From: a bacterium
GTDB taxonomy: Bacteria > Desulfobacterota > JADFVX01
Reading direction: 5' to 3'
DNA: 58,505 nt
Assembly: GCA_032250935.1 (NCBI GenBank)
Contig: JAVVFD010000002.1
Coordinates: 1 to 58,505, forward strand
This document shows, piece after piece, positions 1-58,505 of the stretch. Under the pieces are notes generated by a model. It was given only the letters and a program-made list of their open reading frames with translations, was not told the origin of the DNA and made no database searches. The position numbers were made by a program, and so were the translations under genes. The stretch's first letter is position 1; each line of letters starts with the position of its first letter.

Positions 1-95
1 CAATGTTTTCCATCCCTGTGGTTATTTTATTTTAAATGAATGGCGCCTATTTTATTTTATTTCATGAGGTGGCCCTGCTTTATCCCCCTTTTAAC

Positions 96-122
96 TTGAT
101 AAGCTACTGTCAATGTTATAAA
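96..122 (+). promoter_or_regulatory. possible sigma-70 promoter upstream of the ubiK-like/ubiB/ubiE genes
   Basis: TTGATA lies at 96-101. TATAAA lies at 117-122 and is preceded by TGt (extended -10 like). The spacer is only 15 nt, so this is a weak call. Confidence 0.25.
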
Positions 123-194
123 ATCCCTACTTCCCGATTATCCTGGTATGGGATGCCTGGTCGGGCTGTTTTTAGTTATTAAGGAGAAGTCGCC

Positions 195-473
195 ATGAAA
201 GAAGATATGGAGAACAAGCTTGTGGAAAATATAGTGAATATTGTTGGCGCCGGTCTTAAGAAAGTCGGTGTCGCAAAGAAGGAAATCGATTCTGTCGCAG
301 CATCCCTTGCCGAGGATATAGCTGAAAGGCTTAAGGTCGTTACCCTCGATGATCTCGATGTCGTTCAGCAGATGCTCATGAAAAACAGGGAAAAGACCAC
401 CGCTCTCGAAAAGAGGGTGAAGGAGCTTGAAGCTCTTGTCGCTTCGCTGTCTGAGGAAGAAACCAGGGGATAA
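195..473 (+). CDS. small coiled-coil protein, UbiK/YqiC (BMFP family)-like
   Basis: 92-aa ORF with an AGGAGA RBS about 7 nt upstream. The C-terminal segment LDDLDVVQQMLMKNREKTTALEKRVKELEA resembles the E. coli YqiC/UbiK C-terminus (hand comparison). It lies directly upstream of ubiB. Confidence 0.5.
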   Translation: MKEDMENKLVENIVNIVGAGLKKVGVAKKEIDSVAASLAEDIAERLKVVTLDDLDVVQQMLMKNREKTTALEKRVKELEALVASLSEEETRG

Positions 474-484
474 TAGAGAAACCT

Positions 485-2152
485 ATGTTTTTTGCCCGCA
501 CAAAAGCTATAAAAAATATTGTCAGGATGAGGAAGATACTCAATGTCCTCATCAAGCACGGCTTTGGTGATTTCGTCGAGCAGCTTCGTATCGGCAAGGT
601 TCTTACCCTGGGCAGGCTCTTTAGCAGAAAAAAGGAGCATGCCTTAAGCAGGGCAGAAAGAGCCCGAATGGCCATAGAAGAGCTGGGCTCTACCTTTATA
701 AAGTTCGGCCAGATCCTAAGTACAAGGGTTGATCTCTTGCCGCCTGAATGGGCAACTGAATTTAAAAAACTGCAAGATGACGTGCCGCTATTTTCTTATG
801 AAGCCGTGATTAAGGTGGTTGAAGGAGAGCTGAAGAGGCCGATTGGCGAGACATTTGACGGTTTTGATGAAAAGCCATGTGCCTCCGCCTCTATCGCCCA
901 GGTGCATTATGCAAAGCTGAAAGACGGCACCGAGGTGGCTGTAAAGGTGCAGCGCCCGGGCATTGAAAAGACAATCTCTGCAGATCTTGCCATTCTTTAT
1001 ACCTTCGCCTCGCTCATTGAGAAATATATTCCCTCCCTTAAACAATATGAACCGCTGATTGTGGTTAACCAGTTTGAGCAGACCATAACAAAAGAGCTCG
1101 ACTTTACTACGGAAGGCGCCCATGCCGGAAGGATGCAGCGTATCTTCAGGAAGGATGAAAGGGTCATCATCCCGAAGGTGTACTGGCCTTATACGGGCAA
1201 AAGGGTCCTCACTATGGAGAGGGTCTATGGGACCGTAATAGATGAGATTGAAATTCTAAGGCAAAAAGAGATAGATTTTAAAAAGGTTGCTGAAAATTCC
1301 ATAAAGGCCTTTTTCGTTCAGGTCTTCGACCAGGGCTACTTCCATGCAGACCTTCATCCCGGCAATTTACTCGTTAGCGATGACGGCAAAATCATATACC
1401 TCGATTTCGGCATTATGGGGAGGATCGATGATGATACGAGAAAATATCTAGCCCGTATGCTCTTTTCCCTCATAAAGAGAGACTTCAGACAGATGGCGAG
1501 GGTGCACCTCGATATGGGGCTCATTCCCGTCGGGACCGACCTCAGGGCGTTTGAGGATGAGCTCATAGAGATTACGGAGCCTATATTCGGTAAGCAGCTG
1601 AATGAAATCAATATATCCGAACTCATAATGAAGCTGCTTTCCACGGCGATTAACTTCGAGATGAAGCTTCAGCCAAGCCTGCTTCTTCTTCAGAAATCGA
1701 TGATTATCATGGAAGGCGTGGGGAGGGAGTTTTATCCCGATCTCAATATATGGAAGGTGGCCCAGCCTTTTATAATGGGCTGGATGAAGAAGGAGATAAG
1801 CCCCCAGAAAAAGCTGGAAGAAACGAAGGATGCGGCAAGGGAGCTCGTAAAGGTCGGGGCAGGTCTTCCGTTGCAGGTAAGGGACGCACTTGGACTGCTA
1901 AATAGCGGAGACCTGAAGATAGACTTCTCCCATATGAATCTGGACCCGCTAAACGAAAAGATTGAGGCCCACGGAAACGATCTTTATTACAGTATTATTA
2001 TAGCTTCACTTTTAATGGGATCTTTTTATGTGATAGTATCTCCGAGAGGCCCCCAGTTTTACGATATGTCTTTAATCGGCATTATAGGTTTTGCAGTTGC
2101 AGCGATTATGGTTGTCGGAAGGGCGTTTAAAAAAATAACAACGAATACCTGA
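485..2152 (+). CDS. ubiB: UbiB/ABC1-family atypical kinase (quinone biosynthesis)
   Basis: 555 aa. It shows ABC1 kinase-like motifs (VAVKVQRPG, FHADLHPGNLLV, YLDFGIMG) and a hydrophobic C-terminal pair of helices typical of UbiB. Confidence 0.85.
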   Translation: MFFARTKAIKNIVRMRKILNVLIKHGFGDFVEQLRIGKVLTLGRLFSRKKEHALSRAERARMAIEELGSTFIKFGQILSTRVDLLPPEWATEFKKLQDDVPLFSYEAVIKVVEGELKRPIGETFDGFDEKPCASASIAQVHYAKLKDGTEVAVKVQRPGIEKTISADLAILYTFASLIEKYIPSLKQYEPLIVVNQFEQTITKELDFTTEGAHAGRMQRIFRKDERVIIPKVYWPYTGKRVLTMERVYGTVIDEIEILRQKEIDFKKVAENSIKAFFVQVFDQGYFHADLHPGNLLVSDDGKIIYLDFGIMGRIDDDTRKYLARMLFSLIKRDFRQMARVHLDMGLIPVGTDLRAFEDELIEITEPIFGKQLNEINISELIMKLLSTAINFEMKLQPSLLLLQKSMIIMEGVGREFYPDLNIWKVAQPFIMGWMKKEISPQKKLEETKDAARELVKVGAGLPLQVRDALGLLNSGDLKIDFSHMNLDPLNEKIEAHGNDLYYSIIIASLLMGSFYVIVSPRGPQFYDMSLIGIIGFAVAAIMVVGRAFKKITTNT

Positions 2153-2195
2153 TTGATTAATTTGTTAATTAATTTATTGGGGGGAGAAGTTCAAG

Positions 2196-2969
2196 TTGAC
2201 CGATAAGAAGAAGGATGAAAAGGAAACGGAAACGGTAAGTTTCGGCTTTAAGGAGGTCCCCGCTGAAGAGAGGCAAAAACTTGTAGGGGATGTCTTTTCA
2301 AACGTAGCCGGAAAATACGATCTAATGAACGATGCCATGAGCCTTGGCGTTCACCGTTTATGGAAGAGGGATTTCGTGAGAAAGGCAAAGCTCAGGCCTG
2401 GGATGAAATGCCTCGATGTTGCCGGAGGAACCGGTGATATCGCCATGCTTATGGCGAAAGAGGTGGGCGACAGAGGCAGGGTGACCGTTTTCGATATCAA
2501 TAAGGAGATGCTTGACGTCGGAGTGGAAAGGGTTGTTGACAAAGGTTTTGTGGGGCCTATTAAGTTCGTCCAGGGAAACGCAGAAGATCTCCCCTTTGAG
2601 GATGAGACCTTTGACGTTGCGACCGTAAGTTTCGGAATAAGAAATGTGACGCGTATAGAAAAGGCCTTCAAGGAGATGACAAGGGTGGTAAAGCCGGGTG
2701 GCAAGGTGATGTGTCTTGAATTCTCCCATCCAACAAATCCGCTTTTTTCAAAGGTATACGATTTTTTCTCCTTCAATGTTATTCCCGAGATAGGCGGCGC
2801 CCTTGCAAACGATAAGGATTCATACCGCTATCTCGTTGAGTCGATAAGAAAGTTTCCCGAGCAGGAAAAACTTAAAAAGATTTTTGAAGAGCACTGCGGT
2901 CTTTATAAGGTGAAATATTATAACCTTACAAACGGCATAGCCGCTATCCACATAGGCTACAAGATTTGA
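2196..2969 (+). CDS. ubiE: demethylmenaquinone/ubiquinone C-methyltransferase
   Basis: 257 aa with a TTG start. It carries the UbiE/MenG signature YDLMNDAMSLGVHRLWKR and SAM motif I CLDVAGGTGDIA. Confidence 0.9.
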   Translation: MTDKKKDEKETETVSFGFKEVPAEERQKLVGDVFSNVAGKYDLMNDAMSLGVHRLWKRDFVRKAKLRPGMKCLDVAGGTGDIAMLMAKEVGDRGRVTVFDINKEMLDVGVERVVDKGFVGPIKFVQGNAEDLPFEDETFDVATVSFGIRNVTRIEKAFKEMTRVVKPGGKVMCLEFSHPTNPLFSKVYDFFSFNVIPEIGGALANDKDSYRYLVESIRKFPEQEKLKKIFEEHCGLYKVKYYNLTNGIAAIHIGYKI

Positions 2970-2999
2970 CCACCAAGTTGGCCATAAAGTTTAAGGGGG

Positions 3000-3121
3000 A
3001 TCTCTAATAATTCAGTTTTTGTCATTCCCGTGAAAACGGGAATCCAGTCATATCAGGCATCTGGATGCCTCCCGTAGCACGGGGTAAACTTTCAAGTCGA
3101 GCATGACATATTTTTAGAGAT
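3000..3121. repeat. REP/MITE-like palindromic intergenic element
   Basis: 8-bp terminal inverted repeats: ATCTCTAA (3000-3007) and TTAGAGAT (3114-3121). Nested arms TGTCAT...ATGACA. Three internal hairpins: TCCCGTgaaaACGGGA, ATCCAG..CTGGAT and CCCGTagcACGGG. Confidence 0.5.
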
Positions 3122-3210
3122 ACCCTTAATTAATATCTGCCTTAGGTTTAATGTGCAATGCCAGATGCGCCCCCTTATTTACCTCTAATGCATCTACTCC
3201 CGGTTCTCAG

Positions 3211-4086
3211 ATGACCATCCTGTCCAGCATAAGTGCGGCTAAAGCCCGAGGGGCGTCCTTTATATTTATATCGGCCCTGCTTTTCAGTGTAAACATACTT
3301 ATCGTCAAGATGCTGACGGCGTCAACCAGGATCCCCGTCGTAGAGATAACCTTTGCCCGTTTTATATCCGGGCTGATTGTCATTTCGGCATATATTCTCT
3401 GGAGCGGAGTCCCTTTCAGGCCTGTTAATAAAAAGATACTCTTTCTAAGGGGTTTTCTAAATGCCCTGGCCGTGCTTATCCTCTTTTATTCCGTTGAATA
3501 TACCAGCATAACAAACGCCAACGTACTGAACATGACATACCCCATATTTGTGGCCCTCCTTTCACACGCCTTGATAGGCGAGCGTTTTCATCGGTCTGCC
3601 TTCATCCCTCTGTTTCTCACGGCAGCAGGTGTCTATATGGTCATACAGCCCGATTTGGGAGCAATAAGGCCTGGTGACGCCATCGGGCTTGTCTCAGGGC
3701 TTGTGGCCGCTCTTGCAATTATCTATTTAAGGGTCCTTAGGAAGACCGACGAAACGGTTGTTATACTTTTTTACCTCTTTGCCGTGGGCTCTCTCTTTTT
3801 GCTTGTCCCCTTAATCCCGCTATTTGTTATGCCCGATCCCAGCGCCGCTTTCCTTCTGCTGCTTTGCTCGGCCAGCGGTGTTGCAGCGCAATATTTTCTA
3901 ACGGAGGGGTACAGGTTTATTTCCGCTGTAGGCGGCAGTATAGTCTCCGCGTCGAGAGTCTATATAGCTTCCTTTTTTGGCGTCATCTTTTTCAATGATC
4001 CGGTAAACCTTATGCTGTTTGCGGGCACCTTGTTTATTGTGGGCAGTAATGTCTTGACAGCGAAGATCGAATCGACTAACACTTAA
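3211..4086 (+). CDS. EamA/DMT-superfamily transporter
   Basis: About ten hydrophobic helices arranged in two EamA-like halves. I prefer the ATG at 3211 to the ORF-track start at 3151, whose first 20 codons look non-coding. Confidence 0.75.
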   Translation: MTILSSISAAKARGASFIFISALLFSVNILIVKMLTASTRIPVVEITFARFISGLIVISAYILWSGVPFRPVNKKILFLRGFLNALAVLILFYSVEYTSITNANVLNMTYPIFVALLSHALIGERFHRSAFIPLFLTAAGVYMVIQPDLGAIRPGDAIGLVSGLVAALAIIYLRVLRKTDETVVILFYLFAVGSLFLLVPLIPLFVMPDPSAAFLLLLCSASGVAAQYFLTEGYRFISAVGGSIVSASRVYIASFFGVIFFNDPVNLMLFAGTLFIVGSNVLTAKIESTNT

Positions 4087-4114
4087 TCCTAAGTGTTGAT
4101 ATTAACGTGCAATA

Positions 4115-4714
4115 TTGGAGATGCAGATGAAGAAACCTTCCTTTGAACTTATTATGCCGGAATGGATTGAGGCATTCCTGCCTCCAGCTGACAAGGTCTA
4201 CCCCACTATGAGGGAGAGGATGGAACTCGCAGTCGAGCTGGCCCGGCTAAACGTAAAGCATGGAACGGGCGGGCCATTCGGTGCGGCTCTCTTTGATATG
4301 GAGACGGACAGGCTTATAGCGCCGGGTGTGAATCTCGTGGCGAGTCTCGGTTGCTCCATTTTTCATGCCGAGATAGTCGCTATCACTCTTGGGCAAAAAA
4401 AAGTGGGAAGCTATGATCTTGGAGGTCATGGGGTTCCGCCTATGGAGCTGGCGTCGAGCACCGAGCCTTGCGCCATGTGTTTCGGCTCGCTTCCATGGTC
4501 GGGGATAAGGCGGCTCGTCTGCGGCGCAAGGGACGGCGATGCCAGAGGCATTGGCTTTGATGAAGGCCCTAAGCTCTCTTCATGGGTTTCAGCCCTTGAG
4601 GGGAGAGATATAGAGGTAGTGAGAGATATATGCAGGGATGAGTCTGTAGCTGTCTTGAGGGAATATATGGAAAACGGCGGTCTTATTTATAATAGCCGTC
4701 AGGGGAGCATGTAG
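4115..4714 (+). CDS. CDA-fold nucleoside/nucleotide deaminase (zinc-dependent)
   Basis: HAE (FHAEIVAI) and PCAMC zinc-binding motifs of the cytidine/deoxycytidylate deaminase fold. The start could be ATG 4121 or 4127 instead of TTG 4115. Confidence 0.7.
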   Translation: MEMQMKKPSFELIMPEWIEAFLPPADKVYPTMRERMELAVELARLNVKHGTGGPFGAALFDMETDRLIAPGVNLVASLGCSIFHAEIVAITLGQKKVGSYDLGGHGVPPMELASSTEPCAMCFGSLPWSGIRRLVCGARDGDARGIGFDEGPKLSSWVSALEGRDIEVVRDICRDESVAVLREYMENGGLIYNSRQGSM

Positions 4715-4794
4715 GAATATCCCGTTAGTCGTTTTTAGCGAAGAACTGGAGGAGTTAATAAACCGACCTGGATCTCTTTTTCTTCTCTCAATCT

Positions 4795-6192
4795 TTAAGA
4801 GCGTTTTTTAGTGGATGACCCTCTTCTGGCGGAGCCATTGTCCTTGGGCCGCCTTTCTTTTCCGCCGCCTGTCTTTGACCCCCTCGGTTTTTTTTCGCTT
4901 ACTGCTTTAGCGCCGGCCTCCACCCTTTTACCTCTTCGTTTTTTTTCACCCCCATCCGGATTATTAACACCAGATATAAGCTTGCTCTTTTTTGGTTTCT
5001 TAGGTTTTTTAGGCTTTTGGGGGCGCAGCTCCAGTTGCCTTGTCAGCGGAACCGCATGGCTTGGAATGAAGCCTGCCGCCACTTCACGGACGAGGAATCG
5101 GCCGATGGCAGTTTCCACTGCCGAGAGAAGCTTTACCTCATCGGCGCTGACCAGAGATATCCCCTCTCCCTGCATGCCGGCGCGGCCGCTTCGCCCTATA
5201 CGATGGATATAGTCTTCAGGCACTTTGGGCAGGTCAAAATTTACGACAAGGGGGAGCTCCTTGATGTCGAGGCCTCGCGAAGCGATATCGGTGGCAACCA
5301 GCACCCGGACCAGGTCGGCCTTGAAGTCGGCAAGGGCGCGGCTTCTCGCAGCCTGGCTCTTGTCGCCGTGGATTGCAACAGCTGATATACCGTCGCTCTT
5401 TAGTTTTTTAACCAGTGTATCGGCTCCCTTCCTGGTGCGGGTAAAGACCAGCGCCTGTCCCCGGCTTTTATTCCGCAGCATGTGGCTAAGAAGGGCAGTC
5501 TTCTTCCCCTTATCTACCTCATAGACAAGCTGCTTAACGCTCTTTGCAGCGGAGTTTCCAGGGTGTATTCCTATCTGCACCGGGTTTTTGAGCAGGTCGT
5601 CCGTTAGCTTTCTGATCCGGCTGGAAAAGGTGGCTGAAAAAAGCAGGTTCTGACGTTTTTCAGGCAGCAGGGCGAGAATCCTGCCTATTTCATCACTGAA
5701 GCCGAGGTCCAGCATGCGGTCTGCTTCATCAAGGACCAGAATCTCAAGCTGTGAGAATTTTACCGCATTTTGCCTGTGCAGGTCGAGCAGGCGTCCAGGG
5801 GTCGCCACCAGCAGATCAAGACCGCCGCGCAGTTTCATCATCTGGGGATTGATCTTCACACCGCCATAGGCAAGACCGGACTTAAGAGACAGGCGCCTTC
5901 CGTAGGCGGCAACGCTGCCTTCAACCTGGACGGCCAGTTCGCGAGTCGGTGTAAGGACGAGGGCTCGGATATGATTTGATTTGACCCCCGACCCGCTATC
6001 TGAAAGACGCTGCAGCATGGGAAGGGTGAAGCTGGCCGTCTTGCCCGTGCCCGTCTCGGCTGCGGCCATAACATCCCTGCCGGAGAGAATAGCCGGGATC
6101 GTCTCTATCTGGATCCTGGTGGGCCTTTTATAGCCGACGTCATCAATGGAGCGAAGAAGGGGCCTGGAGAGCCCGAGAGAGGCAAATGACAT
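4795..6192 (-). CDS. DEAD-box ATP-dependent RNA helicase (RhlE-like) with basic C-terminal tail
   Basis: Walker A AETGTGKT, DEAD box VLDEADRM, SAT motif and HRIGRSGRAG. The C-terminal extension is Lys/Arg/Gly-rich. Confidence 0.9.
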   Translation of the reverse strand: MSFASLGLSRPLLRSIDDVGYKRPTRIQIETIPAILSGRDVMAAAETGTGKTASFTLPMLQRLSDSGSGVKSNHIRALVLTPTRELAVQVEGSVAAYGRRLSLKSGLAYGGVKINPQMMKLRGGLDLLVATPGRLLDLHRQNAVKFSQLEILVLDEADRMLDLGFSDEIGRILALLPEKRQNLLFSATFSSRIRKLTDDLLKNPVQIGIHPGNSAAKSVKQLVYEVDKGKKTALLSHMLRNKSRGQALVFTRTRKGADTLVKKLKSDGISAVAIHGDKSQAARSRALADFKADLVRVLVATDIASRGLDIKELPLVVNFDLPKVPEDYIHRIGRSGRAGMQGEGISLVSADEVKLLSAVETAIGRFLVREVAAGFIPSHAVPLTRQLELRPQKPKKPKKPKKSKLISGVNNPDGGEKKRRGKRVEAGAKAVSEKKPRGSKTGGGKERRPKDNGSARRGSSTKKRS

Positions 6193-6224
6193 AGGGTGTT
6201 TGTTTTAAAGTAAGAGGTTTATGT

Positions 6225-6761
6225 TTATGGCAGCAGGTCATGGGCTGTTTTTTCAAGGGCTGAATTCCACAGCTCAAGCATTTCTCTGCTATATAGATAA
6301 AAGTAAATTTCAAGGTCTTTATACTCTTTTCTTTGACAGACGGCCAGTGAAATTCGAGCGGCCTCTTCGGGAGGGTAGCCGAACACACCGCAGGATATCG
6401 CAGGAAATGCAATTGACTCGCATTTATGCAAAACAGCCAGATCCAAACTGTTTTTATAGGACGACGCGAGCAAGGCTTCAGGACCTGCATCGATTTTATA
6501 TCTGGGGCCTACCGTGTGAATTACGTATTTAGCCTTTAGATTGCCGCCGGAGGTTATGCGCGCCTCGCCTATGGGGCAACGGATGCCGTTATGAGGCGTT
6601 ACCTTTCTGCACTCTTCCAGCAGTTTTGATCCCGCCGCCCTATGAATAGCGCCATCAACGCCCCCTCCCCCCAGCATTTGCGGATTGGCAGCATTTACGA
6701 TCGCATCGACCGGAGCAGTTGTGATGTCGCCTTCAATTATAATAATATTATTATTCATCAT
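6225..6761 (-). CDS. macro-domain protein (O-acetyl-ADP-ribose deacetylase-like)
   Basis: Macro-domain motifs IIEGDITTAPVDAIVNAAN and GGGGVDGAIHRAAG. I prefer the ATG at 6761 to the ORF-track TTG at 6794. Confidence 0.85.
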   Translation of the reverse strand: MMNNNIIIIEGDITTAPVDAIVNAANPQMLGGGGVDGAIHRAAGSKLLEECRKVTPHNGIRCPIGEARITSGGNLKAKYVIHTVGPRYKIDAGPEALLASSYKNSLDLAVLHKCESIAFPAISCGVFGYPPEEAARISLAVCQRKEYKDLEIYFYLYSREMLELWNSALEKTAHDLLP

Positions 6762-6814
6762 CGGTTTATATTTAAAGATCCGGCTTGCCTGCAAGCGATT
6801 TATTAAAAGTTTTG

Positions 6815-6935
6815 ATCCAAGTCAGACGGCTGTTAGCCTTTCTGAGTGAGGAGCCTTGTGTTCGCCCTGCATGGGCTGAACTGATGGGGTGAAGTAGATT
6901 CAAGGTATCCCTGACTACTTAGTCTGGAATGACGA
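6815..6935. repeat. REP-like cluster of short GC-rich hairpins
   Basis: Hairpins TCAGAcGGCTgttAGCCtTTCTGA and GCCCtgcatGGGC, plus a CCTTGTGTTCGCCC core. The cluster overlaps the 3' end of the methyltransferase ORF. Boundaries are approximate. Confidence 0.3.
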
Positions 6936-8058
6936 ACAAGTGCCTTGCATAATGAGGTCTTATATCAATTAAGGAGCTGTGGATAAACTTCACTATACGA
7001 CTGCGGCCCGGCAATCTTTCCGAACCAAATAGTGCGGACCAGAATGCTAGGTGGTGTTTGGGCCGGGGGGGGGTAATCCCCCGGCTATACGATTGGGTCG
7101 AGATCAATGGAGCTCTCTTCTGTCCGCATGCGTAAATGCAAAATTGGAAAGGGGGTTTCTGCCAATGTTCCTTGATGACATCCCAGCCAGTTTTGTCAAA
7201 TAGATCTAACAATGTTCCATGTGTGAAGCGAAACATGTGGTCATCTTCGTGGTGAACCACTCTGTTAAGGGTTAGCAGATTGCGGAAGCTCTGATAAACA
7301 GCACCAGATAGGCCAAGGAAGCCTTCTTTTTTAAATTTCTCAGCTACGCGAATTAGCAACGGAAGTGTTGCTGGCTCCACTTTATTCTCGTCTATGGTCA
7401 AACCGACCAAAAGCCTCCCTCCAACCCTGGAACATCTATATGCCTCAAGAAAAGCAAGATATGGGTCAGCAAAGTGATCAACCACTGATCTCATATGAAC
7501 CCAATCAAAGGAGCCAGACTTAAATGGGAGATACTCTGCATGGGCTGTAATGAAGTTACACGGCTTCGATAGGCAGGAGTATGCATGTAGAAGGTTAGGT
7601 TGTTGTTCGATGCCCGAGAATATGTTTATGTATGGATCAACAGAAACATATAAGTTTACATCAACTCCAAGGTACTGTCTAAGACGTCCCTGGTGTCCAC
7701 CAACGTCAAGTACTCTGCCTTTAATATGGTATTCATCGGTATAAATTTCACGGACTGAGTCTATTTCAGCCATGTACTCTTTTAACAAGTCGTCCTTTAC
7801 ACTCCTCTCGTGGTACTGCTTATACTCAGATTGTGCGTCATCCCAAGCGATATGGCCTTCTGGCAAGCAATAAGTTGGATGGGAAATACGAAAATCGAAG
7901 GCAAACTCTTCTTTATTCTCATTTGTTTTTATGGCTCTTTTCGGAAATATGAGTCCACAGGAGCTGCAAATGAAGCACTCATCGTATTTAAAGAGCTCGC
8001 TTTTGCACATGGAGCAACAGAGTAATCGCTCCACTTCTTCATCGAGTTTTATGTACAT
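6919..8058 (-). CDS. class I SAM-dependent methyltransferase with N-terminal zinc ribbon
   Basis: CSMCKS...CSSCG zinc-ribbon pair and SAM motif I VLDVGGHQG. The recognisable fold ends near aa 312. The last roughly 67 codons cross a C9 homopolymer and REP-like sequence, so the true stop is uncertain. Confidence 0.7.
   Translation of the reverse strand: MYIKLDEEVERLLCCSMCKSELFKYDECFICSSCGLIFPKRAIKTNENKEEFAFDFRISHPTYCLPEGHIAWDDAQSEYKQYHERSVKDDLLKEYMAEIDSVREIYTDEYHIKGRVLDVGGHQGRLRQYLGVDVNLYVSVDPYINIFSGIEQQPNLLHAYSCLSKPCNFITAHAEYLPFKSGSFDWVHMRSVVDHFADPYLAFLEAYRCSRVGGRLLVGLTIDENKVEPATLPLLIRVAEKFKKEGFLGLSGAVYQSFRNLLTLNRVVHHEDDHMFRFTHGTLLDLFDKTGWDVIKEHWQKPPFQFCIYACGQKRAPLISTQSYSRGITPPRPKHHLAFWSALFGSERLPGRSRIVKFIHSSLIDIRPHYARHLFVIPD
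7065..7073. repeat. G9/C9 homopolymer inside the methyltransferase 3' region
   Basis: Nine consecutive G on the + strand, forming part of the hairpin CCGGGGG-ggggtaat-CCCCCGG. Confidence 0.9.
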
Positions 8059-8334
8059 ACATATCTCCTTATGGCATAACGGGTAGATTTAAGCTCCAGG
8101 CGCATCACCTGAAGATCGATAAAAGACTTAAGCAGGGGGTCTGGTAGTTAAGGCGCTTTCTTGACCGATTATTAACTTTTCGGACAGTAATTTCAAGTTC
8201 TTTAGCTGATATATTCTGAAAATTTGCACCCTTCGGAAAATGAGATCAAAGAATTCCGTTTGTATTTTCGTAAGTTACTCTTTACCCTGTAGCATAAGGG
8301 ACGGCAAGATGCATTGTTAAATCTGCCATATCTC

Positions 8335-8445
8335 GTTTTCACGCTCCCGCGTGGGAATGCACATCCCGCACTCAGCGGGCACACCGCGACAAGGTTCCCA
8401 GGCAGGAGCATGGGAGCCAGAGTATTCGGGGTTTCCGGATGGACA
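8335..8445. repeat. REP-like cluster of short GC-rich hairpins
   Basis: Three hairpins: TCCCgcgtGGGA, CCCGCactcaGCGGG and TCCCAggcaggagcaTGGGA. They lie in the 387-nt gap between the methyltransferase and bpt. Confidence 0.45.
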
Positions 8446-9141
8446 CTAGTTATCTTCATCAACCCAGTTTCCCCCTTCCCAGTCGTAATGCTCCCTTGGG
8501 CGGAAAGTGTCTTTGTAGGCCATCCTTTTGCAGCCGGGCACATAGTAGCCGAGATAGTAGTATGGCAGGCCCAGAGAGCGCGCATGCTCTATCTCTTTTA
8601 GGATGCTGAAGGTGCCTATGCCCAGCTTTGAGTAGTCGGGATCGAAGAAAAAATAGACGCTGCTTAGTGAATCTGCGCTCTTGTCGAGAAAGCCCGCTCC
8701 TATCAGTTCCCCGTCCAGATAATATTCCGATTGTATGGCAGGGCAGGAGGGCGAATAAAAAGCGAAGAGGAAGTCCTCAAGACTCGTTGTCTGAGAAAAA
8801 CGTTCCATTGAATGGGCCTGGTATATCTCATATATCCGTGGGCTGTATGATAGAGGGCCGAATTTTACTTCAATGGCGCTGTTATTCCTGAGATTTCTTT
8901 TCTGGCTCTTTGAAGGTATGAAGCTCCGGGCCTTCACTCGCAGGGGCAGACACTCTTTGCATTCGGGGCACGAAGGCCTGAAGAAATGTATGCCGAACTT
9001 CCTCCAGCCCTCTGCGAGGAGGCAGGCCATCTCCTTCTCATTCAGATCATCTGCAAGGAACTGCTCGAACTGCTTTTCTTTGCCCGGCAGATATGGGCAG
9101 GGGGAGAGCTCGTCCAGTTCAGGCGCGTGGAGAAGGATCAT
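8446..9141 (-). CDS. bpt: arginyl/leucyl-tRNA--protein transferase (Bpt/ATE family)
   Basis: 231 aa. CPYLPG lies near the N-terminus, followed by a Cys-rich FFRPSCPECKEC segment. The C-terminal segment reads GLPYYYLGYYVPGCKRMAYK, as in bacterial ATE/Bpt proteins. Confidence 0.85.
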   Translation of the reverse strand: MILLHAPELDELSPCPYLPGKEKQFEQFLADDLNEKEMACLLAEGWRKFGIHFFRPSCPECKECLPLRVKARSFIPSKSQKRNLRNNSAIEVKFGPLSYSPRIYEIYQAHSMERFSQTTSLEDFLFAFYSPSCPAIQSEYYLDGELIGAGFLDKSADSLSSVYFFFDPDYSKLGIGTFSILKEIEHARSLGLPYYYLGYYVPGCKRMAYKDTFRPREHYDWEGGNWVDEDN

Positions 9142-9481
9142 ATATTTGACTCTGGGGTGACCGGCTTCGGCTCTTTGAGTTTAAAATATTATTCTATTGA
9201 TTGCCATGCGCTTAATCAAGCTATAAAAACCCCCTGTCCAAACTGCCGCTTTTTTATCGCTTCTCTTGTGAATCTGGCCCTTCCCCTGCATCATGTATCG
9301 AACCTGAGTCGGGTTCGGAGCATCTAAAGCAGCAGGATAATATAAAGATAATGTTGGAGATGTTCTTCGGCGATACTTAAGTGAAAAGGAATAAATACTT
9401 TTGCAAGGAGCTCATTTATTTTGCAAATCGGGTTTTTTGTGATACATATAGAATCACTATTAAATATGAAGGGAGTTTTCT

Positions 9482-10321
9482 ATGTTGATAAGATGTTGGG
9501 GGGCCAGAGGGTCTATTCCTGTATCGGGGAATGAATATAGCAAATACGGCGGGAGCACAACCTGCCTGGAAATAAGAAGTAAAAATGATGATGTAATTAT
9601 TGTTGATGCGGGATCCGGCATCAGAAAGCTCGGCGCCACTCTCCTGAAAGAAGGGAAAAAGGATATTAACATTCTTTTCACCCACGTTCACTGGGACCAT
9701 CTTCTGGGCTTTCCTTTTTTCAAGCCGATCTATTTCAAGGGGACGAAGATCAAGATGTACGGCTGTCCCTTTGCCCGGGAATCTGTAAGGCAAATGATTG
9801 CAGAATCCATGTCCGCTCCCTACTTTCCTATCGGCTTTAACGACGTGGCCGCAGATATTTCCGGCCATGAGATCTGCAACGAACCTTTTTCAATCGGCTC
9901 TGTCATGATTCACCCCATAGTTCTAAGTCACCCGAACCGGGGGCTAGGCTATCGCTTCGAGGAGGATGGAAAGTCTTTCGTTTTTCTGACGGACAACGAA
10001 CTCTCCTTCAAGCATGAAGGTGGTCTTGATTACAAGGACTATCTCGAATTTTCAGCGGGAGCTGACCTGCTGGTGCATGACGCCGAGTATAGCGAGGATG
10101 AATACAAAATCACCAGGATGTGGGGGCACTCCACGTATAAGGATGCACTAAAGCTCGCCCTTGAGGCAGGAGTCATGAGTTTCGGGCTCTTTCACCATAA
10201 CCAGGAGCGCGCCGATGAAGCTCTTGACGAGATAGTGGAGGGCTGCAAAAGGGTAGTCAGGGAAAAGGACTCTTTCCTGGACTGCTTCGCCATGTATGAA
10301 GGGCAGGAGATAAATCTTTAA
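9482..10321 (+). CDS. MBL-fold metallo-hydrolase
   Basis: HVHWDH (HxHxDH) metal-binding motif within a 279-aa ORF. Confidence 0.8.
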   Translation: MLIRCWGARGSIPVSGNEYSKYGGSTTCLEIRSKNDDVIIVDAGSGIRKLGATLLKEGKKDINILFTHVHWDHLLGFPFFKPIYFKGTKIKMYGCPFARESVRQMIAESMSAPYFPIGFNDVAADISGHEICNEPFSIGSVMIHPIVLSHPNRGLGYRFEEDGKSFVFLTDNELSFKHEGGLDYKDYLEFSAGADLLVHDAEYSEDEYKITRMWGHSTYKDALKLALEAGVMSFGLFHHNQERADEALDEIVEGCKRVVREKDSFLDCFAMYEGQEINL

Positions 10322-10417
10322 TGTTTGTTGCCTCCTGCCCGCCCGTAATCCTCGAAGCAGAATGAATCATGGGGATATATCTAAAGATCAAAAAACCCGG
10401 AATAAAGAACAGGCTGG

Positions 10418-11212
10418 ATGAAAGCACTAACAGTTAGAATGCTTACATACATTGTTGCCATATACCTCTCTCTTGCCTTTCTCATATATATTATGCAGGA
10501 TTCCTACATCTTCTTCCCCGTTAGGGCAGACTACGGGGATTTGTCAAACTTTAAAAACGTAGAAGAGTATCGTCTTGAGGACGGGAAGGTTGAACTGCGC
10601 GGCTGGCTGGTCAATAAGGAATATGCCGGTGATAAACTGCTTATCTACTACGGCGGCAACGCCGAGGATGTCTACGGGAATATCATGGAACACTACGATA
10701 AAAAGGGGTACGCCATCCTGCTTGTTAATTACAGGGGATATGGTCTTAGCGGCGGTAAGAGCAGTGAGAAGAGCTTGTTCGCCGATGCCGGGCTTATTTA
10801 TGATGATATCACCTCAAAATATAAGCCTGAAAAGGTGATCCTCTACGGAAGGAGCCTCGGTTCAGGCGTTGCCGCTTATCTGTCGAGCGTAAGGAAGGTG
10901 ACCGGAATGATCCTTGTGTCTCCCTATGACAGCATGATTAATATGGCGAGAGAGCGGTTTAGAATATTCCCCGTAAGCATCATGTTAAGACACAGGTTCG
11001 ACTCTGTAAAGTATCTGAAAAATTACAGGGGCCCTCTTTGCATCATATACGGCGGAAGCGATAATATTGTTCCCGGCAGGAGGACTAAAGCCCTGATCGA
11101 GCATATCAGGGGGCCAAAGGAAGTGGTCCTGATCGAAGGCGCAGGTCACAACGACATAGCCGGATTCGAATTATATGAACGGACTGTCCAGAAGTTTATA
11201 GGGAAGATATGA
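10418..11212 (+). CDS. membrane-anchored alpha/beta hydrolase
   Basis: N-terminal TM helix, GRSLGSG nucleophile elbow and a C-terminal GAGHND histidine region. Confidence 0.75.
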   Translation: MKALTVRMLTYIVAIYLSLAFLIYIMQDSYIFFPVRADYGDLSNFKNVEEYRLEDGKVELRGWLVNKEYAGDKLLIYYGGNAEDVYGNIMEHYDKKGYAILLVNYRGYGLSGGKSSEKSLFADAGLIYDDITSKYKPEKVILYGRSLGSGVAAYLSSVRKVTGMILVSPYDSMINMARERFRIFPVSIMLRHRFDSVKYLKNYRGPLCIIYGGSDNIVPGRRTKALIEHIRGPKEVVLIEGAGHNDIAGFELYERTVQKFIGKI

Positions 11213-11332
11213 ATCTGCCTGCCAGCGGTAGGTGCATCGGCTTGCTGCGGCATTGTTAAGGATGCTTCCAATTACTACATAAACCCTCAATTATCTTGAT
11301 TTTAAAGGCGCTTTTCCTTTAATATTGCTCAT

Positions 11333-12661
11333 ATGGAAAGAGCCAGGAAACTATATCTAAGGACATTCGGATGTCAGATGAACGACGCCGATTCAAGTAA
11401 AATAAAGCGGCTTCTTGCCGATATGAATATAAGGCATACCGACGAGCCCAGGGAAGCCGATATACTGCTTCTTAATACCTGCAGCATCAGGTGGAAGGCG
11501 GAGCACAAGGTCTATTCCGAGCTGGGGCGTTTTAAGAAGATTAAAAAAAATCGCCCCGATATCATCATAGGGGTTGGCGGCTGCGTTGCCCAGCAGGAGA
11601 AAGACGAGATGTTCAGGAAGGCGCCCCATCTCGATATAGTCTTCGGGACCCACAATATTCATCGCCTGCCGGATATGATAAAGGAGGTTGAGGAAAAAAG
11701 GGGCCATCGTTCTGAAACGGACTTTTTTGACTCTCCCGAGCCGCTCGTATATCCGGCGCCTGAAGAGGGCGGATTAAAGGCGTTTGTGAACATCATGAGG
11801 GGATGCAATAATTTTTGTTCATATTGCATAGTCCCTTATGTAAGGGGGCGCGAGACGAGCCGCCCATATTCAGAGATACTGGAGGAAATATCAGTTCTTG
11901 TTCAGCAGGGCGTTAAGGAGTTTACACTGCTCGGGCAGAATGTCAATTCCTACGGGAACGGTTCAAGCGATACCGTCAGTTTCCCCGACCTTATCAGGAA
12001 GGTGGCAGCCATTGACGGCCTTGAAAGGGTACGTTTTGCCACCTCACATCCAAAAGATCTTTCAGATGATCTCATTGACGCCTTCGGAGAGACTGATAAG
12101 CTTTGCAACCATCTTCATCTGCCAGTTCAGTCGGGCTCTAACGACGTCCTGAAGGCGATGAAGAGGGTCTATACGGTGGATTCCTATATTGAAAAGGTGG
12201 AGAGGCTAAAGAGCGTAGTCCCCGATATATCGATTACTACCGACATGATAGTAGGCTTTCCCGGCGAGACCGATGCTGATTTCAAAAAGACCCTGGAGCT
12301 TATGGAAAAGATAAAGTATGACTCCGCCTTTTCCTTTAAATATTCCAGGCGGCCGGGAACTGCTGCGGCTGATTTTGAAGATACTGTTGCCGAAGAGGAA
12401 AAAGATGAGAGGCTGGCAATGCTTCAAACGCTCCAGGAAAGACATACGAGCGAAAGAAATGAGGCCGAAGAGGGGAAGGTGGCCCTTGTTCTGGTGGAAG
12501 GGACAAGCAAGAAAAGAGAAGGTATGATGATGGGAAGGTCGGCCGGTAACAAGGTGGTGATTTTTAAGGGAGATGAATCACTTGCATTCAAAACCGTGCC
12601 TGTAAGGATAGTTGAAGGTAATCTTAAGTCGCTCTATGGCGAGCTGATTGAACTACATTAA
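11333..12661 (+). CDS. miaB: tRNA-2-methylthio-N6-dimethylallyladenosine synthase
   Basis: N-terminal MTTase domain (FGCQMN), radical-SAM CNNFCSYC motif and a C-terminal TRAM-like segment. 442 aa. Confidence 0.9.
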   Translation: MERARKLYLRTFGCQMNDADSSKIKRLLADMNIRHTDEPREADILLLNTCSIRWKAEHKVYSELGRFKKIKKNRPDIIIGVGGCVAQQEKDEMFRKAPHLDIVFGTHNIHRLPDMIKEVEEKRGHRSETDFFDSPEPLVYPAPEEGGLKAFVNIMRGCNNFCSYCIVPYVRGRETSRPYSEILEEISVLVQQGVKEFTLLGQNVNSYGNGSSDTVSFPDLIRKVAAIDGLERVRFATSHPKDLSDDLIDAFGETDKLCNHLHLPVQSGSNDVLKAMKRVYTVDSYIEKVERLKSVVPDISITTDMIVGFPGETDADFKKTLELMEKIKYDSAFSFKYSRRPGTAAADFEDTVAEEEKDERLAMLQTLQERHTSERNEAEEGKVALVLVEGTSKKREGMMMGRSAGNKVVIFKGDESLAFKTVPVRIVEGNLKSLYGELIELH

Positions 12662-12691
12662 AATTATCGGTATTAAAGGTATAAATAGTAT

Positions 12692-13204
12692 ATGAAATTT
12701 ATCGACATGAAAGTAACGGGAGTAATCGTAGATAGTTCAAATCTTGTCCCTGTGGTCATACTAAAGGATATGGATGAGAAAAACGTCCTTCCTATATTGG
12801 TAGGTATTATGGAGGCAGCCTCCATATTGACGGAACTTGAAAAGACAGAAATCGTCCGTCCCATGACGCACGACCTGGTTAAAGATATCATAGGGTCGCT
12901 TGGAGCCTCCGTTAAGAAGGTGCTGCTAACGGCCCTTGAAGATAATGTTTTTTATGCCAGTATTCATATCATGCTGCCCACGGGTGAATCTGTTGAAGTC
13001 GACTCAAGGCCCAGCGATGCCATTGCCCTTGCGATGAGGTGCTCTGTTCCTATTTTGGTAAATGAGAGCATAATTGCAAAGTCAAGGATAATGGACCTCT
13101 CTTTAGATCTTTCTGCTGATACCGTAAAGGATAAGAGCGGCGAGGAGTTGACATCTATCCTTGAAAACCTTCCGGAGGAAGACTTTGGCAGATATAAAAT
13201 GTAG
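12692..13204 (+). CDS. bifunctional nuclease (BFN/DNase-RNase) family protein
   Basis: VVILKDMDEKNVLPILVGIMEAASI ... RPMTHDL pattern typical of the family. 170 aa. Confidence 0.7.
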   Translation: MKFIDMKVTGVIVDSSNLVPVVILKDMDEKNVLPILVGIMEAASILTELEKTEIVRPMTHDLVKDIIGSLGASVKKVLLTALEDNVFYASIHIMLPTGESVEVDSRPSDAIALAMRCSVPILVNESIIAKSRIMDLSLDLSADTVKDKSGEELTSILENLPEEDFGRYKM

Positions 13205-13302
13205 GATGTCCCTAAAGACTTTTGATCACCTTATTCTATTTATCTGCTTTACCTGTTGCCGGGTTTTTCAAATTATAGATTTTCCCGGCAGGGATTATTA
13301 AA

Positions 13303-13701
13303 ATGACAGGATTCGAGGTTTTAAATACCACCTCCGGCAGAAAAAGGATCAAGTGGTTTCTTGTTGTTGCCTACGCAATTCTTATTTTTTTTCTTTCGTC
13401 GCTTTCAACCCCCTCTCCACTTCCAATCCCGGATATCTTTATGGCGGATAAACTGATTCACTTCATTGAATATGCGATATTTGCCTTTCTCCTCTTCTCT
13501 GCCCTTTATGAGGGGATGGATGTAAAGAAAGCTGCTTTTTTATCCGTTATTATGGCGGCAATATATGGAGCTACAGACGAATTTCATCAGTATTTTGTCG
13601 CCCATAGAGATAGCGACCTCTTTGACCTCCTTGCAGATTCTCTTGGCGGAGTTGCGGGCGCCGCCTCGGGAGTTTTATTGAAAGGAGGGCGGCTTGAATA
13701 A
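13303..13701 (+). CDS. VanZ family membrane protein
   Basis: Four hydrophobic helices, with the DKLIHFIEYA and DEFHQ.F motifs of VanZ-like proteins. Confidence 0.75.
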   Translation: MTGFEVLNTTSGRKRIKWFLVVAYAILIFFLSSLSTPSPLPIPDIFMADKLIHFIEYAIFAFLLFSALYEGMDVKKAAFLSVIMAAIYGATDEFHQYFVAHRDSDLFDLLADSLGGVAGAASGVLLKGGRLE

Positions 13702-15568
13702 GGCTAAAATTCTTGTAGTGGATGACGAGAAGTTTTTTAGGGAGCTTTATGCAGATATTCTTGCCAATGAAGGCTTTATCGTAACGAGCGCTGACGGCGG
13801 TGCCAAGGCGCTGGAAGCGGTAAAAAGCGAGCGTTTTGACGTGGTGATTACCGATATGCTTATGCCTGATTGGGACGGCATAAGGACTATAGAGGAGATA
13901 AGGAAGGTCGAGCCGGGTCAGGATATCATTATTGTTACACAGGTATCCGAACTTGAGACCGCCGTTGAGGCGATGAAGAGCGGGGCGGCCGACTATATAT
14001 TAAAGCCTATTAACGGCAGTGAGCTTGTTTATGCCCTTAGAAAGCTTCTGAAAAGGCAGAAGGTTCTTGCAAGGCATTCCAAGCTTATTCAGGAGTCAGT
14101 CGAATATTTCGAGATATTATCCATATACAAGACATGTCTGAGGATATTGTCGGTCAATGAGTTTTCAGTGCTGATTGATCATCTAACGGATGTCATGATT
14201 GCTGAAACAGGGGCCAAAAAGGGTTTTTTCTGGTTTTCCAGGGATGGTGTCGATGGGGATTGGTCCATCATATCTTCAACGGTCGAAGAGGATAATGTCA
14301 GCCGGAAGGTGCTGAAGAGGGACAAGGATATATGGAAAAACGGGGTAGAGGCGGGTCTGCCTTTTTATCAGAATGAAGAGACGAAAGATCTTCTTTTTAT
14401 TCCGTTGCTGCTGCAGGGAGGGGGCATAGGCGTCATTGAACTCTCCGGCAAAAAAGGCGGACGCAGCTTTGATGACAGGGATCTGAAGTTCGCAGGGATA
14501 ATTGCGGAATTTTCTCAAACGGCGCTGACTAATGCGGAAAAGATATCCCTTCTTGAGGATAACTCCATTATTGATAAGGACTTCGGCATATACAGTTATC
14601 GCTTTTTTGCCGATTGTTTAAACCGGCAGATTTTCACTTCTGCGCGCTACAGGAGACCTTTCTCGCTGGCTATATTTAAGATAGATAATATGGCCGAGTT
14701 AAGGTCGCGCTTTACGGCAGGCTGTATACGAAAGAGCATAAAAAAGATCACCAAAAAGGTGTCAGCCGTTATAAGGTATTCAGATGTATATGCCAATATG
14801 GGCGATGGCGAATTTTACCTGCTCTTTCCGGAAACGGACTATTTCGGTTCCATAATGGCCGCCAAAAGGATAGAGGAGGGGATTGCAGGAATAAGGTATG
14901 TTAGCGATGGAGTAAGCAGTTCTCCCATCGACCTCCTGCTCGTTTCAGCTTCCTTCCCGAAGGATGGGCAGGATGCAGATGCCCTGTTGAATAAATTAAG
15001 GAAGAGGGCCATTGATTTAAGAAGAAACCGTTTTCTTAATCTTGATCTCCTTGACAAGGGTTACTGGGAATCTGTTGAGGCGCTTATGACGAGTGCCAAA
15101 GCTCCGCCATCTAAGGAAGAGTATAAGGATATCTGCTCTGCCGCCGCTCCATATGTATATACAAAGTATGATAAAACTCTTTTTAATAATATCAGGGACC
15201 TCTTCGTGGCAGAGCTGATATCAAGGCCTTTTCTAAGGGGCGTTCTTTTTCTGGGTGTAGATACGGTTTCTCCCAGCGATGATTTTTGCAGGAGGATCGG
15301 TCAGGCCGACGATGCCCTTGCGGTCAGGGTCTTTGTTGTGGGAAGAAGGGGAGATGAAGTTTGGAATATTCCGAATATAACACCTGTTTATCTAAAGGAC
15401 GGTGAAGAACCTGTAAGTACGGTGCTTTTTCTGAATGAAGAGGCCGGTTATGCATATTTCGGGAAGGAAGAGGCCGGCGGCCCCAGGGCATTCCATACCT
15501 CCGATCTTTATACCGTCGAGAAAATGATATCAAAACTACGCGATCATTACCTGCTTCAGTGGCTATAG
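13694..15568 (+). CDS. response regulator: REC + GAF-like + degenerate GGDEF + C-terminal unknown domain
   Basis: TTG start behind an AAGGAGGG RBS, with an 8-nt overlap with vanZ. REC motifs ILVVDDE and VVITDMLMPDWDG. GAF-like block ending IPLLLQGGGIGVIEL. The GGDEF position reads GDGEF (NMGDGEFYLLF). Confidence 0.75.
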   Translation: MNKAKILVVDDEKFFRELYADILANEGFIVTSADGGAKALEAVKSERFDVVITDMLMPDWDGIRTIEEIRKVEPGQDIIIVTQVSELETAVEAMKSGAADYILKPINGSELVYALRKLLKRQKVLARHSKLIQESVEYFEILSIYKTCLRILSVNEFSVLIDHLTDVMIAETGAKKGFFWFSRDGVDGDWSIISSTVEEDNVSRKVLKRDKDIWKNGVEAGLPFYQNEETKDLLFIPLLLQGGGIGVIELSGKKGGRSFDDRDLKFAGIIAEFSQTALTNAEKISLLEDNSIIDKDFGIYSYRFFADCLNRQIFTSARYRRPFSLAIFKIDNMAELRSRFTAGCIRKSIKKITKKVSAVIRYSDVYANMGDGEFYLLFPETDYFGSIMAAKRIEEGIAGIRYVSDGVSSSPIDLLLVSASFPKDGQDADALLNKLRKRAIDLRRNRFLNLDLLDKGYWESVEALMTSAKAPPSKEEYKDICSAAAPYVYTKYDKTLFNNIRDLFVAELISRPFLRGVLFLGVDTVSPSDDFCRRIGQADDALAVRVFVVGRRGDEVWNIPNITPVYLKDGEEPVSTVLFLNEEAGYAYFGKEEAGGPRAFHTSDLYTVEKMISKLRDHYLLQWL

Positions 15569-15574
15569 AAAATT

Positions 15575-17080
15575 ATGGGAAATAAAAAAAGAATACTCCT
15601 TGCGGAGCCGGATAAGGAGACGGCCGTACTTCTGGGGAAGGCATTTAAAGAGAGAGGCGTAGAGGTCCTTTACGCAAAGGATGGTCCTACGGCTCTCCGT
15701 CGTGCAGTTGAGGACTTGCCTGATATTATTGTGACCGATATTCAGCTTCCCCTGCTGAACGCCGTGAAAATAGCCCAGATACTGAAAAGTAATCCCAAGA
15801 CCAAAGGTTTGCCTTTCGTTTTTTTGAGTTCGGGAGATATCAATCCCGCCTATCTCCCCTTTTTCCAGGATTCCATCGTAAAAAAACCGTTTAATGTGGA
15901 AGAGGTGGTTACCAGGGTGGACGCCTCCTTCATGAAGAAGGAAAAAGCGACGGAAGTCCAGTCCGAGACGAAAGAGATAGAAGGGAATCTTGCCCAGATG
16001 TCTCTCGTCGATATACTGCAGATCTTTGGCATGAACAAAAAAAGTGGCGTTCTAGTTGTAAGAAGGGAAGAGACCTTTGAAGAAGGGATGGTTTTTCTAA
16101 GGGAAGGCAAGATTCTTAACGCAACGACAGGCGGAGCTTCGGGTGAGAAGGCCGTATACAGGCTCCTTACCTGGGATTCGGGAAAATTTGAATATATCCC
16201 TAAAGATTTTAATCCTGATGCTCTTATAGGGAAGCCAACCGATTCACTTCTAATGGAGGGGATGAGGCAGCTTGATGAGTGGAAGCGGATGGAAAGGGAA
16301 TTTCCTCCAATGGACTCGACAATTGCCCTTAAAATAGATCCCTCCCGAATCCCCAGGAACTTAAGGCCTCTTACAAAGGAGGTTATCTCACTGCTTTCAT
16401 ATTACAAAAATGTGAGGGGCATTCTGGATTATAGTTCATATCCGGATTATGAAGTAATGATGACGATAAATACCCTTGTATCAAAAGGGGTGCTGGACTT
16501 AAGTACAGATAAGCCGGCAGACGACAAGAAGGAGACGCCTCTTTTAACGTCTGACGAGGCCTTTGCCATAAAGGATTTTTTGAAGATAACATCCAGAGAA
16601 GGCCGGGATATGGATGTCGTCAAGATCCCTGTTTTTTGCAATCAGGCGGATCACCTTAAAATGTTGATGGACATCCTTTCAACTGTAAACGGGTTTGCCT
16701 TTGCATCAGAGTTTTCTACGGCAAGCAAGGGAAAAAACCGTTTTGGAGAGCTGGGCAGGATAAAGGCGAGCGATAATATTACCCTTCTTTTTATCTTGTT
16801 CCCCATAGACTTTTCTTCGGCTCCTCTCTGGCCGGCCTTGATGGGAGACTCTGTTGGAGCTATTATGTTGAGAGACGGCAACAATGATGAACTTAATATG
16901 GATCTGCTTCATTGCATCAAGGAAACAATGAATATTGATACCGCCTTGATAAATATGAAGCAGGACATCAACCTTCCCGGGAAAAGGGGGAAGTTTCAAA
17001 TGACTATAGAAGAGGCTGAAGCTAAAGGCGCCGATAGTTTGGTCCGCGCTATTCTTGATTCGTTTTTAAGAATCGCCTGA
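15575..17080 (+). CDS. response regulator: REC + DUF4388 + C-terminal unknown domain
   Basis: REC motifs (ILLAEPD, IIVTDIQLP). DUF4388-like block LAQMSLVDILQIFGMNKKSGVLVV...GKFEY. Confidence 0.7.
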   Translation: MGNKKRILLAEPDKETAVLLGKAFKERGVEVLYAKDGPTALRRAVEDLPDIIVTDIQLPLLNAVKIAQILKSNPKTKGLPFVFLSSGDINPAYLPFFQDSIVKKPFNVEEVVTRVDASFMKKEKATEVQSETKEIEGNLAQMSLVDILQIFGMNKKSGVLVVRREETFEEGMVFLREGKILNATTGGASGEKAVYRLLTWDSGKFEYIPKDFNPDALIGKPTDSLLMEGMRQLDEWKRMEREFPPMDSTIALKIDPSRIPRNLRPLTKEVISLLSYYKNVRGILDYSSYPDYEVMMTINTLVSKGVLDLSTDKPADDKKETPLLTSDEAFAIKDFLKITSREGRDMDVVKIPVFCNQADHLKMLMDILSTVNGFAFASEFSTASKGKNRFGELGRIKASDNITLLFILFPIDFSSAPLWPALMGDSVGAIMLRDGNNDELNMDLLHCIKETMNIDTALINMKQDINLPGKRGKFQMTIEEAEAKGADSLVRAILDSFLRIA

Positions 17081-17096
17081 AAGACAGGAGACTGTA

Positions 17097-17744
17097 ATGA
17101 TAGATCTTCATACACATAGTTTGTTCAGTGACGGTGAACTGGGGCCTTCCGAGCTGATAAGAAGGGCTGCTTATGCAGGATATAAAGTCATAGCCATAAC
17201 CGATCATGGAGACTCATCCAATCTCGATATTATAATTCCGAATATAGTAAGGGTATGTAGTGATGTCTCAAATGAGTGGGATATCAAGGCTATTCCCGGC
17301 ATAGAGCTCACGCACGTGCCGCCCCGCCTGATATCCGATTTGACAACTAGAGCCAGGCAGCTCGGCGCAAGGCTGGTAGTTGTGCATGGCGAGACTATTG
17401 CCGAGCCTGTCTGCAAGGGGACGAATCTGGCCGCCATTGAAGCTGGGGTAGATATCCTTGCTCATCCCGGGCTACTTTCACTTGATGAGGCCAGGCTTGC
17501 CGGAGAAAGGGGCGTATGTATCGAGATATCGGGAAGAAAGGGGCACTCCCTGACTAACGGGCATATCCTGTCTTTATCGAGGAAGGTTGATTTAAAACTG
17601 GTCGTTAACAGTGATGCCCACTCGCCGGGTGACCTGATGCCGCTTGATTTTGCAAGAAAGGTGGCGCTGGGGGCTGGGATGACGGAAGATGAGTTTGAAC
17701 TGGCAAGGAAGAATGCCGCAGAGCTTGTTTCCAGGATAGCTTGA
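17097..17744 (+). CDS. PHP-domain phosphoesterase (histidinol-phosphatase-like)
   Basis: N-terminal DLHTHSLFSDG motif and additional His/Asp clusters (ITDHGD, VVVHGE, NSDAHSPGD). Confidence 0.8.
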   Translation: MIDLHTHSLFSDGELGPSELIRRAAYAGYKVIAITDHGDSSNLDIIIPNIVRVCSDVSNEWDIKAIPGIELTHVPPRLISDLTTRARQLGARLVVVHGETIAEPVCKGTNLAAIEAGVDILAHPGLLSLDEARLAGERGVCIEISGRKGHSLTNGHILSLSRKVDLKLVVNSDAHSPGDLMPLDFARKVALGAGMTEDEFELARKNAAELVSRIA

Positions 17745-17754
17745 ATCTAAAGTA

Positions 17755-19308
17755 TTATTTTATATATCGTTCTTTTTCCAGGTATAAAATCACTTCATTG
17801 GCCGCCTCTTCGGGGCTCATTTTCAGCGTATTCAGCCTTAGCTCAGGATCCTTAGGGATTTCGTAGGGATCGTCTATTCCAGTCATCCCTTTGATAATGC
17901 CGGCCCTTGCCTTTGCGTATAGACCTTTCCTGTCCCTCTTCTCGCATTCCTCAATAGGGGTATTAACATGTATCTCTATATATCCGCCGTTTGCCGATAT
18001 CAGCTCCCTGTTAAGCTCCCTTATGCTTTCATAAGGGGCTATGGGGCAGCAGATGGCTATGCCTCCATTTTTCGTAATCTCATTTGCCACAAATCCTATC
18101 CTTGTGATGTTGAGGTCTCTATGCTCTTTTGTAAAATTAAGCTCGCTTGACAGGTTCTTTCTGGCAATATCGCCATCAAGGAGGGTGACTTTTCTGCCTC
18201 CTATCTCAAGGAGTTTCGTCATAACTATGTTTGCGATGGTGGATTTCCCCGAGCCTGAGAATCCGGTGAAAAACAGCGTAAACCCCTGCCTTTCCTTTGG
18301 GGGGTATGCCTTTTTCATCTCATCTATCACCTCTTTGTATGAAAAATCGGGAGGAATTTCCATGCCATCCTCCAGCATCTTTTTCAGCGCTGACTCTGAT
18401 ATCAGGGCTTGCTCGTCCTTCTTATTGCGTGAAGGCGTAAGGATACCTACACCGAGCTCGCCTTCATACCCTTTAACGGTAGTTATTGTGTCACTGGAAA
18501 CTGTTTCGTCGTCGAGCAGAAGGTGCGTGCAGCCGTAGTTTTTGCTTATAATTGCATTTAGCAGTATCCTCCCGGCGGAGTTGCCCGGCGGCTCAACAGG
18601 GACTATGCCTAATCTGCCCATGCCGCGTGGGTAATGAAGCAGGGCCGCCCTAAGGCAGCGGATATTGGTGTAATGGCAGCTCTCATCGGGCCGGTCTGAT
18701 CCGTCTGCATAGTCTATGACAATATTTGCATCAATAGTTTCGGCGGTCAGGCGTATTGAATCCATGCTGCGTTTGTGAAGGATTTTGTCAGTCTGGAAGG
18801 CGACAACTCTCCTCCACCCGTTTTTCCTGAAAAACTCCCTTCTTTCTTCGGGCGTGCTGCGAAGGTCGCTGAAGTCGTTATGGATGGGGAGTTGCAGGGC
18901 CTCGATCTTTCCGCCTATATGATGGATTGCTTTACTGTCATCGCTCCAGATGCTCTCTGCAGTCAGCACCGCAATCATGAGCCCCTCACCATCTCTGAGC
19001 GCAAGCTTTTCTCCTGTTTCCAGGGAGCTTGCAAGCTTATTATCAATATCCAGTGTGATGGGAAGGGGCCAGAAGGTGCCGTCCTGGAGCCGCATGTCGA
19101 CAGTGACGGAGCGGCAATCGGCCTGGCTCATGAACCCCTTAAGTGGAGATAGTGCCCCGCTTATGAGCAGTTCAAGGATTGAAAGTTGCTTTCTGTCCAG
19201 ATCTATAGACTTGAAGTTTACAGATTTCTTTTGAAGTTCAGCTGCCCTTTCTACGTTGACGATTAGCTCAGAGAGTGCTTGACTATGGGGTTGTGTGATT
19301 TGCTCCAT
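17755..19308 (-). CDS. cysC: fusion of a degenerate ATP-sulfurylase-like domain and a canonical APS kinase domain
   Basis: The C-terminal domain has an intact P-loop (GFSGSGKST), LDGD and RDRKGLYAKARAG motifs. The N-terminal ATPS-like domain reads AFQTDKILHKRS where QTRNPxHRxH is expected. It reads CTHLLLDDE where GCTHFIVGRDHAG is expected. Confidence 0.8.
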   Translation of the reverse strand: MEQITQPHSQALSELIVNVERAAELQKKSVNFKSIDLDRKQLSILELLISGALSPLKGFMSQADCRSVTVDMRLQDGTFWPLPITLDIDNKLASSLETGEKLALRDGEGLMIAVLTAESIWSDDSKAIHHIGGKIEALQLPIHNDFSDLRSTPEERREFFRKNGWRRVVAFQTDKILHKRSMDSIRLTAETIDANIVIDYADGSDRPDESCHYTNIRCLRAALLHYPRGMGRLGIVPVEPPGNSAGRILLNAIISKNYGCTHLLLDDETVSSDTITTVKGYEGELGVGILTPSRNKKDEQALISESALKKMLEDGMEIPPDFSYKEVIDEMKKAYPPKERQGFTLFFTGFSGSGKSTIANIVMTKLLEIGGRKVTLLDGDIARKNLSSELNFTKEHRDLNITRIGFVANEITKNGGIAICCPIAPYESIRELNRELISANGGYIEIHVNTPIEECEKRDRKGLYAKARAGIIKGMTGIDDPYEIPKDPELRLNTLKMSPEEAANEVILYLEKERYIK

Positions 19309-19322
19309 CCGGATGGCCGCCT

Positions 19323-21287
19323 CTATCTCTCCAGTAGCCGCATAATCCGGTCAACGCACTCGTCGATAGAGAGCTTGTCTGTTTCCAGCGTAAGGTCCGG
19401 TGATTCGGGTATATCGTATGGCGCTGAGAGGCCGGGGATGTCGCGAAGTTCGCCTCTGTCCGCCTTCCTGTAGTGATCTTTTGTGTCACGCTCTCTGCAT
19501 ACCTCAATGGGGGCGGATAGAAATATCTCGATGAAAGAGTCTCTGCCTATAAGCTCGCGCGCCTTTTCTCTGACTTGGGCGTTTGGCGCAACAAGGGAGC
19601 ATATGCAGATAAGGCCTGAAGCGTTAATGAGGGCTGCCAGCTCTGCGGCCCGGCGCATGTTTTCTGAACGTTCCTCTGCGCTAAAGCCAAGATCTTTGCT
19701 GATGCCCAGACGCATATTTTCTCCATCCAAGACCGTAACGCTGCGTCCGGCATCGAATAAACGCCTTTCAAGGGCGTAGGCGATGGAGGTCTTTCCCGAG
19801 CCTGTAAGCCCGGTAATAAGGAGTGTCCTGGGGGTTTGATCGAAACGACTGCATCTTTCTTCAAAAGATACCCTGCTTGTCTGGCGCTTGAGTGTAGATG
19901 CAGGACCGATAGTCTCCCAGAAGTTGACTGTATCCTTCTCGCTTGACCTGCGGTCTATGATCATGCCGGCGCCGACGGTAGTGTTATTAAGCCTGTCTAT
20001 AATGATGAAGGAGCCTGTAGTTTTGTTTTTCCGGTAGGGGTCTATGGGGATCGCTCTGTCTAGCGAGATATGACATCTGCCAACCTCGTTTAATCCCAGC
20101 CCCATAGCCTCTTCGCTTTGAAGCTTGTTTATATTGATTCTGTAGCGAAGCTGGGTAAGTGAGCCTCCTACAAGGTTGGATGTATGCTTAAATAGATATT
20201 GATTGCCCGCAGCCATGGACTCTTCCGCCATCCAGACAACCATGGCCTCAAGGTCTCGCTCCACCTTGGGGAGGTTGCCGGGGTGAGCCAATATATCCCC
20301 GCGGCTAACGTCTATTTCATCCTCCAAGGTTACAGTTATGGCAAGAGGTGGGAAGGCCTCTTCCAGGTTGCCGTCATAGGTGACTATGTTCTTTATCCGG
20401 CTTTTTTGGCCACCCGGCAGCGCAACTATTTCGTCGCCGGGGCGGATTATGCCCGATGCCATAGTTCCGGCAAATCCCCTGAAGTTGAGATCGGGCCGAT
20501 TTACATACTGGATGGGAAGGCGCAGGTCGATGAGGTTGCGGTCAGAACCTATATGGACCGTTTCCAGATAGTTTAGAAGCGGGCCTGATTTGAACCATGG
20601 CATATTTTCGCCGGCATTTACGATATTGTCCCCCTTGAGGGCTGACATGGGCATAAAGTGTATATCATCTATATCGAGTCTTGCGGAAAAAGACTTATAG
20701 TCGTCGCGTATCTTGTTAAACACCTCTTCGTCAAAATTAACGAGATCCATCTTGTTTATGGCGACAACTATATGTTTTATTCCAAGAAGGGCGCAGATAA
20801 AGCTGTGTCTCTTTGTTTGCGGCATGACCCCGCTGCGCGCATCTATCAGGATGACGGCAAGATCGCAGGTTGATGCGCCTGTTGCCATATTTCTGGTATA
20901 TTGCTCATGCCCCGGTGTGTCGGCTATTATGAATTTACGTTTTTCCGTGGAGAAATAGCGGTAGGCCACGTCAATGGTAATCCCCTGCTCCCTTTCTGCT
21001 GCAAGGCCGTCAACGAGAAGTGCGAGATCCAGTTCCCCTCCAGCCGAACCCATCTTTTTACTGTCTTTTTTTAAGGTAGATAGCTGGTCTTCGTATATGA
21101 GCTTTGTGTCGTGAAGAAGCCGCCCGATAAGGGTGCTTTTACCGTCATCAACGGAGCCGCATGTGATAAGTCGCAGCAGTTCCTTATTCTCCTGCCTCTT
21201 CAGGTAGGTAAGGATATCCTTTTCAATCAGGTCCTGTTCGCTTGTATGCCCTTCTTTTGTATCCATGGCTTTCTGCTTGGCGCTCAT
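19323..21287 (-). CDS. cysN: sulfate adenylyltransferase subunit 1 (GTPase) fused to an APS-kinase-like domain
   Basis: GTPase motifs GSVDDGKST, DTPGHEQY and NKMD. The C-terminal P-loop GLTGSGKT is present, but the kinase motifs are divergent (LDGENMR, RDTKDHYRKADRG). Confidence 0.85.
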   Translation of the reverse strand: MSAKQKAMDTKEGHTSEQDLIEKDILTYLKRQENKELLRLITCGSVDDGKSTLIGRLLHDTKLIYEDQLSTLKKDSKKMGSAGGELDLALLVDGLAAEREQGITIDVAYRYFSTEKRKFIIADTPGHEQYTRNMATGASTCDLAVILIDARSGVMPQTKRHSFICALLGIKHIVVAINKMDLVNFDEEVFNKIRDDYKSFSARLDIDDIHFMPMSALKGDNIVNAGENMPWFKSGPLLNYLETVHIGSDRNLIDLRLPIQYVNRPDLNFRGFAGTMASGIIRPGDEIVALPGGQKSRIKNIVTYDGNLEEAFPPLAITVTLEDEIDVSRGDILAHPGNLPKVERDLEAMVVWMAEESMAAGNQYLFKHTSNLVGGSLTQLRYRININKLQSEEAMGLGLNEVGRCHISLDRAIPIDPYRKNKTTGSFIIIDRLNNTTVGAGMIIDRRSSEKDTVNFWETIGPASTLKRQTSRVSFEERCSRFDQTPRTLLITGLTGSGKTSIAYALERRLFDAGRSVTVLDGENMRLGISKDLGFSAEERSENMRRAAELAALINASGLICICSLVAPNAQVREKARELIGRDSFIEIFLSAPIEVCRERDTKDHYRKADRGELRDIPGLSAPYDIPESPDLTLETDKLSIDECVDRIMRLLER

Positions 21288-22196
21288 CTAGAAATACCCC
21301 TCTCTCTTCTTCTTCTCCATCGATGCAGCTTCGTCATGATCTATGACACGCCCCTGCCTTTCAGACTGTCTTGCAAGGAGCATCTCCTGAATTACCTCCG
21401 GTAGCGTTGAGGCCGTAGATTCTATTGCGCCCGAAAGCGGATAGCAGCCCAGCGTCCTGAACCTTATTACCTTCATTTCAGGCTCTTCGCCGGGAAGAAG
21501 CCTGAACCTTTCGTCATCAACCATAATGAGGTTCCCGTCCCGCTCAACTACGGGCCGCTCTTTTGCAAGATAGAGAGGCACTATTTCGATATTCTCCAGA
21601 TGTATATACTGCCATACGTCGAGTTCCGTCCAGTTGGATATGGGAAAGACCCTTATGGACTCACCTTTTTTTACCCTGCCGTTATATATGTTCCATAGCT
21701 CCGGTCGCTGGTTTTTGGGGTCCCATTGATGTTTGCTGTCTCGGAAGGAATAGATGCGTTCCTTGGCCCTCGACTTCTCTTCATCTCGCCGGGCGCCGCC
21801 GAAGGCTGCATCATATTTCCCCAGATCCAGGGCCTGTTTCAGCGATTGGGTCTTCATTATATCCGTGTATGTCCCTGAGCCGTGATCGAAGGGGTTGATA
21901 TCTTTATCCTTTCCTTCCTTATTGACGTGGACCCTGAGGTCTAGTTTCCTTTTCTCACAAAAATTGTCACGAAATTCAATCATCTCCCTGAATTTCCATG
22001 TCGTATCTACGTGAAGAAGAGGGAAGGGAAGAGGTGCAGGATAAAATGCCTTTAGCGCCAGATGGACAAGCACTGAGGAATCTTTCCCTATGGAGTATAG
22101 CATTACAGGGTTATCAAATTCGGCTACTACCTCGCGGATGATGTGTATGGATTCGGCTTCCAGTTGTTTCAGATGTGTAAGGTTGTATGATGTCAT
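21288..22196 (-). CDS. cysD: sulfate adenylyltransferase subunit 2
   Basis: PAPS-reductase/ATP-PPase fold motif [10 protein letters not shown]. 302 aa. Its stop directly abuts the cysN start (TAGATG). Confidence 0.9.
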
Positions 22197-22284
22197 TATA
22201 TTTTTTTAATTTAGTTTAAGGTGCCTTTATTAATGGATGGTTTTCCTTGTCGTTACATACTATTCCTTTGCTGGAAAAATGATA

Positions 22285-22304
22285 CATATGATAACATATG
22301 ATAA
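22285..22304. repeat. perfect tandem 10-mer (CATATGATAA x2) in the cysD/tsaD divergent intergenic region
   Basis: Read directly at 22285-22294 and 22295-22304. Confidence 0.9.
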
Positions 22305-22398
22305 GTTTATATCAAGATAAAGTCAATACTTTAGTGAAATGGTAAAGATTGTTTCCTCATAGGTTTGTGGTTTATGGCAAACTTGCTGGCACAGATAC

Positions 22399-22413
22399 GA
22401 TTTGATTTGATTT
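22399..22413. repeat. (GATTT)x3 microsatellite about 40 nt upstream of tsaD
   Basis: Read directly. It is followed by GATAAT. Confidence 0.9.
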
Positions 22414-22452
22414 GATAATAAGTCATGCAGGTTCCATTTTTCAGGAGTTTTT

Positions 22453-23451
22453 TTGAAAATTTTAGGCATAGAATCGTCCTGTGACGAGACGGCTGCCGCC
22501 GTAGTTGCAGATGGACGAGAGCTGCTTTCAAATATCATCGTATCCCAGATAAAGGATCACGCCATATATGGCGGGGTCGTTCCTGAGATCGCATCAAGAA
22601 AGCATATTGAATCCATCGTCCCCGTTGTGACTGCAGCGCTTGGAGATGCCGGTCTTGCGCTTGAAGAGATAGACGGGATTGCTGTAACAAAGGGGCCGGG
22701 TCTGGTCGGATCCCTTCTGGTAGGTGTCTCTGTTGCAAAGGCGATGGCGCTGTCTGCAGATATACCGCTTGTGGGTGTAAACCATATAGAGGGCCATCTT
22801 ACAGCCGTTTTGCTGGAGAAAGAGGTTCCCTTTCCTTATATCGGCCTTATCGTGTCGGGAGGTCATACATCCTTATATCTTGTTAGATCCATTGGAGATT
22901 ATGAGCGTCTGGGAAGGACTATAGATGATGCGGCCGGCGAGGCTCTTGATAAGGTAGCAAAGGTTCTTGGACTCGGATATCCAGGGGGTGTAGAGATAGA
23001 CCGGATTTCAAAGCATGGAAGGGCTGACGCCATATCCTTTCCGAGAGGGCTTATATCCAAAGATAACCTCGATTTTAGTTTCAGCGGTATGAAGACCGCA
23101 GCATCTCAGTATATAAAGAAACAGCCGCTTGATAAGGTCCCCGAAATGACCGGCGATATAGCGGCAAGTTTTCAGGAGGCCGTCGTTGACGTACTGGTTA
23201 AAAAAACCATAAAGGCGGCTCAAAGGCACGGTATAGGCACGGTAGTCGTTTCGGGAGGGGTGGCCTGCAATAGCAGACTGAGGGAAAATATGGGCCGTGA
23301 TGCCGCAAAATGCGGGGTCGAAGTCTTCTTTCCCTCTCCAATACTTTGCACAGACAATGCCGCAATGATAGCTGCGCTTGGTTGCCACTATCTTAAAAAA
23401 GGGATAAGAGACGATCTCTCCATGAACGCAACAGCCAGATGGAAAATATGA
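22453..23451 (+). CDS. tsaD: tRNA N6-adenosine threonylcarbamoyltransferase
   Basis: TTG start. Motifs GIESSCDETAAAV and VNHIEGHL (metal-binding His pair). 332 aa. Confidence 0.9.
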   Translation: MKILGIESSCDETAAAVVADGRELLSNIIVSQIKDHAIYGGVVPEIASRKHIESIVPVVTAALGDAGLALEEIDGIAVTKGPGLVGSLLVGVSVAKAMALSADIPLVGVNHIEGHLTAVLLEKEVPFPYIGLIVSGGHTSLYLVRSIGDYERLGRTIDDAAGEALDKVAKVLGLGYPGGVEIDRISKHGRADAISFPRGLISKDNLDFSFSGMKTAASQYIKKQPLDKVPEMTGDIAASFQEAVVDVLVKKTIKAAQRHGIGTVVVSGGVACNSRLRENMGRDAAKCGVEVFFPSPILCTDNAAMIAALGCHYLKKGIRDDLSMNATARWKI

Positions 23452-23993
23452 AGTATAGGGGGCATCAGCTGGGCAGGCCTTTCCGCTACCTTTATCTTAG
23501 ATTTATAAGGCTAAGGGGAACGGCCGAGGAAGTTGCAAGGGGGATGGCCCTTGGGGTCTTCATAGGGCTCACGCCTACGATGGGTATTCAGATGCCGATT
23601 GCCTTCTTTTTTGCAATGCTTTTAAAAGAGAATAAGATTGCGGCGGTTATAGGGGTCTGGATCAGCAATCCGATGACCGCTATCCCTATATACACCTATA
23701 ATTTCAAGATAGGCAAGTACCTGCTGGGAACGCCTGACGTTAAAATGCCAGATTTTTCCTCTCTTAATGAGGTCATGGTTTTGGGCCATGACCTTATCTT
23801 GCCCCTCGCTATCGGCAGCCTTGTTGCCGGATTATTTTCCGCCTCGGTGGCCTATTTCGTCACGCTCAAGGCATATGCCGTGGTTCAGATGGAAAGAGAG
23901 ATGCTTGCCAAGATGAGGGCCAAAAAGAGGGCCAAAAAAGAGGCCTTAATTGAGATAGAGAAAACTGTAATAGAGGAAAAAGAAGATAAGTAA
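23439..23993 (+). CDS. DUF2062 family membrane protein
   Basis: GLTPTMGIQMPIAFFFAMLL...VWISNPMT pattern and a Lys-rich C-terminal tail. It overlaps tsaD by 13 nt. Confidence 0.65.
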   Translation: MENMKYRGHQLGRPFRYLYLRFIRLRGTAEEVARGMALGVFIGLTPTMGIQMPIAFFFAMLLKENKIAAVIGVWISNPMTAIPIYTYNFKIGKYLLGTPDVKMPDFSSLNEVMVLGHDLILPLAIGSLVAGLFSASVAYFVTLKAYAVVQMEREMLAKMRAKKRAKKEALIEIEKTVIEEKEDK

Positions 23994-24009
23994 TTTAGAA
24001 TCAAATTAC

Positions 24010-24822
24010 CTGCCAAGGCCAAAGAAACGCTTTGGACAGAACTTTCTCGTTAACCCCTCTTCTTCCATAAAGATAGTCAGTCTTGCTTCCATTGAGCCTT
24101 CAGATACGGTTGTAGAGATAGGACCGGGAAGGGGAGCAATTACCAGGCTTCTTGCTGAAAAAGGATGCGGCGTATTTGCCCTTGAAGTGGACAGGGGGTT
24201 ATGTAAAACTTTATCTGATGAGTTTGGAGCTCATGAAAACGTAAGGGTGATTGAGACGGACGCCCTGGAGTTTGATTTTAACAGCCTGCCATTGGGCCCT
24301 GCAGGCAGAATAAAGGTCGTTGCCAACCTGCCCTATAATGTGGCAACTCCTATATTGTTCAGGCTGCTAGAGTCCAGGCATATTATCGACTGCATGGTTC
24401 TGATGTTCCAAAAGGAGGTCGCCTCAAGGATTGTTGCATCACCCGGTGGAAAGAACTATGGCGCCCTTTCCATCTTTCCGCAGCTCTATTCTGATATCTC
24501 CCTTTCTTTCAAACTCCCGCCTGGAGCATTCTTTCCTCCTCCCAAAGTCGATTCCGCCGTGCTTTTCTTTAAAATACTTGACAGGCCGCGCTTTGATGTA
24601 GCTGATGAGGACCTGCTATCCCGCCTTGTAAAGGCCGCATTTTCCCAAAGGAGAAAGAAACTCTCAAATTCTTTAAAGAGGTTTTTTGACAATCCAGAAA
24701 ACTCTGATATTATCTTTTCCAGGGCATGTATAGATCCGTCAAGAAGGGCGGAAACGATATCGGTGGAAGAGTTTTGCCGTATGAGTAACCTTCTTGCCGA
24801 GCTTGTGAAGACTAAGGCCTAG
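24010..24822 (+). CDS. rsmA: 16S rRNA (adenine1518/1519-N6)-dimethyltransferase; start codon unresolved
   Basis: The conserved N-terminus KKRFGQNFL and the SAM motif VVEIGPGRGAIT are encoded in frame upstream of the ORF-track GTG at 24187. NLPYNV lies downstream. No ATG, GTG or TTG exists in the open frame between 23974 and 24186. CTG 24010 is the nearest near-cognate codon. Confidence 0.75.
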   Translation: MPRPKKRFGQNFLVNPSSSIKIVSLASIEPSDTVVEIGPGRGAITRLLAEKGCGVFALEVDRGLCKTLSDEFGAHENVRVIETDALEFDFNSLPLGPAGRIKVVANLPYNVATPILFRLLESRHIIDCMVLMFQKEVASRIVASPGGKNYGALSIFPQLYSDISLSFKLPPGAFFPPPKVDSAVLFFKILDRPRFDVADEDLLSRLVKAAFSQRRKKLSNSLKRFFDNPENSDIIFSRACIDPSRRAETISVEEFCRMSNLLAELVKTKA

Positions 24823-24873
24823 CCTCCGGTATGGGTTTTTCAATTGATATAGCATTGAAAGAGGTCTTACCTG

Positions 24874-25611
24874 ATGAAAGGAAAGAAGATCCTTCTTGTT
24901 GATGATGAAGTTCGTCTGCTTGAGTCGTGCGCAACATTGCTTGGCGATCATTTCAGGGTTGTAACGGCCCCCGACGCCATGGAGGCATTAGAGAGGCTTG
25001 GTTCCGAGCATATAGATTGCATCGTCCTTGATATCGTCATGCCCTTGATGAATGGCCTTGAATTTCTTAAGGTGATCAGAACCTCCGGTCATAAAGTTCC
25101 AGTAATAATAGTGACTGGAAACAGCTGTCTTCAATATGCCGAGCAGTGCGCCGATCTGAATGTCAGTGGTTACATTAATAAACCTTATAAAATCGATGAT
25201 CTTGTTAAAAGGCTCAAGAATGTTCTTGATCCTGCCTTTATACCATCCGGCGATATGGATGATAACGATTTTGCCGGGCTCAGTTCCAGATTGAAGGAAG
25301 CGCTTGAATATATCAACCTCAATTACCAAAGACATCTTACTTTAAGAACTATTGCAAGAGACTTATGCGCTTCCAGCGACTACATAGGAAAACTCTTTAA
25401 AAATGATATGGGGCTTAGTTTTTCCGGATATATTAATGGGTTGAGGGTGGAAAAGGCAAAGTCTATGATAATTGAAGGGAGCCTCTCTATATCTGATATA
25501 GCTGCAAGGGCAGGTTTCGGTTCTCAGCAGAATTTTTTTAAGCAGTTTAAGCGGCATACAGGCGTTACTCCAAGTGAATATCGCTTCAAAAAAACCTCAA
25601 AGGGCGGCTGA
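24874..25611 (+). CDS. response regulator with AraC-type HTH output domain
   Basis: REC motifs (ILLVDDE, CIVLDIVMPLMNG) plus an AraC HTH (ISDIAARAGFGSQQNFFKQFKRHTGVTPSEYR). Confidence 0.85.
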   Translation: MKGKKILLVDDEVRLLESCATLLGDHFRVVTAPDAMEALERLGSEHIDCIVLDIVMPLMNGLEFLKVIRTSGHKVPVIIVTGNSCLQYAEQCADLNVSGYINKPYKIDDLVKRLKNVLDPAFIPSGDMDDNDFAGLSSRLKEALEYINLNYQRHLTLRTIARDLCASSDYIGKLFKNDMGLSFSGYINGLRVEKAKSMIIEGSLSISDIAARAGFGSQQNFFKQFKRHTGVTPSEYRFKKTSKGG

Positions 25612-25707
25612 TTTACCCGTTCCTGTTGCCGTTGTTGAGCCGCGAGAGATAGAACTTTCCGGCGCGGCAAACTACCTGATCTGCTTAGAAGGGTTGCCGG
25701 CATAGAT

Positions 25708-25941
25708 GTGCCGGCAGTTTCCACATCAGTTGAAGATAGCGGAATCGGGATCATGGAAGAAGATATGAAGGAGCTTTACCCCTCTTTTTATACAACAAGG
25801 GGGGTAAAGGGCACAGGCCTCGGTCTTGCTATATCCTGCGGTACAGTAAAGGGGTATGGCGGAGATATCAATTTGAGATCGAAAGATGAAAAAGGAGTTA
25901 TCGCTAGCATATATCTGCCTTATAAAAGCGGGGGGAGCTGA
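25708..25941 (+). pseudogene. remnant of a histidine kinase (C-terminal HATPase_c fragment only)
   Basis: The 77-aa ORF contains only the G1/G2 region (VEDSGIGI ... GTGLGLAIS). There is no HisKA domain, H-box or N-box. The frame is closed by TGA at 25636. Confidence 0.6.
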
Positions 25942-25943
25942 AA

Positions 25944-27080
25944 ATGACTGAAAATGTGAAGATACTCATTGTAGATGATGAAGAAAGGCTAAGGGAAAGC
26001 CTTAAAAAGATGCTTGTAATGGATGGTTTCTCGGTGGAGACGGCAGAAGACGGAAAGGCCGGATTAAGCGCTCTGCTCAGTTCTTCATTCGATGTGGCTA
26101 TTATTGACCTTGTCATGCCAAAGCATGACGGGATGTGGTTGATAGGAGAGATCAATAAGAGAAATATTGATGTTTCTGTCGTCGTTGCCACCGGATACGG
26201 CACGGTAGAGCTTGTGGTCAAGGCAATGAAGCAGGGCGCGTGGGATTTTATTCAAAAGCCTGTCGATTATGAACTCATGAGGATGGTTGTCGGTAAGGCA
26301 GCAGATCGCAGGAGCTCTGTAAGAGCGCAACATATGGCGGAAAAAAGAATAAGAGAGCAAAATCTGGAACTTAAAGAGGTAAACGAGAAGCTCAAGGAGC
26401 TGGATAAACTGAAAACGGATTTCTTGTCTATGGCTGTTCATGAGCTGAGGACGCCTTTAACCGTAATAATCTGTGCCCTTGAGATGGTCCGCGTTGAGAT
26501 TGACGACAATAATATTTCAGGAATCGATATGCATGTCAGTAATGCCCTTGAGTTTGCCAGAAATATGGGCTCTATTGTTAGCGAAATGCTGGATATATAT
26601 ACTATTGAATCAGGTAATTTAAGTGGTGAGATGACTAAGAATAATCTCTCAATGCTCGTAAGCTCGGCTGCCAAAGGGACTGCCCCTTTGCTTAAGAAAA
26701 AAGGTATAGATCTGAAAATAGATATACCTGAAATGCCGGGGGATATTGTTTGTTCAGAGGGGAGGATAAGGCAGGTTGTTGTAAATCTGATAGGAAACGC
26801 AGTCAAGTTTACACCCGATGGCGGCACTATAGCCGTTTCGGTAAAAGAGGAGAGTGGCGGCGGTGTAACGATATCGGTTAAGGACAACGGGTGTGGCATA
26901 TTACCTGAGAATGTTGATCGTATATTTGATGAATTTTTTCAGGTTAATAGAGGCTCTGAGTATGGAACGGGTCTCGGCCTGGCTATATGCAGGAAAATAA
27001 TTGATGGGCACGGGGGCCGCATATGGGCCGAAAGTGAGGTTGATATAGGAACGACTATCTCTTTTTACTTGCCTGCGTAG
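25944..27080 (+). CDS. hybrid response-regulator/histidine kinase (REC - coiled coil - HisKA - HATPase_c)
   Basis: REC (ILIVDDE, VAIIDLVMPKHDG), H-box FLSMAVHELRTPL, N-box NLIGNAVKFT and G-boxes VKDNGCGI and GTGLGLAI. Confidence 0.9.
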   Translation: MTENVKILIVDDEERLRESLKKMLVMDGFSVETAEDGKAGLSALLSSSFDVAIIDLVMPKHDGMWLIGEINKRNIDVSVVVATGYGTVELVVKAMKQGAWDFIQKPVDYELMRMVVGKAADRRSSVRAQHMAEKRIREQNLELKEVNEKLKELDKLKTDFLSMAVHELRTPLTVIICALEMVRVEIDDNNISGIDMHVSNALEFARNMGSIVSEMLDIYTIESGNLSGEMTKNNLSMLVSSAAKGTAPLLKKKGIDLKIDIPEMPGDIVCSEGRIRQVVVNLIGNAVKFTPDGGTIAVSVKEESGGGVTISVKDNGCGILPENVDRIFDEFFQVNRGSEYGTGLGLAICRKIIDGHGGRIWAESEVDIGTTISFYLPA

Positions 27081-27221
27081 CCCTTGTTTTTTAATTGGAA
27101 GTTGTTTATGTCCTTTGCCGCACATACTGAATACGCGTAAAATTCTTGACTTCTGCCCGGTTTTAATGATAGTTAAGTTCTGCTTTCATTAGTGGCAGAT
27201 AATTTTTTATTGGAGCTTTAA

Positions 27222-27803
27222 GTGATGTATTTGGTTCAGGTTGTTTTTTCCTTGATGCTGTTATTGCTGCCGTCAGGGCTGTTGGCTGAGGAGCCTGTCT
27301 ACGTTGGTGTTGAGCAGTGCATGATGTGTCATTTGCCGCACTATGATTCCTGGGACGAAACCAGGATGTCAAAAGCCTTTGAACTATTGAAGCCTGGAGT
27401 CAGGGCTAAGGCCAAGGTGAAGGCCGGTATCGATCCCGATATGGACTTTACCGGGGAGGCGCTTTGTCTTGGCTGCCATGTGACCGGATTCGGGAAGCCT
27501 GGAGGTTTTGTTGATATTGAGACTACTCCCGACCTTGCCGGTGTGCAGTGTGAGATGTGTCACGGTCCCGGCAGCATCTATTCAAAGATGATGGTCAAGA
27601 AGAAAGGCACTTATACCCAGGATGACTATAAGAAAGAAGGCGGCCTTACCATGCCTTCAGAGCAAAATAATATCTGCGCAGAAAAATGCCACAATAAAAA
27701 AAGCCCCTTTGTTTATACCCTTGAGTTTAATTTTGAAGATAGAAAAGCTATAGGTACGCACAGGCATGACCTGAGATACATATATCTTCCATTTGATCTT
27801 TGA
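27222..27803 (+). CDS. small secreted multihaem cytochrome c (cytochrome c554-like family)
   Basis: Signal-peptide-like N-terminus. Motifs CMMCH, CLGCH and CEMCH plus a Cx3CH motif (CAEKCH). The CMMCHLPHYDSW context resembles the c554 family. Confidence 0.8.
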   Translation: MMYLVQVVFSLMLLLLPSGLLAEEPVYVGVEQCMMCHLPHYDSWDETRMSKAFELLKPGVRAKAKVKAGIDPDMDFTGEALCLGCHVTGFGKPGGFVDIETTPDLAGVQCEMCHGPGSIYSKMMVKKKGTYTQDDYKKEGGLTMPSEQNNICAEKCHNKKSPFVYTLEFNFEDRKAIGTHRHDLRYIYLPFDL

Positions 27804-27839
27804 CGGATCTATCTTAGAGCGTATGGACCTTTAATCCCT

Positions 27840-29228
27840 TTACCTTATTGCTCTATTGATTCGCGAAACAGTTTTATCTTTCCCGAGGATGGCAATAACT
27901 TCAAAAATTCCAGGGCTAGCCGTTCCACCGGTCAGCGCCACCCTTACGGCTGGTCCCACTTTATTCATCTTGAGACCTTTTTCTGCTATAAACTCTTTAA
28001 AAAACCTCTCTACCTCGTTCTCATCGAATGGAGCCAGCATCTCCATGCCTGATGCTAACGCTTTAAGTATCTCATTAGTTTCAAGGGTAAGGAATTTTGT
28101 TGATGCTGCCCCATCTATTTCAATATCTTCAAGATAGTAGCTCTTTGCCATTTCGGCCAGTTCCGTTGTGGTCTTGACCCTGTCTTTAAGTATCGCTATA
28201 AGTGAAGCAAGGTCGGGCCCATCTGCAAGGTTCTGGCCGCCATCTTCGATGATCGGCCTGATAAGTTCAGCCAGGGAATCATTTGAGGATTCTTTTATAT
28301 AGTGGGCGTTAAGCCATAACAGTTTCTCCGGGTTAAATATCCCGGCTGACTTTCCGATCTGATCGGAGTCAAAGTATTTTACAAGCTCATCTATTGAGAA
28401 GAGCTCCTGGTCACCATGCGACCAGCCGAGTCTGGCAAGATAATTTATCATTGCATGGGGGAGGTATCCCATATCTTTATACGCCGTTACCGAAGTGGCG
28501 CCGTGCCTTTTACTGAGGCGTTTTTTGTCTTCGCCAAGAATGAGTGGTACATGCCCGAATTCGGGGGCTGTGTAAGTTAGTGCCTCGTAGAGGAGAATCT
28601 GGCGGGGAGTGTTGTTCAAGTGGTCGTCTCCCCTGATTATATGGGTTATTCCCATTGTTGCATCGTCTACAACCACTACGAAGTTGTAAGTAGGGCTTCC
28701 GTCGGTTCTTGCAATGATAAGGTCATCGAGCTCGGAGTTTTCAAAAGAGACTCTTCCCTTTATCATGTCATCGAATGCCGTTACCCCTGTTGTTGGAGCC
28801 TTAAATCTTATGGTAAAGGGTCTGTTGCCCGGCTGATCGCCGCGCTCTCTGCACTTTCCGTCATATTTGGGTTTTCTCCCTTCCGCCATAGCCTGTGCTC
28901 TTTTTTCATCCAGCTCTTCTTTGCTGCAATAGCAGCGATATGCCTTGCCTTCTTTGAGCAGCCTGTCAATATGGTCAAGATATATATCAGTTCTTCTCGA
29001 TTGATACTCAGGCTCTTCGTCCCAGTCAAGGCCCAGCCAGCCCAGCCCTTCAAATATCGCATCTACCGATTCCCGGGTGGATCTCTCTAGATCTGTGTCT
29101 TCAATTCTGAGTACAAATTTCCCGCCGTGGTGGCGCGCAAAAAGCCAGTTAAAAAGGGCGGTTCGTGCGCCTCCTATGTGTAGATATCCTGTCGGGCTTG
29201 GAGCGAAACGGGTTTTTACCTTTGTCAT
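27840..29228 (-). CDS. gltX: glutamate--tRNA ligase
   Basis: [16 protein letters not shown] (HIGH) and RLSKR (KMSKS-like). 462 aa. Confidence 0.92.
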
Positions 29229-29448
29229 TTAATCTGTTCCTTATTATCTGGTTTAATATGTTTTTTTTGAGCTGAATCGTGTCGCAAGGCTATCAAAATA
29301 AGGTGAAATCGTCAATAGACAAAGAGTGGCAGCAATGTTTTTGAAGCGCTTGGCAGGGGTATATGGAGCCGGCTTTGTTTTAAGTTGATTAGGGGCGCTG
29401 TCAAAGGTAGACGACGTCTCTTAAGCTCTTTAGTTTGATACAATTTAA

Positions 29449-29477
29449 TTGACACATCTGCAATGATTTGTTAGTTT
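29449..29477 (+). promoter_or_regulatory. candidate sigma-70 promoter for the hpf-PTS operon
   Basis: TTGACA at 29449-29454, a 17-nt spacer ending in TGt, and TAGTTT at 29472-29477 (extended -10 like). It lies about 40 nt upstream of hpf. Confidence 0.4.
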
Positions 29478-29516
29478 TTGACTAAGATTTAAACTTATAT
29501 CAGGAGGATTTTTGTT

Positions 29517-30062
29517 ATGCAGGTTTCTGTTACATTCAAGCACTTGGAGCCGACCGATGCTATAAGGTCTTATGCCGAGGGTAAGGTTACCAAAACAAAA
29601 AAATATCTTGATAATCCTGTAGATGCGAATGTTGTCCTTTCGGTGGAGAAATTCCGCCATATTGCGGAAGTAAACCTTATGGTAAACGGGCTTGCCATTT
29701 CTGCGACCGATGCGACGGAAGATATGTATTCTTCCATTGATAATGTTATGGACAAGATCGAAAGACAGCTTAGAAGGCACAAGGAAAGGATAAAGAGGCA
29801 TAAGCCCAGAGTTAGTGCAGTTGAATCGATGATTGAAGAGTCTGTCTATATGGTTGAGAGTTTTGATACTGAAGCCAAGCCGGAAGTTATAAGGATGGAG
29901 GATTTTTTTGCAAAACCTATGTCAGTTGAGGAAGCCCTTATGCAGCTGGACTTGTTACACAGGGAGTTTTTTGTATTCACTAATGACCTTAGTAACAGCA
30001 TAGCTGTGGTTTATAAAAGAAAAGACGGTAATTACGGCCTTATTGAACCCGGACAGGCATAG
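29517..30062 (+). CDS. hpf: ribosome hibernation promoting factor (long form)
   Basis: Sigma-54 modulation/S30AE N-domain (MQVSVTFKHLEPTDAIRSYA) plus a long-HPF C-terminal domain. 181 aa. Confidence 0.88.
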   Translation: MQVSVTFKHLEPTDAIRSYAEGKVTKTKKYLDNPVDANVVLSVEKFRHIAEVNLMVNGLAISATDATEDMYSSIDNVMDKIERQLRRHKERIKRHKPRVSAVESMIEESVYMVESFDTEAKPEVIRMEDFFAKPMSVEEALMQLDLLHREFFVFTNDLSNSIAVVYKRKDGNYGLIEPGQA

Positions 30063-30076
30063 GGGCTTTAAGGTAA

Positions 30077-30538
30077 ATGAAAATCCTTGATATACTGGAT
30101 GAAGAGTTGATAATTTCAGATTTAAAGGCCGGAGGCAAAAAAGAAGCCATAGAAGAGATGGCAAAACTTGCCGTAAGGCAGGATGAACGATTGAATCTTG
30201 ACCTGCTGCTGGACGTGCTTCTTGAAAGAGAGAAGCTGGGCAGCACAGGAATTGGAGACGGTGTGGCTATTCCCCATGGTAAGGTTCCCGGGATTGATGA
30301 AGTTATAGCCGTTTTTGCCCGAAGCACCGAAGGTATCGACTTTGAGTCAATGGATGATAGGAAGGCTCACCTCTTTTTTCTTCTCATCGCGCCTGAAAAT
30401 TCTTCCGGAACCCATCTTAAGGCGCTGGCAAAAATTTCAAGACTCATGAAAGAGCCTCAGTTCAGAATGGGACTGATGGAGGCGAAATCAAGGGAAGAAA
30501 TATTTAGAGCCTTTTCTGAAGAGGATTCCAAATACTGA
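30077..30538 (+). CDS. ptsN: PTS EIIA-Ntr
   Basis: Phosphorylation-site context GIGDGVAIPHGKV. 153 aa. It follows hpf, as is typical. Confidence 0.88.
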   Translation: MKILDILDEELIISDLKAGGKKEAIEEMAKLAVRQDERLNLDLLLDVLLEREKLGSTGIGDGVAIPHGKVPGIDEVIAVFARSTEGIDFESMDDRKAHLFFLLIAPENSSGTHLKALAKISRLMKEPQFRMGLMEAKSREEIFRAFSEEDSKY

Positions 30539-30617
30539 GGCATGGTCATGGAACGATGTCATTGAATCTGCTATCTCTTCCTGTCTCTCTTTCCTCAAAC
30601 CTGCCAATCTTTAATAT

Positions 30618-31550
30618 ATGAATCTATTTACGGTAAAAGACCTTCTTGAAGATACTCGCTATAAGTTAAAGCTGGAGATTATCTCAGGATCAAAAGGTCT
30701 TGAAAATAAGATATCTTCCACCAAGATTCAAAAACCTGGTCTTGCTCTTTCCGGATTTACCGATCATCTCCACAGGGAAAGGGTCCAAACACTCGGAAAT
30801 ACCGAGATGTCCTATCTGGAAAGTCTCTCCTACGAGCAGCGCATTCTGGCAATAAAGGTGCTCTTCTCTCTGGGGCTTAGCTGCTTTATTGTAACCTTTG
30901 GCCTGCCTGTCCCGGAAGAATTAAGCCGGGAAGCCGAGCTTACCGATACCCCCCTCATGAGGACCAGTCTGCCAACAGATAAGCTGACTACCAAGGTTAT
31001 AAGCCTTCTTGAGGAAAGGCTGACAGAATCAAGGAGTGTCCATGGCGTGCTTGTCGATGTCCTCGGCATAGGCATCCTCATAATGGGGAAAAGCGGCGTT
31101 GGCAAGAGCGAATGTGCCCTTGACCTTATATCGAAGGGGCACAGGCTTGTTGCCGACGATATGGTTCTGGTAAGAAAGATTCTGCCGAACAATATACTAG
31201 GCAGCAGTCCCGATCTTATAAGATATCATATGGAGATTAGAGGGCTTGGAATAATCAATATCAAGGATATCTTCGGCAACACTGCCGTAAGGGTGGAAAA
31301 ACAGGTTGATATGGTGGTTCGCCTTGTGGAGTGGGACGCCAGCTATGAATATGACAGGTTGGGTCTTGATGAGGAGACCTATCCCTTGTTTGATGTGGAG
31401 CTTCCCGTTATTACTCTCCCTGTTTCGCCGGGAAGGAACATGACCACCATTATTGAGGTTGCGGCCAGGAACCATATCTTGAGGATTATGGGGCGCAACC
31501 CTGCCCTTGAGTTTGAAAAGAGCTTGAAAGATGAAATGATGGGAGAATGA
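30618..31550 (+). CDS. hprK: HPr kinase/phosphorylase
   Basis: Walker A GKSGVGKSE, followed by HRLVADD and an EIRGLGIINI segment. 310 aa. Confidence 0.9.
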   Translation: MNLFTVKDLLEDTRYKLKLEIISGSKGLENKISSTKIQKPGLALSGFTDHLHRERVQTLGNTEMSYLESLSYEQRILAIKVLFSLGLSCFIVTFGLPVPEELSREAELTDTPLMRTSLPTDKLTTKVISLLEERLTESRSVHGVLVDVLGIGILIMGKSGVGKSECALDLISKGHRLVADDMVLVRKILPNNILGSSPDLIRYHMEIRGLGIINIKDIFGNTAVRVEKQVDMVVRLVEWDASYEYDRLGLDEETYPLFDVELPVITLPVSPGRNMTTIIEVAARNHILRIMGRNPALEFEKSLKDEMMGE

Positions 31551-31602
31551 TTCGCCTTTTATTTATAGGGGGTACGTATATGTTTTATACTAAGCTTGTT
31601 AT

Positions 31603-32004
31603 ATGTTAGGTTTTGTTGTAGTGACACACGGTAACCTTGCCAGCGAACTTATTGCTACTACGGAAATGATAGTCGGGCAGATGGAGGGGGTGATGGCTGT
31701 CTCCATAGTTCCTTCATGCACTCAGGAAGACGCTAGGCAGAAGATAGGCGAGGCGGTAGAATTGGTGGATAAGGGCAAAGGTGTTCTTATCCTGACAGAT
31801 CTCTTTGGCGGGACTCCATCCAATTTGAGCATCTCCTTTCTTGAAGATAAAAAGGTGGAGATCGTTACCGGTGTAAATCTGCCCATGATGATGAAGTTGC
31901 CTAATGTAAGGGAAAATCTGGATATTGATGATACGGCAAAGCTGCTTCAATCCTATGCGCGGGAAAATATATCAATTGCAGGGGAGCTGCTGAAGGGCAA
32001 TTAG
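31603..32004 (+). CDS. PTS EIIA, mannose/fructose family
   Basis: N-terminal VVVTHGNLA active-site His context. 133 aa. Confidence 0.8.
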   Translation: MLGFVVVTHGNLASELIATTEMIVGQMEGVMAVSIVPSCTQEDARQKIGEAVELVDKGKGVLILTDLFGGTPSNLSISFLEDKKVEIVTGVNLPMMMKLPNVRENLDIDDTAKLLQSYARENISIAGELLKGN

Positions 32005-32144
32005 CTGTCCTTAGAGATCACAGATGGATAAGCATAAAGATTAAACCGGAGAGCTGTCATGAAATTGATGGCTCTTTTGCGCCCCTGGAGCTATTGCTTT
32101 TTCTGTTTTGCCTAAAGGGAGTTATTTGAAAAAAATTTAAAGGT

Positions 32145-32426
32145 ATGAGCGTTAACATGGAGATGAGAGATCTGACAATAAAGAATAAGTTGGGCCTGCA
32201 TGCAAGGGCAGCCGCTTTGCTGGTAAAGACTACGAACTCATTTGAATCGGAAGTGGTCCTGGAAAAGGACGGACAGAGGGTTAATGGTAAAAGTATTATG
32301 GGCGTCATGATGTTGGCCGCAGCAAAGGGCAGTGCTTTAAAGGTTGAAGCGGTCGGCCCTGATGCCCTCGAAGTTGTGAATAAACTTGAAGCCCTTGTCG
32401 ATGACCGGTTTGGAGAGGGTGAATGA
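32145..32426 (+). CDS. ptsH: phosphocarrier protein HPr
   Basis: His-15 context KLGLHARAAA and Ser-46 context NGKSIMGVM. Confidence 0.88.
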   Translation: MSVNMEMRDLTIKNKLGLHARAAALLVKTTNSFESEVVLEKDGQRVNGKSIMGVMMLAAAKGSALKVEAVGPDALEVVNKLEALVDDRFGEGE

Positions 32427-34207
32427 TAAAGATTATTAAAGACCTCTTTTTTGACGGGATAGGCATTTCTCCCGGCATAGTGATAGGCAAGGTTAAGCTT
32501 ATAGATCGAGCCAGGATGCAGGTCTCTGAAAGGCGGATCGGGAAAAAAGATGTTGAGGCGGAAGTAGGGCGCTTTAATGATGCTCTTTTAAAATCAAAGG
32601 AACAGCTTGAGCGGATAAAAAGTAAGGCCTTTGGCGATGAGCAAAAAGATCACCATTTTATAATAGATGTTCATCTTATGATGCTTGAAGATAAACTTCT
32701 GGTTGAGGATACGATCAGGAACATCACACTTGAAAAGGTTAACGCCGAATGGGCGCTGACAATGGTCGTTGACGAACTGAAGAAGATCTTTGAAAATATC
32801 GACGACTATTACCTTCGTCAGAGAAGCGGCGATATAAACTATGTTGGCGAGATGATCCTTAGGAATCTTGCCGGCAAGGGGCAGGAGAGGATATCGAATA
32901 TAGATGAAAAGGTGGTTCTTGTTGCCCACGACCTCTCGCCTGCCGATACGGCCCAGATGAACAAGGATCAGATCATAGGTTTTGCTACAGATATCGGCGG
33001 ACAGACCTCTCATACGGCAATTATAGCGCGGGCTCTTGAGATTCCGGCTGTTGGCGGCCTTGAGGATATCAGTGCCAGGGTCAAGAGTGGAGACCATATA
33101 ATTGTGGACGGCCTTTCCGGCAAGGTCGTAATAAATCCGGGGGAAAAAGTTTTCAAGGAATATCTTGCCAGGCAGCAGAGATATGAATATATCGAGAAGG
33201 AAGTTCATAAATATTCCAAGCTTCCCGCTGAAACGCTTGATGGCAAGAGGATGCATGTTGCCGGGAATATAGAGATAGTAGAGGAGATACCGTCCCTGAT
33301 AAATCATGGCGGCGAAGGGATAGGGCTGTACAGGACCGAATTTATTTATATGAATAGAACTATGCCGCCAACAGAAGAGGAGCATCTCGAAATATACAGG
33401 AACGTGCTTGAAAAGGTTGCCCCCAACCCTGTTACGATAAGGACTCTGGATATAGGGATGGATAAACTCGTCTCTTTTTTCAATAACCCTTCAGAGCTAA
33501 ACCCTGCGCTGGGGCTGCGCTCCATACGCTTTTGCCTGCAGGAACCGGCAATATTCAAGACCCAGCTAAGGGGAATGCTAAGGGCCAGCGCTCATGGCAG
33601 GATGAAGATTATGTTTCCGATGATTTCAGGCTTGGGTGAACTGAGGGCTGCAAAGGCGGCTCTCGATGAGGCGAGACGCGAGCTCAAGCATGAAGGCATC
33701 GCATATGATGAGAACCTGGAGGTGGGGATAATGATTGAAGTCCCTTCTGCCGTTCTTGTGGCAGACCTGCTAGCAAAGGAAGTTGATTTTTTCAGCATAG
33801 GCACGAATGATCTGATTCAATATGCCCTTGCCATAGACAGGGTGAATGAACATGTAGCCTACCTGTATGAACCTCTTCATCCCGCTATATTGAGGATGGT
33901 GAAGAACGTCGTTGATGCGGGACATGAAGCCGGAATCAGTGTTGGTATGTGCGGCGAAATGGCTGGCGACCCACTCTATTCGCTCCTCCTTCTGGGAATG
34001 GGGCTGGATTCTCTTAGCATGAACGCTTTTTCAATACCAAGAGTGAAAAAAGTGATTCGCAATATAGATTATGCCGATGCCAGACTGCTTACAGAAAAAA
34101 CCTTGACTCTTTCAACCGCACCGGAGATAAGGGGATTCCTTGTTGATGAGATAAGGGCCCGTTTCAAGGGTGAAATGTGGGATGAATTCAGTATGCTGAC
34201 GAATTAA
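32423..34207 (+). CDS. ptsI: phosphoenolpyruvate--protein phosphotransferase (Enzyme I)
   Basis: Active-site GGQTSHTAIIARALEIPAV, then GTNDLIQY and CGEMAGDP. It has a 4-nt overlap with ptsH. Confidence 0.92.
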   Translation: MIKIIKDLFFDGIGISPGIVIGKVKLIDRARMQVSERRIGKKDVEAEVGRFNDALLKSKEQLERIKSKAFGDEQKDHHFIIDVHLMMLEDKLLVEDTIRNITLEKVNAEWALTMVVDELKKIFENIDDYYLRQRSGDINYVGEMILRNLAGKGQERISNIDEKVVLVAHDLSPADTAQMNKDQIIGFATDIGGQTSHTAIIARALEIPAVGGLEDISARVKSGDHIIVDGLSGKVVINPGEKVFKEYLARQQRYEYIEKEVHKYSKLPAETLDGKRMHVAGNIEIVEEIPSLINHGGEGIGLYRTEFIYMNRTMPPTEEEHLEIYRNVLEKVAPNPVTIRTLDIGMDKLVSFFNNPSELNPALGLRSIRFCLQEPAIFKTQLRGMLRASAHGRMKIMFPMISGLGELRAAKAALDEARRELKHEGIAYDENLEVGIMIEVPSAVLVADLLAKEVDFFSIGTNDLIQYALAIDRVNEHVAYLYEPLHPAILRMVKNVVDAGHEAGISVGMCGEMAGDPLYSLLLLGMGLDSLSMNAFSIPRVKKVIRNIDYADARLLTEKTLTLSTAPEIRGFLVDEIRARFKGEMWDEFSMLTN

Positions 34208-34219
34208 TCCATCCTTCCC

Positions 34220-34238
34220 GGCAAAAGGGGCTTTTGCC
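34220..34238 (+). terminator. hairpin after ptsI (weak terminator candidate)
   Basis: GGCAAAAG-ggg-CTTTTGCC, an 8-bp perfect stem. No proper T-tract follows it. Confidence 0.35.
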
Positions 34239-34396
34239 AAGCTTCTTCAGTTTACATCTGGCAATACCTGCCCCGCTTTTAAATTCATTTATGTTTCTTT
34301 AAGATTTTGAGCCCTGGATTTCCTGTTGAGTTTTGCCTTCTATTGTGCTAAGGTCTTTGAGTTGCTATATATCTTTAACTGTATTGTTGCGGTTAA

Positions 34397-34418
34397 ATGG
34401 CGAGGCGACTGTCGCCAT
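34397..34418. promoter_or_regulatory. palindrome ATGGCGA-N8-TCGCCAT, possible activator (UAS) site
   Basis: Perfect 7-bp inverted repeat, about 115 nt (end to start) upstream of the sigma-54-like element at 34533. Confidence 0.25.
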
Positions 34419-34532
34419 AAGGCTATTTCGCGTAGGTAAACTAAGGAGGTCTGATCTCCTGAAATGCCCAAACGGGGTTTTGCGCGCTACCTGCTTGAAA
34501 TTAAATGGACGTTCTCTGTTGGATTTGTTTGT

Positions 34533-34548
34533 TGGTATGGATGTTGCA
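34533..34548 (+). promoter_or_regulatory. candidate sigma-54 (-24/-12) promoter of the NHL-cytochrome operon
   Basis: TGGTAT-GGATG-TTGCA compared with the consensus TGGCAC-N5-TTGCW. GG and GC are at the correct 12-nt offset. It lies 66 nt upstream of ATG 34614. Confidence 0.4.
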
Positions 34549-34613
34549 TTTTTTCTGCATGAGGAATATCTTTATTCAGGCTTGTCAAATGGATAATTAA
34601 CCGGAGGGAGTTT

Positions 34614-37600
34614 ATGGTTCGCAAAAAAAGAAAATATACTGGGTTTATTGCTCTGGCGGCGCTTGTTTTATTTGCCCCGCTCGTGGCGATGGCGTATGAG
34701 CCTCCCTCTTTTGAATATGATTCGTCTTTGCAGCTTTCTTATGCCGGGCGCATGGCTCAGGACTTGGAAGGGAATATATATGTTGCCGATTCCAGGCAGG
34801 GTCGGGTCTATGTTTATGATAAGTACGGGCGCAGTGTTGATACCGTAAACACAATAGCTCAGCCTGCAGCGTTGGCGGCGGGTCCTGCCGGATACATATA
34901 TGTTGCATCACCTCATGGCGTGTATCTCTTGGGTGATAACGGGCAGGCGAGCTCCGTTATCGGTCAGGAAAACTTTGATTCTCCTGTCGACATGGCGATT
35001 GATGCGGCAGGGCAGATTTATCTGCTTGATAGCGGGACTCGTTCGATCAGGGTTTTTACCTCTACAGGTGTTAGTTTGGGAGAATTTGCAGGAGGCTCCG
35101 GTAAATACCCGGTTTCTCTTGCTGTGGGAGTGGATACTGTTTCCGGCGAGGAGTTGGTTTATGTTGGATATTCTGTTGAGTCACTTGATGCCGTTAACAC
35201 GGAAATAGTCATGGTCTTTGACTTGAACTATAATTTGGTCAGATCTTTCGGATCGGCGGTGAAGCTTGCTATATCCGATTCGGGTGCGCCCTCTGGAGAG
35301 GTAGCCAAGGCCGCTGAAATTGCTATCGATGATTTTGGTCGTGTATATCTTGCCGATACCTATGGTAAAAGAGTTGATATCTACAGTGAAAGGGGCGATT
35401 TTCTTGGCGAATATTCTGTCCGTGGCGATAGTTCTCCGGTTAATCTGCTTTTCGATCTGTATGGCAGGCTCTTTGTGTCTCTCTCTTCGGGTAGGATAGA
35501 TATTCTGTCTGTTGATGGTATGAACGTGGCGAATGTTATTCCTACTGCGCCATCGCTTCTTTCTCCGATAGGTGGCATGCGCATTGTATCGGCCACTCCT
35601 GAGCTTGTTGCCGGGAATTCTTCTGATCCCAATATGGATACTCTGGTTTATGAATTTGAGCTTGCATCTGACCCGTCTATGACTAGTAACGTATGGTCTT
35701 CCGGCCCGGTTGCAGAGGGGGGGGATGGATATACTTCGTCCTCTGTCGGCGTAGCTCTGGAGGAAGATCGGGAGTATTTCTGGCGGGTGAGGAGCTTTGA
35801 CGGGACTGAATATTCCCGCTATAGTTATGTTACCAGATTCTTCGTCAATGCAATTAACAGTGCTCCATCGTTTGATTCTTATTCTCCAGAATCCGATAGT
35901 GTTTATGGTTTGTCAGTCGGAGAAACAGTTGGCTTTGCCACAACGGTTAGCGACTCTGACAGGGATAAACTTGCAGTAGCCTGGTTCTTAAACGGTGTTG
36001 AGATTTCCAGCGGTACATCATATTCATATCTGGCGGTAAAAGGCGATGTGGGTGAAAATGTCGTCAAGGTGGTTTTGGCTGACGGTGAGTTTGATGTTGA
36101 GAGGCAGTGGAATGTGACTGTCATGAGACCTAACACGGCTCCTACCTCTCCAGCCCTTAACTCACCTGTCGGTTCTGAGGATGTTCTTAGTGTAAGGCCC
36201 GAACTTTCTATCAGTAACTCCTTTGATGCGGAAGGTGATGCCCTTGTCTATACATTTGAAGTAAGCAGGACAGACAATTTTAGTGACATCGTAGCGACTA
36301 TAAACGATGCTCCTTCCGGGGAAGGTTTTACCATTGCATCGGTGGGCGCAGATCTTGTTGAAAACAGTTTGTATTACTGGAGGGCGAGGGCCTGTGAGAC
36401 TCCTTCGACCGGATCTTTTGTGGCTCAGTACTATTGCAGTAATCCTTCGGCTACGGGCAGTTTTGTTGTAAATACCGTTAATGATCCTGTGGGCGCGCCT
36501 GCTGTCGCCTCTCCTGCTGATGCTGTGCATGTTAATACGCTTGATGGGCAGCTTGTGCTTAGCGTAGATAATGCTATAGATCCAGATTTGAATGACATTG
36601 TTGTCTATGATTTTGAGCTTGCGCTGGATGCGGCCTTTTCGGCTGTGATTTCGCACAATGAAGGGGTTGTTGAGAATGAGACGGGTTCAAGTTCATTTGC
36701 AGTGACAGCGGAATTTGAGGAAAACAGGACCTATTACTGGAGGGCCAGAGCCTCCGATGCGCAGACAGTCAGCGCTTGGGTGTCTACATCCTTTTTTGTT
36801 GATAATTATAATGATGCTCCCACAACTCCTATGGTTGATTCTCCCGTTATGGGGGCGGAGTCGCTTTCATTAAACCCCGTTTTGTCGGTGATTAATTCAG
36901 GGGACCTTAATGGCGATACGCTTTCCTATATCTTTGAAATCGACTCTGCTGAAAATTTCAGTGGCCCTGCAAGGCAGAGATCCGGTCTTATTACCGAAGC
37001 GGATACCATTACATCCTGGGCTACTGTCGCTCCCCTCCTTGATAATACCAGGTATTACTGGAGGGTGAAGGCCAGTGACGGTGTTTCGGAGAGCGGATGG
37101 TCAGTAGTAAATGAGCTTTTTGTTAATCTGTCAAATGACGCCCCCACCGCGCCAGTAGTTAAAGCGCCTTCCGGTGGTGTTGCGGTCAATAGCAATACTC
37201 CTGAGCTGACTGTTTACGCTGCAAACGATTTGGATGCTGATTTGCTGGGGTATAGATATCAGCTTTCAAGAACGGAAAGCTTTTCTTCGGTCGATATTGA
37301 GTCCGGCCTTGAGGGTCTTGCCTGGAATGTTGACGCGCAACTTGAGGAGAACGCCACTTATTACTGGAGATCCAGGGCGATAGATGAGCATGGTCTTTCC
37401 GGCGCATGGTCCGCAAAGGGCCAGTTTATGGTTAATGTAGTAAATGAACACCCCAGCGCTCCAGTGGCTGGTTCTTACACCTATAACTCCGGAGATGAGG
37501 TGCTTCTTCAGATAGGAAGCGCCGTCGACCCCGACGGGGATACTCTGAGCTATTTCGTTGAGCTTTATTCTGACAGGGGTATGACAGCAATTGCATACTC

Positions 37601-37799
37601 TGAAGAAGCTGTTGCCGGGGGCGCGGAAACTATCTCTAATGCCGGCGTCCTTAATCCTGGAGTCTATTACTGGAGGGTAAGGGCCTTTGACGGTGAAGTC
37701 TTCGGAAGCTGGAGCGATACAAGGATAATCAGGGTTAACACTCCCGGACTCACTGGACATGATCGTGCTGATAAGGCCCAAGGGCATAAAAGGTTCTAA
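34614..37799 (+). CDS. secreted NHL-repeat beta-propeller protein with an Ig-like domain and six FN3-like tandem repeats
   Basis: Signal peptide (ALAALVLFAPLVAMA). NHL-like blades: IYVADSRQGRVYVYDKYG, IYLLDSGTRSIRVFTSTG and VYLADTYGKRVDIYSERG. These are followed by six repeats of about 100-120 aa each. Confidence 0.8.
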   Translation: MVRKKRKYTGFIALAALVLFAPLVAMAYEPPSFEYDSSLQLSYAGRMAQDLEGNIYVADSRQGRVYVYDKYGRSVDTVNTIAQPAALAAGPAGYIYVASPHGVYLLGDNGQASSVIGQENFDSPVDMAIDAAGQIYLLDSGTRSIRVFTSTGVSLGEFAGGSGKYPVSLAVGVDTVSGEELVYVGYSVESLDAVNTEIVMVFDLNYNLVRSFGSAVKLAISDSGAPSGEVAKAAEIAIDDFGRVYLADTYGKRVDIYSERGDFLGEYSVRGDSSPVNLLFDLYGRLFVSLSSGRIDILSVDGMNVANVIPTAPSLLSPIGGMRIVSATPELVAGNSSDPNMDTLVYEFELASDPSMTSNVWSSGPVAEGGDGYTSSSVGVALEEDREYFWRVRSFDGTEYSRYSYVTRFFVNAINSAPSFDSYSPESDSVYGLSVGETVGFATTVSDSDRDKLAVAWFLNGVEISSGTSYSYLAVKGDVGENVVKVVLADGEFDVERQWNVTVMRPNTAPTSPALNSPVGSEDVLSVRPELSISNSFDAEGDALVYTFEVSRTDNFSDIVATINDAPSGEGFTIASVGADLVENSLYYWRARACETPSTGSFVAQYYCSNPSATGSFVVNTVNDPVGAPAVASPADAVHVNTLDGQLVLSVDNAIDPDLNDIVVYDFELALDAAFSAVISHNEGVVENETGSSSFAVTAEFEENRTYYWRARASDAQTVSAWVSTSFFVDNYNDAPTTPMVDSPVMGAESLSLNPVLSVINSGDLNGDTLSYIFEIDSAENFSGPARQRSGLITEADTITSWATVAPLLDNTRYYWRVKASDGVSESGWSVVNELFVNLSNDAPTAPVVKAPSGGVAVNSNTPELTVYAANDLDADLLGYRYQLSRTESFSSVDIESGLEGLAWNVDAQLEENATYYWRSRAIDEHGLSGAWSAKGQFMVNVVNEHPSAPVAGSYTYNSGDEVLLQIGSAVDPDGDTLSYFVELYSDRGMTAIAYSEEAVAGGAETISNAGVLNPGVYYWRVRAFDGEVFGSWSDTRIIRVNTPGLTGHDRADKAQGHKRF
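35541..37742 (+). repeat. six protein-level tandem repeats (with one Ig-like insert) in the NHL protein
   Basis: Recurrent signature PEL..(D/N)xDxDxLxYxFE...(E/D)N..YYWR(A/V)RAxD....WS....F.VNxxNxAPxxP. It occurs at aa 310-418, 508-628, 629-738, 739-846, 847-949 and 950-1043. The insert is at aa 419-507. Confidence 0.8.
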
Positions 37800-37810
37800 G
37801 AGGAGACAAG

Positions 37811-38566
37811 GTGAAAAATAAGACTGAATATGCAAAGAGAAGTTATGGACTGCTTTGGATTATTGCCGGAGTTTTGATTGTGGTTGGGTCGGCCAGACCT
37901 GCTTTAGCTGTAAAGGTTATTGATGTGTCAGCTACCAAGCATAATCTTGGTTCCGGTACTCCTGTAACATCAAACTGGTACTCAACTGATGAGTCTGAGG
38001 TATGCGTCTTCTGTCATACTCCTCATAATGCCATAAGTAATTATCCGCTTTGGAACCAGTATTCAACTACGATGAGCTTTACAGTTTACAGCAGTGGAAC
38101 CCTTACGGCCGGTGTTTATGCTACCGGACTTCTTCCAGCAAACTCCATGTCCAGGCTCTGTCTTTCCTGTCATGAAGGGACTATCGCGATAAACGCTCTT
38201 GCTAATCCCGGCAGTACTGTCGGCAGGCCTGCGATGGCAGGTGGGATCTCCGGTGATCAGTTTTCAGATGTTTTGCCAGCTGGGGCGGGCGCCTATCTGT
38301 CTTCTGACCTTTCTGCCATGCACCCGATCGGTTTCGACTATAACCTCTCCGATGCCGGTGACCCGGAGATTAATGATATTACCACCGGGCCGCTTGCGCA
38401 GGGCTTGAAGTTTATCAAGGGCGCGGGGGGAGAGGATTTTCTAGAATGCGTGACCTGTCACGATCCACACGTTAATGGAGAGGCAACGGGTGATCCGGAC
38501 TATAAATTCTTTTTACGCATACCGAATAAATCAAGTGCACTTTGCTTGGCCTGTCATAATAAGTGA
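37811..38566 (+). CDS. secreted tetrahaem cytochrome c, 'doubled/paired CXXCH' type
   Basis: GTG start behind an AGGAGA RBS, with a signal peptide ending ALA-VK. Motifs are CVFCHTPHN, CLSCH, CVTCHDPH and CLACH. The KHNL...CxFCHTPH context is typical of the paired-CXXCH family seen in Geobacter-type cytochromes. Confidence 0.85.
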   Translation: MKNKTEYAKRSYGLLWIIAGVLIVVGSARPALAVKVIDVSATKHNLGSGTPVTSNWYSTDESEVCVFCHTPHNAISNYPLWNQYSTTMSFTVYSSGTLTAGVYATGLLPANSMSRLCLSCHEGTIAINALANPGSTVGRPAMAGGISGDQFSDVLPAGAGAYLSSDLSAMHPIGFDYNLSDAGDPEINDITTGPLAQGLKFIKGAGGEDFLECVTCHDPHVNGEATGDPDYKFFLRIPNKSSALCLACHNK

Positions 38567-38585
38567 TTAATTAACTGCGGAGGAA

Positions 38586-41500
38586 TTGAAGATGTTGAAA
38601 AATATGAGAGGGATTGTCTGGGTCGCTTTGATTATCTTCGGAGCAGTCCTTCAGCCTCAAAATTCTGATGCCAGGCTGGTCGGGCCCCATGCTACCAAGG
38701 TATGCGGAGACTGCCATTCAGCTGGCTTTGCCAGCATGTTCAATCAGGCTCCTACCTGTATTACAGCCGCCTGTCATATTAATCAGCTTGTAGAGGCAGA
38801 TGCATCTCAACTCTTCAATTATTCAAGCGCGGGCGGTCCCGTTGGGACATCTCACGCCTGGGGGGTTTCCTACACTGAATCCGGCGCCGCAGCAAAAGGA
38901 CCCTCGACTACGCGCCAGACAAGGTATGGTCCGGGCAATCTCGGCTGTTCCTCTTGCCATTATCCACACTATGCGCTTAACAACATTACAAGCCAGCCAC
39001 TTCTCAAGGTGGATAACAGCTCCGATCAACTATGTCTTGATTGCCACAGGGACAGAAATGTAACGAGCGCATCTCCACCTCCGGCCGGCAAACAGGGAAG
39101 TCATCCAGTAGGTCTTACTATCCCCGGGACTACGGCTTATAACAGTCCTCCTCTGAATCCATATTCCAGTATTTCTGGGTCTGAATTGAAATTAGTCGGC
39201 CCTGGTAGCGATACCGTATCATGCTCTACGTGCCACGGTGTGCATTTTGCCGATTCAAATCCCTATACCGCAGCTACGATGGTTGGACTGAGTACTGTTC
39301 CAGGTGGTCAAGGTGTGCTCCTAAGGAGATACAACGATTCACAGCTCTGTAAAGACTGTCACAGGTATCAGCAGCACGGACCTCTTGCCACACCTGCCAA
39401 ATGGCAGGACTGCAGGAACTGTCACGACCCGCACGATCCGGGCGCCAACTTCAAACTGGTAAGGTTTGACAGCTTCAGCGGTCCCGAAGGGTGGGTACAG
39501 GTCACATTCGACAGCCTTACCTCGAATTTTGCCGAGCGTATTGACGGAAAGCAGGGTATATGCGATGCCTGCCATAGTCTTGAGACGACCGGAGTGTTCC
39601 CAGGGTGGAGTTCGGGTCATTTATCAAAAGGGATTAGCAGGTCTTTGGCCTATCAGGCAGATTGTTTGAACTGTCACTCCCATGCGGAAGGTGACGGAAC
39701 AAGTGTCGGCAGTTTTGCTGCCGGCGGCGCGGCTGCCTGCGGTACATGCCACGGATATCCGCCTATGGCGAACTATTCCGGTCCTCCAAGCGGATATGCT
39801 GGCGGGTATAACGGCGCCGGGTCCTTCGTCAACGAGACCACCTCTCCCCACAGGAAACACGCATCCAGCGAGGGGTATGGCTCAAGGTTTGCGGGAAGCG
39901 GTTCCTACGGCACCGCCTGCAAGGCGTGCCACGGCATGCCGGATGAGTCTACTCACCAAACCAAAGTAGTTTATGGTGACTGGGCCTTCAAGCTATACAC
40001 ATGGCCCGGCGGCTCTCCGACATACGCCCAGTCAGGTGGCAACAAGTGGAAGTGTATAAACAACTACTGCCATAGTGACGGCGCGCCCAATGACGTAATC
40101 AGCTACACTACCCCTACGTGGAGTTCATTGCCAGGCACATTAGATTGTAGCGGATGTCATGCAGCAGCTCCTGTGTCCAACAAGCATACAAAGCATATAG
40201 GCGGCGGCGCAGACTACAGTTTCGGGTGCAGGAACTGCCATGTAAATACGGTTGATGACAACTCGACAATCTCTGCTGCTGGTGTGGCAACTTACCACGT
40301 GGACAGAACAAAGAGCGTCTTTTTCGGCGCCACAGCCGTATCCGGTACATACACGGCGGCAACCAAGGATTGCTCAAATACATATTGTCACGGTAACCTT
40401 GCCGACAACCAGGGTAACAACGCAACGCCTACATTCGGCGCTGCCGGAACGGCAACATGCGGCAGTTGTCACGACCTGGCACCGGCAGGCGATATAGCCA
40501 CTCATACGAAGCACGTCCAAACCTATGATTTCGGTTGTGCTTATTGTCACAACGACCTGGTGACGGCGGCCTTTGATACAAAGAGCACTATTGACAACCA
40601 GGCCATGCATGTAAACAACAGTGAAGACGTCAAGTTCGGTAATGACCTGAAGGGCAGGACCAATGCTGCCGGTACATACACAAAGGCGACGGGCAAGTGT
40701 GACACTATTTACTGCCATAGCGCCGGCACATCGACGCTGGCGGCAAATTTCTTCGTCAACGAGTCGACTATATGGAACAGCGCCACCGTAACTTGTGCCA
40801 GCTGTCACGGTAACTCTGTATACAGCGGCATGACTTCCGCCATGCCGAACTATCCGAATGGTCAGGACGGCAAGGAAAACAGCCATGTGAAGCACGTGGT
40901 TAATAACGGTATAGACTGTATCAGTTGTCATGAAGTGACTCTTGCCACCAATGTGACGATAGGTAATTATACTTCACATGTTAATGCCAAATATAATGTG
41001 GATATCAGTGCTACTTACGGCGGTTCCTACGATACCGGTACTCAGACCTGTACAGGCGTTAGTTGCCATGGTGCCGGTGCGCCTGTATGGGGCGCTACGC
41101 TATCATGCGCAGACTGCCATAACGGAGCAGGCGACGTAGATGACTTTGTTTTCGACAATAAGACTACGGCCACCATTAATCAAACACAGTGGGATAACGT
41201 AGGTCATGGACGTACGTCGGCCTTCCCGTCTGGCAACCCGGCCGCAAACCTGGGATGTGCGAACTGTCATGACAGCGGAGTTTCCCACGGAGTTGCAGGC
41301 AACCCCTTCAGGCTCTTCAGTTCCAACCCCGACCAGCTTTGTAATACTTGTCATGGCGTGGGCGGCGCTGCCACCAAGACCGGTGTCTTTACACACAGTT
41401 CCACTACGACTGACGGCAGACATGATTTCAAGATGAAGTGCGTTGACTGTCATGATCCGCACGGTGACGATAACGCGTTCATGATGCACAGCACCCTGCC

Positions 41501-44500
41501 TCAGCCTAACGGCCAGCCGAACTGGGAGCCATCAAACCAGTACGGTATACCGAACGGCGGAGTTACGTGGGAGAATATCGACTTCCCGAATAATGGCGCT
41601 GCCTTCCTTGCGAGTACATCCGTATCAGCGGCAACTGTCAAGGTATGTAACGTTTGTCACAGCAGGACGACAGATGTAGGGATTACGGATTCAAAGAAGA
41701 GATACAGAAAGGATATGAGCGGCGGTATCACAGAAGCGCACTATGTCGGCAACCAGTGTACAACCTCCTGTCATAAGCATACCGCAGGATTCGAGGGTGT
41801 GAGCTGCGAGGGATGCCACGGCATGCCGCCGGAAACGGGCCTCATGCTTCAGGATCTTGGCGCATACGACGCCAGTCCGACCGGCGAGGGGGCGCACGTC
41901 AAGCACGGTTCGATCTTCATCAGCGGGCCCAGGTGTAACGTATGTCACGATAAATCCATCGGCGGTATGGATCCATCGGGAGCGACTAACACCACGATCG
42001 ATATCAACTTCAAGGCCGACAATCAGTTGGGATCCTATACGACGGGTACTTATGACGCGACAGGCGCGGCGCACAATCCTGCGTATAACGGCAGCGTCAC
42101 CACCGGCGGAACATTTGTATGCTCTAACGTCAAGTGTCACGGTTCGGCCCTGACAAGCGGCAACGGCACCGATACCACTCCGGTTTGGAACAACCTTGCC
42201 ACTGGGGCCTGCGGTAAGTGCCACGGCGCCAAGACCGCGCCATCAACGGCTGCGGACGGCGGAACGGGATATCCCGGCTCGGGCGCCCACCAGAAGCATG
42301 CCGGATGGGGAGCAGGCGAGTACGATATCATGTGCCAGACATGTCATGATACGACGCTTACTACGGCCACCACCTTTGTAGAGAGTCTGCATGTTAACGC
42401 CGATACAGGCAGTACGGGTATAGGCATTGAGCCTGCCTACAATGATACGGCAACTGCGTTCAACTATGTAGACGGAACAAATACATGTGAAAACGCAGAC
42501 TGTCACGGCGAGAACAGCGTAGTCTGGACAGCCGGTGCTCAGACCTGTGATAGCTGCCATAACGGCGCCTCTGATGCGGATAACTTCACATACTCCAACC
42601 TGAGCGGCGTTGTTGCGAAAATAAATAACACCGAGTATACGAACAGCGGCCACGGCAGAACTACTGCTTATCCGGTGTCCGGCAACCCGGGCGCAAATAA
42701 GGGATGTACTGATTGCCATACAGCGACCAAGGACCACAGTACCGGGGCCACATATTTCAGGCTTCTTAATACGGATGATCCGAATACGCTATGCCTCAGC
42801 TGTCATGGTTCGGGCGCCGAACTTACCGGTGCATTCGGCACCATAACCGGTTACCAGGGTCATACATATGACAACCTGAGTACGGCAGGTTACACCAACC
42901 TGACTACATGGCACTTTACACCCAAGTGTATCGACTGCCACGACCCGCATGGTGACGGCAACATATTCATGATGCACAGCAAGGTCTCAGACGAGGGCAG
43001 TTCGACTGTTGCGCCTCTCGGTGTGCCGACCAACTTCCCGAATAACTCGACGGTAATCTTCTTGTCAGTTACAGGCGTTAACTCTTATGATGACGGCGAC
43101 GGCACGGCCAACCTCTGTGTTGTATGCCACGACAGGACGAGCCATAACGGAAACAGCGGATCCCATGCTGGTTATGCTGGGCTGGATTGTCGTGGCTGCC
43201 ATGACCATAAGCTCGGATTTACGCCTTCCGGGTGCGACGGTTGCCACGGTCAGGCCGGTGTGCAGATCTATCCGCCCGACGGACCTAATCTCCCGCTTGA
43301 CTGGGCTGAAGAGGCGGCAACGCCTGCATCGGTCGGCTCTCATGAGGCGCATGTCACCAAGCTGAGTTATGCATGCGCAGAGTGTCACGGCGACGGCAAC
43401 GGACAGGACCAGCCTCATGGTACAGGTAAGACCAATGCATACATGAAGAATCTTACATCATTGCATGGCGCGAACTTCACTCCTAACCTTGCGGGTACCA
43501 GCTCAGTTGTCGATGACACCTGTGCAAATGTTGACTGCCACAGTGGTCGCGCCTACCAGAGGTCATGGATTAACAATCCGACCACCTGCGATGCTTGCCA
43601 CGGTGGAAGGACCTCTGACGGGCTCAACCAGATCAGTACTGGCAGCCACGTGAAGCACACAGGCAACGGTGCAACGGAGTACGACTTCCAGTGTACGCTC
43701 TGTCACGTAGACAACACGGGGAACTTTGATCATTATAGTGTTGCCGACGTGGATCTGAACTTCACAGGACAGGGCACCGGCAGCTCTTATACGAGAGGAA
43801 CAGGATTTGCAACATTCACTACCGGAGCCGAGTGGGGTACATGTACGAGTGCATGCCACGGTGACGGGTTGCCCAGCTCAAGCAGCGGCACTCCGACATG
43901 GGGCGGGTCTTCGCTAACCTGCGAGAACTGCCACTATGCGACGGGGAACAAGGCCTTAATGAGCGCGCCGCATCCGACCCATCTGAATGCCGGAACCTAT
44001 AACTTCGACTGTTTCAATTGCCACGTACAGACTACTACGGACAATACGACGATCAACAACTACACGGCGCATGTTAACGGGAACCGTAACGTCGATTTCG
44101 ACACATACCTGGACAACGATTCGGGGAGCTTTAACGGAACCGCGACCAAGCAATGTCTCAACATCTACTGTCACAGCAACGGTACGGATACCGACGGCGT
44201 GGGACCATTCCCGATGGGGAACTTCACGGCGGACTGGGACGGAGCGACGCAGGGGTGCAAGTACTGCCACGGCGACGAGACCCTGGGCGGCTGGACTTCT
44301 GCAATGCCGAACTACGCCAACGGCGCGCCGAAGGCGAACAGTCACGCCAAGCATGTCAACGGCGGATACCAGTGCATCGACTGCCACGAGGTGACTCTGG
44401 CGACGAACGCCGCGATAGGGAACTATACCGCGCACATCAACGGCAACTACAATATTGACATAAACGCCTCTTATGGTGCGTCCGCAGCCTATACTCCCGG

Positions 44501-45767
44501 AACGAAGGTCTGCTCCAATGTGGACTGTCACGGCGGAAATCCCGTGACATGGGGTGATCCGAATGTAAATTGCTTTACCTGCCACAACGGAACCGATGAC
44601 GGAGCTGGAACTATGAAGCCATATTCCACCACCGGCAACGGGCCTAATGTTGTCAACTTTGTACAGTATACTACCGTAGGGCACGGCCTGAATACGGGCT
44701 CAACCTATAAGTATAGCGCTCTAAATGGCGCCGGTAAGTGGAATTCTTCCGGTCAGGGTTGCTACTCAGGTGATCCGCAGACGGGCTGTCATTCAGCTGC
44801 AGCGGGCCATATCACCAAAAATCCTGCCGATCCGTTCAGGCTCGGTGCATGGGCAGATGATATTGACGGACTATGCGCGACCTGCCACAACTCTGCGCAG
44901 GCTTCGAGCCATTCAGCGGCTGTAACCGGTAACCCGAAAGGCAGGACGTGGCCCTACGTGCCGAAATGTGTAGACTGTCATGACCCGCACGGGGACGCCA
45001 ATATACGCATGATCAGGAGTTCCATCAATACGCCATCCTCCGGTTCCGACTGGACCACCGGAGGCGGAAGCAACTCCAAGGGTGTGCCAACGACTAACGG
45101 CACTATTAAGGATGTTACCTTTACAAACAACAGCGGCTTCTCAAAGGCGGGTGGTTTTGCCGGTGTGGATGCGGCTGCCGCCGACGGTATCTGTGAGGTC
45201 TGTCATACCAACAATGCCGCTATAGGCACTATTATCAACTGGTACAACGCGCAGGGGGACGACAACAATACAAACCACGTCTCCAATGCGGGAAAGGCGT
45301 GCTCCAACTGTCACCAGCATGACGGAGGGTTCGCCGCATCGGGCGGGTCGTGCGACAGCTGTCACAGCTGGCCGCCCAAGATTGGTGACGGGAGCGATTA
45401 TATGTCTGCTGAACAGGAAGGGAAGGGGCGTCATAGTTCTCACTTTGTCCATCTCTCCAGTCTCTCTGCCGCGCCTTTTGTTAACGTATCCGCTGCTACA
45501 GCTGCAGGCTATGGTCAGGGAATTAATGCTGAAATTTGCGGGACCTGCCATAGTAATGATGAATCAGCTGACCACCAAAAGGGAGGTCGAAACATCAACT
45601 TCGGCGCACCTTCAAACACGCTTGAATATTCCTTCGACGGAACGGCGCCGTTCTATAACGGATCGACCTCCGTATCTTCGGCAACGAGGATGAAGAACTG
45701 TTCCAATGTGAGATGTCACTTCCAGAATAGCCCCGGATGGCAAGACCCATCCGAGCCGAAGATTTAG
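38586..45767 (+). CDS. giant modular secreted multihaem cytochrome c (2393 aa)
   Basis: Hand count on the translation gives 46 CxxCH, 11 CxxxxCH, 2 CxxxCH and 1 Cx8CH. It has a signal-peptide-like N-terminus (IVWVALIIFGAVL). ATG 38592, with a GGAGGA RBS 8 nt upstream, is probably the real start rather than TTG 38586. I see no TM anchor or lipobox. Confidence 0.9.
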   Translation: MKMLKNMRGIVWVALIIFGAVLQPQNSDARLVGPHATKVCGDCHSAGFASMFNQAPTCITAACHINQLVEADASQLFNYSSAGGPVGTSHAWGVSYTESGAAAKGPSTTRQTRYGPGNLGCSSCHYPHYALNNITSQPLLKVDNSSDQLCLDCHRDRNVTSASPPPAGKQGSHPVGLTIPGTTAYNSPPLNPYSSISGSELKLVGPGSDTVSCSTCHGVHFADSNPYTAATMVGLSTVPGGQGVLLRRYNDSQLCKDCHRYQQHGPLATPAKWQDCRNCHDPHDPGANFKLVRFDSFSGPEGWVQVTFDSLTSNFAERIDGKQGICDACHSLETTGVFPGWSSGHLSKGISRSLAYQADCLNCHSHAEGDGTSVGSFAAGGAAACGTCHGYPPMANYSGPPSGYAGGYNGAGSFVNETTSPHRKHASSEGYGSRFAGSGSYGTACKACHGMPDESTHQTKVVYGDWAFKLYTWPGGSPTYAQSGGNKWKCINNYCHSDGAPNDVISYTTPTWSSLPGTLDCSGCHAAAPVSNKHTKHIGGGADYSFGCRNCHVNTVDDNSTISAAGVATYHVDRTKSVFFGATAVSGTYTAATKDCSNTYCHGNLADNQGNNATPTFGAAGTATCGSCHDLAPAGDIATHTKHVQTYDFGCAYCHNDLVTAAFDTKSTIDNQAMHVNNSEDVKFGNDLKGRTNAAGTYTKATGKCDTIYCHSAGTSTLAANFFVNESTIWNSATVTCASCHGNSVYSGMTSAMPNYPNGQDGKENSHVKHVVNNGIDCISCHEVTLATNVTIGNYTSHVNAKYNVDISATYGGSYDTGTQTCTGVSCHGAGAPVWGATLSCADCHNGAGDVDDFVFDNKTTATINQTQWDNVGHGRTSAFPSGNPAANLGCANCHDSGVSHGVAGNPFRLFSSNPDQLCNTCHGVGGAATKTGVFTHSSTTTDGRHDFKMKCVDCHDPHGDDNAFMMHSTLPQPNGQPNWEPSNQYGIPNGGVTWENIDFPNNGAAFLASTSVSAATVKVCNVCHSRTTDVGITDSKKRYRKDMSGGITEAHYVGNQCTTSCHKHTAGFEGVSCEGCHGMPPETGLMLQDLGAYDASPTGEGAHVKHGSIFISGPRCNVCHDKSIGGMDPSGATNTTIDINFKADNQLGSYTTGTYDATGAAHNPAYNGSVTTGGTFVCSNVKCHGSALTSGNGTDTTPVWNNLATGACGKCHGAKTAPSTAADGGTGYPGSGAHQKHAGWGAGEYDIMCQTCHDTTLTTATTFVESLHVNADTGSTGIGIEPAYNDTATAFNYVDGTNTCENADCHGENSVVWTAGAQTCDSCHNGASDADNFTYSNLSGVVAKINNTEYTNSGHGRTTAYPVSGNPGANKGCTDCHTATKDHSTGATYFRLLNTDDPNTLCLSCHGSGAELTGAFGTITGYQGHTYDNLSTAGYTNLTTWHFTPKCIDCHDPHGDGNIFMMHSKVSDEGSSTVAPLGVPTNFPNNSTVIFLSVTGVNSYDDGDGTANLCVVCHDRTSHNGNSGSHAGYAGLDCRGCHDHKLGFTPSGCDGCHGQAGVQIYPPDGPNLPLDWAEEAATPASVGSHEAHVTKLSYACAECHGDGNGQDQPHGTGKTNAYMKNLTSLHGANFTPNLAGTSSVVDDTCANVDCHSGRAYQRSWINNPTTCDACHGGRTSDGLNQISTGSHVKHTGNGATEYDFQCTLCHVDNTGNFDHYSVADVDLNFTGQGTGSSYTRGTGFATFTTGAEWGTCTSACHGDGLPSSSSGTPTWGGSSLTCENCHYATGNKALMSAPHPTHLNAGTYNFDCFNCHVQTTTDNTTINNYTAHVNGNRNVDFDTYLDNDSGSFNGTATKQCLNIYCHSNGTDTDGVGPFPMGNFTADWDGATQGCKYCHGDETLGGWTSAMPNYANGAPKANSHAKHVNGGYQCIDCHEVTLATNAAIGNYTAHINGNYNIDINASYGASAAYTPGTKVCSNVDCHGGNPVTWGDPNVNCFTCHNGTDDGAGTMKPYSTTGNGPNVVNFVQYTTVGHGLNTGSTYKYSALNGAGKWNSSGQGCYSGDPQTGCHSAAAGHITKNPADPFRLGAWADDIDGLCATCHNSAQASSHSAAVTGNPKGRTWPYVPKCVDCHDPHGDANIRMIRSSINTPSSGSDWTTGGGSNSKGVPTTNGTIKDVTFTNNSGFSKAGGFAGVDAAAADGICEVCHTNNAAIGTIINWYNAQGDDNNTNHVSNAGKACSNCHQHDGGFAASGGSCDSCHSWPPKIGDGSDYMSAEQEGKGRHSSHFVHLSSLSAAPFVNVSAATAAGYGQGINAEICGTCHSNDESADHQKGGRNINFGAPSNTLEYSFDGTAPFYNGSTSVSSATRMKNCSNVRCHFQNSPGWQDPSEPKI

Positions 45768-45770
45768 GGG

Positions 45771-48700
45771 GTGTCGGAGATGATTATTAAAAATAGCATT
45801 CAAAAGCTCTCAAGGAACAATCAAAGGCGACTAAAAGATGGAGAAGTTAGAGAGATGACCGGTGTAACTGAAAACAACCTAAACTCCAAAGGGAGAAGTG
45901 CTATGCGGAACTTTTTGAAATCTCTTGCTTTGCTGAAGGGATCAATAGGAAAGATTGAAGGGGTACGGGAAAGATCTGTACCGAGTCGGTCCAAGATCGC
46001 TCCACTGGTCTTGAGCCTCTCTCTTTGTATCGCTTTTTTTTCTGTGACAAGCAGCGCGAATGCTGCGGAAGAGTTTCTCAGTGTTGACAGTAATGGGGCC
46101 AGCTCCGGTTGGGGGGGGGCATGGACCGATGTACAATTCTCTGATGGAACCGCTATAGGACCAGCCGCAAAAAATGCCAGGTCCACCTTCGGATTAACTG
46201 CACCGACAGGAACCGGTGTCATCACAAATGTGGCCGTCATAGCAGAATGTATGGACGCCGGAGGCCCGGAGATGATAAACGGTGTTGTCAGAACCGGCGG
46301 TACCGATTATCTTGGAACTTCTGTGTCAATGACTGGCGCTTATTCTGAATATCAGTTTGACTGGGCAACAAATCCTGGTGGTGGTAACTGGACATGGGCT
46401 CAGCTTGCTGCTCTTGAGGCCGGCGTTGAAGCGACAGCCAGTGGAGGTTGGGGGGGGACTCCGCTATGTAACTTTATTACTGTTATGGTTACATATGTTC
46501 CGCAGACTCAGGATCTGACGCTCTTTGAGGATATTTCATATGATGAATATACCCCTGTCTCAGATGTTCCTTTGGCAAAGGTGAGGACCAGTTCAGGCGG
46601 GGACATTGTCGGGAACGGATATAGCGTTACAGCTGTTACAGTAACACTGGGTGATGGTGGAGGTACACCACTTAGCCCCACCGGCCCTATTAACGTCTAT
46701 TATTCCACTATTGATGATTTAGTCACAGCGAAGAGCGGCGGTTCTAAAGGGATATGTGCCTCCCCTGTTGTGGGCACTCCATGTAATTTCGCTCTTTCCG
46801 GTATCGGTAATGAGACAGGTTATATGTTTTTCACCATTGATCTCGTATCAGGCGCCCTTGGAGATTATGATTTAACAGTATCAAGTTTCACCATTGGCGG
46901 CGCTTCCACGGACCTGATACCTCTGCCCAAGACGACGGCAGCGAAAAGCGTAAAACCGCCTACTCAGACACTTGACTACTTTTTCGACTACGCCCAGAGG
47001 TACAGGGCTAATGTGACTGCGCCAGTTACGGATCTCCTTCTTGCGAGAATAAATACGAACGCGACAAGTGAAGGGAAGCCGTTTGCCAACGTGAGTGCAG
47101 GTGTTTTCGGAACTATTTCATCAATTGATAATCTAAGGGTCTGGTGGAATACGACAGAAGATTTTGGAAGTGCAACGAAAATAGGTGAAGTTCTTGCTCC
47201 TACGCGAGATACGCTTTATAATATCGACATGACACTAAATGGTGGAGGGGGGTATGTGCGGGGATATATTTATTTCTCTATTAGCATGCCTGATGCCGGT
47301 AACAACGGCGGGTATTCCCTCCATATTAATAGCATGAGGGACAATAAGGGACCTGCCGATGACAACCTCCCTCTTCCGCGGAATACTACGACGAACTATC
47401 TGATTGATCCCTATAAGATCCAGGTCTGTGCTGAATGTCATGCCTATCCTCCCTATGACGCGCCTGCAACGAGGGGTACGCCGACAGGCGCGGTGCTTGG
47501 AAACCATTCTGCGCATGCAAGGTTCAACATGATGAAGTGTTCCAGCTGCCATGGAGATACGACGTCGGGTGAGTCGGACCCTGCTCATAGAAATAACTAT
47601 GTTGAACTCAGGAACCCTCTGGGTCCGCCTTCAGGCGCAGGCGTCTATTCCAGGGGCTACACATTCGCGCAGTCTACAACGACCACTCTGGGTACATGCT
47701 CTGCTATCGAATGCCATAACGGCATCGCCCAGACATGGGGGACGTCGAATACCATGGTCTGTAACGATTGTCACCTTTCTGGATCGGCTGATACTGACGA
47801 CTTTACATACGATGAATTCACCTCCACTGCAGTACCGAGGTTGTATTCATCCGAATGGGCATATTCAGGGCATGGAAAGTCTTCGGGTAACTACGACCTG
47901 ACGGGTAATCCGGCTGCTGGATTGGACTGCACTAATTGTCATGACTCTACACTTCCTCACGGTGATTCGATCATTCCTTACAGGACGAAGGCAACTGGAA
48001 ACATGGACATTTTCTGTCAAAATTGTCACGGTACGTCAGCAGAGATAGGCTCTCTCTTTACAACGGTTTCAACTGTTGCCAGGGGTATCAAGACCCACTC
48101 CAGGGGCGTGTTTATAGAAGAAAACTATAAGAGCCTTGGAACGTGGAGGGTTGAGACCCTTAAATGTATTGATTGTCACGATCCGCATGGGGACGGCACA
48201 AGTGGCAGCGGCAACAAGGGGATGCTTCACAAGCAGGTATGGACCGGTGGCAGCGACACTAAGGGACGCCCACTGCCTTTCGATGCCGGTTATTCAACCG
48301 TCGTCTTCAACAGCCCCACCGGTGTTGGGGGATACGGTAATAATGACGCCGCAACGACTTACATCTGCGAGGTCTGTCACTCAACTACCTCTTTCCATCA
48401 GCGTAACGGAGGAGGTACGGCCCATTTCGAAGGGATTAGATGCCCCGACTGTCACCAGCATGACAAAGGCTGGGCGCCTTACGAGGAGTGTACCGAATGT
48501 CACGCTGTTCCGAGGAACTATCTCTATAACGTAAGACAGATCGTAGAGAAGGATGGCGATGGCGCTGGTGACTTTGTAAAATTAAGCCGTCACGTGAGCA
48601 ACGGTACGGCCACCGAGATAGTTACCTCTTTTGACTGTGTCGTCTGCCACGCCGAGGGTGATTACGCTAAAGTCAATCTTAACGCCGGCTTCACTAGCGC

Positions 48701-49826
48701 TACTTTACATAACGACGGATCTACATCTGGAGTTTCAGCAGCAACCGACAGGAAAGTTCACCTGAGGGATGTTGATAACCCTGACTCTTACTTTATCTGG
48801 AATAAGAATGAATCAAATGCCGCCACCAAAGAGACATATAGAACAAATATGGACAACTTCTGCATGGCCTGCCATGATACTGACGGTGCATCGGGTATTG
48901 CCGTTAACGCCGGTGACAATGGTCTTGATCTGACGCCGACCGCTGATATCGCACTCAAGCCTTTCAACTCGAATGATACTATCAGAAACGGCAGGGACGG
49001 TTTTACAAGCAGAACAAGGGTAGTCGATGTATGGGATCAGTTCAATCCCGGTTCTGGTGGCTCCGGTGCCGGTTATAACGGAAACCCCTCTCAGCATGGC
49101 GTTCGTGGCGCAAGGTACAGTACGAAAAACGCCGGATGGAACGCCTCTAACGGCGGTGCTTGGACGACACATACTCTGAAAGACGGGACAACAGTGCTTG
49201 GTGGTGCAGGTGGAGCCGGTGAGACGGCGATGCTTCACTGTTCAGACTGCCATCTCTCCGAAACGAACGCACATGGCGCAACGAACGCATGGCATATGCT
49301 CCTCAACGGTACGGTAAACGATCACACCTCCGATACCGTAATGGGTGGACAGCTCGATACGACCACATCATCAGTCGTATGCTACAAGTGCCACAACTCA
49401 GGTGTCTATTCTAACTCTGCCAGTACACTTCCGAGATGGTCCCATGATGACGACGGCAACGTATGGGGCAGATCATATGGTAATGAACTAGGAGACAAGG
49501 GTAACGAACTCGGCCCAACATGCCTGCAGTGCCATGCTGGTGATGGTTTCGGACGTATTCACGGACGTGGTTCGGCCACAGACGGTGACCAGGGCGCTAC
49601 CTACGGTACAAATATAGGTACCTATGGAAAATACAGGTTTATGCCCGGCGCATACCAGAGCATATCACCCGGAACGAACGCTGATGATACAGCATGGACC
49701 CAGGGAAGCGGGACCGCCATGACATGCTACCTGACTCCAAATTCAACATGGTCCGGATGCTCTCAGCATAGTGGCGCAAAGTCCGGTGGTGGAACTGCCA
49801 ACTATGGCAGGGCATTGACATATTAA
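45771..49826 (+). CDS. chimeric secreted protein: non-haem beta-rich N-terminal region + multihaem cytochrome c C-terminal region
   Basis: 14 CxxCH plus 1 CxxxxCH, all located after aa 550. The likely true start is ATG 45903 (MRNFLK..), with a GGGAGA RBS 6 nt upstream. A signal-like segment LVLSLSLCIAFFSVTSSANA-AEE follows it. Confidence 0.85.
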   Translation: MSEMIIKNSIQKLSRNNQRRLKDGEVREMTGVTENNLNSKGRSAMRNFLKSLALLKGSIGKIEGVRERSVPSRSKIAPLVLSLSLCIAFFSVTSSANAAEEFLSVDSNGASSGWGGAWTDVQFSDGTAIGPAAKNARSTFGLTAPTGTGVITNVAVIAECMDAGGPEMINGVVRTGGTDYLGTSVSMTGAYSEYQFDWATNPGGGNWTWAQLAALEAGVEATASGGWGGTPLCNFITVMVTYVPQTQDLTLFEDISYDEYTPVSDVPLAKVRTSSGGDIVGNGYSVTAVTVTLGDGGGTPLSPTGPINVYYSTIDDLVTAKSGGSKGICASPVVGTPCNFALSGIGNETGYMFFTIDLVSGALGDYDLTVSSFTIGGASTDLIPLPKTTAAKSVKPPTQTLDYFFDYAQRYRANVTAPVTDLLLARINTNATSEGKPFANVSAGVFGTISSIDNLRVWWNTTEDFGSATKIGEVLAPTRDTLYNIDMTLNGGGGYVRGYIYFSISMPDAGNNGGYSLHINSMRDNKGPADDNLPLPRNTTTNYLIDPYKIQVCAECHAYPPYDAPATRGTPTGAVLGNHSAHARFNMMKCSSCHGDTTSGESDPAHRNNYVELRNPLGPPSGAGVYSRGYTFAQSTTTTLGTCSAIECHNGIAQTWGTSNTMVCNDCHLSGSADTDDFTYDEFTSTAVPRLYSSEWAYSGHGKSSGNYDLTGNPAAGLDCTNCHDSTLPHGDSIIPYRTKATGNMDIFCQNCHGTSAEIGSLFTTVSTVARGIKTHSRGVFIEENYKSLGTWRVETLKCIDCHDPHGDGTSGSGNKGMLHKQVWTGGSDTKGRPLPFDAGYSTVVFNSPTGVGGYGNNDAATTYICEVCHSTTSFHQRNGGGTAHFEGIRCPDCHQHDKGWAPYEECTECHAVPRNYLYNVRQIVEKDGDGAGDFVKLSRHVSNGTATEIVTSFDCVVCHAEGDYAKVNLNAGFTSATLHNDGSTSGVSAATDRKVHLRDVDNPDSYFIWNKNESNAATKETYRTNMDNFCMACHDTDGASGIAVNAGDNGLDLTPTADIALKPFNSNDTIRNGRDGFTSRTRVVDVWDQFNPGSGGSGAGYNGNPSQHGVRGARYSTKNAGWNASNGGAWTTHTLKDGTTVLGGAGGAGETAMLHCSDCHLSETNAHGATNAWHMLLNGTVNDHTSDTVMGGQLDTTTSSVVCYKCHNSGVYSNSASTLPRWSHDDDGNVWGRSYGNELGDKGNELGPTCLQCHAGDGFGRIHGRGSATDGDQGATYGTNIGTYGKYRFMPGAYQSISPGTNADDTAWTQGSGTAMTCYLTPNSTWSGCSQHSGAKSGGGTANYGRALTY

Positions 49827-49858
49827 TAGTTAGTGTCAAGTAATAAGGAATAATTACC

Positions 49859-49886
49859 GGGGGATCGTAAGATCCCCCTTTTTTTT
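49859..49886 (+). terminator. Rho-independent terminator closing the NHL-cytochrome operon
   Basis: GGGGGATC-gtaa-GATCCCCC, an 8-bp GC-rich stem, followed by T8. Confidence 0.85.
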
Positions 49887-49963
49887 AAATGCCGGTTTTT
49901 TTACATGAACCTTTAGAAGTATTCCCTGTCGAAACAGAGACAGAAGAACAATAAATGATCTTC

Positions 49964-49991
49964 TTGCCCGCATTCTAGCTAAAACTATATT
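49964..49991 (+). promoter_or_regulatory. candidate sigma-70 promoter of the maturation locus
   Basis: TTGCCC (49964-49969), a 16-nt spacer and TATATT (49986-49991), in an AT-rich gap about 50 nt upstream of ATG 50042. Confidence 0.35.
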
Positions 49992-50041
49992 TAATATATT
50001 ATATTTAAGTTGTTTTCGGTTTCCCTTGTTCGAGTTAATAT

Positions 50042-50617
50042 ATGAATGGAAGTAAAATAAAGTCATTCCTCTTCGCTATAGTGATCGCATTTTTTGCGTC
50101 AGTTATCTCCAACTGGCCCGGAGCATTTGCAAATTTGAGCTTCAAATTAGGCCTTTATGACCAGAAATCGGAAGAAGAAGAGGTTAAAATGGCCGTTAAG
50201 CAATATAATATCAACAGCGCCCAGTTTTACAATACTGCAGGAGAGGATAAGTCCGCTCTGCCGATTATCCCCGCCGCCCCCCTTCTTAAACGGAGACTAT
50301 TCAAGGATATTAATACGCTCAAAAAGGACGGCCTCCTTATCGTTTTTGACAGGGACCGTGACGAGTTTTTAAATATATATTTCCCCAGGAGAGACCTAGC
50401 CGTTGCGGAAACTAGAGAAGTCTGGGCCATGGTGCTTCAGGATGTTAAAACGAGGGAGCCAAGAACGACGGTTAAGGCAGAGAGTGTGAAAGTCCGCTAT
50501 GTCTTAAAAAAGGAAGCTTATTCAAGACTTGGATTGGTCTGGGTTGTCTACGAGGCGGATGTATACCCCGATGATGAAAGAGCTATACCTCCTTTAAATA
50601 TAAAGCCTGTTTTATAG
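50042..50617 (+). CDS. membrane-anchored protein of unknown function (paralogue A)
   Basis: 191 aa with one N-terminal hydrophobic helix (FLFAIVIAFFASVI) and then a soluble alpha/beta-looking domain. It shows weak hand-aligned similarity to the 55033-55566 product. Confidence 0.6.
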   Translation: MNGSKIKSFLFAIVIAFFASVISNWPGAFANLSFKLGLYDQKSEEEEVKMAVKQYNINSAQFYNTAGEDKSALPIIPAAPLLKRRLFKDINTLKKDGLLIVFDRDRDEFLNIYFPRRDLAVAETREVWAMVLQDVKTREPRTTVKAESVKVRYVLKKEAYSRLGLVWVVYEADVYPDDERAIPPLNIKPVL

Positions 50618-50760
50618 ATAAGCGACTAAGAGTTTTTGAATCTGGTGTCTTATTTATTCTTCTAATGCCGACTACAATAAAAGTAGTTTTCCATCAAGTT
50701 GGATGGCTCAAGTTTTAGCGGCTCATTGGATATAAAGGGATACTATAAATTAAAAAATAA

Positions 50761-51777
50761 ATGAAAAAGATTTTCCAATATCTGGGATCAAAAGAATTAC
50801 TAATCTCTACTATTTTGTTCATAGGCCTTTATCTGCTTATAGAGTTATATGGTCTGTTTCGCCTTGGACCAGCCACATATCGGGAGATTTTTCACTCGGC
50901 AGCGATGAAGACTGCCTCTGTCTTAATCCTCATTAATGCACTTCTCCTCCTTCGTCACCTTGTCGGTGCATCAATATGGATGAAAGGGGGGATAACACTA
51001 TTTTCCTTCGGCCTCATAATAATTGTCACCGCCATTTGGGTGAGCATATACACACGATTTGAGGGAAATTTTGTAAGAGACGAGGGCGCCTCTTTTTCAG
51101 CCTTTAAGTCTGATTATATTAAAGAGACTCTCTTTATGCCGAGGTTGGGTGCTCTTCCACAGGTAGGTTTTACCTTTCACAAAATCTCTGTCCAGGCCAA
51201 TGATGAGCTTACGAAATTAGTAAAGCTCAGTGCCGACGTATCTCATGCTGGTAGAACTGTTGATGGAATCGTCGAGCGTACTATAGATTCTGAGAACCTT
51301 CTAATTTCCGACTGGACCTTGATCAGCTTTGTTGACTTCGGCTATTCTACAAGGCTCGTCCTCCATGATTTCACAGAGAAGGAAATAGAGAAACAGAAAA
51401 TATATATGAAGCTGTTTCCAGCAGGTGCAGAAGAACGGGCAGAGGGCATGTATCTGGGTTATTCTTTTTATATCAAGCTATATCCCGACTATATTGACAA
51501 TGATGGCATGCCTGGCACCCGATCGCTTTATCCCGAGAATCCGATGCTCAACTTAAGGATTGTAAGGAATAAAGACATAGTTTTTGACGGGCTGGTCGAG
51601 CCGGGGGGAAAAGTGAAGTTCGATAATATTATAGTACAGTTTCCCGAGGTGAAGATGTGTGTTGAGATGAGGTTCGTCAGGGACTACGGTCTTCCTATAG
51701 TCGCCGTTAGTATCCCCTTTTTCTTTATTGCTATATCAATGTTGCTGCTTGGAAGAAAGAGAGCGCGAATGGCATAA
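50761..51777 (+). CDS. short ResB/CcsB-like membrane protein (divergent)
   Basis: 338 aa with ResB-like topology. N-terminal helices are followed by an FEGNFVRDEGASF block, a soluble middle region and a C-terminal helix after VRDYG. These blocks parallel those in the two longer ResB genes. It lacks the FHISF histidine helix. Confidence 0.55.
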   Translation: MKKIFQYLGSKELLISTILFIGLYLLIELYGLFRLGPATYREIFHSAAMKTASVLILINALLLLRHLVGASIWMKGGITLFSFGLIIIVTAIWVSIYTRFEGNFVRDEGASFSAFKSDYIKETLFMPRLGALPQVGFTFHKISVQANDELTKLVKLSADVSHAGRTVDGIVERTIDSENLLISDWTLISFVDFGYSTRLVLHDFTEKEIEKQKIYMKLFPAGAEERAEGMYLGYSFYIKLYPDYIDNDGMPGTRSLYPENPMLNLRIVRNKDIVFDGLVEPGGKVKFDNIIVQFPEVKMCVEMRFVRDYGLPIVAVSIPFFFIAISMLLLGRKRARMA

Positions 51778-51852
51778 AGGCAAGAAAAAAACTCTTTTAA
51801 CTTTCAAGGGCTACTCCCTGTTCAGCTCGCATCAATATGGTGTTACCTCGTC

Positions 51853-53262
51853 GTGATAAAACTAGCTTTTCAAAGATTATCTAACCTATTTAAGTGGTTT
51901 AAAAAACCTAAGACCACTATTTATATTCTTGTTACTCTTTCATTTCTTTATCTTCTTGGTCTGATAATACCGCAGAAAATTTTTTTTGAGACTAAAGCTG
52001 CATATGATGCCTGGATTGGCAAGTCTCCTCTCCTCTTTAATTTTATTGACTGGATAGGCTTTACTGATATATATGTCGCGCCCTTTACTCTCTTTTTATT
52101 AACCCTCTTTTTTATCAATCTTCTTGCCGTTACCATTGACAGGATCCCAATATTGCTCCGCAGGGCATATATCGGATCAGATATAAAATTTCCCTTTGAC
52201 CTTAAATCGCTTCTCCGTTCAAGTAAAGTTAGAGAAATAAATGTAGAAAAAGGGGAAGAAGGTGCGATTAAAAAAAGTATAGAGAACTACTTTATTCGGC
52301 ATAGGTGGCATGTAAAAATAAAAAATGAAGGGAATCTTATACTAGCAGTGCGAAACCGCTTTGCAGTTATAGGCTTCCTCTTCTTTCATATAAGCTTCCT
52401 CTTCTTTCTTGCAGGCGCACTCCTTATCTTTTACAGTCGCTTCAGTGGCCTGATAGTTCTTACGGAAGGAGAGTCCTTTTCCGGCAACATAAGCCGTTTC
52501 AGGAAGGTAAATCGTATGCCCAAGATCATGAAAGATCTCTCGATGCCTAAAATTACCCTTGAAGAAGTGGAGATGAATTATGAGGGAGACAGAAAGACGG
52601 ACCTCTATATTAACCTTGATGTAGAGGATGGGGTCGGAGTTAGAAGAGAATGGGCTGGCGTTAATCAGCCTGTAGTTCTCGGAAACGTTTCTCTGCTTGC
52701 CATGAATGCCGGTGTATCACCTCTTTTCATACTTAGAAGAGTAGATGATAATAGTGAGGTAGACGGGGCCTGGCTCAGTCTTAATGTCCTTGACGGGAAT
52801 ATTGATAGCTTCAGTTTTTCAAATAGCTCTACCATTACCTATACGACATGGTTTTACCCTGACTACCAGATTGAAGATATGTATGAAAGCAGCAAAACTC
52901 CTGAAATCAGGAATCCTGCATTTCACGTTGTCGTTCAGGATAAAGGAACTGTTTTGGCGGAAGCGACTATCCGAAAAGGGCAGGGGATGATATTTGAACC
53001 ATATATTCTGATTTTTGAGGAAATAAGGGCCTGGGGCGAATTGCATCTCGTGAGGGAAGCTGGCCCTCCTTTTCTGGTAGCAGGATTTATCCTCGCAATT
53101 ACAGGTCTCTTTATGAGGCTTATATTCTACCGAAGAGAGATAAGGATTGCTCTTAGTGACGGCAAGCTCTATCTGGCCGGATCCAGTGACCTACACCAGT
53201 TTTCATTTGAAGAAAAGGTTGATAAGATTAAGGCAGAACTTTCAACAGAATTAATGACGTAG
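51853..53262 (+). CDS. ccsB: cytochrome c biogenesis protein ResB/CcsB (System II), copy 1
   Basis: 469 aa with a GTG start. N-terminal helix ending LGLIIPQ, His-containing helix FLFFHISFLFFLAGALLIF, LTEGESF block, large soluble loop and C-terminal helix after VREAGPPF. Confidence 0.8.
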   Translation: MIKLAFQRLSNLFKWFKKPKTTIYILVTLSFLYLLGLIIPQKIFFETKAAYDAWIGKSPLLFNFIDWIGFTDIYVAPFTLFLLTLFFINLLAVTIDRIPILLRRAYIGSDIKFPFDLKSLLRSSKVREINVEKGEEGAIKKSIENYFIRHRWHVKIKNEGNLILAVRNRFAVIGFLFFHISFLFFLAGALLIFYSRFSGLIVLTEGESFSGNISRFRKVNRMPKIMKDLSMPKITLEEVEMNYEGDRKTDLYINLDVEDGVGVRREWAGVNQPVVLGNVSLLAMNAGVSPLFILRRVDDNSEVDGAWLSLNVLDGNIDSFSFSNSSTITYTTWFYPDYQIEDMYESSKTPEIRNPAFHVVVQDKGTVLAEATIRKGQGMIFEPYILIFEEIRAWGELHLVREAGPPFLVAGFILAITGLFMRLIFYRREIRIALSDGKLYLAGSSDLHQFSFEEKVDKIKAELSTELMT

Positions 53263-53350
53263 AAAAGATCTTAAGATGGACTGATTTCTGAAAGAGTGCT
53301 ATTATCAAGTCTTGCATATAATAAAACTTCAACGAATGTAGATAATTAAA

Positions 53351-54220
53351 ATGACAACATTTGAAACTATTCTGATTTGGGGCTCAGTTTATCTTTATTC
53401 TCTTGTCGCCTTACTGCTTCTTACCGGCTTTATCTTTAATAAAGACAAAATTGTAAGTTGTGCCGGTTATGTTCTTGTTCCGGCCTTTATTGCTCATACA
53501 ATGGAATTTGCACTCCGTTGGGCAAGAACAGGTTATTTTCCTGCCCTTGGCGACTATGAAAATGCCGTTACGGGGGGATGGTTTGCTATCGCATTTACGC
53601 TTTACTTCTTCTTTAATAAAAAGCCCATTAAAGGGATAGCAGTTGTAACGGTTCCTTTTGTGCTGCTCTTCCTTGGATATGGCATCATGAAGAACCCTGT
53701 CCAACTCCCTCTTGCAATCTCTCTAAAGAGCAGCTGGCTCGTTGTCCATGTCTTGTTTGCACAGATCGCCTTTGGTGCTGCGGCGATAGCAAGCGGAATA
53801 GGAGCTATTTACCTGCTTAAAGACAACCGGAAAAAGAAGGGGATTGAAAGCCCTTTCTTTAATCGTTTTCCTCCATTGCCCGTACTTGAGGAAATTATGT
53901 TCAAGTTTGCCATATACGGGTTCATTTCTATGGCGATAGAGATTGCGGCCGGGTCCATATGGGCGAAGGAGTTATGGGGCGCCTATTGGGGGTGGGACCC
54001 TGTCGAAGTATGGAATCTTACGTCATGGCTCATTTACGGCATCGCAATTCACCTGAAGTTGACACTGAACTGGGAGGGTAGGCGACTTGCCTGGCTTTAC
54101 ATAGCCGCCATGCTAGCAATTATTATCACCTTCTGGGGGGTCGATCTGGTCGTTGAAAAGAGCCACAGTTTTTTCAGGATGGAAGGGGAACCGGAATTAC
54201 GGCAGATGATGGGAAAGTAA
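53351..54220 (+). CDS. ccsA: cytochrome c assembly protein CcsA/ResC (System II haem handling/lyase), copy 1
   Basis: Eight-helix-type membrane protein with the Trp-rich WWD motif WAKELWGAYWGWDPVEVWNLTSW, followed by IHLKL. Confidence 0.88.
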   Translation: MTTFETILIWGSVYLYSLVALLLLTGFIFNKDKIVSCAGYVLVPAFIAHTMEFALRWARTGYFPALGDYENAVTGGWFAIAFTLYFFFNKKPIKGIAVVTVPFVLLFLGYGIMKNPVQLPLAISLKSSWLVVHVLFAQIAFGAAAIASGIGAIYLLKDNRKKKGIESPFFNRFPPLPVLEEIMFKFAIYGFISMAIEIAAGSIWAKELWGAYWGWDPVEVWNLTSWLIYGIAIHLKLTLNWEGRRLAWLYIAAMLAIIITFWGVDLVVEKSHSFFRMEGEPELRQMMGK

Positions 54221-54267
54221 TTACAGATAAAAACAGTCGATCATAGATTTTGAAAGGAGGATTGAGC

Positions 54268-55008
54268 ATGGATAAAAAAACAAGTATAGTAGTATTAATG
54301 ATTATTTCCTTAATGGTGATGCCTGCATTTTTGGCCTTTGCCGGAGATCTGAATAAAGCCCTTGTTAATGCAGCCAACAAGGGAGATAACAAGTCGGTAA
54401 ATAAGTTACTTGCGCAGGGTGCAGATGTGAGGTTGGCGCTTGTCCAGGCAATTGAAGGCGGAGACGCAAATGCGGCCAAAGTGCTTATCGAGAAAGGAGC
54501 AGACCTTGATTTTATAATTGAAGGTGGCGGCAACAACCTCCTCATGATGGCCGCACGGGGCGGGCATGCAGATGCCGTTGGTATTCTTTTAGATAAGGGG
54601 ATGGAAGTAAATGATTTAAATAGTAAAGGGGAAAGCCCTTTGTTTATAGCGACAAACAGTAAAAAAATTGAAGTTGCCAACCTGCTTCTGGAAAGGGGGG
54701 CGGATATCAGCCTGAAAAACAAAAGCGGTTGGTCTCCAATTCATGTAGCGGCCAAGAAATGTCAAACAGATATGGTTAATCTTTTTCTGGATAATGGTGC
54801 CGATATCGAGGATAGAGAGTCGAGAGGATATACGCCCCTAATAATGGCCTCTGAGTGGGACTGCCCCGCAACGGTAAAGTTGCTTTTGGAAAGGGGTGCA
54901 AAGCCCGATGCTCTGACGAAAAAGAAAGAAAGCGCCCTATGGTTTGCACAGCGTGAGAAGTTCGGAGAGGTCCTTAAATTATTGCAACAATATTTACCGA
55001 AGGAATAG
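54268..55008 (+). CDS. periplasmic ankyrin-repeat protein
   Basis: I prefer ATG 54268, with an AGGAGG RBS 7 nt upstream, to the ORF-track start at 54250. Signal peptide VLMIISLMVMPAFLAFA. About six ankyrin repeats (GDNKSVNKLLAQGADV, GHADAVGILLDKGMEVN, G.SPLFIAT, GWSPIHVAA, GYTPLIMAS). Confidence 0.85.
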   Translation: MDKKTSIVVLMIISLMVMPAFLAFAGDLNKALVNAANKGDNKSVNKLLAQGADVRLALVQAIEGGDANAAKVLIEKGADLDFIIEGGGNNLLMMAARGGHADAVGILLDKGMEVNDLNSKGESPLFIATNSKKIEVANLLLERGADISLKNKSGWSPIHVAAKKCQTDMVNLFLDNGADIEDRESRGYTPLIMASEWDCPATVKLLLERGAKPDALTKKKESALWFAQREKFGEVLKLLQQYLPKE

Positions 55009-55032
55009 ATATATTTTTATAAATTAATTATC

Positions 55033-55566
55033 GTGAGTATAGTAAAAAAAACTCTGCTTATGTTTGGCGCTTCATTGGCGCTTTTTTTCATCTTTGCCTT
55101 CATAGATGAGTATGAGAATCTTTTTGGAGCAGGCAAGGACAATCTTCTTATCACTGTCGATCCTTATGAAATAGAAGAGACTCTCAATCGTTATATTGAG
55201 AAACTTTCTGCCGCCTATCTGCATGCCTCTTCCGATGCAATCAAAGAAATTCCGCAGACAGATGATCTCAGAAAAGAGCTTGAAGAGGATATCATGTTCC
55301 TTGAAAGAGATGGAAGAATTCAGCACTACCAGGTAAGAAGTCTGTGGCTTCAAAATGTCAACCAGGTTGCAGCCGATAAGGTGAGGGCTTCCACAAGCGA
55401 ACTCATATCCGTACGGTACCTCGACTCATCGGATAGTTCCGAACTCAGGTCTCTCCCGGAAGCAGTTTTTAACATGAGCTATGTCCTTGAATATGGTAAA
55501 AAGGGATGGGTTGTTTCACGCTATGATGTAGTGAACATTGCAGCAAGTTCCAAAGAGGGTCAATGA
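55033..55566 (+). CDS. membrane-anchored protein of unknown function (paralogue B)
   Basis: 177 aa with one N-terminal helix (LLMFGASLALFFIFAFI). The shared blocks with the 50042 product are YN/YI..A.Y, L+K.L..DI..L.+DG, and YVL......WVV...DV. Its stop overlaps the next start (ATGA). Confidence 0.6.
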   Translation: MSIVKKTLLMFGASLALFFIFAFIDEYENLFGAGKDNLLITVDPYEIEETLNRYIEKLSAAYLHASSDAIKEIPQTDDLRKELEEDIMFLERDGRIQHYQVRSLWLQNVNQVAADKVRASTSELISVRYLDSSDSSELRSLPEAVFNMSYVLEYGKKGWVVSRYDVVNIAASSKEGQ

Positions 55567-56849
55567 AGAAGAGCTTTACTAAAACCGTCTGGGACTCATT
55601 AGGTTCAAGAGATCTATCGGTATTTATTTTTATTATGGGCCTTACTTATTTATTTGTAGGCTATATCTTCTCCACCATTGTCCCTCCCGGTTGGTTTGAT
55701 TCGTTTCAGTCTCTGCTGCCCCTTCTTGTCATGTATACATTGTTCTTCATCAACCTTGTTATATGTGAAATAAAGTGGATACCCGTTGCTATAGGGCGTT
55801 GCCGGCAGCTCGAACTTCCAAGGCCGGATAATCTGAAGCGCTTCGGAAAGGGAATAGGTCTGGATGAATCTTACAGTATAAATTCCTTGAAACAAAGCCT
55901 CTCTAAGAGTTTCTTTCGAATAAAGGAATACGAAGTTGAGGGGAAATCGGTCCTGTTTTACATAAGAGGCCTTACTGCACCACTTGGAAATATAATATTT
56001 CATATCAGTTTTCTATTCCTTCTAGCCGGTATACTTGTTGGGTTACTATATCGAGTTGAGGGTAGTTTTTCTATAATAGAGGGCAGGGGCTTTGATGGAA
56101 CGCCGGGATTTTATAACGATATTAAGGGTTCTCCTCTCTCTGAATTACCTTATATCAAATTTACTCTGGATTCGATAATACCCGAGTTCTGGGAAGGGGA
56201 ACTTCTTTTTACAGACCTTAGGGCCGATTTAACGATGGAGGATGGCTCTAAAGGGAGTTCGTGGCTAAGCGAGGCGATTGGTATAGATGGTGCGTCTGTC
56301 ACCGTGAACGGGATAGGGTACGCAATTAGTTACAATCTTAAAGACAGGGAAGGGAAAGAGCTAAAAAGTGGTACTGTCTCCATGCCTAATCTCTTTGCGC
56401 CCGGCATGGAAGATACTCTCACTATTCCAGGTTATCCCCACAGATTCCTTGTCGCATATTATCCTGACGCCAAGATAAATGGAAGCAATATCTCAAACCT
56501 ATCAATGAACCGAAAAAATCCGGTGATAGGCCTGAGGGTATACAGAGGGAGACTTCCTGTATTTACAGGGCTGCTAAGAGAGGGAGAGGAGGCCGAGTTC
56601 GATAATCATTATATTTCATTTCCTGAAGTGAAATATAGGGGTGATTTTAAATTTGTTAAAGACAGTGGATTCTATTTTATATGGATCGCCTTTGTCATGA
56701 TGATTTCAGGTCTTGTCTGGCGCTTCTTATTCTGTAGAAAAGAGGTTCTTATAATAGAAGATAAAGGTGAATACTCTATTTATCTGAAAAGTGAGTATTT
56801 CCCTCTTCTTTTTGAAAAGAGGATAAGAGAGATGGCAGGTCAATTGTGA
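55563..56849 (+). CDS. ccsB: cytochrome c biogenesis protein ResB/CcsB (System II), copy 2
   Basis: 428 aa. His helix NIIFHISFLFLLAGILVGLLY, IIEGRGF block and a C-terminal helix after VKDSGFYF. The architecture matches copy 1. Confidence 0.8.
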   Translation: MKKSFTKTVWDSLGSRDLSVFIFIMGLTYLFVGYIFSTIVPPGWFDSFQSLLPLLVMYTLFFINLVICEIKWIPVAIGRCRQLELPRPDNLKRFGKGIGLDESYSINSLKQSLSKSFFRIKEYEVEGKSVLFYIRGLTAPLGNIIFHISFLFLLAGILVGLLYRVEGSFSIIEGRGFDGTPGFYNDIKGSPLSELPYIKFTLDSIIPEFWEGELLFTDLRADLTMEDGSKGSSWLSEAIGIDGASVTVNGIGYAISYNLKDREGKELKSGTVSMPNLFAPGMEDTLTIPGYPHRFLVAYYPDAKINGSNISNLSMNRKNPVIGLRVYRGRLPVFTGLLREGEEAEFDNHYISFPEVKYRGDFKFVKDSGFYFIWIAFVMMISGLVWRFLFCRKEVLIIEDKGEYSIYLKSEYFPLLFEKRIREMAGQL

Positions 56850-56862
56850 GGTATAGAAGGCA

Positions 56863-57684
56863 ATGGTGATGAATAGTGAGTTTATATGTCTTTTAATGGC
56901 GGGAATAGCCTATTGGGGCGCCATAATCTTGTCATTTCGGGAGGCATCAAGGCGCATAGCCCTCTACTTTATTATGCCTGCTGCACTGATAGTGCATCTT
57001 GCCTCGGCCATCATCCGTTGGGTAGCAATCGGTCATCCTCCAGTATTCGGCACCTATGAAGCGACACTTGCCGCTTCGTGGTTCATGCCCCTGACGGCGC
57101 TTCTGGCCGTCAAAAGGCATCGACAAATAGAACTCATTATCCCATGGACTGCGCTCTTTGCTCTTTTGCATCTGGCCTATGGCTTCACCTTCAATACGGC
57201 CCGTATCCCAATTACCATATCAGAGCAGAGCATATGGGTTGATCTCCATGCTATGGCGGCATGGCTTGCCTACGGGGAGCTTTTCATATCCTTTTTGCTT
57301 TCCCTGATGTTGCTTATGAAGACTGGCGGGGCGACGATCTTGAAAGGTCTGCCGTCAGAAGAGCTGATGGATGAACTGATCTTCAAATACCTTGTTCTGG
57401 GCTTTATCTTCCATACCCTCATGTTTGCCCTCGGTTCATATTATTCTTCCACCCTCTTCGGCAAGTGGTGGACATGGGACCCTGTAGATACGCTCTTCAT
57501 GATCTCATGGATAATATTCGGCCTCATTGTACATATGCGCCTCTTCTACGGCTGGAAGAATGAGCGGATGGCAAAGCTTGTTATTATCGGCATGATAACG
57601 ATCTTCATAGGTTACTGGTCCCTCGTCTATATCCCCTGGGCTACATATCACATATTTGATATCGGCCTCAAGATGCACGGGTAA
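56863..57684 (+). CDS. ccsA: cytochrome c assembly protein CcsA/ResC, copy 2 (divergent WWD motif)
   Basis: Polytopic membrane protein. Its WWD region reads LFGKWWTWDPVDTLFMISW, followed by VHMRL. 273 aa. Confidence 0.85.
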   Translation: MVMNSEFICLLMAGIAYWGAIILSFREASRRIALYFIMPAALIVHLASAIIRWVAIGHPPVFGTYEATLAASWFMPLTALLAVKRHRQIELIIPWTALFALLHLAYGFTFNTARIPITISEQSIWVDLHAMAAWLAYGELFISFLLSLMLLMKTGGATILKGLPSEELMDELIFKYLVLGFIFHTLMFALGSYYSSTLFGKWWTWDPVDTLFMISWIIFGLIVHMRLFYGWKNERMAKLVIIGMITIFIGYWSLVYIPWATYHIFDIGLKMHG

Positions 57685-57693
57685 AAAAACAAC

Positions 57694-57851
57694 CACACAA
57701 AGCCACGGAGCCACAAAGAAAGGCGAGATAAATTAAAAGATAATTATGCATAGTGCTCTTGCTGAGTATAAAGGCTTTGATTCAGAATTTCCGGGAATAG
57801 TTCATATGGAGATAGAAAGTAAAAAACTTTGTGCCTTTGTGTCTTTGTGTG
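57694..57851. repeat. 25-bp imperfect inverted repeats made of (NCACAAAG)x3 flanking a 108-bp AT-rich core (REP/MITE-like)
   Basis: The left arm is CACACAAAGCCACGGAGCCACAAAG (57694-57718). The right arm is CTTTGTGCCTTTGTGTCTTTGTGTG (57827-57851). They match at 21 of 25 positions as reverse complements. Confidence 0.6.
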
Positions 57852-57893
57852 AGAAAAAAAACTTAAGGAAGGGAGTTTCCGGGAATTTTAATG

Positions 57894-57909
57894 TGGCATA
57901 GATATTGAT
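57894..57909 (+). promoter_or_regulatory. sigma-54-like -24/-12 element upstream of the last ORF
   Basis: TGGCAT-AGATA-TTGAT has correct spacing, but the -12 element reads GA instead of GC. The 11-mer TTTCCGGGAAT occurs twice upstream, at 57788-57798 and 57876-57886. Confidence 0.25.
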
Positions 57910-57981
57910 AGATAAATAAGCTATATGCTACTATGTTCAACTTTTATAAAAAAGATTTAACCCTTAAACGGAGGAAGATAG

Positions 57982-58386
57982 ATGGGCGTTTTTGTAATGA
58001 TGAATAACTATTTCCATGACGTGGCGACGGCTATGTTGCTTGTAGCCTCTATACTAATGATGTATATGATTAGGGAGGTGGAAAGACATGCAAATATTGA
58101 GACAAAGAGATTCTTTGTCGACGTCTACCCCAAAATGTCCCACATAATAGGCGGAACGATCGTCTTTATCTTTATGGCCGGCATAGTGAGGACCTTTACC
58201 TATGAGGAGTTTGAGTGGGCCAATGCAGTGGGGAATGAACAGGTGCCGGCAATAATAGTCAAGCATGTGCTTGTCGTTGTTTTCCTCATTGTAGGTCTGC
58301 GCGGCTGGTTCCGGGTGCATAAAAGGGTGAAAGAGATGAAGGAAGAGATTATTCAGGTCAGGATAGATGAAGCCAATAAATCCTAA
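57982..58386 (+). CDS. small polytopic membrane protein of unknown function
   Basis: 134 aa with three or four hydrophobic helices, several His residues at helix ends (NNYFHD, MSHIIGG, VKHVLVV) and a GGAGGA RBS upstream. Confidence 0.55.
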   Translation: MGVFVMMNNYFHDVATAMLLVASILMMYMIREVERHANIETKRFFVDVYPKMSHIIGGTIVFIFMAGIVRTFTYEEFEWANAVGNEQVPAIIVKHVLVVVFLIVGLRGWFRVHKRVKEMKEEIIQVRIDEANKS

Positions 58387-58505
58387 AAAATAAGCTTTAT
58401 CTTCGGTATCTATCTTCTCAAAATAATTCTCATTAAAGTTATACTTATTAACTTTTGGGTTTAATTCACCACCATTTTTTAGTATTATATCTTTATAGTG
58501 TCTTT

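Follow-up and report, generated by a model that had tools for sequence, protein, structure and literature searches.

Two distinct System II cytochrome c synthase sets, one of them possibly cluster-dedicated, beside a giant multihaem cytochrome gene

The locus described here lies just downstream of a gene cluster for an NHL-repeat protein and multihaem cytochromes, a type of cluster that is associated with extracellular electron transfer. By the window we mean the whole stretch of DNA analyzed, 58,505 nt in length, and all genes named below are on its + strand. The first gene of the cytochrome cluster (34614..37799) encodes a secreted protein of 1061 aa with NHL and Ig-like domains, according to Pfam. 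It is followed by a tetrahaem cytochrome c (37811..38566; 251 aa) that has four CxxCH motifs and all eight of its cysteines within them; homologues at 29-37% identity adjoin the corresponding ccs genes in the related loci L001, L007, L010, L016, and L017. The giant cytochrome c (38586..45767; 2393 aa) contains 46 CxxCH, 11 Cx4CH, 2 Cx3CH, and 1 Cx8CH motifs, 14 non-CxxCH sites in all. Cysteine accounting places every one of its 120 cysteines in a haem motif, which gives 60 predicted haems, and the TIGR01904 CxxxxCH/CxxCH domain matches it in 10 stretches (E 6e-54). The large cytochrome c that comes last (45771..49826; ORF of 1351 aa) has 14 CxxCH motifs, one Cx4CH motif, and an N-terminal half that is haem-free. 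The L011 orthologues of these two large proteins are 55% and 42% identical, respectively.

A strong terminator-like hairpin (49859..49878, + strand; 8 bp, 6 of them GC, and then T8) is located 33 nt past the stop codon of the last cytochrome gene, suggesting a separate transcription unit for the ccs genes downstream; between the hairpin and the first of them lies a promoter-like site (49964-49991). The ccs genes appear, then, to be transcribed apart from the cytochrome genes. Eight co-directional genes follow: small A (50042..50617; 191 aa), the short ResB paralogue ResBs (50761..51777; 338 aa), ResB1 (CcsB; 51853..53262; 469 aa), its partner CcsA1 (53351..54220; 289 aa), an ankyrin-repeat protein (54250..55008; 252 aa), small B (55033..55566; 177 aa), ResB2 (CcsB; 55563..56849; 428 aa), and its partner CcsA2 (56863..57684; 273 aa; start at 56869 in the database gene call). 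The gaps between them are 143, 75, 88, 29 or 47, 24, -4, and 13 nt, where the larger of the two alternatives applies if the ankyrin gene begins at its probable ATG start at 54268. Directly after CcsA2 comes orf134 (57982..58386), which encodes a small protein predicted to have three membrane helices. The ORF list bears out the gene order and spacing given in a preliminary description of this DNA, as well as its count of two CcsB/CcsA sets plus a third ResB-like gene: Pfam recognizes two ResB proteins (PF05140, E 3.6e-32 for ResB1 and 2.2e-23 for ResB2) and two CcsA proteins (PF01578, E 2e-34 for CcsA1 and 1.5e-24 for CcsA2), and BLASTP identifies the third gene product as a homologue of ResB2. 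That description called the modules duplicated, which holds for the presence of two sets and not for any recent copying. In pairwise comparison, identity is 29% between CcsA1 and CcsA2 and 24% between ResB1 and ResB2, and in a tree the two CcsA proteins fall into two deep clades; by this divergence, the two sets are ancient paralogues. The remaining 50 kb of the window contains no further ccs or ccm genes, and no CcdA or ResA/CcsX thiol-reduction genes were found within the window.

CcsA1 carries the canonical WWD motif (WAKELWGAYWGWDPVEVW), matches TIGR03144 with 158.7 bits, and has P-His1, TM-His1, and P-His2 in alignment, while the transmembrane histidine of ResB1 is present in the ResB alignment. 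Homologues of CcsA1 number 236, the best 120 of which are at least 56% identical, and they place it in a large canonical clade whose named members, among those best 120 of 236 matches, are mostly Nitrospirota. ResB1 has orthologues in L009 and L011 that are 54% identical. With its canonical WWD haem-handling domain and four haem-ligand histidines, the ResB1-CcsA1 set would be an ordinary synthase that probably carries out the bulk of CxxCH attachment, and small A and ResBs would be its accessory pair.

CcsA2, whose WWD motif is divergent (YSSTLFGKWWTWDPVDTL), scores only 101.6 bits against TIGR03144, and a search of 5.8 billion proteins gave only 61 homologues. In this rare clade, the motif is remodelled to GSYYSS.LFG.WW.WDP, the change affecting the N-terminal half of the WWD domain. 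About 20 clade-specific invariant substitutions cluster in the periplasmic loops and the WWD domain; H58, E121, Y193, Y194, and S195 are among the clade-specific residues, and the periplasmic His and Glu are invariant in the clade. Both CcsA proteins align to the CcsA half of solved CcsBA structures (7s9y and 7s9z from Helicobacter hepaticus, and 25vk; CcsA1 was aligned to 25vk and 7s9y), and the WWD core, P-His1, and TM-His1 line up in these alignments. The ResB proteins did not match the CcsB half in sequence. CcsA2 differs from the H. hepaticus protein at the equivalents of W828, A829, W833, and E843, with Tyr in place of W828, the vinyl-proximal tryptophan, and Phe in place of W833 (residue roles in the WWD domain and of the histidines are from PMC11322641). 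All three catalytic histidines and the WxWD core are retained, however, and we expect from this that CcsA2 should still export and attach haem. ResB2 likewise has its transmembrane histidine in the ResB alignment, and its orthologues in many loci are 34-55% identical. Small B overlaps ResB2 by 4 nt, which points to translational coupling, and the overlap recurs in relatives. Small B, ResB2, and CcsA2 would form a three-gene unit.

The two sets are accompanied by proteins that are less familiar. ResBs has no Pfam match, but BLASTP reveals its homology to ResB2 (28% identity, E 3e-20) and ResB1 (E 5e-8), and in a hydropathy scan its membrane helices are arranged as in ResB, three at the N terminus and one at the C terminus. 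It lacks the cytoplasmic loop and the transmembrane haem-ligand histidine; this FHxxF histidine is invariant in 15 other aligned ResB homologues and is missing from all four ResBs orthologues. Having lost this ligand, ResBs would be unable to form the haem channel. The protein keeps its periplasmic domain and probably works on the periplasmic side, for example by holding apoprotein. Small B is a membrane-anchored periplasmic protein whose predicted fold (AlphaFold2, 41 sequences; pLDDT 92.4) is, in this confident model, an NTF2-like domain, with the intermembrane-space domains of ARC6/PARC6 as top Foldseek matches, ahead of the Tim44 C-terminal domain and VirB8. In 1.84 billion proteins, its family amounts to only 52 representative clusters, and it is encoded directly upstream of a ResB2-type gene in L001, L007, L009, L010, L014, L016, L017, L019, L024, L027, and L037. 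Small A, with one predicted N-terminal membrane helix and no cysteine, is homologous to the small B family in profile comparison (98.3% probability, E 2.3e-14) and by this homology would have a periplasmic NTF2-like domain as well. Its orthologues in L011 (59% identity) and L013 (36%) both lie directly upstream of a His-less ResB; in L013, a Nitrospiraceae genome, the small A-ResBs pair follows a CcsA1-type gene, with no multihaem cytochrome within 10 kb. Such anchored NTF2-like proteins represent a component outside System II as it has been described. The ankyrin-repeat protein (Ank_2, E 4.7e-45 by Pfam) has a hydrophobic N terminus, a signal peptide or anchor, and its gene occupies the same position in L009 and L011 (40-41% identity) and is absent from the other locus types.

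A CcsA2-type gene adjoins a canonical CcsA gene in about 15 of 21 related loci. The usual neighbours of CcsA2-type sets are NHL proteins and, where the contig shows them, multihaem cytochromes, often with a B12-binding radical-SAM gene, and the full architecture, giant cytochromes included, is kept in L011 and L009, relatives at about 67-77% identity. Since many uncultured bacteria have such a pair, the ResB2-CcsA2 set is probably specialized. Its retention beside a canonical set over long evolutionary distances, near NHL proteins and multihaem cytochromes, leads us to infer that it is a cluster-dedicated synthase, which probably recognizes some structural feature of the neighbouring cytochrome class. 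We consider the chances about even that the locus encodes two distinct, nonredundant System II synthases with accessory proteins and that the ResB2-CcsA2 set serves its own cluster. The general proposal of the preliminary description, that one set is tied to the neighbouring cytochromes, is thus supported by the deep clades, the altered periplasmic region of CcsA2, the co-occurrence, and the conserved architecture; the specific roles it suggested do not hold generally. Very long apoproteins are not the general substrate since one group of loci has both sets beside small cytochromes of only 155-400 aa with 3-7 haems, and no single cytochrome feature able to define a substrate was found among the neighbouring cytochromes. 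The clade is not confined to paired loci: members stand alone in L003 and L021, and in L004-L006, L034, and L036 a CcsA2-type gene is accompanied by a short ResB, and a canonical CcsA is nowhere in view, suggesting that in such lineages the CcsA2-type enzyme may be the general synthase.

The other specific role was that of a haem lyase for the Cx3CH, Cx4CH, or Cx8CH sites, most plausibly CcsA2, similar to NrfI and CcsA1 of Wolinella. The 14 non-CxxCH sites of the giant cytochrome are real by cysteine accounting, and in other lineages the cytochromes that adjoin CcsA2-type sets have conserved Cx3CH or Cx4CH sites as well: CATTCH and CSLMCH in L001, L007, L010, and L019, CY[TN]QGCH in L016 and L017, CTQTCH in L024, and CSQRCH and CGRACH in L035. 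The pockets for which binding of the CxxCH motif is predicted (PMC11322641) also contain the altered WWD residues of CcsA2. However, two-set loci in four lineages adjoin cytochromes with CxxCH motifs only, namely, L014 (11 haems), L030 (13), L037 (7), and L038, where a protein of at least 2827 aa has 54 CxxCH motifs and no other haem motif. At the locus level, then, the two-set arrangement does occur without unconventional motifs in the adjoining cytochromes. A genome scan for two peptide patterns, both taken from the closest relatives of CcsA2, yielded just four MAGs labelled Deltaproteobacteria, which argues weakly for the absence of CcsA2-type enzymes from Geobacter, the genus in which the Cx4CH domains of TIGR01904 were defined. 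According to its title, a study by Kern et al. 2010, which PMC12285233 cites, found the motif alone insufficient for recognition by the dedicated lyases of Wolinella. With CxxCH-only cytochromes in four lineages and cytochromes that are not always giant, dedication to the cluster is plausible, while dedication of the second synthase to Cx3CH, Cx4CH, and Cx8CH sites is not supported, and we regard the latter as unlikely.

Both sets could instead be general CxxCH synthases kept beside the cytochrome genes only for capacity or co-regulation, since one complement of cluster products requires the attachment of about 80 haems; such a dosage effect has been proposed for the four ResB/ResC pairs of Geobacter (PMC2700814). 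The intact catalytic histidines of both CcsA proteins and the transmembrane histidines of both full-length ResB proteins are compatible with this, and so is the wide variation of the adjoining cytochromes in size and motif content. If the copies were redundant, however, one would not expect them to persist as one member per deep clade across lineages in which CcsA2 has diverged to 36-45% identity. The clade-specific substitutions in periplasmic loops and WWD domain described above also speak against this reading, and a need for capacity fits poorly with loci whose small cytochromes bind so few haems. We consider simple dosage a rather improbable account of the second set.

It is very unlikely that the CcsA2-type set handles a haem or apoprotein modified by a B12-binding radical-SAM enzyme, perhaps with an orf134-like protein, given that neither the window, whose end at 58505 is 119 nt past orf134, nor the visible part of the type II loci (L001, L007, L010, and L019) shows a radical-SAM gene, that every score against the tetrapyrrole-modifying enzyme BchE is below the family cut-off of 481, and that shared regulation alone could account for the association. 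The observations behind the idea are that such genes lie inside the ccs clusters of L009, L014, L015, L016, L022, L023, L030, L034, and L036, that loci whose CcsA2 is only 36-45% identical to that of the window share the L009-type enzyme at 54-56% identity, and that two of the enzymes reach 383-387 bits against BchE. The position of orf134 directly after CcsA2 would also fit: its L009 homologue is 86% identical and has a B12-binding radical-SAM gene directly after it, and homologues at 31-37% identity adjoin radical-SAM genes in L015, L016, L022, L023, and L030. The L038 homologue (33%) is found where there is no radical-SAM match, and orf134 is a conserved neighbour of CcsA2-type ccs clusters.

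A cluster-dedicated second synthase would join several extra System II sets already known to be linked to cytochrome clusters, in Geobacter, anammox bacteria, Tenderiales, and Wolinella. Wolinella succinogenes, whose isoenzymes the preliminary description gave correctly, uses its CcsA2 for CxxCH, NrfI for CxxCK, and its CcsA1 for Cx15CH (PMC12285233). It likewise has more than one System II synthase per organism, with the extra synthase gene linked to that of its cytochrome substrate (PMC12285233), but its CcsBA proteins are fused, whereas ResB and CcsA are split here. Among our locus and its relatives, the extra set does not go together with any one unconventional motif, and there are additional NTF2-like anchored proteins, a His-less ResB, and an ankyrin protein. 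Geobacter sulfurreducens and G. metallireducens have four ResB/ResC pairs, each adjoining multihaem cytochrome genes and each proposed to serve the cytochromes encoded nearby (PMC2700814). The split pairs beside multihaem cytochrome genes are shared with the present locus, and the giant cytochrome bears the Geobacter-type CxxxxCH/CxxCH domain; here, however, two pairs lie in one cluster, one from each deep CcsA clade, together with the His-less third ResB-like gene and NTF2-like partners.

Of the two CcsA-CcsB complexes in anammox bacteria, the second combines a modified WWD motif with a short CcsB (about 320 aa; PMC4222556). Shared with the present locus are a canonical set, another set whose tryptophan-rich motif is altered, and short forms of ResB/CcsB (320-335 aa). 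The modified motifs differ (WGxxAWGxYFLWDAK in anammox bacteria and GSYYSSxLFGxWWxWDP here), and the anammox short CcsB pairs with its own CcsA, whereas the short ResB of our locus is His-less and has no CcsA of its own. In the uet cluster of Candidatus Tenderia electrophaga and some Gallionella, the NHL proteins UetH and UetI and the undecahaem UetJ are followed by ccsA and ccsB, a pair proposed to mature the cytochromes of its own cluster (bioRxiv 10.1101/2022.05.06.490989; PMC10734462). There, as here, System II is part of a conserved NHL/multihaem-cytochrome cluster for extracellular electron transfer, but uet has a single pair, ordered ccsA then ccsB, in hosts that also have System I, compared to two pairs with accessory proteins in our locus. 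The CcsA2-clade locus from 'Gallionella sp.' (L017) also differs from uet in its order, which is cytochrome, ResB, small protein, ResB, and CcsA.

The window carries two System II cytochrome c maturation sets, set 1 (ResB1 and CcsA1) and set 2 (small B, ResB2 and CcsA2), and to this extent the preliminary description, which called the modules duplicated, was correct, but the sets are not recent copies of each other. CcsA1 and CcsA2 are 29% identical and ResB1 and ResB2 24% identical, and identities this low rule out a recent tandem duplication. An ORF scan placed both sets in a block of eight ORFs that run in one direction (50042 to 57684), in the order small A, ResBs (a short ResB-like protein), ResB1, CcsA1, an ankyrin-repeat protein, small B, ResB2 and CcsA2, and reproduced exactly the previously described gene list and spacing, with intergenic gaps of 143, 75, 88, 29 or 47, 24, -4 and 13 nt. 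A hydropathy scan gave a single N-terminal membrane helix for each of small A, small B and the ankyrin protein and multiple helices for CcsA1 and CcsA2. Both CcsA proteins match PF01578 above its cut-off of 29.9 (CcsA1, 289 aa, 119.5 bits, E 2e-34; CcsA2, 273 aa, 87.3 bits, E 1.5e-24), and both full-length ResB proteins match PF05140 above its cut-off of 24.6 (ResB1, 469 aa, 112.2 bits, E 3.6e-32; ResB2, 428 aa, 83.3 bits, E 2.2e-23). The nearest NCBIfam model for both CcsA proteins is TIGR03144, the System II CcsA family that carries the NCBI model name "CcsB," with scores (158.7 bits for CcsA1 and 101.6 for CcsA2) that fall below the equivalog cut-off of 187.6.

The ccs sets begin 216 nt 3' of the cytochrome genes, and the four genes on their 5' side encode an NHL/Ig-like protein of 1061 aa, a tetrahaem cytochrome of 251 aa and cytochromes of 2393 and 1351 aa. 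A strong, terminator-like 8-bp GC-rich hairpin (GGGGGATC-GTAA-GATCCCCC, 49859 to 49878) followed by T8 lies 33 nt past the last cytochrome stop codon, and a promoter-like site (49964 to 49991) precedes small A, suggesting that the ccs genes may form a transcription unit separate from the adjacent cytochrome genes. The G+C content is 0.50 to 0.55 over the giant cytochrome genes (38000 to 50000) versus 0.41 to 0.43 over the ccs genes (50000 to 58000), with about 0.45 to 0.47 in the remaining window; this contrast could reflect amino-acid composition (Gly/Ala/Cys-rich cytochromes versus Ile/Phe/Leu-rich membrane proteins) or a different origin. The remaining 50 kb of the window carry genes of ordinary chromosomal function, and no further ccs, ccm, ccdA or resA genes were found there. 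A separate small cytochrome gene of the Cytochrome_C554 family (27222 to 27803; 193 aa, E 1e-23) is flanked by a histidine kinase gene and gltX, 10 kb upstream of the cluster. On the minus strand, a sulfate-activation block (17755 to 22196) contains two consecutive genes that each encode an APS-kinase domain, fused in one with ATP-sulfurylase and PUA-like domains and in the other with a CysN-like GTPase, followed by a CysD/PAPS-reductase-family gene.

The divergence between the two synthases is deep and is concentrated in recognizable places. CcsA1 has 236 database homologues, the best 120 of which are at least 56% identical and, where named, are mostly CcsA of Nitrospirota. For CcsA2, only 61 homologues were found among 5.8 billion proteins, and the few that are named carry metagenome-assembled genome labels such as "Deltaproteobacteria," "Spirochaetia" and "Gallionella." A neighbour-joining tree of 101 sequences separated two deep CcsA clades, with the CcsA half of the solved CcsBA 25vk on the CcsA1 side, and CcsA1 also aligned better to solved CcsBA structures (E 4e-19) than CcsA2 did (E 3e-10). 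In the residue nomenclature of Helicobacter CcsBA (PMC11322641), every one of the 101 aligned CcsA sequences, both window proteins included, keeps P-His1 and TM-His1, and the C-terminal P-His2 is likewise found in 101 of 101, within SHSFF in CcsA1 and TYHIFD in CcsA2. Given that all three histidines are kept, both CcsA proteins look catalytically competent. The WWD domain was compared with the reference pattern W-A-x-x-[AS]-W-G-x-[FY]-W-x-W-D-x-K-E; that of CcsA1 (WAKELWGAYWGWDPVEVW) is canonical, and that of CcsA2 (YSSTLFGKWWTWDPVDTL) is a variant that keeps the G, the WxWD core and the P. Its N-terminal half shows the changes W to Y, A to S and W to F, which are clade-wide, as seen in the consensus GaIWAKdLWGsYWxWDPVEVW for the CcsA1 clade versus GSYYSSxLFGxWWxWDPV for the CcsA2 clade. 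The changed positions are the equivalents of Helicobacter hepaticus W828, A829 and W833, and the E843 equivalent is variable in the CcsA2 clade. In the H. hepaticus protein, W828, A829 and W833 are assigned to C2 and E843 to C1, both predicted CxxCH-binding pockets, with W828 and E843 the residues nearest the haem vinyl groups (PMC11322641). A contrast of the two clades picked out about 20 positions with conservation of 90% or more in the CcsA2 clade and no more than 10% sharing with the other. Among them are, in the first periplasmic loop, His58 and Pro59 (Tyr and Phe in canonical proteins) and, just before P-His1, Glu121 (Leu in canonical proteins); the order of the helices points to a periplasmic position for these residues.

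The third ResB-like gene reported in the preliminary description is a ResB homologue, but it does not appear to encode a functional CcsB. ResBs (338 aa) matches no Pfam family and gives only a faint, subthreshold NCBIfam match; BLASTP relates it to ResB2 with 28% identity over the periplasmic domain and flanking helices (E 3e-20). The hydropathy scan predicted the same pattern in ResBs, ResB1 and ResB2, namely three N-terminal helices, a large loop that forms the periplasmic domain and one C-terminal helix, and ResBs is without a cytoplasmic loop of about 80 residues. In an alignment of 19 sequences, an FHxxF histidine in the helix before the periplasmic domain, which we take to be the functionally required transmembrane histidine of Chlamydomonas Ccs1, is present in ResB1, ResB2 and 13 other homologues and is replaced in all four ResBs orthologues (those of the window, where it is Ser, and of the related loci L009, L011 and L013). 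This histidine was assigned from family conservation and not from a structure alignment, because the CcsB half of solved CcsBA was not matched in searches of ResB1 and ResB2 against PDB sequences. Since the histidine is a defining CcsB feature, ResBs is, from its sequence, best regarded as a His-less paralogue of ResB with the periplasmic domain retained, and it is not counted here as a third subunit of the synthase.

Small A and small B match no Pfam or NCBIfam family and are only weakly similar to each other by BLASTP (E 0.003). A word-indexed homologue search with small B returned only the query, and an exhaustive HMMER search of 1.84 billion proteins recovered only 52 representative clusters of relatives, nearly all of 170 to 185 aa. 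A small-B profile built from 41 of these 52 clusters matched the small-A profile with 98.3% probability (E 2.3e-14). AlphaFold2 gave an unusable model of small B from the single sequence (pLDDT 40); with 41 aligned sequences, it gave a confident model (pLDDT 92.4) with a membrane helix, three further helices and a curved sheet of five strands. The best Foldseek matches of this model in the PDB are the intermembrane-space domains of ARC6/PARC6, the Tim44 C-terminal domain, VirB8 and other NTF2-like proteins, along with scytalone dehydratase (E down to 7.8e-8, target-normalised TM-score up to 0.83). The predicted structure thus places small B in the NTF2-like superfamily, with its alpha+beta cone fold of three helices on a curved antiparallel sheet, and small A can be assigned there through the profile match to the small-B family. 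At membrane surfaces, several domains of the ARC6/PARC6, Tim44 and VirB8 types bind partner proteins or peptides. Neither small A nor small B contains a cysteine, which rules them out as thiol reductases of the CcsX/ResA type. The 4-nt overlap between small B and ResB2 is kept in the window and its relatives. Described System II machineries consist of CcsA, CcsB, CcsX/ResA and CcdA/DsbD, and to our knowledge none includes an NTF2-like component.

Related loci (L001 to L038, from genomes or metagenomes) were collected through exact-protein look-ups, a scan of species-representative genomes and a metagenome scan, were annotated by BLASTP against the window proteins and were inspected at the level of the locus. 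The scan of GTDB species representatives with two peptide patterns of the closest CcsA2 relatives found only four loci, none of them in a complete genome with the full arrangement. The two closest loci repeat the order of the window. L011, whose CcsA1 is 77% identical, encodes cytochromes of 3099 and 1305 aa, small A, ResBs, ResB1, CcsA1, ankyrin and small B up to the contig end. L009, whose CcsA2 is 67% identical, runs from ResBs through ResB1, CcsA1, ankyrin, small B and ResB2 to CcsA2 and continues with a TPR protein, an orthologue (86% identical) of orf134, a small ORF 3' of CcsA2, and a B12-binding radical-SAM gene. The ankyrin-repeat protein between the ccs sets (54250 to 55008; 252 aa, repeats identified by Pfam) has a signal peptide and is kept at 40 to 41% identity in L009 (3851 to 4612) and L011 (10931 to 11701). 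It is conserved only in these closest relatives and missing from all other locus types and is thus, on the sequences compared, a lineage-specific addition. A second architecture, type II (L001, L007, L010 and L019), has the order ResB, small B, ResB2, canonical CcsA, CcsA2, 3-haem cytochrome, NHL protein, homologue of the 251-aa cytochrome, 7-haem cytochrome and pilus or type II secretion genes. T2SS-F, T2SS-E, PilM/PilN/PilO-like and secretin genes lie 3' of the cytochromes in L001 (14948 to 20816), L007 and L010, a hint that the type II cytochromes may be exported or assembled at the cell surface.

Eleven more distant loci (L014, L015, L016, L017, L022, L023, L024, L027, L030, L037 and L038) have a CcsA2-type set, usually with small B, and a second ResB gene, and a canonical CcsA is visible too except on the short contigs of L017 and L027. 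Genes for NHL proteins, multihaem cytochromes and an orf134-like protein usually lie nearby, as do B12-binding radical-SAM genes. Overall, among the 21 loci with enough flanking sequence, about 15 have both a CcsA2-type and a canonical-WWD CcsA; the exceptions are stand-alone CcsA2-type genes (L003 and L021) and a basal sub-clade with a short, histidine-bearing ResB (L004 to L006, L034 and L036). In L013 (Nitrospiraceae), small A and ResBs come after a CcsA1-type gene (60% identical) that has no multihaem cytochrome gene within 10 kb, an arrangement that fits set 1 and the small A/ResBs pair being an ordinary System II of the Nitrospirota kind. The window's orf134 (57982 to 58386) has three predicted membrane helices and a weak CopD-like Pfam match. 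Its homologues stand next to or before B12-binding radical-SAM genes in L009 (9176 to 10916), L015, L016, L022, L023, L030, L034 and L036; the radical-SAM enzyme of the L009 type is 54 to 56% identical across loci where CcsA2 is far more diverged.

The preliminary description proposed that at least one set is dedicated to the neighbouring cytochromes, through either their non-CxxCH sites or their length. The general part of this proposal was supported, given that an extra, divergent synthase is paired with a canonical one and linked to cytochrome genes in the window and that this linkage is kept in relatives, but neither specific role proved general. The 2393-aa cytochrome has 46 CxxCH, 11 Cx4CH, 2 Cx3CH and 1 Cx8CH motifs, or 60 predicted haems. 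All 120 of its 120 cysteines fall inside these motifs, which argues that the non-canonical sites are genuine attachment sites and not chance strings, and TIGR01904, the curated CxxxxCH/CxxCH domain, matches ten stretches of the protein. The 1351-aa cytochrome (45771 to 49826) has 14 CxxCH and one Cx4CH. The N-terminal 550 or so residues of this ORF are without haem motifs and contain five cysteines assigned to no motif; a signal-peptide-like stretch ending in ...SSANA/AEE near residue 100 suggests that the real start is probably downstream of the listed GTG.

That a set is dedicated to non-canonical motifs is a doubtful explanation, although such motifs adjoin CcsA2-type sets in the window and about six lineages, including L011, and are conserved within several of these (CATTCH and CSLMCH in type II loci, CY[TN]QGCH in L016 and L017, CTQTCH in L024, and CSQRCH and CGRACH in L035). 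Against it, the visible adjoining cytochromes contain CxxCH only in L014 (11 haems), L030 (13 haems), L037 (7 haems) and L038 (54 CxxCH). L038 (metagenome contig Ga0209121_10001082) is a useful contrast case for the motif hypothesis; its cytochrome ORF (2 to 8485) spans at least 2827 aa with zero non-canonical motifs. Immediately 3' of this ORF comes a ResB2-like and CcsA2-like pair, and 3 kb beyond that a second, canonical ResB/CcsA pair. A literature search on general System II enzymes maturing Cx3CH or Cx4CH sites yielded nothing usable. The handling of very long apoproteins is ruled out as the common denominator by the type II cytochromes, which measure 155 to 400 aa. Thus, neither the motif nor the length proposal appears to explain the conserved pairing, and both are possible as lineage-specific uses.

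The reading we consider most likely, with middling confidence, is that set 1 would be a general synthase and set 2 a cluster-dedicated synthase whose specificity would lie in something other than the spacing of Cys residues. The title of Kern et al. 2010, as cited in PMC12285233, reports a consistent result for Wolinella, in which an unconventional motif by itself does not suffice for NrfI and the Wolinella CcsA1. An unlikely explanation is that both sets are redundant and kept for capacity; both CcsA proteins look competent, and the CcsA2 clade is remodelled at the periplasmic site and regularly paired with a canonical set. A link of set 2 to a modification made by radical-SAM enzymes is highly improbable, since, even though B12 radical-SAM genes recur in these clusters and two of the enzymes (in L014 and L016) score 383 to 387 bits against BchE, the anaerobic Mg-protoporphyrin cyclase, these scores are below the cut-off of 481 and no radical-SAM gene start is visible between orf134 and the window end. 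Extending the reading of set 2 as cluster-dedicated, we tentatively suggest, as a joint proposal, that small B, ResB2 and CcsA2 could form an unrecognised three-component System II subclass for the multihaem cytochromes of electron-transfer clusters with NHL proteins and that small A and ResBs could be a catalytically inactive apocytochrome-handling pair serving the canonical synthase. The marks of such a subclass would be its anchored subunit of the NTF2-like kind, the remodelled WWD site and the additional His and Glu in the periplasm, and it would accompany canonical CcsBA in most lineages examined; its specificity would not depend on Cys spacing and might instead come from modification of a tetrapyrrole or protein by the B12 radical-SAM enzyme that co-occurs with it.

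How dozens of haems are loaded onto one polypeptide of more than 2000 residues is not understood, and the determinants of System II substrate choice are known only from Wolinella. In this locus and its relatives, nature repeatedly pairs a canonical synthase with a divergent one, the sequence differences being defined and located at the periplasmic active site, and the NTF2-like anchors and a ResB predicted to be unable to bind haem in the membrane are new candidate accessory subunits. If set 2 is substrate specific, it would provide a second, independent system for mapping recognition determinants and would be useful for the heterologous production of large cytochromes of extracellular electron transfer; if both sets are general, the locus is one more case of System II genes placed beside cytochrome genes.

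Extra System II sets beside cytochrome genes are already known, and their dedication has already been proposed. In Geobacter, four ResB/ResC pairs adjoin multihaem cytochrome genes (PMC2700814); of the two sets in anammox bacteria, one has a short CcsB and a modified motif (PMC4222556); and in the uet cluster of Tenderiales, ccsAB adjoins NHL proteins and an undecahaem cytochrome (bioRxiv 10.1101/2022.05.06.490989). The general idea of dedication therefore has published precedent, and its specific, motif-based form is unsupported by our comparative sequence data. Wolinella is the only experimental case of dedicated System II sets, and its NrfI and CcsA1 are fused CcsBA proteins, whereas the window proteins are split into ResB and CcsA. 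Compared with these systems, four features appear to be new: a CcsA2 clade defined by a remodelled periplasmic site, the regular pairing of this clade with a canonical set, the NTF2-like anchored partners in their small-A and small-B forms, and the His-less ResB paralogue.
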